Assembly (NCBI GenBank): GCA_050261575.1
Contig: JBLNDL010000025.1
Location: 79,115-117,855, forward strand
Source: Sphingomonadaceae bacterium
Lineage (GTDB): Bacteria; Chloroflexota; UBA6077
DNA: 38,741 bases
Direction: 5' to 3'
Shown: positions 1-38,741 of the stretch, piece after piece
Numbering within the stretch: the stretch's first letter is position 1
Layout of the letters: the number at the start of each line of letters is the position of its first letter
Translations under genes and position numbers: made by a program
The notes under the pieces: generated by a model
What the model was told of the DNA's origin: nothing
Seen by the model: the letters and a program-made list of their open reading frames with translations, nothing else
Database searches by the model: none

Positions 1-410
1 TGGTAGGCCAGGAACGGCTCCACCGAGTCCCTCCCCATGTAGGGGCTCACGGTCGCGGCATCGAAGCCGAACCCCTCGAAGAGCGACCTGGCGTAGGCCT
101 TCGCGGTGTGACCGATGTCTCCGCGCTTGGCATCGCCGATCACCAGGACGTGCGGGGGCATCACCTTCATCGTCCGCTCCAGCGCCTCGAGCCCCGCCAC
201 GCCGAGCGCCTCGTAGAAGGCCAGGTTCGGCTTGTACGCGCACACCAGGTCGGCAGTCGCCTCGATTATGCCACGATTGAACTCGAAGACCCAGTTGGGC
301 CGGCCGCGCAGCGGCTCGGGGACTCTCGCAGGGTCCACGTCCAAACCCACACAGAGCAGGGAATCCTTCTGCCGGCTGTACTCAAGCAGTCTCTCGACGA
401 ACCGTCCCAT
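1..410 (-). CDS. pyrF: Orotidine-5'-phosphate decarboxylase, 5' part (runs off window)
   Basis: Not in ORF track. Hand translation from ATG at 410: MGRFVERLLEYSRQKDSLLCVGLDVDP...AYKPNLAFYEALG...VIGDAKRGDIGHT...DAATVSPYMG, containing the OMPDC DxKxxDIxxT motif. Confidence 0.95.
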   Translation of the reverse strand, partial: MGRFVERLLEYSRQKDSLLCVGLDVDPARVPEPLRGRPNWVFEFNRGIIEATADLVCAYKPNLAFYEALGVAGLEALERTMKVMPPHVLVIGDAKRGDIGHTAKAYARSLFEGFGFDAATVSPYMGRDSVEPFLAY

Positions 411-1209
411 GGTCAACCTCAACCGTCACTTCTTCAATCTCCGGTAGTGCCCCTGGCCAGAGAGCCGAGGCAGCCCGCCCGAATGCTTCCGCGGTTCCCG
501 TGGTGCAGAGTCGATGGCTGGGCGAAGCTGCAGAGGATCTCTCCAGGGCACCTTCGTCGAACGTCTTCTGCAGGGAAGCCACCGTGGGAGGCGCGCACTC
601 CACCAGCCCCACGTCCGGCCCCGCCAGCTCCTCGATGATGGGTCTGAGATAGCCGTAGTGGGTACAGCCCAGCACCAGGCAGTCGATACCCTTCTCCAGC
701 AACGGGCTCAGGTAGCCGGCCAGCACCTTCCTCGTCCTGTTGCTGGTCAACTCGCCGGCCTCCACCAGCGATGCCAGGCGCGGGCAGGGCTGTTGAAGCA
801 CCTCCAGGCTGGGGTTGCACTCCATTACGGTGCGCGCGTAGATGCCGCCGCGCACCGTTGCGGGAGTGGCCATCACCCCAACCCGCGAGCGCGCCAGCCT
901 GGCCGCCGTCCGCGCCGTCGCCTCGACGACGCCGACGACGGGGACGTCGTACCGCTCCTGGGCAGCCTCCAGCGCCGCGGTCGTCGCACTGTTGCAGGCG
1001 ATGACCAGCGCCTTCACCCCGCGGCGGTACAGGTGATCCAGACACTCCAGGGTGTAGCGGCGAATCGTCTCGACCGGTTGCCCGCCGTAGGGCAGGCGAG
1101 CGTTGTCGCCCAGGTAGACGGTAGACTCCCGCGGCAGCACCCTCATCAACTCTCGCAAGACCGTCAGCCCCCCGACACCCGAATCGAACACACCGATCGG
1201 TCGCAACAT
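382..1209 (-). CDS. murI: Glutamate racemase
   Basis: IGVFDSGVGGLTV, PYG, IACNSAT and LGCTHY motifs with both catalytic Cys. Confidence 0.96.
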   Translation of the reverse strand: MLRPIGVFDSGVGGLTVLRELMRVLPRESTVYLGDNARLPYGGQPVETIRRYTLECLDHLYRRGVKALVIACNSATTAALEAAQERYDVPVVGVVEATARTAARLARSRVGVMATPATVRGGIYARTVMECNPSLEVLQQPCPRLASLVEAGELTSNRTRKVLAGYLSPLLEKGIDCLVLGCTHYGYLRPIIEELAGPDVGLVECAPPTVASLQKTFDEGALERSSAASPSHRLCTTGTAEAFGRAASALWPGALPEIEEVTVEVDHGTVRRETA

Positions 1210-1213
1210 GCGA

Positions 1214-2173
1214 TCAGTATCCCTTCTGTTTATCCAGCAGGTTCAGCATCGGCTCCCCGGCGAGGTAGCGACGCAGGTTCTCCTCGAAGATCTCAGTCGC
1301 CCGATCCAGATAGGGCAGGGTGGCCCCCGCGATGTGGGGAGTGACGATCAGATTGGGAAGGTCCCAGATCTCGCTGTCCTCGGGTAGCGGCTCCTGCTCG
1401 AAGACGTCGACTGCCGCGCCGGCGATCCACCCCTCGCGCAGCGCCCTGGCCAGGGCGGCCTCGTCCACGATCCCGCCACGCGCCACGTTGATCAGGTACG
1501 CGCTCGGCTTCATGGCGTGCAACTCCCGCTGGCCGATCAGACCGCGCGTCTCCCTGGTCAGCGGCACCAGCACCAGGAGGAAGTCGCACTGGGGTAGCAG
1601 CTCCATCAACCCGTCCGGACCGTACACCTCGTGCACCAGCCCCTCGGGGAGTCCTTCGCCACCCGAGCGGCGCAATCCCAGGACGCGCATGCCCATGCAG
1701 CGGGCCACGGTAGCGACCCTCTGCCCGATCGCCCCCAGTCCCAGGATCCCCAAGGTCTTCCCGCACAACTCCTCGCCGTAGTAGGTTCGGAGTCGGCTCG
1801 GCTTCCATTGGTGCCGTTCCGACTCCCGAAGAACGAGAGGCATTCTGCGAGCCAGCATCACCATCACGCAGAGGGAGTACTCCGCGATGGCGTGGCGGTG
1901 GATGCCGGACGCGGTGGTAACCAGGATGTCGGTCCGATCGATCCCAATCTCGAACAGGTGCTCGGCACCGGCGCTCACCAACTGGATCCAGCGCAGTCTC
2001 TTCGCCTCCTCAAGGGGACCAGGCAACTGAAAACCGTAGAAGATCTCGGCCTCCCGGAACTCGCGCCTCGCCTGCTCGGGATCGAGTTCTCGGACCACCT
2101 CCAGACGCGGATCGAGTCGTTCGAGCGAGGCCACCTGCTCGCCGCTCAGCTTGACGTTGACCAGAATCCTCAT
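1214..2173 (-). CDS. D-2-hydroxyacid dehydrogenase family protein
   Basis: GILGLGAIG Rossmann motif, INVARG, DVFEQEPL, TPHIAG. Confidence 0.92.
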   Translation of the reverse strand: MRILVNVKLSGEQVASLERLDPRLEVVRELDPEQARREFREAEIFYGFQLPGPLEEAKRLRWIQLVSAGAEHLFEIGIDRTDILVTTASGIHRHAIAEYSLCVMVMLARRMPLVLRESERHQWKPSRLRTYYGEELCGKTLGILGLGAIGQRVATVARCMGMRVLGLRRSGGEGLPEGLVHEVYGPDGLMELLPQCDFLLVLVPLTRETRGLIGQRELHAMKPSAYLINVARGGIVDEAALARALREGWIAGAAVDVFEQEPLPEDSEIWDLPNLIVTPHIAGATLPYLDRATEIFEENLRRYLAGEPMLNLLDKQKGY

Positions 2174-2221
2174 ACCTCTCCTCCCACGAGAGGGTTCACG
2201 GGGACTCTCCCGACACGAATA

Positions 2222-2244
2222 GGGCGGGTCACATCAACCCGCCC
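2222..2244. repeat. Intergenic palindrome, REP-like
   Basis: GGGCGGGT-7nt-ACCCGCCC; same core as the palindrome at 8817-8847. Confidence 0.5.
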
Positions 2245-2273
2245 GTCGAATCCAGCCTGCTCGCCCCTCCGAC

Positions 2274-2729
2274 TCAGCCGTTGCGCAGTCCCCAATCGTA
2301 GGGGATATCCGGCGAATCCCAAGGCACGCGGTACTCGTCCGGCTCCTGGTAGTTGTACAGCTCCGTGGGGAAGTTGACAATCATCGCCATCTCCGTCCCC
2401 ACGCTCTTGAAGCCGTGCATCACCAGAGGGGGGATCTTGAGCAGTATCGGATTCCGCTCGCCCATGAAGAACTCCTGCACCTGGCCCTTGGTGGGCGAGC
2501 CCTCCCGCTGGTCGTACAGCACCACCTTTGCCATCCCCTTCACGCAGACGAAGTGGTCCGTCTGCTTGCGATGGTAGTGCCACCCCTTTACCACGCCGGG
2601 GTAGGCGGCAGTGATGTACGCCTGGCCGAAGCGCTCGAAGACCTCGTCGTCGCTGCGGAGCATCTCCATCAGGAAGCCGCGCTCGTCGGGTATCACCCTG
2701 AGCGGCTTCGTCACCACACCGTCAATCAT
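2274..2729 (-). CDS. dTDP-4-dehydrorhamnose 3,5-epimerase family (RmlC-like cupin)
   Basis: MIDGV, DERGFLME, GVVKGWHYH, IPPLVMHGF. Confidence 0.85.
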   Translation of the reverse strand: MIDGVVTKPLRVIPDERGFLMEMLRSDDEVFERFGQAYITAAYPGVVKGWHYHRKQTDHFVCVKGMAKVVLYDQREGSPTKGQVQEFFMGERNPILLKIPPLVMHGFKSVGTEMAMIVNFPTELYNYQEPDEYRVPWDSPDIPYDWGLRNG

Positions 2730-2744
2730 CGATCCACACCCTTC

Positions 2745-3701
2745 CTAAACGTCCCACTTGCCGCAGCGGCCGCCCCAGCGGGCGAGCAATTCTCGGTCTG
2801 CCTTGATCTCCACTATCTCACATCGATTAGAGCAGCCCTTGCACTCAAAAGACGACGTTCGAAACTCCAACTCGGTAACGCCGAAGCCGCGGAAGGACGT
2901 CGCCTTGCCGCTTGCCCCGACCTCTTCGTGGGCGAGGAGCGCCGCGCCGATCGCGCCCATGATGTGGTGGTGGGGTGGCACCAGGATCTCGCACTTCAGC
3001 GCCTCCTGGAAGGCCCGGATCATCCCCTGGTTGGCCGCCACACCTCCCTGAAAGACGATTGGCTCGAGGATCTCCTTGCCGAGGCCGAGGTTGTTCAGGT
3101 AATTGCGCGCCAATGCCTCGCAGAGCCCGTAGAGGATATCGGGGACGGAGTGCCCCATCTGCTGCTTGTGGATCATATCAGACTCGGCGAACACCGTGCA
3201 CCTGCCGGCGATGCGGACCGGGGCCTTGGATTGGAGCGCCAAGGGCCCAAACTCGTCGATGCCGATCTTCAACCGAAAGGCCTGCTGATCCAGAAAAGAG
3301 CCGGTGCCAGCCGCGCACACCGTGTTCATCGCGAAATCCACCACCACCCCGTCCCGCAGGATGATGATCTTGGAGTCCTGCCCGCCGATCTCCAGGATCG
3401 TCCGCGTATCCGGAAAGTAGTGGGAGGCCGCCACGGAGTGAGCCGTGATCTCGTTCTTGATCGTGTCGGCCCCGACCATCGCCCCCGCGAGATACCGGCC
3501 GCTTCCCGTGGTGCCGACACCGGCCACCTGGGCATCGGCGGGCAGCATCTCCAACACCTCCCTCAGCATCCGCTGAACGGCGGCTACCGGCCTCCCTTCC
3601 GTTCTGCCGTACTTGCTGGCGACTATCTCGTCGGCGTCATCCAGGACGGCCACCTTGGTCGTCACAGATCCAACGTCAATTCCCAGATAAACCTGCACCA
3701 C
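2745..3701 (-). CDS. Acyl-CoA dehydratase activase (BadF/BadG/BcrA/BcrD ATPase, HgdC-like)
   Basis: GIDVGSVTTK, EIGGQDSK, CAAGTGSFL, RCTVFAES, GAIGAA; C-terminal CxxCxxxC...GGRC tail. Confidence 0.92.
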   Translation of the reverse strand: MVQVYLGIDVGSVTTKVAVLDDADEIVASKYGRTEGRPVAAVQRMLREVLEMLPADAQVAGVGTTGSGRYLAGAMVGADTIKNEITAHSVAASHYFPDTRTILEIGGQDSKIIILRDGVVVDFAMNTVCAAGTGSFLDQQAFRLKIGIDEFGPLALQSKAPVRIAGRCTVFAESDMIHKQQMGHSVPDILYGLCEALARNYLNNLGLGKEILEPIVFQGGVAANQGMIRAFQEALKCEILVPPHHHIMGAIGAALLAHEEVGASGKATSFRGFGVTELEFRTSSFECKGCSNRCEIVEIKADRELLARWGGRCGKWDV

Positions 3702-4716
3702 TATCTCCGTTCCTCGACTGACGAGCGACTCGCCGCTGCAGCATATCCACGAAAGCTTCCAGCCGCGTCACCAGGCCCGCCTCGGCCGTGTGCTCGTCGA
3801 TGGTGATGTTCATGAGGGGCTTGTTCCACCGCCGCTTCGCGGCCCGACTGACGATGTCCATCATGAGGGAATCGGGACCGCAACCGAAGGCCACGACGCT
3901 GATGATACCGTCTACCCCATCCATCAGGTAATAGCCTCCGGCCCCCACCACCTCGCGTTCGTAGGTGAAGTAAGGCCGCTCCACCAGCGCCGTTATGCCG
4001 CGATCCAGTCCCTCCAGCGAGACCATCTCCGGGGTGACCAGCTCGACGCCCATCGCCCGCAGCCGGCCAACCATGTTGTGGTTAACGTACTCGTCGTAGA
4101 TGTTGTAGGGATGGCCGATCATGGCGATGGTCAACCGCCGCCCCGCGGAGGACACGGTTCCCTTCCGATTGATTGCGGCTGGCCGATAGGGCTGATCGGG
4201 AAACAGTTGCTCGATGGCCTCCGGAGGGGTGAGGCCGCTCCTCATGATCTCCTGGTACCTCTTGTCCGTCTCCAGGGCGGCGTCGATCGCCCGATCGATC
4301 TTCCATGGCGCGCGGATCAATCGCTTGCCTACCCGATGGATCTCCTCCCGAACCTTGCGCACGCCCTTGTTGATGTCGATCTCGATGTCCACGACGGGGG
4401 CTATGTCCTTGGACGTCTGGCGCACCAGATCGGGCAGCCCCAGGAACTTGGAGCAGTTGTAGACGTTGCGCTCCACGCTTCTGACGCTCGGGATGAAGAT
4501 GAAGTCCACGTCCCGGCCGAGGGCGGCGCAGTGGCCACAGAAGATCTTCGTCGGAAGGCAGGTCTCCGCCACCACCCTGGAGGCGCCGGCGGAGAGGATG
4601 CCACGGGTCGTCGCGGGGGAGACCACAGTCTCCGCCCCCAACTCCTCGAAGAAGGTCCTCCAAAGGGGATAATGCTGGTAGTAAACCAGAGCGCGAGGGA
4701 TGCCAACCTTGATCAT
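3676..4716 (-). CDS. CoA-activase-related protein (DUF2229-type plus dehydratase-like C-terminus)
   Basis: Start reassigned to ATG 4716 (ATGA overlap with upstream stop). KVGIPRAL, ETCLPTKIFCGH, CSKFLGLPD, GHPYN, FGCGPDS, IDEHTAEAGLVTRLEAFVD. Confidence 0.88.
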   Translation of the reverse strand: MIKVGIPRALVYYQHYPLWRTFFEELGAETVVSPATTRGILSAGASRVVAETCLPTKIFCGHCAALGRDVDFIFIPSVRSVERNVYNCSKFLGLPDLVRQTSKDIAPVVDIEIDINKGVRKVREEIHRVGKRLIRAPWKIDRAIDAALETDKRYQEIMRSGLTPPEAIEQLFPDQPYRPAAINRKGTVSSAGRRLTIAMIGHPYNIYDEYVNHNMVGRLRAMGVELVTPEMVSLEGLDRGITALVERPYFTYEREVVGAGGYYLMDGVDGIISVVAFGCGPDSLMMDIVSRAAKRRWNKPLMNITIDEHTAEAGLVTRLEAFVDMLQRRVARQSRNGDSGAGLSGN

Positions 4717-5504
4717 CGTCTTTCTGCCACCAAGATCATTCTGGGGCTGGAGGCCTGGTAGCTCTCCAGGTCGTAGCCCCCGTAGAGGTCCCGCAGGCGG
4801 AAGCCCGCCTCCTCCAGCAGAAGCTCGGCCTCGTATCTGAAGAGCAGCCGAGTCTCCATCTGGAAACAGAAACGGGTCATCTCTCCGCCGGGGCCGGTCT
4901 GGTCGTAGAGCAGCACGGAAGTCTCCGACTGCGTCTCGAAATGGGTCGTTCGCGCCACGAACTTGCTCAGTTGATGCGGCCCGTCCGGGGACGGGTAGGG
5001 CGCCGTGAGCTGGTGCACCAGGGTGGAGTCCCCGGCGGCCAACCACTCCGGCGAGGGGTTCAACAGATCGATCACCAGTAGCCCCTTCGTCGCCAGGTGG
5101 CCCGCCAGTCGCTCGAGCGCCTTTCGCTGACCGTCCAACGTCAGCAGATGGTGGAAGGAACTGAGGGCAACGAGGGCCATGCCGTAGCGTTCGCCCAACT
5201 CCATGCTTCGCATGTCTCCTTGCACCAAGCGCACCCGCCGCACGAGTCGGGCCGCCTCCACTTTCGATCTAGCGATCTCCAGCATGGCGGACGAGGCGTC
5301 GACGCCAGTAACCGAGAACCCCTCCTTCGCGAGTGCGAGCGTCACCCTGCCGGTCCCGCAGGCCGCGTCGAGGATTGGGCCTGCACACGCAGTGGCGAGG
5401 CCGAGGTAGAGGGGGAGGTCGTCGCTGAAGTCACGGTGCTCCCAGTCGTAGAACCGCGCTACCCGATCGTACAGGGCAGCGGGATCCGATGCCCTAGCGT
5501 TCAC
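4713..5504 (-). CDS. Class I SAM-dependent methyltransferase
   Basis: ILDAACGTGR motif I, GVDASSAML, QGDMR. Confidence 0.9.
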   Translation of the reverse strand: MNARASDPAALYDRVARFYDWEHRDFSDDLPLYLGLATACAGPILDAACGTGRVTLALAKEGFSVTGVDASSAMLEIARSKVEAARLVRRVRLVQGDMRSMELGERYGMALVALSSFHHLLTLDGQRKALERLAGHLATKGLLVIDLLNPSPEWLAAGDSTLVHQLTAPYPSPDGPHQLSKFVARTTHFETQSETSVLLYDQTGPGGEMTRFCFQMETRLLFRYEAELLLEEAGFRLRDLYGGYDLESYQASSPRMILVAERR

Positions 5505-5907
5505 TTGCGGTACCAGCCTCGTGGATGGCCGCCCGCCTCGGCCGTCGCCTCTGCCTCGGCTTGCGCCGGCCGCCGCTGAGGAAGAAACCCAGTTCGATCA
5601 GCACGAAGGTTACGGCCAGCAGGGTACCGTTCAGAGGCGTCAGCATGCGGAGAGACTGCAGCCACAAGGCGAACACGATCAGGATGCTGACTACCGCCGC
5701 ATGGCCGAGACTTGGCCTAGCCTCCGGCTCGTCGTCGCCGGCCGGCGCCCCTCCCCCCAACATGCGGGAGAGCGTTCCGGTAAGGGCGACGAAAAGGGCG
5801 GCGTAGAACGCCACCGGAGCCAGAAGTGACTCCGGGGACACGAACAGGACCACGTAACCCCACGCAGCCCACGCGCACAGGGTGAGAAAGCTGATGAGAA
5901 GGTTCAT
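5494..5907 (-). CDS. Small 4-TM membrane protein with basic C-terminal tail
   Basis: Start reassigned to ATG 5907 (MNLLISFLTLCAWAAW), because the longer ORF crosses the tRNA. Four hydrophobic segments. Confidence 0.75.
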   Translation of the reverse strand: MNLLISFLTLCAWAAWGYVVLFVSPESLLAPVAFYAALFVALTGTLSRMLGGGAPAGDDEPEARPSLGHAAVVSILIVFALWLQSLRMLTPLNGTLLAVTFVLIELGFFLSGGRRKPRQRRRPRRAAIHEAGTASER

Positions 5908-5913
5908 GAAGCC

Positions 5914-5919
5914 ATTATA
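5914..5919 (-). promoter_or_regulatory. Sigma70-type -10 (TATAAT), probably giving a leaderless mRNA
   Basis: TATAAT ends 6 nt before ATG 5907; no Shine-Dalgarno. Confidence 0.55.
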
Positions 5920-5945
5920 GCGGAACAAGGTGGTAGCAGCCACTC

Positions 5946-5974
5946 TTGACAGGAACCCCTCCGGGAGGTATACT
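5946..5974 (+). promoter_or_regulatory. Sigma70-type promoter of tRNA-Gly
   Basis: TTGACA(5946-5951)-17 bp-TATACT(5969-5974). Confidence 0.85.
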
Positions 5975-6018
5975 ACTTGCTGCAAAAGGGACCAGCAGGT
6001 GCATGGCCCTGGGCGTAT

Positions 6019-6093
6019 GCGGCCGTGATGTAGTGGCAACATGCAACTTTCCCAAAGTTGATATCGTGGGTTCGAATCCCATCGGCCGCTCCA
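6019..6093 (+). tRNA. tRNA-Gly (anticodon CCC)
   Basis: Acceptor GCGGCCG/CGGCCGC-T-CCA, anticodon arm CAACT-TTCCCAA-AGTTG, T-arm GGTTCGAATCC. Confidence 0.96.
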
Positions 6094-6097
6094 CAGG

Positions 6098-6131
6098 CTG
6101 CCGCCCCCGTCGGGGGCGGCAGTTAGCATTT
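6098..6131 (+). terminator. Hairpin terminator after tRNA (may also serve the convergent 3D gene)
   Basis: CTGCCGCCCCC-GTC-GGGGGCGGCAG 11-bp stem followed by TTAGCATTT. Confidence 0.7.
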
Positions 6132-6212
6132 GCGCACCCTCTCCAGTGACGGCTTCGGTCGATCGTGCCTCCTAGCCAAGAGCGAAAGCCTGAAGTCGTC
6201 ACCGCGAGGGGC

Positions 6213-6800
6213 TCACTTCACCACCAGGTGGACATCGAGGTACTTGACGCCATGCTGGATAGCGAGCCAGTCGCTCTCGAACCAGACGTCCACCCACCGG
6301 CCGATGACCCCTCCGCCGGTGTCCAAAGCCTTGAAGATCGTGTCCCCCATCCCCTCGATCATCAGTTGCGAGCCCAGTGGGATCACGTTCGGGTCCACGG
6401 CGACAGCGCCCCAGTGGGTCTTAACCCCGCTAGCGGTTATTCCCTGTCCGTCGGTGCCGTTCAGCGGGGAGTCTGAATAGCCAGTAACCTTGAAACGACC
6501 GAGGGATCGCAGCACTAACTGCGACGCTGGGTTTGCGGGTGGTGGCTGGGGGGTCGCCGTCGGGATGGGGGTGGGGGTGGGAACCTGGGGTCGGGCCGTC
6601 AGGATATCGCCGGCCTGGGTGGTTGCCGAGAGTGGCCTCGGCCCCCCTCGGCTGGTGACTTTCATCGTCGGCCGCTCCATGATGCCAACGGCCTCCGCCG
6701 GCCCATCGGCCTGAAGGGTACGCACGGGCAGCTCGCTCCACACGAGGATGGCCAGCACGAAGGCAGCCAGGAAGCGGCTGGCGCGGATGTAGCCCCTCAT
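6213..6800 (-). CDS. Exported 3D-domain protein (cell-wall lytic transglycosylase-like)
   Basis: N-terminal hydrophobic helix, PTPTP linker, VTGY...GITASG...VAVDPNVIPLGS...ALDTGGGVIGRWVDVW with three Asp. Confidence 0.88.
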   Translation of the reverse strand: MRGYIRASRFLAAFVLAILVWSELPVRTLQADGPAEAVGIMERPTMKVTSRGGPRPLSATTQAGDILTARPQVPTPTPIPTATPQPPPANPASQLVLRSLGRFKVTGYSDSPLNGTDGQGITASGVKTHWGAVAVDPNVIPLGSQLMIEGMGDTIFKALDTGGGVIGRWVDVWFESDWLAIQHGVKYLDVHLVVK

Positions 6801-6842
6801 GGTATCGCTCCCTTAGTCTGGATGCTTCCTCAGCAAACTGGT

Positions 6843-6872
6843 TTGACAACCCTGAAATGGCCAGTGTATAGT
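6843..6872 (+). promoter_or_regulatory. Sigma70-type promoter upstream of dedA
   Basis: TTGACA(6843-6848)-18 bp-TATAGT(6867-6872). Confidence 0.7.
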
Positions 6873-6927
6873 CAGCGCGGCTTGCGAACCGGGTACCCAC
6901 CGGCGGGTGCCGCTAAGTGGTTCTTGC

Positions 6928-6944
6928 TGCAAGCCGTGTGCCAG
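6928..6944 (-). promoter_or_regulatory. Sigma54-type -24/-12 promoter facing the 3D-domain gene
   Basis: Minus strand CTGGCACACGGCTTGCA matches TGGCAC-N5-TTGCW. Confidence 0.65.
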
Positions 6945-6990
6945 GAGCCGAAAGCTACTGATGGAGTTTGCTTTCGGTTTAGTTTTGTTT
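6945..6990 (+). terminator. Terminator-like hairpin directly before the dedA RBS
   Basis: GAGCCGAAAGC...GCTTTCGGTTT stem, then AGTTTTGTTT, then AAGGAG. Confidence 0.5.
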
Positions 6991-7004
6991 AAGGAGAGAA
7001 GCTG

Positions 7005-7634
7005 TTGCTTGCCGCGCTGGAAGAGATCGTCATCCCGGCCATCGAGCAGCTATACGCCCAGGTCGGCTACCTGGGGGTGATGATCGCCATGGCCATCGAG
7101 AGCGCCTGCATCCCCCTGCCGAGCGAGATCATCATGCCCCTGGCCGGGTGGATGGTGTATCGAGGGGTCTTCGATCTGTGGCTGGTCGCCATCGCCGGGA
7201 CAATCGGCAACACCCTGGGCTCGTGTGTCGCCTATGCGGTTGGATCGTGGGGGGGTAGGCCTTTTCTGCAGAAGTACGGGCGCTACTTGCTGATCTCGGA
7301 GCACGACCTGGAGATCGCCGATCGATGGTTCAGCAAGTACGGCGAGAGGATAGTCTTCCTGTCCCGCCTCCTGCCGGTGGTGCGAACCTTCATCTCCTTT
7401 CCGGCGGGCGTATCGCGCATGCACTTCGGGAGGTTCGTCCTCTACTCCGCCCTGGGGGCCTTCCCCTGGGTGCTGGCGCTGGCCTACGCCGGGAAGCTCA
7501 TGGGTGACAACTGGGTGGCCGTGCGGCAGGTGCTGCACAACTTCGACTATCCCATCCTCGCGGTCCTGCTGGCGGGGGTGATCTACTACCTCTATCGCCA
7601 CCTGAAGCCGGTATTCGCGCAGAATCAGAAGTAG
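7005..7634 (+). CDS. DedA family membrane protein
   Basis: ESACIPLPSEII, FSKYG, RLLPVVRTFISFPAG; TTG start after AAGGAG. Confidence 0.93.
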   Translation: MLAALEEIVIPAIEQLYAQVGYLGVMIAMAIESACIPLPSEIIMPLAGWMVYRGVFDLWLVAIAGTIGNTLGSCVAYAVGSWGGRPFLQKYGRYLLISEHDLEIADRWFSKYGERIVFLSRLLPVVRTFISFPAGVSRMHFGRFVLYSALGAFPWVLALAYAGKLMGDNWVAVRQVLHNFDYPILAVLLAGVIYYLYRHLKPVFAQNQK

Positions 7635-7740
7635 GGCAAGCTCCACCCTGCGGGTGGCGCGCAAAGGCCGACCCCAGCCCGTTTGCCGCAGCATCGATGG
7701 GCTGGGGTCGATCCTCGATCGCGCGATCCCGGCGGGACAG

Positions 7741-8238
7741 CTAGGCCGGTCTTCCTGTTCGCCTGTCCCAGCGCAGGTAGTAGGGATAACCCGGCTCAAA
7801 CTGATTGGCCGTTTTGAGGTAATCCTCCTCGTTCCCCTCGATCATCAGCTTGTGCATGAGGACAACGTCGGCCCCTGGGATCCACTCCACCGGTTGGACA
7901 CACAGGCTCATCACGGCGCGGCCGTCCTCGTACACGCTAACCATGCCCCTCCCACGAGGCACCCGGTAGATCCGCCCCTGTCGAGAGGGGCTCCGGACCT
8001 CCAGGTAGCCACGGTGCTCTAGTTCGCGCACTTGCTCCGGGTCGAGTATCTCGTGCAGGAGGGCCTCTGCTCGCCGCTCGGCTTCCAGTTGCAGGTTGTT
8101 CCCCTTACCGGATACGCCTCTGCCCCGTGAGCCAAACAGCACCCAGAACACGATCCCGACGAACTGCGCGGCCAGAACCGCTATCCCGACCCAGGCCGCT
8201 AGCTCCCATTGCACGGTCGACCCGACTGTATCCATCAT
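7741..8238 (-). CDS. Hypothetical protein: N-terminal TM helix, soluble domain with one Cys
   Basis: ATGA overlap with upstream gene; hydrophobic WELAAWVGIAVLAAQFVGIVFWVLF; SLCVQPVEWIP. Confidence 0.8.
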   Translation of the reverse strand: MMDTVGSTVQWELAAWVGIAVLAAQFVGIVFWVLFGSRGRGVSGKGNNLQLEAERRAEALLHEILDPEQVRELEHRGYLEVRSPSRQGRIYRVPRGRGMVSVYEDGRAVMSLCVQPVEWIPGADVVLMHKLMIEGNEEDYLKTANQFEPGYPYYLRWDRRTGRPA

Positions 8239-8480
8239 CCACCGGCAACCCTAGGCACCATGACGATCTGCTCGGCGGTCTTGTCGAACCTCTCGAGCTT
8301 CTCGGCCGTCTTGCCGGGCTCCACCTTGAAGGCGGTGGCCCCCTTCGCCTTATGCTCCTCGAAGATCCGCTCGGCTTCCTTTATGGCCTCCAGGGCCTCA
8401 GGATCGCCCACTTCCGCCCGCTTCTCGTCCCACTCTACAGTGGTGTCGCCCTGATGGCTCAATATCCTCAGCTTGGACAT
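8235..8480 (-). CDS. Small protein with C-terminal di-glycine, putative ubiquitin-like beta-grasp
   Basis: 81 aa ending IVMVPRVAGG; beta-beta-alpha-beta-beta-beta pattern by eye. Confidence 0.75.
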   Translation of the reverse strand: MSKLRILSHQGDTTVEWDEKRAEVGDPEALEAIKEAERIFEEHKAKGATAFKVEPGKTAEKLERFDKTAEQIVMVPRVAGG

Positions 8481-8602
8481 TGTCGCTTCCGTCTCCTCTC
8501 GAAGTGTTACCTGGAGGATTACCTCTGCTCCAGAATGGGACCGCTTCCCCGGCCCCGTCGACCACGTGCCGGCCGCCGAGGCTTCGCGGGGTCCGCCTTT
8601 CG

Positions 8603-8619
8603 AGCACGAAACGTACCAA
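8603..8619 (-). promoter_or_regulatory. Sigma54-type promoter upstream of the GG-tail gene
   Basis: Minus strand TTGGTACGTTTCGTGCT (GG-N10-GC), about 120 nt before ATG 8480. Confidence 0.55.
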
Positions 8620-8816
8620 CCATCCCGTCCAACTTCTTCCCACCCTGCAGTCGGCCGGCCACCGGTCGACCTTCAGCCGCCCCAAGCTACCGCAAGACGG
8701 GTGCCCACCGGACGATCCCAGCATCTCCATCTCTTAATGATCGTGTCTGACAAGCACGAACGCGTCTCGTCCGCGACGCGCACGCCTGCGGACCTTCCGC
8801 AGGCCATTTACAACGC

Positions 8817-8847
8817 AGCAGGGGCGGGTTCAGAACCCGCCCCTGCT
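8817..8847. repeat. Perfect palindrome downstream of dhaL, REP-like or terminator
   Basis: AGCAGGGGCGGGTT-CAG-AACCCGCCCCTGCT. Confidence 0.7.
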
Positions 8848-8895
8848 TCTTCGCCGCTGTATCTGGGATCCCCGCCTCTCGCGCCTGTCGGCGCC

Positions 8896-9540
8896 TCAGG
8901 CGCCGGCCCGGTCCATGTAGTCTACGACCGCCTTAGACATCAGGTAGATGATCGTCGCCCCGGGGTCCTGGTGTCCGACCGACCTCTCGGCCAGCCAACG
9001 GGACCTGCCGAAAGCGGATTTCATGCCGATGGTTGCGATCATCCCCTTTTCGGCTGCCTCCATAGCCAGCCGGGCAGCCTCCCTCGGTCCCAGCCCTCGC
9101 TCGACGGCCCTTTCCAAAGCGAGGCGGGCAGGCATCAAAGCATCCAGGATGGTCTTGTTGCCGGGTTCCGCCTTGCCCCGCTCCTTGATACCCTGCTCCG
9201 CGGCCGCCACCATCCGGGCGACGTCGGGCAGGGTGAGTTCGCTCTGCCCGATCACGACCTTGCCCGCCCGCATGAACGCCGTGCCTAGAAGAGCGCCGAT
9301 GGTGGCGCCCGCGGCCTCCCCGAAGTCCGTGCCGGACTTCATCAACAACCGACCGATGTCGGCGGGGTGCTCAGCGAGGCCATCTCGGAGTGCCTTGAAG
9401 CCCCTCGACGTGGAAATACCGATGTCGCCGTCACCTATCGCCGAGTCCAACTCTCCCAGCATATCCTTGGCCGCTTCGAGTTCGAGCGCCACAGCTTCGA
9501 GGACTGCAACAGTCCGTTCGAGGCTCACTTTATCTCCCAT
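8896..9540 (-). CDS. dhaL: Dihydroxyacetone kinase-family subunit L
   Basis: LDSAIGDGDIG, GKAEPGNKTILDAL, GRSRWLAERSVGHQDPGA; start set to ATG 9540. Confidence 0.9.
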   Translation of the reverse strand: MGDKVSLERTVAVLEAVALELEAAKDMLGELDSAIGDGDIGISTSRGFKALRDGLAEHPADIGRLLMKSGTDFGEAAGATIGALLGTAFMRAGKVVIGQSELTLPDVARMVAAAEQGIKERGKAEPGNKTILDALMPARLALERAVERGLGPREAARLAMEAAEKGMIATIGMKSAFGRSRWLAERSVGHQDPGATIIYLMSKAVVDYMDRAGA

Positions 9541-9585
9541 CTCTCCACCCCTCCGCAACGTCGACTGCCAAGCGCGGACCCATTC

Positions 9586-10587
9586 TCACCTCTGTACGAA
9601 GAAGGGGGACTCCGCCGGCGCATCCAGCAGCCTCTTCATCTCATCGTCCAGCTTCAGGAGGGATAGCGAGCATCCAGCCATCTCGAGGGAGGTAGCGAAT
9701 TCGCCCACGTAGGGTCGATGGATGGAGATGTCTCGCTCGCGAAGCAGCTCCCACACCTTGCGATAGACCACGTATAGCTCTTCGAGAGGAGTCGCCCCGA
9801 GCCCGTTCACGAGCACCGCTACCTCGTCACCAGCCTCGAATGGCAAGTCCTCGACGACGGCGGTGGTGAGTGCGGTGGCGATCGCATCGGCGGATTCGAG
9901 CCTGCCCCTCCGCACGCCCGGCTCGCCGTGAATCCCCATCCCGATCTCCATCTCGTCCTCGCCGATGGAGAAGGTCGCCCGCCCCATCTCGGGAACGGTA
10001 CACGGGGATAGCGCAACCCCCATGCTTCTGGTGTTGGCTATGGCCTTCTCTGCTGCGGCCTTGACTGCCTGCAGGTCGGCCCCCTCGTCGGCCTTCGCCC
10101 CGGCTATCTTGTAGGCAAAGAAGATGCCTGCCACGCCCCGGCGCGTCTGCCACCGCTCGCGCGGCGCCGATGCCACGTCATCGCAAGCGGTCACGATCTC
10201 GACAGGGATACCCTCCATCGTGGCCATTTCCGCCGCGGTGCCAAAGTGCATGCAGTCACCCTGGTAGTTGCCGAACAGGTAAAGGACGCCCGCCCCGCCA
10301 TCGATCGCGCGCGTCACCGCCAACATCTGCCCTGTTGATGGGGAGGAGAAGACGTTTCCCACGGCGACGCCGTCGGCCAGCCCCTTCCCCACATAACCGA
10401 GAAAGACCGGCAGGTGCCCGGAGCCTCCGCCGGTGGCGATGGCCACCTTCCCCCGCACGGGCGAATCAGCCCGAACGATGGCTCGCCCATCCTTTCCCAC
10501 TGCCCTAAGCTGGGGCTGGTGCGCCCTGAGGATTCCGTCCAACACCTCGTCCACGAACATGGTCGGGTCGTTGATGATCTTCTTCAT
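9586..10587 (-). CDS. dhaK: Dihydroxyacetone kinase-family subunit K
   Basis: MKKIIN, GGGSGH, GNVFSSP, GMGIHGEPG, NGLGATPLEEL, TSLEMAG. Confidence 0.93.
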   Translation of the reverse strand: MKKIINDPTMFVDEVLDGILRAHQPQLRAVGKDGRAIVRADSPVRGKVAIATGGGSGHLPVFLGYVGKGLADGVAVGNVFSSPSTGQMLAVTRAIDGGAGVLYLFGNYQGDCMHFGTAAEMATMEGIPVEIVTACDDVASAPRERWQTRRGVAGIFFAYKIAGAKADEGADLQAVKAAAEKAIANTRSMGVALSPCTVPEMGRATFSIGEDEMEIGMGIHGEPGVRRGRLESADAIATALTTAVVEDLPFEAGDEVAVLVNGLGATPLEELYVVYRKVWELLRERDISIHRPYVGEFATSLEMAGCSLSLLKLDDEMKRLLDAPAESPFFVQR

Positions 10588-10689
10588 CCTGACTCCACTC
10601 GCTTTTGTCGGGTCTATCGATCCGGTTTCGAACGCGCCGGCCTGGGAATGGTAGCCCTCGTCCGTCGACGCGGGCCAGCTTCCAAGGAG

Positions 10690-11928
10690 TCAGACGACTC
10701 CGTCCTCGTGCAGCCGCGCGAGTTCGTGGTCGGGGACACCGAGGATATCTCGCAGCACCTCGTCTGTGTGCTGACCCAGCAGCGGGGCCGGGGCAGGAAC
10801 CTGCTCCTCCACCCCCGACATCTTCAGTGGGTTGCCAGTCAGCATCAGATGTCCCTCGTTGGGGTCGTCGAACTCCTGAACCATCTTCCGAGCCCTGAGG
10901 TGCGGACACTCCATCAGTTCAGCCACGTTCTGCACCGGCGCGGATGGGAGGTCTGCTCCCAGGAAGGCATTCACCACTTCCGCTCGTGTCTTGTCCTTTG
11001 CCCACTCCTCCAGGATCGGCCGCAAGACCGAGTCGTACAGTCTGCCCCTGGCCGTGTCCGGGTTCAGCCTGGGATCGGTCCGCAGTTCGGGCCGACCGAT
11101 CAGGTTGCAGAGTCTGCCCCACATCTCGTCGCCCATCGTGGTCATCACCACGTACCCGTCTTTGACCTTGAAGGCCCCAAGCGGGTTCTCTCGCTTGTCG
11201 TCCCCGCGGGTTGGCGTCTCGCCGGTCAGGTAGCAGCGCAAGAGAGGCCGCTGCGCGAAGCTTGCAAGGCAGTCGTACATGGAGATGTCCACGTGCTGCC
11301 CCACGCCAGTCAAGTCCCTCATCCGCAGCGCCATTACCGTGCCCGACAGGGCAAAGACCGAGGCAACCAGGTCGCCCAGGGCGACCCCCGTCGGTATCGG
11401 CGGTCCACCCAACTCCCCGGTGATATCCATGATGCCGCTCATGGCCTGGGCCACTATGTTGAACGCGGGCCTATCGACGTAGGGGCCCGGGTAGATGTCG
11501 TCATGGCCGAATCCGCTGATAGAGGTGTACACCAGGGCAGGATTGATCTCTCGCAAGACCCGGTAGCTCAGCCCCAGCCGTTCCATGGTTCCCGGCGTGA
11601 AGTTCTCGATCACCACGTCGGAGACCTTCACCAGCTTCTTGAAGATCTCCTTCCCCTTCTCCGAGCGAAGGTCGATGGTGACTCCCTTCTTGCCTCGATG
11701 CACGTAGGCCACGGTATGCGCGACCTTGCGTCCGTCCTTCGCCACCAACAGGTGTCTTCGAGCCAACTCCCCAACCTTGGGGCGCTCGATCTTGATGACC
11801 TCGGCACCGTTCAGTGCCATTAGCAGCGTGCAGTAAGGTCCCGCCAGCACATGGCTCAAGTCCAGGACCCGAATCCCCTCCAGGGGTTGCTTTACAGAAT
11901 TGCTGATGGACATGAGGATCCGCTCCAT
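10690..11928 (-). CDS. Class III (CaiB/BaiF) CoA-transferase
   Basis: PLEGIRVLDLSHVLAGPYC, GAEVIKIE, DVVIENF, SISGFG, ALGD, APLLGQHT. Exact start uncertain. Confidence 0.93.
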   Translation of the reverse strand: MERILMSISNSVKQPLEGIRVLDLSHVLAGPYCTLLMALNGAEVIKIERPKVGELARRHLLVAKDGRKVAHTVAYVHRGKKGVTIDLRSEKGKEIFKKLVKVSDVVIENFTPGTMERLGLSYRVLREINPALVYTSISGFGHDDIYPGPYVDRPAFNIVAQAMSGIMDITGELGGPPIPTGVALGDLVASVFALSGTVMALRMRDLTGVGQHVDISMYDCLASFAQRPLLRCYLTGETPTRGDDKRENPLGAFKVKDGYVVMTTMGDEMWGRLCNLIGRPELRTDPRLNPDTARGRLYDSVLRPILEEWAKDKTRAEVVNAFLGADLPSAPVQNVAELMECPHLRARKMVQEFDDPNEGHLMLTGNPLKMSGVEEQVPAPAPLLGQHTDEVLRDILGVPDHELARLHEDGVV

Positions 11929-11958
11929 TGAGATTCCGCGGAGGTTGGTCGCGTGCCG

Positions 11959-12747
11959 CTAACACCCCTTCCACACGGGCTTGCGCTTCTCCCTGAACGC
12001 CCGTGGACCCTCTTGGCCGTCCTCGGTGAGACGCATCTCCGCCATATAGTGCTCCTCCAACTGCGCCAGCCCAGCCTCTGGCTGGAGGTACATCTGCATG
12101 ATCTCCTTGCTGCGCTGCACCGCGAGGGGCGACATCTCGCAAATCCGCTCGGCGATGCGGATCGCTTCTGGCAGCACCTCCTCACGGGGTACCACCCTGT
12201 TGACTAGGCCCACCTCGTATGCTCGCTGGGCGCTCATCCTCCCGCCCATGAACACGAGTTCCGCGGCTATCGGGTAGGGCAGCGCCTGGACGTATCTGAG
12301 CGCCCCGCCAACCTGACCGATATTCACGTGGAGATCGCCGATCCAGGCGGTCTCGGCCATCACCCTGATGTCGCAAGAGAGGGCGAGCGCCAGGCCACCA
12401 CCGACAGCGAAGCCATTGATCCCCGCCACGACCGGCTTCCGTATCCCGTAACGATGCAGGTGAGCCCCAAACTGCCCGTAGGTTGGACTGGCCGGATCGT
12501 ATCGCGGCACCAGCCTGCCCTGTGCCTGGTAGGCTGCCAACTCCTTCACGTCCCTGCCCGCGCAGAATGCTTCGCCGGTGCCTGTCAGGACCACCACCCA
12601 GACGTTCGCGTCCCCGCGCACGTCTCGCCAGACCTGATCCAGCTCTCCCTGCATTTGGTCGTCGTAGGCATTTCGAGCCTGCGGACGATTGAGCGTGACG
12701 AGGGCGAGGTGCCCTCGTTTCTCGTATATGACCGTCTCGAATCCCAT
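11959..12747 (-). CDS. Crotonase (enoyl-CoA hydratase/isomerase) superfamily protein
   Basis: TLNRPQARNA, AFCAGRDV, KPVVAGINGFAVGGG, EGPRAFREKRKPVWKG. Confidence 0.92.
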   Translation of the reverse strand: MGFETVIYEKRGHLALVTLNRPQARNAYDDQMQGELDQVWRDVRGDANVWVVVLTGTGEAFCAGRDVKELAAYQAQGRLVPRYDPASPTYGQFGAHLHRYGIRKPVVAGINGFAVGGGLALALSCDIRVMAETAWIGDLHVNIGQVGGALRYVQALPYPIAAELVFMGGRMSAQRAYEVGLVNRVVPREEVLPEAIRIAERICEMSPLAVQRSKEIMQMYLQPEAGLAQLEEHYMAEMRLTEDGQEGPRAFREKRKPVWKGC

Positions 12748-12847
12748 CGGAAAACCCCCGACCGACTTCTACTGAGCGCGGGCGGCGCTGCCTCGCGCTC
12801 CGTCTTGGCGGCGAACCCCCTCGTCTATGTCTGGTGCCGACGAAGCC

Positions 12848-13765
12848 TCAGGCTAGAATCCGCCCGCTGGCGGTGCCGACTGTGACCCGCTTACCAGCCT
12901 GGTTCTCGCACCACACATCGACGGTCACACGCAGGCCGCCATTCTCCTGGGTCATCTCCTTCACCTGCCCGCTGGCGTAGACCGTGTCACCAAGGAAGAC
13001 CGGAGAGACGAAGGCCACGGCGAGCTTGCCACCGTTCCTCCACCCCTCTCCACAGAAACGGGTCATCAACTCAGAGAGGTAGGCGAAGGACTGGAGCCCG
13101 GAGGCAACCGTGGTTGCGAGCCCGGCTGCTCGAGCCACGTCCGGATCGGTGTGGATGTTCTTCCACTCTGTCCCCGCGAACACCGTCATCTGCTCCTGAG
13201 TCATTACCTTGCGGATGGGCTTCAACTGGGCGCCAACGGCGAGATCGCGATCACCGACCTCCACCACGGGGCTGCCCACCATGGTCGGCACCTCCGCCAC
13301 CGCACCCTGAGACTGTTCCGCCTTGGCCACCCCCGGCTTGAGACCTCGCAGGTGAGTCGACCGCTGGCGCAGGATGAGGTTGCCCGCCTCATCCCTCACC
13401 AAGGACTCGAGGATGATGTACTGCTTGTCCCTCTTGATGTACTTGTCGATGTGGCTGCCGGTGATGATTACGCGCTGGCCCAACCTGGGAGACGAGAGGA
13501 ACTCGCACTCGTGCTTCGCGTGGAGCCCTGCCCCGCCGCTTGCGAGATCGTACGACGTCCTGATGACGTCTCTGGCTTCGCGGCACAGCAGCGGCGGGTG
13601 ACCGATTCTGCCCACGCCGGGAACGCCAACCATATACGCGGGATCGTAGTCGTCGACTGCGTAGGCAAAGCTCTTGATCATGTGGTCGGTGACCACTACC
13701 TCAATGGGGCCGAAGGTCTCGCCAACCTCCATCAGCTCCCATTTGCGTTCCTTCAGCTCTGCCAT
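12848..13765 (-). CDS. Double-hotdog MaoC-like dehydratase
   Basis: Start set to ATG 13765 (GGAGGA 7 nt upstream). Two hotdog repeats; NIHTDPDVARAAGL and FVSPVFLGD in the second. Confidence 0.82.
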   Translation of the reverse strand: MAELKERKWELMEVGETFGPIEVVVTDHMIKSFAYAVDDYDPAYMVGVPGVGRIGHPPLLCREARDVIRTSYDLASGGAGLHAKHECEFLSSPRLGQRVIITGSHIDKYIKRDKQYIILESLVRDEAGNLILRQRSTHLRGLKPGVAKAEQSQGAVAEVPTMVGSPVVEVGDRDLAVGAQLKPIRKVMTQEQMTVFAGTEWKNIHTDPDVARAAGLATTVASGLQSFAYLSELMTRFCGEGWRNGGKLAVAFVSPVFLGDTVYASGQVKEMTQENGGLRVTVDVWCENQAGKRVTVGTASGRILA

Positions 13766-13969
13766 CCCCATATCCTCCGAATCGCTTGCAGCTACACGCT
13801 GGCAAAGTGGATGTTGACCCTTCACGGACACGATGGGACCCCTAGGACTGAGTCGAAGCCTCTTCTGCCCTTGGTGCCCGGAGGGGCTCCCTGATTCCCC
13901 CATCGGGAAGTCAGATCCTCAACCCCAGGGGTCCCTATCGTGATGCGGGTAGCCTACCGTGAGGTCAGG

Positions 13970-15031
13970 CTACTTGCGGTTCTTCGCCAACTCCACCAGC
14001 TTGCCGGCGGTCGAATGCACTTCCTGAACATACTTTCGGTATTCCTCGCCACGGATCAGCTTTACTGGGAAACCCGCAGTCTGCATCTTCTCGACGTGGT
14101 CCGGAGACTCGATCACCTTGGCGAACACGTCTTCCAGCTTCTTCAGAACCGGTGCTGGCGTCCCTTTCGGAGCAGCCACGCCGCGGCTCGAAGCCATCAC
14201 GATGGATGGGTAGCCCAACTCGACAGTCGTCGGAACATCCGGAAGCTGCTTGACTCTCTCAGGGCTCAACACCGCCAGGACCTTCAGGTCCTTGCCCAGG
14301 GCCATGCTGGTGAAGGCGATATCGGTGTGCCCGCCACGGAACTGCGTCATCGTGCCGGCGCTCCCGTCGAAGTGAGCGATGCGGAACTTCGTTCCAACGG
14401 CTTCCTCGAACTGCAGCGCCGCCAAGTGCTCGGGGGTCAGGGCGCCGGAGGTGCCTACCCTGATCTCGCCAGGTCGCTTCTTGGCATCCTCGACCAGGTC
14501 GTTGAAGGTCTTGTACGGGCTCTCGTGCTTTACGGCCAGGATGATGGGGTCGTACACGTGGTTCACGATGAAGTCGAACGAGTCTAAGCTGAAGGTGGCC
14601 TTGCGCTCCGGCGAGAGCAGGATCGTGTTGACCGCTGGAAGGTTGACAAAACCGATGTAGTAGCCGTCGGGCTTCTGGGAAGCAAGTTCGGTTAGGCCGA
14701 CCTGAGATCCGGCGCCCTCTTTGTTCACCACCACCAGCGACTGGCCCAGTTCCTTTTCGGCGGCCGATGCCAGGATCCGCGCGCCTATGTCCGTGGTGCC
14801 TCCAGCAGCGAACGGGATCTGGAGGGTGACGGGCTTGGTGGGGTAATCGACCGAAGCGGGATTGGCGCCACCGGCGGGCACTGACGTCGGAGCCGCCCCT
14901 GCCGGCGACGCGGTCGAGGCAGGCGCCTTGGTCGGAGCCGCGGAGCCACCGCCGGGCGCCGCCGTACTGCACGCCACTGTGAGAACCGATGCCGCCATTG
15001 CGAGAAGACCGAGCCTTAGAGTGCGATTCAT
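13970..15031 (-). CDS. tctC: Tripartite tricarboxylate transporter substrate-binding lipoprotein (TctC/Bug)
   Basis: Start ATG 15031 after GGAGG; lipobox LTVAC; YPTKPVTLQIPFAAGGTTD, PDGY, LPDVPT. Confidence 0.93.
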   Translation of the reverse strand: MNRTLRLGLLAMAASVLTVACSTAAPGGGSAAPTKAPASTASPAGAAPTSVPAGGANPASVDYPTKPVTLQIPFAAGGTTDIGARILASAAEKELGQSLVVVNKEGAGSQVGLTELASQKPDGYYIGFVNLPAVNTILLSPERKATFSLDSFDFIVNHVYDPIILAVKHESPYKTFNDLVEDAKKRPGEIRVGTSGALTPEHLAALQFEEAVGTKFRIAHFDGSAGTMTQFRGGHTDIAFTSMALGKDLKVLAVLSPERVKQLPDVPTTVELGYPSIVMASSRGVAAPKGTPAPVLKKLEDVFAKVIESPDHVEKMQTAGFPVKLIRGEEYRKYVQEVHSTAGKLVELAKNRK

Positions 15032-15132
15032 GTTTCCTCCATACCTAGCTTGGCCCAAGATTCACCCCAGGACTAACGCAACTACATCCATTCCACAGGC
15101 GAAAGCCTATCTCCTCAACCACACCTCCCCTT

Positions 15133-16653
15133 TCATCGCGAGACCTCAGCCTCCGCCACCCCTCCCAGCAGGCGGCCCCGTGAGCGAGCCTTTCTGGCGA
15201 AGGAACTCACCAGGATGATGGCAGCCACAGCCAGGAGAGTGGCCGAAATGGGCGAAGTGAAGAACACGCTGAAGTCTCCACCGGACAGGTCGAGCGCCGA
15301 GCGAAGGGACTTCTCCAGCATCGGGCCGAGGATGAGTGCGAGAACGGCGGGCGCGAGTGGCCATCGCAGCTTGCGGCAGACATATCCCATCAACCCGAAG
15401 GAGAGCATCAGCCCCACATCGAACACACTCTGTTTCAGACTGTAGGCGCCTATGACGCAGAAGACGAGGATGCCGGGGTAGAGGTACTCGTATCTGATCT
15501 CCAGGAGCTTTGCCCAGAGACTCACGAGAGGCAGATTCAGGATCAGCAACATCACGTTGCCCACGTAGAAGCTGGCGATGACGCCCCAGACCACGTCGGC
15601 GTGCTCCTTGAAGAGGAAGGGGCCAGGCGTTATCCCGTTGATCATGAATGCCCCCATCAGCACCGCCAGGCTCGCCGTTCCGGGTATCCCCAACGTGAAC
15701 AACGGAACCATGGAGGCCTGAGCGTAGGCGTTGTTGGCGCTCTCCGGGCTTGCCACCCCCTCGATGACGCCAGTGCCGAACCGCTCTGGATGCTTGGACA
15801 CCCTCTTCTCCAGCACGTACGCGACGAAAGTGGGTATGATGCCGGCGATGCCGGGGATGAGCCCCAGGAAGAAACCCACAACCGTCCCTCGCCCGATCGC
15901 CCTGGAGGCGCGCCCCCACTCCTCACGGCTTGGAAACAGGTTGGAAAGGCTGGTCTTCACGACCTGCTGGTTGGGGTTCTCGAGGCTCGCCAGGAGTTCG
16001 CCCACCCCGAAGAGGCCCATCACCATGGGGACGAGCCCGACTCCGTCGTACAGCTCGGGAATGCCGAAGGTAAAGCGAGGCAGGCCATGCAGCGGGTCTA
16101 TACCGATCATCGAGAGGGCGAGCCCGAAGACGGTCATGAGCAGGGCGGCCGGCAGTGAACTGCCCCCTAGGGCAGTCACCAGGGTCAGCCCCGCCAACAG
16201 GAGAGAGAACATCTCAGGGGGGCCGAACCGGAGTGCGAAGCTGGCGAGGGGCAGGGCCATTACCATCAGCGCGAGGGTGCCGAAGGTACCTCCGACGAAC
16301 GATCCGATGGAGGCGATGCCCAACGCCGTACCCCCCCTGCCCTGCTTGGCCATCTGGAAACCGTCCAGGCAAGTGACCACCGAGGTGGACTCACCGGGCA
16401 CGTTGACGAGCACGGAGGTGATCGTCCCGCCGTACTGGGTACCGTAGTAGAGTGCCGAGATCATGATGATCGCCGGCGTAGGTTCGAGGTTGAAGGTGAT
16501 CGGGATCAGGATCGCCATCGCGGCAGCGGGGCCGAGTCCCGGCAGTACACCCACGACCGTGCCCAGAAGACAGCCCACGAACGCGAAGAGAAGGTTGGTG
16601 GGCGACATGGCCACGGCGAACCCCTGAATCCACTGCTGAACAGCTTGGTCCAC
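15133..16653 (-). CDS. tctA: Tripartite tricarboxylate transporter large permease
   Basis: GVLPGLG, YGGTITSVLVNVPG, GVASPESANNA, LGIPG. Confidence 0.95.
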   Translation of the reverse strand: MDQAVQQWIQGFAVAMSPTNLLFAFVGCLLGTVVGVLPGLGPAAAMAILIPITFNLEPTPAIIMISALYYGTQYGGTITSVLVNVPGESTSVVTCLDGFQMAKQGRGGTALGIASIGSFVGGTFGTLALMVMALPLASFALRFGPPEMFSLLLAGLTLVTALGGSSLPAALLMTVFGLALSMIGIDPLHGLPRFTFGIPELYDGVGLVPMVMGLFGVGELLASLENPNQQVVKTSLSNLFPSREEWGRASRAIGRGTVVGFFLGLIPGIAGIIPTFVAYVLEKRVSKHPERFGTGVIEGVASPESANNAYAQASMVPLFTLGIPGTASLAVLMGAFMINGITPGPFLFKEHADVVWGVIASFYVGNVMLLILNLPLVSLWAKLLEIRYEYLYPGILVFCVIGAYSLKQSVFDVGLMLSFGLMGYVCRKLRWPLAPAVLALILGPMLEKSLRSALDLSGGDFSVFFTSPISATLLAVAAIILVSSFARKARSRGRLLGGVAEAEVSR

Positions 16654-16663
16654 AGTCGCCTCC

Positions 16664-17125
16664 TCAGATACCCAGCAGTCCTATCGGTAGTGGCACCTGG
16701 AGCCAGTAGTAGAAGACGTGAAAGACCCCAAAGCTCCCTACGAGGGCGAAGACGAAGGTCACGACCCATTTCCGGACCCCGAGAGCGGCGGGCAAGAAGA
16801 GTAGGAACAGCACTAGCGTGATGCGGAAGCCCAGGACGTTGAGGAGGAGGATCACCGCGACGAGAGACCCTACCACCGACAGCACCCGGAGTCCTCCGGC
16901 TAGATCCGGAAGAAGAGGCTCCTCGGCGACGGGGGCGGTCCTGGCAAGACTCACCTGGACGAATAGACCCGCAGCCAACACGGCCAAGATGATCCCCAGC
17001 CACGCGGGGAAGAAACCCGCGCCCGGACCGGCGGAATCGAAGAAGGGATAATCCAGGGCACTCACCAGCACGAAGACCCCGAGGAGCACGCATGCGAGAC
17101 TCGCTGCCTGCCAAGCCCGTTTCAC
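16664..17125 (-). CDS. tctB: Tripartite tricarboxylate transporter small subunit
   Basis: GTG 17125 after AAGGAGGT; GPGAGFFP, LGF, VPLPIG. Confidence 0.88.
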   Translation of the reverse strand: MKRAWQAASLACVLLGVFVLVSALDYPFFDSAGPGAGFFPAWLGIILAVLAAGLFVQVSLARTAPVAEEPLLPDLAGGLRVLSVVGSLVAVILLLNVLGFRITLVLFLLFLPAALGVRKWVVTFVFALVGSFGVFHVFYYWLQVPLPIGLLGI

Positions 17126-17154
17126 TGGCCACCTCCTTGAGATATGGCGTTGGG

Positions 17155-17196
17155 AATATAGCACCGCCTACCCAAAAGCCGATTGCCTGGGTAGGC
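17155..17196 (-). promoter_or_regulatory. Putative tctB promoter with inverted-repeat operator
   Basis: Extended -10 TG-C-TATATT (17163-17155); GCCTACCCA(17166-17174)-N13-TGGGTAGGC(17188-17196) brackets the expected -35. Confidence 0.5.
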
Positions 17197-17286
17197 AACA
17201 ACACCGTCCGGAACCGTCTGTGGCGTCGGTGCGGAGGATGCAGCAGGATTGGTGGGGAATCTGGCCCCTGGGGCAGATCCAGCGAG

Positions 17287-19242
17287 TCAGCTCGCTCGCA
17301 TGAGGTGAGGGATGAGGTCTCGGTAAAGACGTCCCTGGCGATAGACCAGCCGGAAGTACTCCTCTCCCGCCATCAGCTTGAGTCCGAATCCCGCATTTGC
17401 CATTCTCTGGACATGCTCGGGACTCTCCATAGACGAACGAAAGACGCTCTCCAGCTTCCGCGCTATCTCTTTGGGGACGCCCCTAGGAGCTGCTATACCT
17501 CTGGTGGAGGCCATCATGAGAGTGGGGTAGCCTAGCTCCGCCGTCGTTGGCACCTCCGGCAGCAGGTCGAACCGCTCTTTAGTATAGACGGCGAGCACTC
17601 GCAGCTTGCCGGTTCTGACGGCAGGAAGGGTGATTCCCGGGGTGAAGAAGGCAACGTCCGTCTCGCCCCCGAAGAAGCGCGCGATGTGCGAAGCGCTGCC
17701 CTCGTAGTGGACGAAGCGGAAGCGGATGTCGGCCACCTTTTCCAGCAACAGCGCTCCGAGGTGGGCAGGCGTGAGCGGGCCAGAGGTACCGACGGTGATC
17801 TGTTCTGGACGGCGTTTCGCATCCTCGATGAGCTCTTGCAGGCTCTTGTACGGACTTTCTGGTCTGACGAACACCGCAGTGGGATCGTAGACCTGGTTGA
17901 TGATAAAGGTGAACGAATCCAGGCCGAACGGTGGCTTCTGTCCGGGTGAGAGGATCTTGGAGTTGAAGGCCGGCAGGTTGACGAAGCCCAGATGATAGCC
18001 GTCAGGCTCCTGCGCGGCGAGTTCGGCTAACCCCACCTGGGAGCAGGCCCCCTCTCGGTTCACGACGACGATCGGCTGTCCCAGCTCCTTCTCGGCGATC
18101 GACGCCACGATGCGCGCGCCGAAGTCCGTCGTGCCGCCGACAGGCCAAGGCACCATGAGGGTAATCGGGCGGCTGGGGAAGTCAACCGCACCACCGGTTC
18201 GCACGGCGGTGCAGGCTGTCTGGCTGTCTCGTCCGGCCAGCGCCTTCGGTCCGACTTCGGAGGAAGAGGTACTCCACCGACGCAGGCCGTCTCCCAGGAC
18301 GCCCATCATTCGCCGCGTTCGGTCTCCGATCGGCATCAAGTGAACGAGGCTGAACCTATCGTCGGCAGCGAGTCGCGCCTGCCAAAGGTGGACGGTGTAG
18401 GGTCCTATCTCGGGGTGATCGACCTTAAGCAACTGGTGGTCGAGCGACTCGGGTTCCATCGGCCCGACTCGATTGCTCCTTGGATCCTTCCAGATCGCCA
18501 GCAGGTGCCCGTCGGACAGCACTTCTTTCATCAACGACCGATACTGAGGGGAGTGCTGCCAATAGCGCAACACGGAGCGGAAGAGTGCTACCTCGCGTCG
18601 GGCGAAGCTGTCGTAATTCTCGATCACCTGCCGCAACCACCACCCGATCGGATGATCGAGAGACAGCAGTTGCACGCACCTCAAGCCTCGGGCTTCGTCG
18701 AGGAATGCCTCACGCCGGGGGTATCCGAAGAAGGCGTAAGCCATCAAGTCGTTCAGATCCCAGAACCGCTGCTCTTGGTCCACGAGGGCAACGGGGTATT
18801 GGGCCGACTGGAGAAACGGTCTTGCAAGGCGGACAGCGGCATCCACCTCCGCGGGACTTGGCGATGGCGGGGGCGCCAGGTAGCCGGCCACGCTCAGCAG
18901 CCGGCACCGGTCCTCCCAGGGGAGTTCGAGGGCATCGCAGATGCGCTGCAGAGTCTCGCAGGTCGGCAACTGGTGCCCGCGCTCGATGCGGTTGATGTGA
19001 GACTTGTCGCTCCCTATCGCAACAGCCAGATCCTCCTGGGCCCAGGGCCTGCCGTTGTGTATCTGGCGTCGGCTCAACCGCAACGCCCGAATCCATTCCC
19101 CCAACTGTCTTTGGTGGGAGAGCTTCCAATAGCGCCAGTCGCGCTCCGGGATGTCTTCTGGCACCGATGGCGCCAAGACTTCACGCAGTTCGGACTTGAG
19201 GCCCATGACTTCTGGATGCGTGGCAGGATGCAGACAGTCCAT
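17287..19242 (-). CDS. XRE-HTH/MmyB-like regulator fused to a C-terminal TctC/Bug domain
   Basis: WAQEDLAVAIGSDKSHINRIERG HTH; YPVALVD...WDLN PAS-like region and DHPEIG; Bug domain from about 18186. Start may be 19206. Confidence 0.85.
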   Translation of the reverse strand: MDCLHPATHPEVMGLKSELREVLAPSVPEDIPERDWRYWKLSHQRQLGEWIRALRLSRRQIHNGRPWAQEDLAVAIGSDKSHINRIERGHQLPTCETLQRICDALELPWEDRCRLLSVAGYLAPPPSPSPAEVDAAVRLARPFLQSAQYPVALVDQEQRFWDLNDLMAYAFFGYPRREAFLDEARGLRCVQLLSLDHPIGWWLRQVIENYDSFARREVALFRSVLRYWQHSPQYRSLMKEVLSDGHLLAIWKDPRSNRVGPMEPESLDHQLLKVDHPEIGPYTVHLWQARLAADDRFSLVHLMPIGDRTRRMMGVLGDGLRRWSTSSSEVGPKALAGRDSQTACTAVRTGGAVDFPSRPITLMVPWPVGGTTDFGARIVASIAEKELGQPIVVVNREGACSQVGLAELAAQEPDGYHLGFVNLPAFNSKILSPGQKPPFGLDSFTFIINQVYDPTAVFVRPESPYKSLQELIEDAKRRPEQITVGTSGPLTPAHLGALLLEKVADIRFRFVHYEGSASHIARFFGGETDVAFFTPGITLPAVRTGKLRVLAVYTKERFDLLPEVPTTAELGYPTLMMASTRGIAAPRGVPKEIARKLESVFRSSMESPEHVQRMANAGFGLKLMAGEEYFRLVYRQGRLYRDLIPHLMRAS

Positions 19243-19403
19243 AGGAGTGCCTTATAGAATCGACTTCATTATCCCACAGCGGATTGGGCGAGCCAAGCCC
19301 GCGGTCGAACCCGCGGTCTTCGGGGACACCACCGCACCGGGCAAGGGACGAAAGACGGCGCCGAGCCCTGAGATCGGGCCCGGCGCACGGATTCCTCGCT
19401 CCG

Positions 19404-19979
19404 TCAGCAACGGGAGGCCCCGTCCAGACCCAACTCCTCTGCAATGGACTGCATGGCCCTGATCACGAAGCCGATGTGCTCATCCAGGGGAATACCCATC
19501 GCCTCGGCCCCCTGCACGATGTCCTCCCGACTCACCGCGCGGGCGAAAGCCTTGTCCTTCATCTTCTTTCGTACGGATGAAGGCTCCACGTCCATCACGC
19601 TCTTGCTGGGGCGAACCAGCGCGACGGCCGAGATGAAGCCCGTCAGCTCATCGACCGCGAAGAGGGACTTCTTCATCGGGGTGTCGCGGGGGATGTTCAT
19701 GTAGCTGGCATGGGAGGCCACGCCCTCCACGATCTCCTCGGGCCATCCACGCTCCCGCAGGATCCTCACCCCCTCGTACACGTGCTTGTCCCAGGTGGGG
19801 TTCTGCTCGTAGTCGAAATCGTGGATCAGCCCTACCACGCCCCACTTCTCTTCGTCCTCGCCGAACTTTCGAGCGTAGGCCCGCATCGCCGCCTCCACGG
19901 CGAGGGCGTGTTTGATCAGGCTGTCGCTCTGGGTGAACTCGGTGAGCAGCTTCATGGCGTCTTCTCGAGTTGGTTGCAT
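19404..19979 (-). CDS. HD-domain metal-dependent phosphohydrolase
   Basis: KHALAVE, GLIHDFDYE, SHA, AVDELTG, KDKAFARAVSR. Confidence 0.9.
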   Translation of the reverse strand: MQPTREDAMKLLTEFTQSDSLIKHALAVEAAMRAYARKFGEDEEKWGVVGLIHDFDYEQNPTWDKHVYEGVRILRERGWPEEIVEGVASHASYMNIPRDTPMKKSLFAVDELTGFISAVALVRPSKSVMDVEPSSVRKKMKDKAFARAVSREDIVQGAEAMGIPLDEHIGFVIRAMQSIAEELGLDGASRC

Positions 19980-20069
19980 AGCGGCCTCGATGGTATGAGA
20001 TTAGCGGTATTATAGGGTACTGATGTACAATGCGCAGCCCAGCAAGTATCTTGGGGGCTGTCTCCACCC

Positions 20070-21587
20070 ATGTCGCGTCGCACCAACACCCGCGCTGTCA
20101 CCGTGGCCGTCATCACGGCCACCTTCCTGGCCGCCCTTGACACCACCATCGTGGGTACCGCCATGCCCACCATCATCGGCACTCTCGGTGGGCTGGCGCT
20201 CTACAGTTGGGCCTTCTCTGCCTACCTCCTCACCTCAACCACCACAACGCCCGTCTTCGGCCGCCTCTCCGACGTGTACGGCCGCAAGCCGGTCTTCCTT
20301 GCGGGGGCATCCCTGTTCGTCGTGGGATCCGCCCTGTGCGGCCTCTCCGCCTCGATGGAGCAGTTGATCCTCTTTCGAGCCATCCAGGGATTGGGGGCAG
20401 GCGCCGTGCTCCCAACCTCCATCACGGTCGTCGGAGACATCTTCACCATCCAGGAGAGGGCCCGCATCCAGGGGCTCCTCAGCGGGGTCTGGGGCGTCTC
20501 CGCCATCCTGGGGCCAGCCGTGGGGGGCATCATCGTCGATCGGCTCGACTGGCGATGGGTGTTTTACGTCAATCTGCCGTTCGGCATCCTCTCCATGCTG
20601 CTCTTCTCGATCTACCTCCGCGAGATGGTGGGTGCCCGACGCCGCTCCATCGACTACTACGGCTCGACGCTGATGGCGGTCGGCGTCGCCGTCCTGCTCC
20701 TGGGGCTGCTGCGACTGGGCGAAGACGGGAGCGGCATCCCCGTTCCGCCGTGGGCACTGCTGGCCGCCTCGGCCGCTCTGCTCGGGCTCTTCCTTCGGCA
20801 CGAGTCCAGGATCGAGAACCCCATCCTACCCCTCGAGCTCTTCCGCAGCAGGGTCGTGTCGGTCTCCAATGCCGTGGGCTTCCTGATCGGCGCAGTCCTT
20901 CTGGGAGTAAGCTCCTACGTGCCACCGTTCGTCCAGGGGGTCCTGGGCGGGACAGCAATGAACGCCGGAGCCACCCTCGCTCCGATGTCCATCGGTTGGC
21001 CAGTGGGCAGCACGCTGGGTGGAAGGCTGCTGCTCCGCTACGGCTATCGCCCCATCGTACTGCTTGGGTCGGCACTCATCCTGGCCGGTTCCCTTCTGCT
21101 GCTGCCCGTGGGGGCCGGCTCGTCTCAGCCGTTCCTAATGTCCGTGATGATGGTGATCGGCCTCGGTATGGGGTTTAGCACCACCGCTTTCCTGGTCGCG
21201 GTCCAGTCCTCGGTGGGCTGGAGTCAGCGGGGTGTGGCCACCGCCTCCACCCAGTTCTTCAGAAGCGTCGGCAGCGCCGTGGGGGTCGCCGCGATGGGGA
21301 CGCTTATGAACGATGGACTGCTCCACGGGATGCAGAGGATCGCCCAGGACCGGCCGGGACTCGTGGCCCCCGACGCGTCCGTGTCCGCAGCCAGCATCGT
21401 ACTGGATCCGGCCTCCAGAGCAGCGCTCCCAGCCGATCTCCTGGACGCGATCAGGCTGGCGCTCGCATCCTCACTGCATGCCGTCTACGTCGCCATCGCC
21501 GTTGCCGCGCTCCTTGGGATGGTGCTAACCCTGCTCTTCCCCGGCGGCAGCGCGGAAGACTACGCCCACAGTGATCGGGACGGCTAG
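20070..21587 (+). CDS. MFS drug-resistance transporter (DHA2/EmrB-like, 14 TM)
   Basis: LDTTIVGTAMP, GRLSDVYGRK, FRAIQGLGAG, WRWVFYVNLP. Confidence 0.93.
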   Translation: MSRRTNTRAVTVAVITATFLAALDTTIVGTAMPTIIGTLGGLALYSWAFSAYLLTSTTTTPVFGRLSDVYGRKPVFLAGASLFVVGSALCGLSASMEQLILFRAIQGLGAGAVLPTSITVVGDIFTIQERARIQGLLSGVWGVSAILGPAVGGIIVDRLDWRWVFYVNLPFGILSMLLFSIYLREMVGARRRSIDYYGSTLMAVGVAVLLLGLLRLGEDGSGIPVPPWALLAASAALLGLFLRHESRIENPILPLELFRSRVVSVSNAVGFLIGAVLLGVSSYVPPFVQGVLGGTAMNAGATLAPMSIGWPVGSTLGGRLLLRYGYRPIVLLGSALILAGSLLLLPVGAGSSQPFLMSVMMVIGLGMGFSTTAFLVAVQSSVGWSQRGVATASTQFFRSVGSAVGVAAMGTLMNDGLLHGMQRIAQDRPGLVAPDASVSAASIVLDPASRAALPADLLDAIRLALASSLHAVYVAIAVAALLGMVLTLLFPGGSAEDYAHSDRDG

Positions 21588-21745
21588 CGAGAGCGTCGCC
21601 CCGCGCAGGCGGTGCCGTGCCACCGTCCATTGGAGGTGCACTGCCACGCTGAGCAATCCGTGGCCTTTGCGGGCCACTAGCAAGTATCTCTAGATAGGCT
21701 ACACGTTTCTCGCCAGAGAAGCCGACACGAACTGGAGATAACTGC

Positions 21746-21940
21746 TTAGATCTGCTTGCCCAGCTCACGCCAGATGTCGTCCATCTCCTGATACACCTGA
21801 TCCGGTATCTTCTGCAGAACGTCGACGACGTCCTGGGGAGCCCGGTTTCGAAGGGCGGTATCGATGATCCCCTGCTTGCTGGAGGGCAGGTCGAGACCTT
21901 TCAGGTACTGCACCACCGAGCGCAAGGTCTGAGGGCTCAT
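21746..21940 (-). CDS. Small DUF2795-like protein (64 aa)
   Basis: ATG 21940 after GGAGGA; YLKGLDLPSSKQGIIDTA...APQDVVDVLQKIPDQVY. Confidence 0.8.
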   Translation of the reverse strand: MSPQTLRSVVQYLKGLDLPSSKQGIIDTALRNRAPQDVVDVLQKIPDQVYQEMDDIWRELGKQI

Positions 21941-22027
21941 GCTCAATCCTCCTAGTGGGATCCGAGGGTAGATAAACCCGTCGACCACCGCACGCCGGTT
22001 CGCGCCGGTGTCGATCCGGTGGAGAAG

Positions 22028-22043
22028 AGCAAGAGGTGTGCCC
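22028..22043 (-). promoter_or_regulatory. Sigma54-type promoter upstream of the DUF2795-like gene
   Basis: Minus strand GGGCACACCTCTTGCT (GGCAC-N5-TTGCT). Confidence 0.6.
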
Positions 22044-22128
22044 GGATCGGGCGCGCCGTGGCTCGCCCTGGCTCGCCGGGAGGCTCGCCCTCCACAGACC
22101 CTCGTCGTGGATACGCCTGACAGACCGT

Positions 22129-23277
22129 TCAAGGTGCAGTCGTGACCCGGAGGAATTCGTCGTAGCTCCCTGCGGAGGAGATCCTCCACACGAACTCGCC
22201 CACGGACGGACTGGCGGCCCGCAGGCGGCGCAACCGGTCTCCGATGTCGTCCCCAACGGCTCCGCCGACAGGCATCTCGTCGGAGTAGCTGCCATGGAAG
22301 GCGAAGTACGCCTGGTTCAGCTTCCGCAGTTGATAGCCCTCCTGTTCCAGGCTTTGCCTGGCGCTCTCCATGAAGCTCTCCGCCTCGTCCACTTTCCCAT
22401 CCGCAAGCAGCGAGTCAACCATCCTCCGCACCTCCCTCATGAACGCCCTGAAGGAATCCTGTTGGGACGCCGGACGAGGCTGCTCAGGGACTCTTCCCCT
22501 GTAGTACCGACGGTACACCTCGTCGCCCACCTCGCGCCCCAGGATTTCGGCAGCGGTCTCGTTCACGACTACCATCTGCTCGTCCCCCTCCGCACCGAGG
22601 GCGTACTTCCAGCCGAGGGGTCTAAGTGCGAAGAACTGGTGCGCCCACTCGTGGGCCACGGTTCGCAGCGTCCAACCGACCTCGGAGCCTTTCGGCACCA
22701 TGCTTGGGTAGATACCCAGCCCACCAATGGGCGTGACCAGCGCCGAGAAGCCGTCCCTGGAGACCGCTTCTTCCAGACCCTCGGCGTCGGCGAGGCTGAT
22801 CTCGGGACGCAGCAAGACGGTGGAGAGCCGCTCGATCCTTTCACGGGGCGACACGACGAGCAGCTTAGGGGGAGCCTCGAAACGGAACAGTACGGGAGGA
22901 AAGAGCAGGTCGGCGCCCAGCACCCGCAGGCCCAACCCCTGCCCCACCAGCGCTTCGCCCACCTGCTGCTGGATCAGCAACTCCACCCCGGGCTCGAGAG
23001 CCTCCAACTCCAACGGGTGAGACGCCAGACCAGCAGCGGGCCGCCCGGTCACCGAGAAGTAGTCCACCGCCCCCTCTACGGTAGCGGGTGTGCCGGTCAC
23101 CGCCTGGTACGCCTTCGCCACGGCGTTCTCCACCATCCAGCCTGCCACAGTCTCCGAGTTGGACGCTGCCTTACGGGTGAAATGGTAGGAGGGTGAGGAT
23201 GGGGTGGCGGCAGACAAGCCCAGCAGCAGCGGGAGCGCCGCTATCGCCAGTAGCTTCGGCAGCCAGCTTCTAGCCAT
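22129..23277 (-). CDS. Exported putative zinc metallopeptidase (gluzincin-like)
   Basis: Signal-like N-terminus; AHEWAH followed by NETAA; LNQAYFAFHGSY. Confidence 0.7.
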   Translation of the reverse strand: MARSWLPKLLAIAALPLLLGLSAATPSSPSYHFTRKAASNSETVAGWMVENAVAKAYQAVTGTPATVEGAVDYFSVTGRPAAGLASHPLELEALEPGVELLIQQQVGEALVGQGLGLRVLGADLLFPPVLFRFEAPPKLLVVSPRERIERLSTVLLRPEISLADAEGLEEAVSRDGFSALVTPIGGLGIYPSMVPKGSEVGWTLRTVAHEWAHQFFALRPLGWKYALGAEGDEQMVVVNETAAEILGREVGDEVYRRYYRGRVPEQPRPASQQDSFRAFMREVRRMVDSLLADGKVDEAESFMESARQSLEQEGYQLRKLNQAYFAFHGSYSDEMPVGGAVGDDIGDRLRRLRAASPSVGEFVWRISSAGSYDEFLRVTTAP

Positions 23278-23446
23278 GGAGAGAACACCGTTCCGGCAAG
23301 GAATCCCTGGCGGCGACCATTCTACGGGTGGCTGTTACGGTTTTGCAACGTCTTCGCTTCCCCTTTTTATGCGACTGCAACGGCCCGCATGGTACCTTCC
23401 TCGCGCCGCGAGCACCAATGTCAAAGAGGACGTGGGGCGAGGAGCG

Positions 23447-23842
23447 ATGGAGCACTTCGAAGCAGCGGCAAAGCGCGGCGGCCTCAAGGTGCTGGTAGCC
23501 GAAGAGGATGCGCGACTGCGTCGCATAGTTCGTTTGAACCTGGAGCGAGAAGGGTTCGAGAGCCTGGAGGCCACGTCCCTATCGGAGTGCCAGGCTGCCC
23601 TGCAGAAGCACGAAATCGCGTTGGTCATCGTCAGTTCCCAGTTGCCTGGGTTCGATGCCGGCGAATTCTCGGCCTGGCTTCGTTCTCATTTCCCGTCGAA
23701 CCCCATTCCCGTGGTCATCCTCTCTTTCGAACCGGAAGACAGGTTGCTGGCTCTGAGATTGAGGATTGCCACGTTCTGGCTGAAGCCGTTCGATCCTGGC
23801 GAGTTGATAGGGCAGGTGTCGCGGCTGCTACAGACAGCCTAA
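23447..23842 (+). CDS. Stand-alone atypical receiver-domain protein
   Basis: ATG 23447 after GAGGAG; KVLVAEED, IPVVILS, KPFDP; Ser at the phosphoacceptor position. Confidence 0.8.
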   Translation: MEHFEAAAKRGGLKVLVAEEDARLRRIVRLNLEREGFESLEATSLSECQAALQKHEIALVIVSSQLPGFDAGEFSAWLRSHFPSNPIPVVILSFEPEDRLLALRLRIATFWLKPFDPGELIGQVSRLLQTA

Positions 23843-23991
23843 CGCGGTATCGAATCTGCTAAGACCAGCCGTCTGCACGAGGGGGTGCAGCCACCGCGAG
23901 GTGGATGGCGAGGCAATGATGCCCTCGCCGCCCTTTTCGCGACCGATACAACATCTTCGTGCTGAGAGCCTGCACAATGGCGTGCGGGCTC

Positions 23992-24705
23992 TCAGGCTGT
24001 CGAGACATCCTCCTCGTCCGCCAGCACGTAGCCGACGCCGGGCACCGTCCGCAGGAACCTCGGGCGGGATGGATCCTCCTCGATCTTCCGACGGAGCCGA
24101 CTGACCCAGACCCGCAGGTACTCAACGTCGTCCCTGTACTCTGGACCCCAGGTGCGCACCAGCAGGTCCTCATGCAGCATCACCTTTCCGGCGTTGAGCG
24201 CCAACTGCTGCAGAAGCTGCCACTCCGTGCGGCTCATCTGCACCTCTTTTCCATCCACCACCACCTTGCGGCGTTCGAAGTCCACCACCAGGCCCGCCAC
24301 CGTGAACCGCGCGCGGCTGGCCTTCGCGCCGCTGGCGGCGGCCGTCCGTCTCAGGACAGCCCTCACTCTCGCCGACAGTTCATCGGGACTGAACGGCTTG
24401 GTCAGGTAGTCGTCGGCCCCCAGGTCGAGCCCTCGCACCTTGTCGGCATCGCTCCCCCTGGCAGTCAGCAGTATCACCGGCACAGACGATCGCTCGCGGA
24501 TTCGCTGAAGCAGTTGAAACCCATCCAGGCCCGGCATTATCACGTCCAACACCACCAGGTCTGGCGTCTCGGTCTCCAGCATCCCTTGTGCCGAAAACCC
24601 GTCCGGCGCGGTGAGCACCCGGAACCCGGCAGCTTCCAGTTCTGCCCTCACGAATCGCAGGATGCGGGGCTCGTCGTCGACCACCAACACGGTCTGCTTT
24701 CTCAC
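23992..24705 (-). CDS. OmpR/KdpE-like response regulator
   Basis: [53 protein letters not shown]. Confidence 0.95.
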
Positions 24706-26858
24706 CTAGCCTCCTCCACCAACGGCAGCGTAAAAGCGAACGTGGACCCGCACCCCGGCTCGGACTCCACCCAGATCCTCCCCCCGTGGGCCTCGACCAG
24801 GCGGCGACAGATGGCGAGCCCCAGACCTACACCTCCCGTCTGCCCAACCCGAGCGTCGGAAGCCCGCTGGAATCGGTCGAAGACCCGCGCCTGGTCCTGG
24901 CTGGAGATGCCGATCCCGTGGTCCTCCACCACCACCATCACCATCTCCTCGGCCACCCTCCCCGAGAGCGATATCTCTCCTCCTTGCGGGGAGTACTTCA
25001 CCGCGTTGTCCAAGAGGTTCCTCAGCACCTGCTCCACCCGTAGGGGATCCGCCTCGGCGGGAGGCAACGATGCCGGGAAGTCCAGCCGGAACCGATGGGA
25101 GGGGGCACGCGCCTCGACCTCCGCCACTACCCGCGCGGCCAGCTTGCCGACCTGAACCGGCTCCGTCGTGAGCCGCAGCGCCCCGGCCTCCGCCCTGGAG
25201 AAGTCCAGGAGGTTCTCCACCAGCCGGTAGAGCCGGTCCGCCTCCTCGTCCACGTCTTGCACCAACTCCATCCGCGTCTTCTCATCCAAAGTGGAATAGT
25301 GACGCAAGAGGGTTCGCGCAGCCCCTTTGATGGAGGTCAGGGGAGTCCTCAACTCGTGGGACACTAGGGAGACGAACTCGTCCTTCAGTTGCTCGGCCTC
25401 CTTCACCTTGGTGATGTCCTGGAAGACCACGACCGCCCCGGACACCCGTCCCTCCAGATCCCGGAAGGGGGCGCTGTTCACGAGGACCGGAACCTTCCTT
25501 CCATCCGGACGGTGGATAACGACCTCCACTCCAAGGCATACCTCGCCATGTCTGATGGAACGGCTGAGCGGAAGCTGTTCCCAGGAATAGAGGGCGCCAT
25601 CCGGGGTGTGCAGCCCCAGGGAGGAGGCTTCGTCCTCCGGCGCGATGTCCCATATTCTCTCGATCCCCAGCAACTCCATTCCGGCTCTGTTGATCGTGGA
25701 TATCTTGCCCTCGCCGCCTTCGGCGATGATCACCCCCTCGGGCATGCTGTCGATGATCACCTGCAGGAACCGGCGGCCGGCCTCGGCCCTGAGTCGCTGC
25801 GACACCGCTTCCTCGTAGAGCCGCGCGTTTTGAATGGCGATCGTGGCCTGCTTGGCGAAGGCCATCAGCAACTGCGCGTCCTCCTGCCGGAAGCGAACCT
25901 TGCTCCTGTTGCCGATGTATAGAATCCCGAGCAGGTCGGTGCCGTTGCTGAGTGGCACCCCGATCTCCGAGATCAGGCCCTCCTTTCGAACGGCATCCAT
26001 CGGTGGATCCTTGAAGATGACCTCCCGAGGGTAGTCGTCCACGATGATCGGCTCCCCGCGCTTCACCACCACGCCCGCCAGTCCCTGCTCGCGGCCAAGG
26101 CGGAGTCGGCGCATAGCCTCCGTCCGGAGTCCTTCCGATGCCACCATCTCCACTTCCTGCCCATCTTCCGATAGGAGGCCCAGGAAGCTGGTGTCGCTAC
26201 CCAGCAGCTCCCTGGCCTTGTGCACGATCGAGTTGAGGATCTCGGACAGGGCTAGGTTGGCGGAGATGTCCCTCCCGATTTCGAACAGAGCCGTGACCTG
26301 AGCCGCGCGCCGCTCGGAGGCAGCGTACAGGCGCGCGTTCTCCATGGCGGTGGCAGCCTGGTTGGCGAGCCCCTGGATCAGCCTCATCTCCTTCGGGGAG
26401 GGACCGCTAACAGGTCCAAGCCACCCGGCGGCCAGCACTCCCAGGGCCACTCCTCGGAACAGCAGGGGAACGGCGAGCGCAGAGGATGCCCCGACCTGCT
26501 TCGCGAGCCGCGACGGTGGCTGCTCGCGCTCGACCTCCCCTACCCATACCGGCTTACGAGTTCGCAGGGCCCTCGCCAGGAAGGGGTTATCCACCAGGGG
26601 CAACCTGGACCCCTCCAGCAGCACCAGTGGGCGGTGCCCCTCCCCGGCCCCCGCCACCAGCACCAGTTCCCCCTCGTCATCCTCCGCCAGCTCGGCCACG
26701 ACGACCCAATCCGCCGCAGCAATCCGCAGGAACTGATAGGCCAGCGTGCCGAGCACCTGGTCCCGCTCGAGCGTGGAGTTCAGCAGGCCGGCAACCTCGA
26801 GGAGCATCTCGGCCTGGAAGGTCCACCGTCCACCGTCGCCTTCGGATCGAAAGCCCAC
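24702..26858 (-). CDS. Cytoplasmic GAF-GAF-PAS histidine kinase
   Basis: Two GAF-type ends ([16 protein letters not shown]), [28 protein letters not shown]; 4-nt overlap with the regulator. Confidence 0.94.
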
Positions 26859-26941
26859 CTCGTCCTACTCCCTTCCGCGCCGACCACGCGGTGCTCTCTT
26901 CATGATAGCCCAGCCCCTAGCTCGCCGCCACTCCCGCGACC

Positions 26942-26950
26942 TGCTACAAT
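26942..26950 (+). promoter_or_regulatory. Extended -10 element upstream of BON-nfo-GDPD
   Basis: TG-C-TACAAT in the divergent intergenic region. Confidence 0.4.
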
Positions 26951-27144
26951 CAGCTTCGGACCGTTGTGCCTTGTGGCGGATGGTCCACCAACTCGGGCTG
27001 CCATCAAGGAGCCGGCCGCAGCGCCGAGCCAGTTCGTGCACGTCCCTCGCGCCGGTGATCGGATAGCCCGCCGTACCCGGCGGCATCTTGGCCGGATCCC
27101 CGCGCCGGGACGCCCGGCTCCTCGCCGTGAGGGAGTCTTGAAGG

Positions 27145-27741
27145 ATGACTGGAGCGAAGAAAGAGCCCGCGGACGAGAGGTTGACCCACGCCGTGAAGTC
27201 AGCCCTTTGGCGGTCAGAGCCGATACGGGCACTGGACCTGGATACCATTCACGTGGTAGCTCGCGGAGGCACCGTGGTGCTGCGAGGCCTGGTGGCCAGC
27301 GATGCCCACAAGCACGCCGCCGCACAGCTTGCCCGCGGCGTTCCAGGTGTGGCCGACGTGGTCAACGAGCTGGTGACCGACGTGGAGCTGGAGCGGCACG
27401 TCGCTTTGGCCCTCGCCTCTGATCGAACCACCCGCGGCCAAAGGATCTCAGTGAAGGTTGCCGGGGGCGTGGCCAGCCTGTACGGCGCCGTGCCCGCACC
27501 CGCAGTCGCCGAGCAGGCCAGGCGCGTGGCGCTCGGCGTTCCCGGACTCATCGGCGTCGAGAGCCATCTGCGCGTGGTTCCGCCCGGCGACACGGTCATC
27601 CTGGCGTGGCAGCACAGCGTCGAGGGCCGTCCGCAGCGTCCCCAGACCCCAGTCCAGCAGGGGGAGGCTCCCGACGGGCCGTCCGATCGAGCCGCGCCGG
27701 CCGACCCCGCGCCCGCCACGAGGTTGGAGGGGGCGGCATGA
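27145..27741 (+). CDS. Double BON-domain protein
   Basis: GTVVLRGLV...VPGVADVVNEL and GVASLYGAV...VPGLIGVESHLRV; no clear signal peptide. Confidence 0.85.
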   Translation: MTGAKKEPADERLTHAVKSALWRSEPIRALDLDTIHVVARGGTVVLRGLVASDAHKHAAAQLARGVPGVADVVNELVTDVELERHVALALASDRTTRGQRISVKVAGGVASLYGAVPAPAVAEQARRVALGVPGLIGVESHLRVVPPGDTVILAWQHSVEGRPQRPQTPVQQGEAPDGPSDRAAPADPAPATRLEGAA

Positions 27742-28592
27742 GGATTGGAGCCCACGTCTCAACCGCCGGTGGCGTCCACACTGCCATCGGCCGAGCCCTC
27801 GAGATCGGGGCCAACTGTATACAGATCTTTGCCGGTACCCCTCAGCGCTGGGCGGAACCCCGCTTCCCCGAGGAGGACGTGGCCGCTTTCCGCCGCCTCT
27901 CCCAGGAGCACGACATCCGGCCGACATTCATCCATAGCGCCTACCTGCTCAACTTTGCGTCCCCCGATCCCACCCTTCGGGAGAAGTCGCGCCGCTCGCT
28001 CCTGGCTGCCCTCTCCTGCGCGGAGGTCCTGGGCGCCGTGGGGGTGATCACCCACCTGGGTAGCAGCAGGGATGGGAACCCTCGGGAGGCGGAGGATTAC
28101 GTCTGCGATTCCCTGGCCGAGGTGCTGCGCCAGGCTCCGCCGGGGCCGCTGCTGCTGCTCGAGAGCTGCGCTGGCCAGGGAAACACCATCGGGCGACGGT
28201 TCGAGCAATTGGGCTCCATCCTCCGCAGACTCGGGGGCGACCCCAGGGCTCAGGTGTGTCTGGATACGGCGCACATTTTCGAGGCCGGCTACGACATCAC
28301 CACTATCGAAGGCCTCGAGCTAACCCTGGAGCAGTACGATCGTAACGTGGGGCTTGCTAGCCTGCGAGCCTTCCACGTCAACGATTCCAAGACACCCCTG
28401 GGTTCCAACGTGGACCGCCACGAGAACATCGGCTACGGCCTGATCGGTGAGGAGCCTCTCGCGAGGATCTTGCGCCATCCAGCACTACGGCACATTCCCT
28501 TCATCCTGGAAGTCCCGGGCATGGACGGCAAGGGGCCCGACAAGCCCAACATCGATACACTTCGGCGTCTGGCAGGGCTGAGGGATGCTTGA
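27738..28592 (+). CDS. nfo: Endonuclease IV
   Basis: ATG 27738 (ATGA overlap); IGAHVSTAGG, HSAYLLN, CLDTAHIF, HVNDSK, DRHENIGYG. Confidence 0.95.
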   Translation: MRIGAHVSTAGGVHTAIGRALEIGANCIQIFAGTPQRWAEPRFPEEDVAAFRRLSQEHDIRPTFIHSAYLLNFASPDPTLREKSRRSLLAALSCAEVLGAVGVITHLGSSRDGNPREAEDYVCDSLAEVLRQAPPGPLLLLESCAGQGNTIGRRFEQLGSILRRLGGDPRAQVCLDTAHIFEAGYDITTIEGLELTLEQYDRNVGLASLRAFHVNDSKTPLGSNVDRHENIGYGLIGEEPLARILRHPALRHIPFILEVPGMDGKGPDKPNIDTLRRLAGLRDA

Positions 28593-29340
28593 TCTCCGCT
28601 CCACCACGCTTGGTCGCCCCTGGATCATCGGCCACCGCGGCGCCTCCGGTGAAGCTCCGGAGAACACCCTGGCGGCCTTCCGCCTGGCTATGGAGCAGGG
28701 TGCCGACCTGATCGAGACGGACGTGCATCTTACTTCCGACGGCGTGCCGGTCCTGATACACGACCACTCAGTGGATCGAACCACCAACGGCCGCGGACTC
28801 GTAGCACAGATGACGCTGGCGCAGATCAAGTCGCTGGACGCTGGCTCGTGGTTCGGCCCCGAACACACGGGGGAGAGGATCCTCACCCTGGACGAGTTGC
28901 TGGAATGGGCAGCAGGGAGGATGCCGGTCTCCCTGGAGATCAAGAACCGCCCGATCCACTATCCAGGGATCGAGGACCGAGTGGTGGAAGCCCTTCGCCG
29001 CCACGACATGGTCCAGTCCGCCATCGTCGTATCCTTCGACCACGCCGTTCTCCTCCGAGTCAAGCAGCGGTGCCCCGATCTGCTGACGGGTGTCCTCTTC
29101 GCCTGCACTCCGGTGGCTGCCTCCAGTCTGGCCCTGCAGGCCCAGGCGAACTGTCTCCTCCCCCATTGGAGCAACGTGACGAGGGAGATGGTGAGCGAGG
29201 CCCACGCCCACCGGCTAGCGGTGAGCCCGTGGGTGGTGGACGAGAAGGAGGAGATGGGCTGGGTTCTCGACCTCGGCGTCGACGCGGTCGCCACCAACTA
29301 CCCAGCCAGGGTCGTCTCCTGGCTCACGGGAATGGGTTAG
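28585..29340 (+). CDS. Glycerophosphodiester phosphodiesterase family protein
   Basis: IGHRGAS, PENTLAAF, IETDVH, HDHSVDRTT, LEIK, TNYP. Confidence 0.94.
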   Translation: MLDLRSTTLGRPWIIGHRGASGEAPENTLAAFRLAMEQGADLIETDVHLTSDGVPVLIHDHSVDRTTNGRGLVAQMTLAQIKSLDAGSWFGPEHTGERILTLDELLEWAAGRMPVSLEIKNRPIHYPGIEDRVVEALRRHDMVQSAIVVSFDHAVLLRVKQRCPDLLTGVLFACTPVAASSLALQAQANCLLPHWSNVTREMVSEAHAHRLAVSPWVVDEKEEMGWVLDLGVDAVATNYPARVVSWLTGMG

Positions 29341-29367
29341 TACTTACCGGCAGCAGACGAGGCCCGG

Positions 29368-32300
29368 TCATCCCCTGTCGTTCCCAGGTACCAGTGGAAG
29401 TGTGAAGCCGAAGGTGCTGCCTCGCCCGGCGATGCCCTGGCTCTCCACCCACACCTTTCCCCCGTGCAACTCCACCAGCCCCTTGGCGATCGCGAGGCCC
29501 AACCCCGTCCCCCCAAATGGCCGCCGGGAAGACGAATCCACCTGGTGGAATTTGTCCCAGATGCGCTCCTGCTGCTCCGGCGGGATGCCCACCCCGGTGT
29601 CGGTAACGGTCACCTCCATGGTGCCGGGCCCTGCCTCGCCTGAGCCGACCATGCGTCTCTGGGAAGCCTGCACACCCTCGGAAAGCCGGGCCGCCACGCT
29701 GACCCTTCCGCCCTCTGGCGTAAACTTGATGGCGTTGGACAACAAGTTGCCGAGGATTCGCTGGAGCTGCTCCTCGTCGGCCAGTACGGGGGGCAGACCG
29801 CTCGGCACCTCCTGCGCCAGGCAGATCCTCTTGGCGGAAGCCAGCACCGACACGGCAGAGAGGGCACGGTCGACCGCAGCCTGCAGGTCGATCTGGGCAA
29901 GCAAGAGTTCCTGTTTGCCCGCCTCCAGGCGCGACATATCCAGCAGGTCGTTGATCAGCGCCAGCAGCCGGTGGGCAGCCGTGCGCACCGAGCCGAGCGC
30001 TTTCACCTGACTGGGAGCCAAGGGGCCCCTGAGACCCCTCAGCAGTATGTCCGTGTAGCCCAGGACAGCCGTGATGGGGGTTCGAAGCTCGTGGGACACC
30101 ACTGCCACGAACTCATCCTTCATACGCTCCACCTCGCGCTCGGCAGTCACGTCCCTCAGCACCACCACCGCCCCTGCAATGTCCCCCTCCTCCCTGCGCA
30201 ATGGGCTGGCGCTGGCGCTCAGCACCCGTTCTCCACCCCCAGCAGCAACTGTGATGCTCTCCCCGATCACGGTGGCGCCGCCCAATGCCCTCCCGATGAG
30301 GGAGGTGCCGGAGGCATTGCCCCTTCCTCTTCGGTCCTTCGTATCGCCGACAGCCTGCTTCTGAGTGTCAAACAGCAGATTCGTGCTCTGGCCCAGCATC
30401 CTCCGGGCAGATTCGTTGATCACGGAGACCTCGCCAGACTCGTCGGTGACCACCACCCCGTCGACCATCTGCGAGATTATCGCCTCCAGGTGCCGGCGTT
30501 GGGCCTGGCTCTCCTGGAACAACCGGTTGCTCTCCACGGCGCCCCCCACCCGGTCGGCTAGCTCCTTCACGAGCGATAGGTCCGAGCGGCTGAAAGGCTG
30601 GCGCGTGTGGGTATTCATGACGAGCAACACGCCGACGGTACGCCCCATCGCCCTCATCGGTGCCGCCATGCGGGATGTAGGGGTGATCATCCGGAGGATG
30701 GCGATCTCCTCCACCGACTGAGCCTGCTGCTGCACCTCGGCTGCGATCTCGTCCCTGGTCACCCGTGAAGCCAACGTCGCCTCCCCGGTCGCGGCCACCA
30801 CGCCCACCAGTCCCTCGTTCAGCCTGACCGCACGCTTGCTCAGAACAGAGCGAATCGCCTTCAACTCCTCCTCGTCAGGGTGGTAGGCAGCCTCCAGCCT
30901 CAACAGCTTCTCCCGCTCGTCCAGCAGATAGATGCTGCACCAGTCGCCCACCACTTCGGCGGTGCGCCGCGCCACCAAGTCCAACAGCCTCCGCAGTTCG
31001 GCGCCACCACCAAGCAACGCCCCCACCTCGGAGAGAAGTCGGGACCGACGCTCGGCGCGCTGCAGTTCGCCAACCTTCTCTCGCAACCGTTCGTCCGTCT
31101 GCTCGTATAGCTGGGCGTTCTCGATCGCAAGGCCCAACTGGTAGCCCACCGCCGTCAGCAGGTCTCGGTCCCGAACGGCGAAGGCCCCTCCCTCCTTGCC
31201 GACCATAGCGATCATCCCCAGCAGCCTCCCCTTGCTGGCGATCGGCGCGCACGTGCACACGCCCATGGGGGCGGTACGCGCGAGCGATAACCCGAGCCTG
31301 CGCACCGGTTCGAGATCCTGCGCATCGGCCTGCGAACCACACGATTCCCCCGAAAGGGCCAGCCCCTTGGGGAGGCGCATCCGTCTGCCGCGGAGTGCCT
31401 CGAGCAGTCCCATCGGGAGCCCACGCCAGGCGGACAGTCGAAGTTGGTCCGTACCCTCCGAAAGCAGGAAGATCGCCCCGCCGCTCGCGCGCATCACCTT
31501 CATCACCTTCTCGATGGCCAATTCGAGAAGCTGGTCCGGCTTGAGCGTGCCGCTGATCGCCTCGACTATGTCCACAAGGGCGTCCAACTCGCGGTTGCGA
31601 GCGTCCAATTCGGCGACGGTTCGCTCCAGTCGGTCTTTCGCCACTATTAGCTGGATGTGGGGACGCTGGACGGAGGAAACAAGCAGCGCCCGAAAGACCA
31701 GGTAAAACGCGATCACCCTGTACCCGTGTCCCAACAAGTCGTAGACGCCGAAGGAGGTCAAGAAGATACAGAAGGCCACCATGGCGAAGACGTAGGCGAC
31801 CAGCGCAGCCATCAGCAACACCAGAGACTCATCCCGTTGGGACGCGTACAGCCTCACATAGGCCAAGAGCGCCCCCAGGCTCAGGGGTACGGCCGCGTAC
31901 TCCAGCGCCAGCTTCAGAGGCGTGTCACCCTGCCCCTCGACGTAGAGGGCCGGAAGCATCGATTCGAAGAAGACGACGCCGACGAACACGACCCCACAGG
32001 TCAGCAGGTTTGCGGCCGCCAGAATACTTCGGTCCAGAAGGCGTCCCCGGGCATCGGGATGGACGTGCGCTGCAATCCACAGCACGCCCGCGGGCCAGAG
32101 GTTGGAGGCAACCCAGAAGTAGGTCGCCTTGTCCAAGGTGTTGGGGGTCACGAAATCGGGCATGCCCTGGAAAGAGAAGATGTGCATGGTGCTGAAGGCC
32201 GCGACCGGCAGGAAGCCCGCGGCTACGAAGAGGCTCTGGGCATTGCGACTCTGCTTGGTTGCCTCCCAGTTCACTATGAAGATGGCAAAACTGACCAGGA

Positions 32301-32532
32301 TGCTCGCCAGCTCAATCAGAACGTGCACCGCGAGGTAACGGGGGAGTGGAAGGACGAAGGAGGACTGCAAGCTGAAGATCGTAGCGAGGAGGAATAGCCC
32401 ACCGAAGGCCAGTCCCACCAAGAGCAGCAGACCACCAGGGTGGTTCTGGTATCGAGAAGGCGCCATCGTGCCCAAACTCGTCGCGCTCCGGGAGCGTACT
32501 TTTCGACGAGGAGCCTGAACCGTCTCCCACAC
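29368..32532 (-). CDS. Membrane sensor histidine kinase (MASE3-like, GAF, GAF, PAS, HisKA, HATPase)
   Basis: Multi-TM N-terminus with HVLIELASI, HIFSFQGMP, LLGHGYR; SHELRTPIT, NLLSNAIKFT, GTGLGL. Start uncertain. Confidence 0.9.
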   Translation of the reverse strand: MWETVQAPRRKVRSRSATSLGTMAPSRYQNHPGGLLLLVGLAFGGLFLLATIFSLQSSFVLPLPRYLAVHVLIELASILVSFAIFIVNWEATKQSRNAQSLFVAAGFLPVAAFSTMHIFSFQGMPDFVTPNTLDKATYFWVASNLWPAGVLWIAAHVHPDARGRLLDRSILAAANLLTCGVVFVGVVFFESMLPALYVEGQGDTPLKLALEYAAVPLSLGALLAYVRLYASQRDESLVLLMAALVAYVFAMVAFCIFLTSFGVYDLLGHGYRVIAFYLVFRALLVSSVQRPHIQLIVAKDRLERTVAELDARNRELDALVDIVEAISGTLKPDQLLELAIEKVMKVMRASGGAIFLLSEGTDQLRLSAWRGLPMGLLEALRGRRMRLPKGLALSGESCGSQADAQDLEPVRRLGLSLARTAPMGVCTCAPIASKGRLLGMIAMVGKEGGAFAVRDRDLLTAVGYQLGLAIENAQLYEQTDERLREKVGELQRAERRSRLLSEVGALLGGGAELRRLLDLVARRTAEVVGDWCSIYLLDEREKLLRLEAAYHPDEEELKAIRSVLSKRAVRLNEGLVGVVAATGEATLASRVTRDEIAAEVQQQAQSVEEIAILRMITPTSRMAAPMRAMGRTVGVLLVMNTHTRQPFSRSDLSLVKELADRVGGAVESNRLFQESQAQRRHLEAIISQMVDGVVVTDESGEVSVINESARRMLGQSTNLLFDTQKQAVGDTKDRRGRGNASGTSLIGRALGGATVIGESITVAAGGGERVLSASASPLRREEGDIAGAVVVLRDVTAEREVERMKDEFVAVVSHELRTPITAVLGYTDILLRGLRGPLAPSQVKALGSVRTAAHRLLALINDLLDMSRLEAGKQELLLAQIDLQAAVDRALSAVSVLASAKRICLAQEVPSGLPPVLADEEQLQRILGNLLSNAIKFTPEGGRVSVAARLSEGVQASQRRMVGSGEAGPGTMEVTVTDTGVGIPPEQQERIWDKFHQVDSSSRRPFGGTGLGLAIAKGLVELHGGKVWVESQGIAGRGSTFGFTLPLVPGNDRG

Positions 32533-32721
32533 CGGCGAGATCAGCGACGAAGCACCCTCGTCACGACGACTGTGACAGGCCGCCCACCCGGTCTTCGATC
32601 GCTACGGCCTTCGCACCTAGGACCACACCCCCAGAGAATGCGGCCGTTGGATCGCAGAGGCGCCGGGCACATCGGCATCTACAGCATAGCACAGACCATG
32701 CCCGACGCATCAAGCCACTGG

Positions 32722-32737
32722 TGGCATGCCCCGTGCA
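32722..32737 (+). promoter_or_regulatory. Sigma54-like motif upstream of hypothetical 32902
   Basis: TGGCATGCCCCGTGCA (GG-N10-GC). Confidence 0.4.
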
Positions 32738-32901
32738 CGAGACGACGCCTGCCCAGCGAGGTGATGCGGTTGCCCGTGCCCCCAAACGAGACGCCAACGA
32801 GGGGCGCATCGAGACGAAGGATAATCGGGATACCGCCCACGTCGGCAAGACTCTCTACGTGGTGCACCTCGCGAGGGCACACCCGCCAAGGAGGGAATGG
32901 G

Positions 32902-33354
32902 ATGTCCACCAAAGACGGTGCGGCGCCGGTGCTGACCATCGATGAAGCTGTTGAGCTCTACTTCGACCTGCTGCAGCAGAGCAAAGGGCTAGAGCAGCAG
33001 GTCCGCTTCCTGAGAGATAGGATCCTACAGTCCATCTCATCACAACGGATCGATCATCTGGTGGTCGACGGCCTCGAGGTCGAGCGCCAGGTGCGCCACC
33101 ATCCACCTCAACTCAACGAGGATCGGGCGGTGCAGATCTTGGCGCAGCACGGGCGGTTGGAGGAGTGCCAGGTCGAGGTGCTGGATCAGGAGAAGGCCAG
33201 GGCCGTCATCGACGAACTGTTTCGGCACGGCGCCATCAGCAAGGACGAACTCCCCTACATCTACGTCAAACCCACTCAGGCGCTGGTGGTCCGCCGTGTG
33301 GAGCTTCCCGCTGCGGCGGAGCGAGAGGAGCGCCCAGCCCGTCGGGCTGCCTGA
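32902..33354 (+). CDS. Hypothetical protein with N-terminal coiled coil
   Basis: ATG 32902 after AAGGAGG; MSTKDGAAPVLTIDEAVELYFDLL... Confidence 0.78.
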   Translation: MSTKDGAAPVLTIDEAVELYFDLLQQSKGLEQQVRFLRDRILQSISSQRIDHLVVDGLEVERQVRHHPPQLNEDRAVQILAQHGRLEECQVEVLDQEKARAVIDELFRHGAISKDELPYIYVKPTQALVVRRVELPAAAEREERPARRAA

Positions 33355-33523
33355 GAGCGGCTGCATCTGAGCGCCGGGGCCACGGACGGCGATACGTAGA
33401 GCGGGGGGGCGCCACTGCCCTGGAAGCTAGCCCGTACCTGCCAGGCGCATCTATGTCGGGGTATCCCATCATGCCTTATAATGGTTGGGTGGAGGCAGAT
33501 CGGCACTGGGGAGGGAACATTAG

Positions 33524-34285
33524 ATGTTGCTTACCTACGAGAGAGGGGACGCCCAGCGGCCCAAGGGCCATGCCCTGCTGTACTTCCGGAGCTGGACCGA
33601 TCCCAACAGCATCTTTGCCACCTACCTGATCGTCCCCCCCATAGCCGTGGAGATCTCCAAGTACATCCCGCCCATGTTCGCCGGGCAGCTTCAGCAGATG
33701 GGGATGGGCACCGGTGGGATCGCCGTGTTCCCCTACCCGCCGATCCCAGAGAAGGTGGAGAGCCAGGCATACCTGCAGAGACTGGCCGAGGCGCGCGACG
33801 ACGACCTGATCTTCGGGGGCTCGGCCGATACCTCGGCGCCAGACAGGATGCTCCACGCGGCCGCGGAGGCCGCTCAGCAGTATTTGCAGAGCTACACCAC
33901 CCACATCGAGAGTCTCGCCAGCACGCCCGAGCCGGAGCTGATGATCGAGGAATCCGGCAGCGTGGACGTGAACGAAGTGCTGTACGGCCTCATGGGCGAA
34001 CGCGATCGGCTCGCCGAGCTGGCGAAGCTGAGCGGACAGTTGCGCTACGCGGTGGCCGGCCGCGACACCCACCTGATCGAGGACACCGTGGCCGAGATCC
34101 AGCGGCTTGGCAAATACCTGCCCGAGAAGTACAAGGCGGAGGAGATACTCCAGGCAGCACGACGGCCGGGTGCCGAAGGGGACCGTCTCGCGCAACTCTA
34201 CCTGGACCGGGCCTACAAGCTGGCCAACGAGGACTACGAGGGTCTCCAGGAGTTGGAGGAGGAGATCCGAAGGCTCAAGGGGTAG
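33524..34285 (+). CDS. Hypothetical protein, helical acidic C-terminal half
   Basis: GGAGG RBS, TATAAT at 33477-33482, GC3-rich codons; no family recognised. Confidence 0.85.
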   Translation: MLLTYERGDAQRPKGHALLYFRSWTDPNSIFATYLIVPPIAVEISKYIPPMFAGQLQQMGMGTGGIAVFPYPPIPEKVESQAYLQRLAEARDDDLIFGGSADTSAPDRMLHAAAEAAQQYLQSYTTHIESLASTPEPELMIEESGSVDVNEVLYGLMGERDRLAELAKLSGQLRYAVAGRDTHLIEDTVAEIQRLGKYLPEKYKAEEILQAARRPGAEGDRLAQLYLDRAYKLANEDYEGLQELEEEIRRLKG

Positions 34286-34369
34286 CCGCCCCCCGTTCGC
34301 CCCGTTTCCAGCCTCCCGAATTGCAGCCCCGAGCGGTTGTTCACACACCCTCGATCTGGAGGTATCCCT

Positions 34370-35677
34370 ACGAGACGCTTCAAGATCCAGGCCACCCTGG
34401 GCCCGGCGAGCACCAATCTGGAGACCCTTCGGCAGATGGCGGACGCCGGCATGGATGCCTGCCGGCTGAACATGTCACACTGCTCCCACGACCTGGGCAA
34501 GACGCTCGTCGCGACCATCCGCCGTCTGTCCGCCGAGACCGGCCGGCCCATCGCCGTAGGGGCCGACCTGCGCGGTCCCAAGCTGCGCATCGGCGAAGTG
34601 GAGGGAGGCCGCGTCCTGCTGGATCGCGGCGCGAGGCTGGACCTGGTCTCCGGCCGCAGGCCCAGCGATGATCGAACCATCTCGGTCGACTACAGATTCC
34701 TGGCCGAAGACGTCCGGCCCGGTTCCGCCATCCTGCTGAACGACGGTGCCATCGTCCTGAGGGTGGTGGAGACCTGGCGGGAAACGGTGATCTGCCACGT
34801 AGAGAAGGGAGGCACTCTCACCTCCAGGAAAGGAATCAATCTCCCCGGGGTTCCGCTGAGGGTGCCCTCGCTGACCAACAAGGATCTGGACGACCTCACC
34901 TTCGCCGTGTCGAACGGTGCCGACTTCCTATTCCTCTCCTACGCCCGTTCGGCACAGCACATCCGCGAGGTCCGTCGGGTGATGGAGCGATTGGGCGCCC
35001 GCCTGCCCCTGGTCGCGAAGATCGAGCGGCAGGAAGGAGTGGATGCACTCGCCGAGATCGTGGATGAGGCCGACGGCATCTGCATCGCGCGGGGCGATCT
35101 GGGGATAGAGACGCCTCTCGGCTCGGTGCCGGAGATCCAGCGACAGGCGGTGCGGCTTTGCCGCCAGGCAGGCCGGTTCGCCATGATGGGCGGGCAGGTG
35201 CTGTCCAGCATGGTGGAGAGCCCGATCCCGCTGAGGGCAGAGGTGTCCGACGTGGCGGCCGCCGTGCGGGACGGGATGGATGCGCTGGTCCTGTCGGACG
35301 AGACCGCCGTTGGCGCCTACCCGATTGAGGCGGTTCGGGCCGCAGCGCAGATAGCCGCGTGGACCGAGCAAGCGGTCGCCCGCGACCGCGAAGCCGGCCG
35401 GCCCGACGGCGCGCAGGCAGGAGAATCGGGCGCGGTGGTGGTGGTCTCCAGGGACGGCAGCGCGGCGCGTTGGCTATCGGTGAGCAGAGGGGCATCCCGA
35501 ATACTGGCCATCGTCGATCGGCCGTTGGAGGCGAACTGGCTCTCCACCTGTTGGGGTGTGGTGCCGGTGCTCGTCGAGGACTGCGCCGACGGGGCCGCCG
35601 TCCGCGCGGCCATCGAGGCAGCAGTTGCGGCCCACCCGGAGTTCGCCTCCGCCCGCGTACTCGAGCAGCGCCCCTGA
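34370..35677 (+). CDS. pyk: Pyruvate kinase-like protein (divergent)
   Basis: KIQATLGPAS, DLRGPKLR, KGINLPG, AKIER, ARGDLG, RAEVSDV. Start ACG 34370 (SD-supported) or TTG 34337. Confidence 0.85.
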   Translation, partial: TRRFKIQATLGPASTNLETLRQMADAGMDACRLNMSHCSHDLGKTLVATIRRLSAETGRPIAVGADLRGPKLRIGEVEGGRVLLDRGARLDLVSGRRPSDDRTISVDYRFLAEDVRPGSAILLNDGAIVLRVVETWRETVICHVEKGGTLTSRKGINLPGVPLRVPSLTNKDLDDLTFAVSNGADFLFLSYARSAQHIREVRRVMERLGARLPLVAKIERQEGVDALAEIVDEADGICIARGDLGIETPLGSVPEIQRQAVRLCRQAGRFAMMGGQVLSSMVESPIPLRAEVSDVAAAVRDGMDALVLSDETAVGAYPIEAVRAAAQIAAWTEQAVARDREAGRPDGAQAGESGAVVVVSRDGSAARWLSVSRGASRILAIVDRPLEANWLSTCWGVVPVLVEDCADGAAVRAAIEAAVAAHPEFASARVLEQRP

Positions 35678-35795
35678 GTCCGCGACCCCGATACCGGCGG
35701 AGCCACCGGGGTAGGGGATCACACCTATCGTAGAACTGCGCTCCGGCCTGCACCCACAGCGCCATTTGGTGGCGCGGCCCCTGTCGAGAGACCTG

Positions 35796-36548
35796 TTACC
35801 TGGCGACCCTGTACCTCAGGAACAGCTCGCCCTCGTGGTGGTAGAGGCTCACTATCTGCAGCCGTGGCAGGCGGTCCGCAGGAAAGGCCCGACCCTCCAC
35901 CATGGTCCTCATCGCCGTGCCACCGATGATCTTCGGGGCAACCGTCCAGAACAGCTCGTCCACCATGCCCCTTGCGAACAGGGCGGAGTTCAGGCTGGGC
36001 CCGCCCTCCGCGACCAGCCACCGGATGCCCAAATCCTCCGCCAGCAGCCGCATCATCAGGACGAGGTCCACCTCCTCGTCTCCGGCGCGGACCACCCGCG
36101 CGTGCTCCTCCAGCACTTCCACCCTAGCCTGGGGAGCACGCCGGGTCGTCACCACGACTCGGGGAAAGGCCGTCGACTTGAAGAACGTGCGGTCCAGGGG
36201 CAGGTCGGCGGTGGATGTCACGACGATGGCGGTCGGCTGGGGCGCCATGCCGCGCGCCACCCGCCGATCCTGGAGATCGATCGGGACGCTGGGATTGACG
36301 TTCTCCCTCCGCAGGGTCTCGGCGCCCACCAGCACCGCGTCGACCGCCATGCGGATCCGGCGCATCGCCTGGTGGTCGACCCGGCTGCCGATGGAGTATG
36401 CCTTCCCACCGATGGTGGCCTTTCCATCCACGGAGGTTACCATGTTCACGGCCACGTGGGGGCGTCCCGGGGGGCCGGATGGGAAGGACAGATCCCTGTA
36501 GATCTCCTGTGGTTCCAACGGCTCGAACCGGGGAAACAGCATCTCCAT
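35796..36548 (-). CDS. RibD C-terminal domain reductase (DHFR-like fold)
   Basis: RPHVAVNMVTSVDG, DAVLVGAETLR, EGGPSLN, VDEL, APKIIGG. Confidence 0.9.
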   Translation of the reverse strand: MEMLFPRFEPLEPQEIYRDLSFPSGPPGRPHVAVNMVTSVDGKATIGGKAYSIGSRVDHQAMRRIRMAVDAVLVGAETLRRENVNPSVPIDLQDRRVARGMAPQPTAIVVTSTADLPLDRTFFKSTAFPRVVVTTRRAPQARVEVLEEHARVVRAGDEEVDLVLMMRLLAEDLGIRWLVAEGGPSLNSALFARGMVDELFWTVAPKIIGGTAMRTMVEGRAFPADRLPRLQIVSLYHHEGELFLRYRVAR

Positions 36549-36569
36549 AATAGCCCTCAGTACCTAGGG

Positions 36570-36617
36570 CCGAGGACCGAGGACTGAGCATTCAGGGCTC
36601 GGCACTCAGCACTCAGA
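36570..36617. repeat. Inverted arrays of 7-nt tandem repeats
   Basis: CCGAGGA-CCGAGGA-CTGAGCA then CTCGGCA-CTCAGCA-CTCAGA. Confidence 0.6.
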
Positions 36618-36627
36618 ACCATGCCGC

Positions 36628-38013
36628 CTATCTCGCCTTCCCCGGCACCACCCTGACCTTCCGGGGCGCCACGAGCCACATGGCGACGATGCTCAGCATG
36701 CTGCTGCCGGCCGCGCAGCCAAAGGCGAAAAGGTAGCTCCCCGTTGCATCGAAGATGTAGCCCGCGAACCAGGCCCCGATCGCGCTGCCGACCCCGTTGG
36801 CCGCACCGAGCGTACCGTAGATGGAGCCGAAGCGACGGCCCGAGAAGAGATCCGCCCCAACGGCGGGGCCGATGGGGGTGGCAACCCCGTAAGCCAGTGC
36901 GAAGGTCAGGGCGAAAACGTAGAGCAACGGGCCAAAGGTGACCATTTGCGTCCCGATGAGTGCACTCACGGCCACCAGCATGTTGCTCAATCCCAGCGTG
37001 TAGGTCACCTCACGGCTCACCCGGTCTGACACCCACCCCCAGCCGATCTTCGAGCCGACGCTGAACAAACCCACCAGCCCCACCACGGAGGCCGCTAGCA
37101 GACTGTCGTAACCGCCATCCACCAGGAAAGCCACCTGGTGCACGAAGATCATCTGTGTGGCGATGTTGTTCAGCACCAGCATCGCGGCGAGCGACCAATA
37201 GCGACGGGTCCGCATCGCCGTGGACACCGTCCAGTCCCTGGCGGCCCACTCCCGGTCCACGATCCGCGAGCGGGGCGGGGGAGCTACACCGCCGTCTCCC
37301 TGCCCAGGCGCTTGAGGGGGCAGCTTTCGCCCATCCTTCGCCAGCCCGAGTTCCTCCGGCCGTCCCCTCAGCACGAGGAGGGCGACGGGAGTGACTCCCA
37401 CCAGGATCGTGGCAGCCAGTACCTGATAGGCGACCCGCCAGCCAAACCAGTTGATCACCAGTTGGGTAATGGGCACCATCACCAGAATGCCGATGCCGAT
37501 CCCAGCGGATGCGATCCCGATCGCCATCCCCAGACGGCGCGAGAACCAGTTGCTCACCGTGGCCACGCACGGGATCCAGCCAGCAGAGCTTAACCCGATG
37601 GCACACAGCACACCGAACACCAGGTAGAACTGCCACAACTCCGTGATCTGGCTGCACGCCACCAGCCCCAAGGCCAGGGTGACAGTGCCGAAAGCGACTA
37701 CCCTGCTGGGCCCGAACCGGTCGCACAGGGCTCCCGCAGCCGCCCCCGCGATACCGACTGCCACGACGAAGAGGGAAAACACGCCCGCGGAGGCCGCGCG
37801 GCTCCAGCCGAACTCCTGCAGCAGGGCCACGTAGAACACAGAGAACGAGTACCACACGGTATAGGTGAGCCCCAGGGCCACGAACGAGGCTCCAACGATG
37901 AACCACCCGTAGAAGAAGGGGAGCCTGGTTCGCCAGTCCCGTCGGCGTCTCGTAGAGGTGGCGGACGAATCTGCATTAGGTTCCGGTGGATGCGAAGTCG
38001 AAGGTAAACCCGT
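36628..38013 (-). CDS. MFS transporter (OFA/MCT-like); 5' end uncertain
   Basis: LQEFGWSRA, LCDRFGPSR, WFSRRLGMAIG, GWVSDRVSR. Frame stays open upstream of GTG 37881 through PFFYGWFIV; start tentatively ACG 38013. Confidence 0.85.
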   Translation of the reverse strand, partial: TGLPSTSHPPEPNADSSATSTRRRRDWRTRLPFFYGWFIVGASFVALGLTYTVWYSFSVFYVALLQEFGWSRAASAGVFSLFVVAVGIAGAAAGALCDRFGPSRVVAFGTVTLALGLVACSQITELWQFYLVFGVLCAIGLSSAGWIPCVATVSNWFSRRLGMAIGIASAGIGIGILVMVPITQLVINWFGWRVAYQVLAATILVGVTPVALLVLRGRPEELGLAKDGRKLPPQAPGQGDGGVAPPPRSRIVDREWAARDWTVSTAMRTRRYWSLAAMLVLNNIATQMIFVHQVAFLVDGGYDSLLAASVVGLVGLFSVGSKIGWGWVSDRVSREVTYTLGLSNMLVAVSALIGTQMVTFGPLLYVFALTFALAYGVATPIGPAVGADLFSGRRFGSIYGTLGAANGVGSAIGAWFAGYIFDATGSYLFAFGCAAGSSMLSIVAMWLVAPRKVRVVPGKAR

Positions 38014-38146
38014 GGTACCGGCCCTCCTGTCACTCCCAATCGCCCCGACCCTCGTGCAGTCGCCATCAGGAGATGCCGGTCATACTGAGAGGATCGTGCC
38101 CGCTTTCGTGCGCCGTGCCACACTAGGCCACGGGCGCGCTGATCGC

Positions 38147-38176
38147 ATTATAGCCTTCCCCATCCAGGCCGGTCCA
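38147..38176 (-). promoter_or_regulatory. Sigma70-type promoter for MFS-ribD-C
   Basis: TGGACC-18 bp-TATAAT on the minus strand. Confidence 0.55.
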
Positions 38177-38375
38177 CAACGGGCTCGTCGCCGAGCGCGG
38201 AGCAGGCTCCCGGAAGGGTGCGCGGTTTCGGCGCGTGGGGGCGAAGCATCCGCGGCATGGCGCGTAACCTGAAACAGCGAGCCGGAGCGGAGACACAGGC
38301 ATGCCGATGCTCCACCGCTGCATCGCGGGAGGTGGCGGTTCCCCCTTCCCGCAACCAACCCGAGAGGTAACCACC

Positions 38376-38404
38376 TTTACACGGCCGTGGCTGCGGACTA
38401 TAAT
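38376..38404 (+). promoter_or_regulatory. Sigma70-type promoter of the T-box leader
   Basis: TTTACA-17 bp-TATAAT. Confidence 0.8.
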
Positions 38405-38444
38405 CGCTTAACCTGCTGAATCGGAACCCCACAACAGTATAAGC

Positions 38445-38720
38445 AAAGGCTACGATGAGGACGAGTAGCCGGTTCTGAAAGCTCCAGAGAGCCGCGTTGC
38501 TGAGAGGCGGTGCCGGAGGGCCGGTGAAAATGACCTCGGAGCCGCAGGCTGAACGGGACCATCGGGGTCCTCAGTAGGCCGAGCCGGTGTCTCCTCGGAG
38601 ACATCAGCCCCCGTTATCAGGGCTGGAGTATCGGATCGAGCCACGACTCGATCCCGTACTCGCGGAGGTGGGCCCCCCCGGGGGGGCCCCCCGCAGGGGG
38701 GGTGCGCGAGCCGCGGGGCG
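38445..38720 (+). ncRNA. T-box riboswitch leader, probable Met (AUG) specifier; 3' part unreliable
   Basis: Stem I with GAGG/CCTC, AGTA...GAA loop-E, AGAGA bulge, GCTGAGA apical loop, GAA-A-ATG-A specifier (38530-38532); stem II GAA/AGTA; CCGTTA of stem IIA/B. Confidence 0.88.
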
Positions 38721-38741
38721 CGGCCCCCCCGGGGCGGGGGG

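Follow-up and report, generated by a model that had tools for sequence, protein, structure and literature searches.

A conserved gene pair of Chloroflexota encoding a Gly-Gly-tailed ubiquitin-like protein and a single-cysteine partner

Chloroflexota carry a conserved, unnamed gene pair that may constitute a minimal protein-tagging system. The first gene encodes a small protein with a predicted beta-grasp fold and a C-terminal Gly-Gly (GG), referred to here as the ubiquitin-like protein (Ubl), whereas the second encodes a predicted membrane-anchored protein with one conserved cysteine, referred to here as the partner. As judged from comparative sequence analysis, the two genes are an obligate pair, strict both in its pairing and in its co-diversification. 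The copy from which this study started lies in a stretch of 38,741 nucleotides (the window) of a Chloroflexota genome assembly.

The pair is lineage-wide in several Chloroflexota families, yet neither protein has a match in Pfam, NCBIfam or PADLOC, and literature searches found no description of the pair. To our knowledge, the known bacterial Ubl conjugation systems have their own E1 and are mostly found in sporadic defence islands, and the GG-ended carriers described so far act in the synthesis of cofactors or amino acids; the Ubl-partner pair fits neither group. If the partner Cys accepts the GG tail, no Ubl-E2 unit smaller than this pair would be known, and bacteria would have their first example of one anchored in the membrane; the pair would also be a tractable model for E2-type chemistry arising beside sulfur-carrier E1s. 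If the two proteins dock non-covalently, they would form a beta-grasp/receptor pair of a new type, which gene fusions connect with GreA and sigma-54-like proteins. Under either reading, two protein families would acquire a testable function.

Gene layout

Both genes lie on the reverse strand, and their features are collected in Table 1. A reading of this DNA made from its letters alone (hereafter the sequence-only reading) had described an 81-aa open reading frame (ORF) ending in IVMVPRVAGG that overlaps a 165-aa ORF through ATGA, and the ORF calls and the sequence confirm this arrangement, with the stop codon TGA (8237-8235) overlapping the start codon ATG (8238-8236). A 4-base overlap of the ATGA type is common to most of the 79 paired loci considered below.

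Table 1. Features of the Ubl-partner locus, in window coordinates
Feature	Position	Strand	Basis or remark
Ubl gene, 81-aa beta-grasp protein (predicted fold), tail PRVAGG	8235..8480	-	ORF call; stop codon included
Partner gene, 165-aa protein, predicted membrane-anchored	7741..8238	-	ORF call; stop codon included
ATGA overlap of Ubl stop and partner start	8235..8238	-	translational coupling; sequence reading
Gly80-Gly81 codons, GGT GGA, then TGA	8238..8243	-	sequence and conserved tail
Predicted membrane anchor, N-terminal hydrophobic helix, residues 11-36	8131..8208	-	model and hydropathy
Soluble conserved domain, residues 51-147	7798..8088	-	model; helix, four strands, two helices
Cys113 codon, end of strand 4	7900..7902	-	invariant in alignments
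AGAGGAG, Shine-Dalgarno-like, 12 nt 5' of Ubl start	8493..8499	-	sequence reading

A promoter scan of positions 7500-9000 returned no sigma-70-like promoter, and Rfam gave no match in the searched region around the pair (7000-9500 or 7500-9000). A single weak terminator-like site near the pair is at chance level. The genes around the pair are housekeeping genes. Dak2-domain genes are seen 5' of it, namely DhaL here and FakA in Ktedonobacteria; this association is possibly a coincidence, because other lineages have no Dak2 gene at that place.

The GG-tailed protein

Database searches returned 742 relatives of the Ubl and 417 of the partner. A GG terminus is present in all of the best 120 of the 742 Ubl relatives (120/120) and in 98 of the 101 Ubl ORFs from the fetched loci, while Cys is absent from 119 of the 120 relatives. 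Judged from these sequences, the conservation of GG together with the number of relatives of both proteins is far beyond chance.

The AF2 model of the Ubl (pLDDT 92.1) has the order strand-strand-helix-strand-strand-strand, with strands at residues 2-6, 13-17, 49-53, 60-62 and 71-75 and the helix at residues 27-45; its final six residues are disordered. The structural matches of this model are almost all beta-grasp domains and are weak, the best Foldseek E value being 0.092. VIA structure matches include protein L (Z 5.0-5.2), MoaD (Z 3.3) and BubA, and TtuB aligns at Z 4.0 (rmsd 2.8 Å, 57 residues). The beta-grasp fold that had been supposed for this protein is therefore supported by a model with a confidently predicted topology and by matches that are mostly of the right kind, weak as they are.

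Profile searches gave less. PF02597 did not match the Ubl, since the window protein gave no hit at E<=1 and 54 members gave none at E<=10, and searches of PDB sequences with the Ubl and partner profiles returned chance-level matches only. The ESM Atlas places the Ubl in a phage-rich unnamed cluster and in a cluster auto-named 'putative ThiS', both of which are leads only.

The cysteine partner

The AF2 model of the partner has a pLDDT of 83.8 overall and of 88-96 in the block of residues 51-147. A helix at residues 4-40, which spans the hydrophobic stretch, is followed by four strands and two helices, and the model and the ORF thus agree with the earlier description of an N-terminal helix, beta strands, one Cys and a helix after it. 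An N-terminal hydrophobic window (19 residues, Kyte-Doolittle mean of at least 1.6) was found in 117 of 120 close partner relatives and in 114 of 148 representatives. We infer that the domain probably lies on the cytoplasmic side of the membrane, because an Arg/Lys-rich stretch comes after the helix.

The sole Cys of the partner is C113, inside SLCVQPVEWIP, and this position is Cys in 121 of 121 partner sequences. An alignment of 48 sequences has 20 invariant columns in the soluble domain. In a wide alignment of 26 sequences, phage copy included, only C113, P121, E137 and A144 are invariant, identity across the partner subfamilies being ~25-30%. A motif of the form C-x(4-9)-P-x(1-3)-[DE] occurs in 100/100 partner ORFs. 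Conservation of GG and Cys, on which the sequence-only reading depended, was accordingly found to extend across deeply diverged subfamilies. The WxP motif that it had placed after the Cys did not hold up: among the 121 sequences, position 119 holds P 52 times, W 34 times and C 15 times, and only P121 of that stretch is invariant.

The same reading had pointed to a loose resemblance to E2 enzymes, of which the fold-level part may stand and the motif-level part does not. In favour are the topology and weak matches of the partner model to the RWD domain 2daw (Z 4.9, rmsd 3.8, 96 aligned), to the RWD domain of GCN2 (Z 4.9) and to Ubc9 (4y1l_C; Z 4.8, rmsd 3.1, 83 aligned), with UBE2E1 at Z 3.4. 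A KTSC domain scores about equal to RWD and Ubc9 against the same model; no structural match reached Z>=5, and Foldseek against the PDB gave none at E<=0.001. An HPN motif before the Cys is a canonical feature of E2s, and none is present in partner residues 78-113 or in the family consensus. In hmmscan of 48 partner members, the Pfam families UQ_con, Prok-E2, RWD and UEV had no match at E<=10. The topology and the weak structural matches thus hint faintly at an E2-like partner.

The partner profile retrieved 6373 cluster representatives at E<=1e-3. Its best match among PDB sequences was PspE at E = 1, and the ESM Atlas gave unnamed clusters only. DUF6313, the one hit that recurred in the hmmscan, was set aside, as it matched 13 of 48 members, below the cut-off and in the linker helix only.

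Pairing and distribution

In 79 of 80 genome loci, the Ubl gene sits immediately upstream of the partner gene with the same orientation, and the single unpaired locus is cut by a contig end. Of 201 Chloroflexota genomes in the sample, 41 have the partner, 40 the Ubl and 39 both, and the co-occurrence anticipated for the two genes is thereby borne out. By a hand count in the same sample, a Ubl match lies within ~500 bp of 64 of the 75 partner matches; the other 11, one orphan in the source genome among them, have no Ubl nearby.

Genomes carry two to four paralogous pairs. Three diverged subfamilies can be told apart, with Ubl tails PR[VI][AV]GG, PIAGG and PRMVGG, each adjoining its own partner type. 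Over the 79 pairs, mean pairwise identity reaches 0.74 in the Ubl and 0.69 in the partner domain. The mirror-tree correlation between the two proteins (r = 0.90) is not discriminating, because shared descent predicts the same. By family, the pair is present in all genomes of three families (11/11, 5/5 and 5/5) and in none of three others (0/13, 0/12 and 0/13). Cultured carriers are Thermogemmatispora, Ktedonosporobacter and Dictyobacter. Two very large phages also carry the pair with its adjacency kept, and the phage Ubl-like protein has the terminus PG, not GG. The partner profile retrieved no relatives in a scan of viral_contigs.

E1 and JAB genes

The sequence-only reading had seen no E1 or JAB gene in the window, and this is correct for the whole contig, since the ThiF/JAB matches of the genome are all on other contigs (C43, C14, C15 and C77). 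Two ThiF genes are present in the source genome. One, on C43, is fused to ThiS and stands beside genes for a PLP enzyme and TusA; the other, of 342 aa on C14, is found with JAB and a PLP enzyme.

Flanking ORFs were compared with Pfam in three sets: one representative of each of 11 recurrent neighbour clusters from the flanks of 80 type-1 loci; 20 ORFs taken at 11 diverse type-1 loci; and 25 ORFs taken at 8 loci of other subfamilies. No adjacent E1, JAB or E3-like gene was found in the lineages examined, and no conserved neighbouring biosynthetic enzyme was found among these flanks. The proposal of a 'minimal' system therefore holds in so far as E1 and JAB genes are not adjacent, but the genome does encode E1s elsewhere.

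ThiF is present in 41 of the 42 genomes holding Ubl or partner, and the exception is a genome that is 81% complete. The presence of ThiF is not discriminating, because almost the whole phylum has it (181 of the 201 sampled genomes). Each of the two phage records carrying the pair has one short ThiF gene.

Proposed mechanism and rival explanations

We tentatively favour, with somewhat less than even confidence, a reading in which the partner Cys is the acceptor of a Ubl that is activated by a shared E1. The Ubl, a beta-grasp protein of the cytoplasm, would react through its free C-terminal Gly-Gly, and the partner would be tethered by its one helix to the cytoplasmic side of the membrane, its domain presenting Cys113. 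A ThiF/MoeB-type E1 encoded elsewhere would adenylate the GG carboxylate, and the activated Ubl would pass to Cys113 as a thioester. The partner could then act as a minimal E2 or be the final acceptor, and the Ubl would either be kept at the membrane or be handed to membrane targets. A single shared E1 has precedents in TtuC of Thermus and UbaA of Haloferax.

This comes close to the Ubl conjugation or tagging system that the sequence-only reading had proposed; the checks on beta-grasp fold, GG, Cys and pairing speak for it, as do E1 genes available elsewhere in the genome and the likeness of the Ubl tail to local sulfur carriers that is described below, whereas fusions in which the GG is internal complicate it. 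Such fusions place the Ubl N-terminal to GreA, and they are represented by six clusters of proteins and by two loci from metagenomes; the sole Ubl-GreA locus with flanks (L120) has no adjacent partner gene. As the GG is internal there, cleavage of the fusions has to be assumed, unless the Ubl can sometimes do without a free GG. The internal GG counts against the thioester reading, as do the lack of an adjacent E1, the weakness of the E2-like matches, the missing HPN motif, the failure of the full-length Ubl to match PF02597 and the PG tail of the phage protein. The partner family is also much larger than the paired set, which likewise counts against it.

The main alternative, which we consider somewhat unlikely, is a non-covalent adaptor and its receptor. 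The Ubl would be a beta-grasp binding module, comparable to YukD or a UBL domain, docked by a UEV/RWD-like partner at the membrane, fused forms would dock on DNA or other scaffolds, and the pair would position a bound client, with GG and Cys kept for binding or structure and not for chemistry. The Ubl-GreA fusions speak for such a module, and so does the variety of fusions of the partner domain: pentapeptide repeats, a receiver domain, FtsZ or regions like the DNA-binding part of sigma-54 replace the membrane anchor, and such variety is typical of interaction modules. It also agrees with this alternative that RWD domains are the top matches of the partner, RWD and UEV-type folds being non-catalytic, and that an E1 is never adjacent. 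A structural role, however, explains poorly why translation ends exactly at GG in 98 of 101 Ubl ORFs, or why, in subfamilies of such low identity, the Cys should be among the only four positions that never vary. The tail, moreover, is modelled as disordered and outside the fold.

A sulfur-carrier function is rather unlikely. A shared E1 would thiocarboxylate the Ubl, as happens with ThiS, MoaD, CysO and TtuB, and the partner Cys would give a persulfide or receive the sulfur, in a membrane-proximal thiolation. The free GG end without an extension to remove is what a carrier would have, TtuB is among the structural matches of the Ubl, and the E1s of the source genome sit in sulfur-carrier operons. 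Moreover, the Ubl resembles local ThiS/MoaD-type proteins in its last strand and tail: hhalign of the Ubl profile against such proteins of related genomes aligned the last 21 columns only (38% identity, pairwise E 3.6e-4, probability 37%), and the tail xPxVAGG is common to both. Against this, no biosynthetic enzyme is a conserved neighbour, the partner has no match to rhodanese or TusA profiles, and a PF02597 profile search of the genome already finds seven canonical matching loci, all other than the Ubl gene. We know of no sulfur relay organised as one dedicated, co-diversifying Cys protein per carrier, whereas the present genomes hold two to four such paralogous pairs.

A more elaborate form of the thioester reading can be drawn from the same observations, and taken as a whole it is distinctly improbable. 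A housekeeping sulfur-carrier E1 would activate the GG-ended Ubl, and a membrane-tethered mini-E2 would attach it to lipids or membrane-proximal proteins in an Atg8-like manner; Ubl-GreA would be a cleavable linear fusion in some lineages, and mini-E2 variants would be retargeted by their DNA-binding, receiver and FtsZ fusions.

It is very doubtful that the partner is a GG-specific cysteine peptidase that cuts after GG and frees the Ubl from Ubl-GreA or from conjugates. The fusions with internal GG would offer it substrates, and Cys113, Asp124 and His129 are each invariant (121/121) within the main partner subfamily. His129 was rejected as a catalytic companion of Cys113, however, since other subfamilies and the phage copy, in which the Cys and the pairing persist, have Gln or Lys instead. 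No known cysteine peptidase is among the listed structural matches of the partner, a stand-alone Ubl requires no processing, and the fusion at L120 is not accompanied by a partner gene.

An anti-phage defence or toxin-antitoxin pair can hardly be the answer: the unit has two translationally coupled genes, several paralogous copies per genome and copies in two very large phages, but it has no PADLOC match, its distribution tracks lineages (all or none in six families), and it is highly conserved among housekeeping neighbours.

Comparison with known systems

With ThiS, MoaD, CysO, TtuB, SAMP and Urm1 the Ubl shares its size of ~80 residues, the predicted beta-grasp topology and the free GG without extension, and with the ThiS/MoaD type in particular its last strand and tail. 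In the TtuB/TtuC and SAMP/UbaA systems, too, the E1 is encoded elsewhere and shared. The Ubl differs from PF02597 carriers in having no full-length profile match and a longer helix; it is never found beside an E1 or a biosynthetic enzyme but always beside a dedicated Cys protein.

Like UBC, RWD and UEV domains, the partner is modelled with an N-terminal helix, a four-stranded meander and helices. Its conserved Cys comes after strand 4, a place that may correspond to that of the catalytic Cys in UBC, and an acidic residue close to it in sequence is conserved as well. It differs from UBC in that the Cys lies at the very end of strand 4, ~8 residues from the next helix, and in that the domain has ~100 residues, no HPN motif and an N-terminal membrane anchor.

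Bil, Bub, CBASS Cap2/Cap3 and E1-E2-JAB operons resemble the present pair in placing a small beta-grasp protein beside a Cys protein, and BubA of the Bub operon is among the structural matches of the Ubl. As a rule these operons encode an E1 of their own, commonly together with a JAB peptidase, and many of them act in defence. The Ubl-partner pair, in contrast, has neither an adjacent E1 or JAB gene nor a PADLOC match. A search for Prok-E2_B (PF14461) in the 201 genomes gave 0 matches and is uninformative, as the control genomes also gave 0. Bacterial E1-E2-JAB operons are treated by Iyer et al. 2006 (PMC1779556).

A bacterial beta-grasp protein of another kind is YukD of type VII secretion, which the same article describes as acting with membrane proteins and not conjugated (PMC1779556). 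It has no sequence relation to the Ubl. YukD is not known to have a conserved GG end.

Two eukaryotic arrangements can also be compared with the pair. Lipidation by Atg8-Atg3 and tail-anchored E2s such as Ubc6 are eukaryotic, and they combine a GG-ended Ubl with a membrane-associated Cys enzyme; the likeness would be one of functional analogy only. Eukaryotic ubiquitin fusion genes encode ubiquitin fused to ribosomal proteins, and Ubl-GreA is likewise a Ubl, a GG and then a housekeeping protein of gene expression, except that this protein is a transcript-cleavage factor and that cleavage after the GG is putative.

A conserved pair of genes

The ubiquitin-like (Ubl) small protein and its partner constitute an obligate functional unit, the essential features of which are the free Gly-Gly (GG) end of the former and the cysteine of the latter. 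As first read from the sequence, the Ubl stop codon (TGA) and the partner start codon (ATG) overlap as ATGA, and the partner has a sole Cys, at position 113. Residues 11-36 of the partner are hydrophobic, and an AGGAG-like site lies 12 nt 5' of the Ubl start codon. Against Pfam and NCBIfam neither protein had a meaningful match at E<=1, PADLOC returned no match, and both profiles gave chance-level matches only when run against all PDB sequences. Locations are collected in the table.

Locations of the gene pair, its relatives and associated features (C-numbers, contigs; L-numbers, loci; P-numbers, proteins)
Feature	Location	Strand	Description
Ubl gene	window 8235-8480	-	81-aa ORF, C-terminus IVMVPRVAGG
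Partner gene	window 7741-8238	-	165-aa ORF
DhaL with DhaK	window 8896-10587	-	Dak2-domain genes upstream of the pair
tRNA-Gly(CCC) gene	window 6019-6093	+	
Second pair, window's genome	C93:23259-23902 (L087 1109-1923)		ATGA overlap, tail PRVAGG
Orphan partner, window's genome	C70:51736-52110 (L088 1492-1899)		135 aa, no adjoining Ubl
ThiS-ThiF fusion, window's genome	C43 (L001 1155-3477)		364 aa
FakA with DegV	L027 4414-7300		example from Ktedonobacteria
DUF3090 at second-subfamily pairs	L114 6337-6882; L117 7028-7489		
Rare-tail loci	L008 7738-7992; L106 1006-1365		
Partner-domain fusions	P0320, P0327, P0353, P0355, P0359, P0366, P0368, P0337		
Ubl-GreA fusions	P0392-P0397; L120 1303-2091, L121 251-967		
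Phage pair	KX853510.1, L091 5809-7061		ThiF at L110 4757-5380
Phage pair	LR756511.1, L107, L109		

Among 90%-identity clusters, 742 relatives of the Ubl and 417 of the partner were found at E<=1e-3, nearly all of them unnamed proteins from Chloroflexota metagenome bins. The GG terminus is present in all 120 best Ubl relatives, with the tails PRVAGG (70), PRIAGG (36), PRVVGG (12), PLVAGG (1) and AGGAGG (1). In 121 partner sequences the N-terminal anchor is variable and residues 51-147 are highly conserved, C113, P121, D124, H129, E137, Y140, A144 and N145 being invariant. A partner profile search of 1.84 billion cluster representatives returned 6373 proteins at E<=1e-3, of which 1644 reached E<=1e-10 and 173 reached E<=1e-30; the partner domain is therefore a member of a large unnamed family. 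The conservation of GG and Cys on which the sequence-only reading depended is borne out by all fetched loci, in which 98 of 101 Ubl ORFs end in GG (the exceptions being one GGV and two GreA fusions) and 100 of 100 partner ORFs contain C-x(4-9)-P-x(1-3)-[DE]. As to rare tails, one Ubl has a duplicated tail, GGAGG, and the one ending GGV carries a single extra residue.

The two genes also stay adjacent. A scan of one genome per species gave 300 partner relatives, and 80 loci were retained, originating from Ktedonobacteria, Thermogemmatispora, Dictyobacter, Chloroflexia, Chlorohelix, Thermobaculum, one Rubrobacter-labelled bin and two Armatimonadota-labelled bins (L041 and L043 derive from one contig). 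The Ubl gene is directly upstream of the partner on the same strand in 79 of the 80, mostly with the 4-base overlap; the exception is a locus whose contig stops 94 bases upstream of the partner. Among 201 Chloroflexota genomes, 41 matched the partner profile, 40 the Ubl profile and 39 both. By hand count, a Ubl match lay no more than about 500 bp away on the contig for 64 of 75 partner matches, and a partner accompanied 64 of 70 Ubl matches. The unpublished genome G038, with two pairs, is part of these counts; leaving it out gives 40 genomes with the partner and 39 with the Ubl among 200, and 62/73 partner and 62/68 Ubl matches paired. Distribution follows lineages, the pair occurring in 11/11, 5/5 and 5/5 genomes of three families and in 0/13, 0/12 and 0/13 of three others.

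The genes around the pair are not conserved outside Ktedonobacteria. In the window the neighbours are a convergent DedA/VTT membrane protein, DhaL and DhaK upstream, a family III CoA-transferase and an enoyl-CoA hydratase; the orphan partner on C70 has a family 9 glycosyltransferase on one side and a MerR-type regulator on the other. Dak2-domain genes also lie upstream in Ktedonobacteria, there as FakA with DegV; this may be coincidence, and they were not seen in other lineages. In Ktedonobacteria-type loci (57 of the 80, numbered L006-L085) a DUF3090 gene follows the pair immediately, in convergent orientation. In two genomes of another family it directly precedes the second-subfamily pair (described below) and has the same orientation; in the window's genome it is on contig C36, unlinked to the pair. 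Several long ORFs over the tRNA-Gly(CCC) gene on both strands are spurious read-throughs in a GC-rich region.

Literature searches found no description of the Ubl-partner pair, and the consulted portion of a 2006 survey of prokaryotic Ubl systems (PMC1779556) contains no such pair. What emerges is a family of GG-ended beta-grasp proteins coupled with a dedicated Cys partner that falls in no described family.

Predicted folds

The Ubl model, built from a 54-sequence alignment, has a pLDDT of 92.1 and the order strand-strand-helix-strand-strand-strand, followed by a disordered six-residue tail. Its structural matches (Foldseek, VIA-align) are nearly all beta-grasp, in agreement with the fold first proposed, though all are weak (best E 0.09, best Z 5.2); they include RA, PB1 and UBL domains, ubiquitin, SAMP1, MoaD, BubA, and protein L and G. 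TtuB aligns at Z 4.0, with an rmsd of 2.8 A over 57 residues.

The partner model (pLDDT 83.8 overall, blocks of 88-96 across the domain) consists of the anchor helix, a long helix, a helix at 67-76, four strands (78-113) and helices at 122-135 and 137-143. RWD domains head the exhaustive VIA-align ranking (Z 4.9 over 96 residues, rmsd 3.8; second, also Z 4.9), followed by Ubc9 (Z 4.8, 83 residues, rmsd 3.1) and, at lower ranks, by more RWD domains, FANCL, a UEV-containing complex and UBE2E1. On the other hand, no chain reached Z 5 in that search, a KTSC domain scores 4.6, Foldseek found nothing at E<=0.001, and the WxP motif of the earlier E2 comparison is not conserved, position 119 being P in 52, W in 34 and C in 15 of the 121 sequences. 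Because such Z values can, according to VIA-align guidance, reflect a common arrangement, a UBC/RWD-like partner domain is kept as a lead and not as a result.

Activation and possible roles

The reading that we tentatively prefer is that a shared E1 would adenylate the Ubl and that the activated Ubl would then be handed to Cys113 of the partner, which would be a minimal E2-like acceptor at the membrane. The absence of E1 and JAB genes noted for the window extends to its whole contig, on which ThiF and JAB searches gave no match; no E1, JAB or RING-type protein was found among the flanking ORFs run against Pfam. The window's genome has two ThiF genes: the ThiS-ThiF fusion, with a PLP-dependent enzyme and an 81-aa TusA-like protein on its flanks, and a gene on C14 that has a Prok-JAB protein and a further PLP enzyme nearby. 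Both loci look like sulfur-carrier amino-acid pathways. ThiF is present in 41 of 42 sampled genomes with Ubl or partner (the exception is 81% complete); one genome assembled as a single contig contains three pairs and, at E<=1e-10, one ThiF match only. ThiF occurs in 181 of the 201 sampled genomes overall, and its co-occurrence can therefore only fail to refute a shared E1. A non-covalent docking pair, the strongest of the alternatives, is rather unlikely.

That the Ubl itself serves as a sulfur carrier is less likely still. A PF02597 search of the window's genome gave seven loci, neither Ubl gene among them, and canonical carriers of related genomes (n=16) end in PAVAGG or PPVSGG. Because hhalign aligns the Ubl with the carrier profiles over the last 21 columns only (38% identity, pairwise E 3.6e-4, probability 37%), the likeness to local carriers appears limited to the last strand and tail, the remainder being unlike. 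The common tail would fit activation of the Ubl and the carriers by the same kind of E1.

Fusions

In other proteins the partner domain follows pentapeptide repeats (three cases), sigma-54 DNA-binding-like regions (three), a receiver domain (one) or FtsZ (one) in a single chain, with the fused domain in the place of the membrane anchor; some of these could be gene-calling artefacts. Seven Ubl matches are longer forms, of which six (224-238 aa) comprise the Ubl, PRVAGG and then directly a complete GreA. The complete fusion ORF is found on two metagenome contigs, and on the one with flanks (L120) no partner gene is adjacent. Although the genes overlap, no protein joining Ubl and partner was observed. 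The GreA fusions admit two readings. They are reminiscent of the ubiquitin fusion genes of eukaryotes, the products of which are cleaved after GG; equally, the Ubl could work in them as a fixed domain. It is improbable that the partner is a GG-specific peptidase, and a role of the pair in defence is scarcely credible.

Diverged subfamilies and phage copies

Fetched loci of weak matches revealed further subfamilies beyond the window's own type. In the second, a Ubl with the tail PIAGG adjoins a soluble partner without anchor; in the third the tail is PRMVGG and the adjoining partner is again soluble; another Ubl form ends in PRIVGG. Across 26 widely sampled partners that were aligned, one phage copy included, only C113, P121, E137 and A144 are invariant, position 124 is always acidic, and H129 changes to Gln or Lys. 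Given the tail and Cys-motif counts over the fetched loci, GG and Cys appear to be the features that survive wherever the pair does. A Cys-His dyad in the partner was considered and is argued against, since H129 is not kept where the pair survives.

A tblastn search of both proteins against 50,697 phage records located them in the same two, where the genes lie side by side. One record is a virus of 197 kb obtained from an enrichment culture, the other an uncultured phage of 595 kb. Both copies are diverged; the small protein has the appearance of a tandem form, with PG at its end, and the partner keeps the Cys and has Lys at position 129. One short ThiF-like gene lies about 60 kb from the pair in each record. 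Large phages often carry genes such as ThiF, and its presence in both pair-carrying phages, a tiny sample, is suggestive. The Rctr197k pair is situated near CRISPR arrays and transposase genes. Among predicted viral structures, Foldseek retrieved what is likely the same phage protein at E 2.6e-7, as well as a 397-aa protein of Agrobacterium phage Atu_ph07 (E 0.02, TM 0.50).

Follow-up and report, generated by a model that had tools for sequence, protein, structure and literature searches.

A three-domain XRE–MmyB-like–TctC protein encoded beside a TTT transporter operon

Genes and features of the locus

The window analyzed here, i.e., the whole stretch of 38,741 nucleotides, carries a three-domain regulator gene next to genes for a TTT transporter and a block of catabolic enzymes (Table 1). 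Against Pfam, the 651-aa protein scored 34.5 bits with HTH_3 (residues 68–109; cut-off 23), as expected of an XRE-family member, and 32.7 bits with HTH_31 (residues 46–112; cut-off 27), and the helix-turn-helix (HTH) stretch RPW.QEDLAVAIGSDK.H.NR.E.G.Q was almost invariant in the alignment of fused proteins. A gene-caller version of the protein uses an alternative start at residue 27 and has 625 aa, and the alignment with relatives starts near residue 44.

For the middle domain, the window protein alone reached 18.2 bits with MLTR_LBD (PF17765; residues 148–311), under the cut-off of 26.3, compared to 27.1 bits for the Devosia ortholog and 27.7–41.1 bits for stand-alone relatives. When a profile of 10 fused proteins was used, PDB 3pxp (MltR) was matched with an E value of 1.5e-12 over profile positions 28–249 (HTH plus LBD), and Foldseek aligned the AlphaFold2 model with 3pxp_B (E 1.6e-13, TMt 0.55). 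The MmyB-like assignment of this domain holds at the family level. The C-terminal domain is a complete TctC (PF03401), at 162.4 bits over residues 376–636 and profile positions 2–261 of 274 (cut-off 27); as modeled by AlphaFold2, it matched the closed TctC structures 2dvz, 5oei and 7nds in Foldseek with TMt values of 0.83–0.85 and a complete two-lobe fold. Pfam matches of the 651-aa protein included no LacI-type or LysR-type HTH and no Peripla_BP or LysR_substrate effector family. Between the two sensor-like domains lies a linker of ~30 residues, unconserved and of variable length in the aligned relatives and predicted to be disordered (AlphaFold2 pLDDT <50 for residues 325–354). The packing of the domains against each other carried no confidence in the model (pTM 0.47), and a complex prediction of the N-module (residues 40–325) with the TctC domain (352–651) scored 0.00, which is uninformative in either direction.

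The order tctB-tctA-tctC-MaoC-ECH-CoA-transferase III-DhaK-DhaL is identical in the window, Phytohabitans and locus L016, and the Devosia and L018 clusters are without DhaKL; the regulator gene comes first in the window and last in Phytohabitans, Devosia and L016. The mechanical tctB ORF begins at 17164. In the exported TctC, the signal peptide ends in ...LTVAC and is followed by a Pro/Ala/Gly/Ser-rich tether. Among the operon genes, only DhaL exceeded the cut-off of an NCBIfam equivalog; the nearest for the CoA-transferase was succinyl-CoA:mesaconate CoA-transferase, at 322 bits against a cut-off of 700. A literature search on the operon gene set for its substrate returned nothing relevant.

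Table 1. Features of the locus, in window coordinates
Feature	Position	Strand	Basis or remark
DhaL	8896-9558	-	
DhaK	9586-10587	-	
Family III CoA-transferase	10690-11928	-	
Crotonase/ECH	11959-12747	-	
MaoC-like hydratase	12848-13903	-	
Co-inherited catabolic genes, whole block	8896..13903	-	NCBIfam, synteny
Exported TctC lipoprotein, sister paralog of the fused domain	13970..15058	-	signal peptide, BLASTP, tree
tctA	15133..16653	-	Pfam TctA 535 bits
tctB; likely start GTG 17125 behind AAGGAGGT (17138-17131)	16664..17125	-	Pfam and sequence reading
Extended -10-like element TGCTATATT, tctB promoter	17155..17163	-	sequence reading; similar elements at other loci
Second inverted repeat GCCTACCCA-N13-TGGGTAGGC, window only	17166..17196	.	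overlaps the palindrome, extends into the promoter spacer
Candidate operator GTTGCCTACCCAGGCAAT, imperfect 8-2-8 palindrome	17182..17199	-	centre ~42 nt upstream of the inferred tctB transcription start
Three-domain regulator gene	17287..19242	-	651 aa from an ATG start, without internal stops
Cytoplasmic TctC/Bug domain, residues 355-651	17290..18180	-	motif PWPVGGTTD, loop GTSGPLTPAH
Linker, ~residues 326-354, with SQTACTA (residues 339-345)	18181..18267	-	pLDDT, alignment, shuffle test
MmyB-like (MltR-type) PAS-like domain, ~residues 130-325	18268..18855	-	profile and Foldseek matches to 3pxp
XRE-type helix-turn-helix, residues 46-112	18907..19107	-	Pfam HTH_3/HTH_31 and family alignment
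Promoter-like site of the regulator gene, TTGGCT-17-GATAAT with TG	19268..19296	-	promoter scan
Terminator-like hairpin 3' of the upstream HD-domain gene	19358..19386	-	sets the regulator apart from the HD-domain gene

Occurrence, location and origin of the fusion

A preliminary description of this DNA had read the gene as a single ORF joining an XRE HTH, a MmyB-like PAS region and a complete TctC domain with no signal peptide, and had named no characterized precedent. Pfam, profile, Foldseek and hydropathy analyses bear out this architecture, and our literature search found neither a characterized precedent nor any publication on an XRE-MmyB-TctC family. The architecture recurs in ~18 distinct proteins (41–65% identity) from Phytohabitans, Devosia, Falsiroseomonas and metagenomes, and one protein search gave HTH plus TctC in 10 of its 16 matches (self counted). 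Full-length orthologs were found in Phytohabitans kaempferiae, Devosia enhydra and two metagenome contigs, with P0017, P0166 (Falsiroseomonas sp.) and P0167 as further examples. The fused architecture made up four clusters among the best 150 matches when 1.84 billion representatives were searched, and it was absent from a sample of 400 genomes of the same phylum as the window genome. A search for other DNA-binding domains joined to TctC, a weak one in that scoring was confined to the 8000 candidates with the most words in common, returned HTH plus TctC in 6/6 matches and nothing else. The architecture is rare, old and conserved.

That a sequencing or assembly error joined a regulator to an adjacent second tctC, or that the fusion is recent and pseudogene-like, is very improbable. 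Nothing was found in support, suspicion arising only from the low score of the middle domain in Pfam and from the unconserved linker; against it, the architecture recurs uninterrupted in the ~18 distinct sequences, from isolates as well as metagenomes. A stop or frameshift separating regulator and tctC was looked for at the junction and in relatives and was absent. The junction (18180–18330) is spanned with 0 gaps by contigs of runs X3 (17841–19400) and X4 (17000–18909), both from different samples within the study to which the possible source belongs, and the sole difference across it was one synonymous C>T at 18187. The coverage of run X5, from a second study, excludes 18187–18607, so the junction is outside its scope. 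One 340-aa protein of the fused clade that looks stand-alone, P0021, starts within the MmyB domain, in its last strand, and is therefore a truncated fusion.

We also examined hydropathy as a guide to location. The highest 19-residue Kyte–Doolittle mean was 1.09 in the fusion, whereas the lipoprotein signal of the neighboring TctC reached 1.86, and a scan of the whole 651-aa protein detected no signal peptide or membrane segment. The maximum stayed below 1.6 in 11 of 13 other fused proteins, and the peaks of the remaining two (1.69 and 1.71) fall within globular segments; the operon TctCs have N-terminal signals of 1.86–2.27. By sequence, the three-domain fusion is a cytoplasmic protein. Instead of the export signal of a TTT substrate-binding protein, it has an N-terminal HTH and no hydrophobic segment, and delivery of substrate to TctA/TctB is not expected of a cytoplasmic, DNA-binding protein. 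The public name "TTT substrate-binding protein," attached to the Phytohabitans and Falsiroseomonas fused proteins, is misleading because these have no export signal and an N-terminal HTH; the family thus exposes an annotation error by which regulators carry the names of transporter binding proteins in public records.

BLASTP aligned the fused domain with the neighboring TctC at 166/296 identical residues (56%; E 7e-115), and an earlier hand count of 45 identities in the first 64 aligned residues proved exactly right. Among 19 other TctC-like frames of the same genome, the neighbor was best at 57% identity, with the runner-up at 41%. In the tree, the fused TctC domains (18 rows) formed one clade (support 100/100), sister at 99/95 to the clade of operon TctCs (100/97), with the genome's other paralogs outside; in the N-module tree, a branch with 74/83 support separated the 15 fused rows from the rest. 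This sister relation, within the same operons, argues for a single ancient event of duplication and fusion, passed on with the gene cluster in the window genome (probably Chloroflexota) and in two or more named phyla. The Bug-domain phylogeny accordingly supports the earlier proposal that the operon's own tctC was duplicated to give a cytoplasmic protein; what did not stand is a local, recent event, the duplication being old and shared across phyla. Base composition gave no signal of horizontal transfer, GC being flat at 62–68% over the window.

Since the duplication, the fused domain has diverged faster than the exported TctC in 6/6 genome pairs (e.g., 55.7% vs. 80.4% identity), and within one genome the two are as little as 34% identical (Devosia and L016), so that they may have come to bind different molecules. 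The stand-alone relatives of the N-module (~290–340 aa, 36–46% identity) have a complete sensor domain, which indicates that the TctC domain is dispensable for a working regulator.

The linker motif SQTACTA had been suggested to be a lipobox remnant. The motif is present, but its likeness to the neighbor is at chance level and the linker is unconserved, and we rejected the suggestion: the linker scored 29 against the neighbor's N terminus, compared to 24.2 ± 4.6 for shuffled sequences, 82 of 500 of which scored equally high, and the local DNA score against the neighbor's signal/lipobox region was 11, with 10.6 ± 1.8 expected. BLASTP paired the linker ACTA with neighbor residue 56, away from the neighbor's lipobox.

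A conserved palindrome at the tctB promoter

An 18-nt palindrome of the type GTTGCCTA-CC-TAGGCAAC was found upstream of tctB in 4/4 readable promoters. Over four orthologous promoters, 13 of its 18 columns were invariant in otherwise unalignable DNA, and the copy in Phytohabitans, which came to light later, forms a perfect 8-2-8 palindrome. The half-site centres of the palindrome are ~10 bp apart, in agreement with the model given for MltR, that of a dimer reading a (pseudo)palindrome (PMC3406030). From palindrome to -10-like element, the spacing is 17 to 21 nt across loci. The tctB promoter has no good -35 hexamer, and a simple promoter scan did not call its -10-like element.

The exact candidate operator sequence occurs once in the window and once in the whole genome, at tctB; the genome has no match with one mismatch and 13 with two, and at ≤3 mismatches there were 108 matches, compared to 78 for the reversed control. 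Scanned at ≤3 mismatches, the genome yielded no clear second regulon target, and the palindrome was absent from the regulator's own promoter region. In a collection of genome contigs, the exact pattern matched 51 times, about what uniform base composition predicts, and the only match beside TTT genes was the known Devosia site, so no new family members emerged; by itself, the exact pattern is without predictive power.

Pocket residues, proposed mechanism and known systems

To compare the pockets of the two paralogs, we aligned the 18 sequences of the fused clade with the 5 of the operon clade; 33 columns are invariant and identical in both. These include P365, G369, G370, T372 and D373 of the TTT binding-protein motif, given as P-F-x-A-G-G-x-x-D in PMC8556258. 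The fused protein reads PWPVGGTTD here, its P, G, G and D being invariant in 18/18 fused sequences, with W for F in all 18 and V, A, S or T at the A position; the neighboring TctC keeps the exact motif, PFAAGGTTD. The loop T486-S487-G488...T491-P492 is likewise invariant in both clades and absent from most other TctCs. Fixed but different between fused and operon clades are W366/F, L418/I, A493/E and R522/Q, of which W366, A493 and R522 lie in the pocket region. Position 493 appears, by alignment reading, to correspond to Gln142 of Bug27, described as a second-shell pocket residue (PMC11452294).

We consider it fairly probable that the protein is a one-component regulator composed of an XRE HTH, a MmyB/MltR-type PAS-like domain and a tethered TctC (Bug) domain. 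On this reading, a tctC duplicate lost its export signal and joined a pre-existing two-domain MmyB-like regulator, once and long ago. As a dimer, the regulator would bind the 18-nt palindrome that immediately precedes the tctB promoter and thereby control the tctBAC-MaoC-ECH-CoA-transferase(-DhaKL) operon. Its effector would be the carboxylic acid taken up by the transporter, or something closely derived from it, bound between the lobes of the Venus flytrap that the fused domain forms. We lean slightly toward ligand-dependent activation over repression.

Strict co-inheritance with this one transporter makes a shared ligand the simplest explanation, and the residues that anchor the carboxylate, together with the unusual TSG..TP loop held in common with the operon TctC, are invariant. 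Both observations speak against the otherwise identical scheme, same regulator and same operator, in which the fused domain senses a molecule other than the transporter substrate, be it an intermediate or the end product of the pathway, or one acting together with a second, PAS-bound signal. That scheme, which we consider unlikely, draws on the consistent clade differences at W366, A493 and R522, on the faster evolution of the fused domain, and on the alignment of the MmyB-like domain, which is conserved as much as the remainder and has many invariant residues between 150 and 304. The same faster divergence from the exported paralog would also fit a TctC domain that binds nothing and serves in oligomerization, stabilization or partner docking, with the PAS-like domain as sole sensor; the stand-alone relatives function with two domains, and the tether is long and, in the model, disordered. 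Ligand-loop residues invariant in 18/18 sequences across phyla are unexpected for a degenerate domain, and with the full two-lobe fold kept in the model they leave a non-binding role quite doubtful. The preferred reading, in which the fused domain would bind the imported substrate, could be extended to a two-input switch: imported acid in its free form would be read by the TctC domain, and a second molecule, e.g., a CoA-activated or downstream intermediate, by the PAS-like MmyB domain. We regard this extension as rather unlikely; if true, the operon would be tuned simultaneously to uptake and pathway flux, and the protein would be the first intracellular TctC-family sensor and a ready scaffold for carboxylate biosensors. 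Two potential sensor modules in series behind one HTH are in any case an unusual arrangement.

MltR (Chloroflexus aurantiacus, PDB 3pxp) and MmyB (Streptomyces coelicolor) likewise carry an XRE HTH at the N terminus, with a PAS-like ligand-binding domain after it. Known MmyB-like regulators consist of two domains, ~290 aa in all, and are tied to fatty-acid or secondary metabolism. In contrast, the fused family accompanies a carboxylate transporter/catabolic operon and has a third, solute-binding TctC domain of ~300 aa after the LBD in all members, and is therefore a three-domain offshoot of the MmyB-like regulators. Characterized TctC/Bug proteins are, to our knowledge, all exported and free-standing; unlike them, the fused domain has no signal, a W for the F of the motif, and fixed changes at 493 and 522. 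It shares fold, family and the carboxylate-loop motifs given in PMC8556258 with BugD, BugE, Bug27, AdpC, MatC and TphC. That TctC proteins can pass ligand information to regulation is indicated by BctC, reported to signal to the kinase BctE (PMC8050422, PMC9602780). BctC acts from the periplasm via a membrane kinase, whereas the fused TctC domain is predicted to be cytoplasmic and is covalently attached to a DNA-binding protein.

The recruitment of binding-protein folds into LacI- and LysR-type regulators is textbook knowledge, the donor there being long lost. RbsR is homologous to RbsB, and its gene stands at the end of the rbs operon, a position that the fused regulator also takes in Phytohabitans, Devosia and L016. 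The XRE-MmyB-TctC fusion follows the same evolutionary logic as LacI/GalR and LysR, a likeness of logic and not of family: it has a TctC domain rather than a Peripla_BP_1/3 or LysR substrate domain, an XRE HTH, and a PAS-like domain in between. For LacI/GalR, PMC6079105 describes this logic in terms of an effector domain that derives from a recruited binding-protein fold and controls the matching uptake or catabolic operon, and we rate the fusion as a natural parallel, with ligand sensing inferred. TctC would thus join the binding-protein families that serve as intracellular sensor domains. Unlike in LacI and LysR, the donor is still recognizable as a sister paralog in the same operon, so the path from exported protein to sensor can be compared residue by residue, and its steps are traceable: signal lost, changes F→W, E→A and Q→R, and an accelerated rate of evolution. 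With the predicted operator and regulon, the culturable Devosia enhydra ATCC 23634 and Phytohabitans kaempferiae could offer a route to the substrate of an orphan TTT system and its CoA-dependent pathway. The fusion may also be a natural template for biosensors that couple a binding protein to a DNA-binding domain, which, according to PMC6079105, have so far been made by design.

Domain architecture and distribution of the fused regulator

The preliminary description had reported a transcription regulator fused to a TctC domain, and this was confirmed: one frame of 651 codons carries the Pfam domains listed in the table, and the architecture is conserved in relatives. A profile of ten fused proteins matched the MltR structure (PDB 3pxp) at E 1.5e-12 over the HTH and ligand-binding domain, and Foldseek, used with an AlphaFold2 model (mean pLDDT 73.6), found 3pxp_B at E 1.6e-13, while the C-terminal part of the model resembled the closed TctC structures 2dvz, 5oei, and 7nds (TMt 0.83-0.85). 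As judged from these profile and model comparisons, the MmyB-like middle domain is secure at family level, and by family the protein is an MmyB-like XRE regulator plus a TctC domain. Disorder was predicted in the model for the linker (residues 325-354), which is not conserved and varies in length among relatives. We also looked for a signal or membrane segment in the fused protein and found none, the highest 19-residue hydropathy window being 1.09 vs. 1.86 for the neighbouring TctC at its lipoprotein signal.

Features of the window and related loci (window coordinates unless a locus or residues are named)
Feature	Position	Strand	Details
Fused regulator	17287-19242	-	single open frame, 651 codons
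XRE-type helix-turn-helix	residues 46-112		HTH_3 34.5 bits; HTH_31 32.7 bits
MmyB-like ligand-binding domain	residues 148-311		weak; PF17765 18.2 bits, below 26.3 cut-off
Complete TctC domain	residues 376-636		Pfam 162.4 bits
Neighbouring tctC	13970-15058	-	exported lipoprotein
Candidate operator	17200-17182	-	TGTTGCCTACCCAGGCAAT; upstream of tctB
Second inverted repeat	17166-17196		perfect 9 nt, GCCTACCCA-N13-TGGGTAGGC; overlaps conserved palindrome
tctB start region	17123-17164	-	mechanical ORF start 17164
TTT-associated catabolic gene set	8896-13903	-	
Same set, locus L001	2146-6866		
Same set, locus L016	5278-9883		
Same set, locus L002	3887-6809		
Stand-alone N-module relative with adjoining genes, locus L015	1-2759		relative 325 aa, 45% identity
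BcrAD/BadFG-type ATPase and DUF2229 genes	2745-5046	-	adjoining
2-Hydroxyacid dehydrogenase gene	1214-2173		
Asp/Glu racemase-family gene	382-1209		
GAF-GAF-PAS histidine kinase (718 aa) and OmpR-type response regulator	23992-26858	-	
Orphan receiver-domain gene	23204-23842	+	

HTH and TctC occurred together in 10 of 16 matches of one protein search, self included; the nine others had 608-640 aa and 42-65% identity. Full-length orthologues were present in Phytohabitans kaempferiae and Devosia enhydra (two of four loci matched, the other two with an HTH match only) and on two metagenome contigs, L016 and L018 (among five loci), and the architecture was also found in proteins P0017, P0018, P0019, P0166 (Falsiroseomonas sp.), and P0167. 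An assembly artefact as the origin of the fusion was rejected, since the architecture is uninterrupted in several relatives and Logan contigs of sequencing runs X3 and X4 span the domain junction without a gap, differing by a single synonymous change. Both runs come from further samples of what may be the assembly's source study; the sole run from another study was without junction coverage.

The fused family is rare. Within the 150 best-scoring of 1.84 billion representatives, this architecture was confined to four clusters (the protein itself, P0017, P0018, and P0019), stand-alone relatives of the N-module (HTH plus MmyB-like part; 246-338 aa, 36-61% identity) made up ten, and tandem TctC-TctC proteins five. 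Among 40 genomes that share the family, order, or class, none had an N-module orthologue; the best match (E 2.5e-9, residues 43-168) lay in G037, an unpublished genome counted among them. A further 400 genomes were sampled from the phylum, and one of them had a match at E <= 1e-20; with 33% identity and a frame of 320 aa, it is a stand-alone form.

Other unusual TctC architectures among the representatives were the tandem proteins P0022, P0034, P0076, and P0079, a TctC-TctB fusion (P0102), and an odd fusion of two TctC domains with a retropepsin-like aspartyl protease domain (P0165). Public records call P0004 (Phytohabitans) and P0166 [quoted passage not shown] though both are three-domain regulators; the name is an erroneous annotation, and tallies of tripartite tricarboxylate transporter (TTT) binding proteins will be too high as a result.

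Origin and predicted ligand sensing of the fused TctC domain

The neighbouring TctC was 56% identical to the fused domain over 296 residues (E 7e-115), and an earlier hand count of 45 identical residues in 64 proved exact. The window's genome (3.72 Mb, 103 contigs) holds 19 further TctC-like frames, among which the neighbour was 57% identical to the fused domain and the next best 41%. About 20 such frames occur in a 3.7-Mb genome that is probably of Chloroflexota; Bordetella and Comamonas are the usual examples in discussion of large TctC expansions. For the probable Chloroflexota origin, a 1054-aa protein of the window had its two closest long matches in Chloroflexota MAGs (62% and 51% identity).

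When 40 TctC domains were placed in a maximum-likelihood tree (IQ-TREE, LG+G4), all 18 fused domains formed one clade (support 100/100), four operon TctCs and the protein P0024 formed a second (100/97), and the two were sisters (99/95); eight other paralogues of the window's genome, as sampled in the tree, fell outside both. Branching was parallel in the two clades, with the window first, then Phytohabitans, then Devosia plus L016. The proposal that the fused domain arose by duplication of the operon tctC is therefore right, with the event old and single rather than local. The N-module tree has a branch that can set the 15 fused rows apart from the rest; its support is moderate (74/83, seen in 73% of bootstrap trees). 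P0021 (340 aa, within the fused clade) was rejected as a stand-alone TctC; it begins inside the last MmyB-domain strand and is a truncated fusion. Within genomes, fused and exported TctCs were 53.7% (window), 42.5% (Phytohabitans), 34.5% (Devosia), and 33.6% (L016) identical, and the fused domain was the less conserved in six of six between-genome comparisons. No trace of recent transfer showed in the window's base composition.

Between the fused and operon clades (18 and 5 sequences, respectively), 33 columns are invariant and identical. These include P365, G369, G370, T372, and D373 of the TTT binding-protein motif P-F-x-A-G-G-x-x-D, as given in PMC8556258, and a loop, T486-S487-G488...T491-P492-x-H494, mostly absent from the 17 other TctCs aligned. 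Four columns are fixed but different between the fused and operon clades (W366/F, L418/I, A493/E, and R522/Q). When an HMM alignment to Bug27 was read against pocket residues named for Bug27 in PMC11452294, T372 corresponded to Thr22, S487 to Cys136, S516 to Cys165, and A493 to Gln142; Phe12 and Asn228 were left out, as they disagreed with the index count. Given the shared loops and fixed differences, the fused domain looks ligand-competent, with a specificity related but not necessarily identical to that of its exported sister.

RbsR and RbsB exemplify a binding-protein fold used as the effector domain for its own uptake operon. The fused protein may work like such LacI/RbsR-kind one-component regulators, which PMC6079105 describes for matching uptake operons, with ligand sensing as a prediction. 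TctC proteins are known to signal from the periplasm via a kinase, BctC through BctE being the example (PMC8050422, PMC9602780). A literature search for a cytoplasmic, DNA-linked TctC domain found nothing, and "MmyB-like" with "TctC" matched no paper. The earlier interpretation was largely right, except that the event is old, ligand sensing is a prediction, and the supposed lipobox remnant in the linker is absent (its likeness was at chance level in shuffles). The fused regulator is a clearly defined case that comes as a moderate surprise and lends itself to direct testing.

Candidate operator upstream of tctB

The candidate operator also lies 5' of tctB in L016 and Devosia. A search of the Phytohabitans genome allowing <=3 mismatches gave nine matches, one directly 5' of tctB, and this copy, AGTTGCCTACCTAGGCAAC, is a perfect 8-2-8 palindrome. 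In the four-way promoter alignment, 13 of 18 core columns were invariant and the flanks did not align. The pattern alone is not diagnostic: it had 51 exact matches in the genome-contig collection, about the count calculated for uniform base composition, with TTT genes beside the match in Devosia only. The mechanical tctB start lies upstream of GTG 17125, which sits five nt behind AAGGAGGT, agrees with the alignment start of Phytohabitans TctB, and seems the more likely start.

A TGCTATATT-like extended -10 occurs 17-21 nt past the candidate operator, and a good -35 is absent, which would put the dyad centre near -42 in the window. Because of this position, and because ligand promotes dimer binding in the MltR/MmyB model published in PMC3406030, we lean slightly toward activation. 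The second inverted repeat, found only in the window's genome, brings the number of half-sites to three, the added one lying between operator and -10-like element; as the repeat reaches into the spacer, it would suit repression.

Gene neighbourhood

Downstream of the regulator, on the same strand, lie tctB, tctA, tctC, and genes for a MaoC-like hydratase, a crotonase, a family III CoA-transferase, DhaK, and DhaL. Genes and order are identical in Phytohabitans and L016, but the regulator is the last gene there; the Devosia and L018 loci are without DhaKL. The nearest family of the window's CoA-transferase is succinyl-CoA:mesaconate CoA-transferase, with a score far under the cut-off. Across phyla, the hydratase, crotonase, and CoA-transferase, often with DhaK/DhaL, accompany the TTT transporter, the CoA-transferases being nearest mesaconate/glutarate/oxalate types under every cut-off; the set seems to be a CoA-dependent pathway, not described before, that acts on a small carboxylic acid.

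Elsewhere, stand-alone N-module relatives adjoin a TRAP DctP gene or lie between luciferase-like monooxygenases. The relative on contig L015 adjoins a divergently oriented TRAP DctP binding-protein gene, a gene of the enolase superfamily, and one for a 2-hydroxyacid dehydrogenase; control of organic-acid uptake may be a general role of these MmyB-like regulators as a subfamily. The window further holds a two-gene pair of histidine kinase and response regulator, an orphan receiver-domain gene, and a BcrAD/BadFG-type ATPase gene beside a DUF2229 "CoA enzyme activase" gene, near which lie the dehydrogenase and racemase-family genes of the table.
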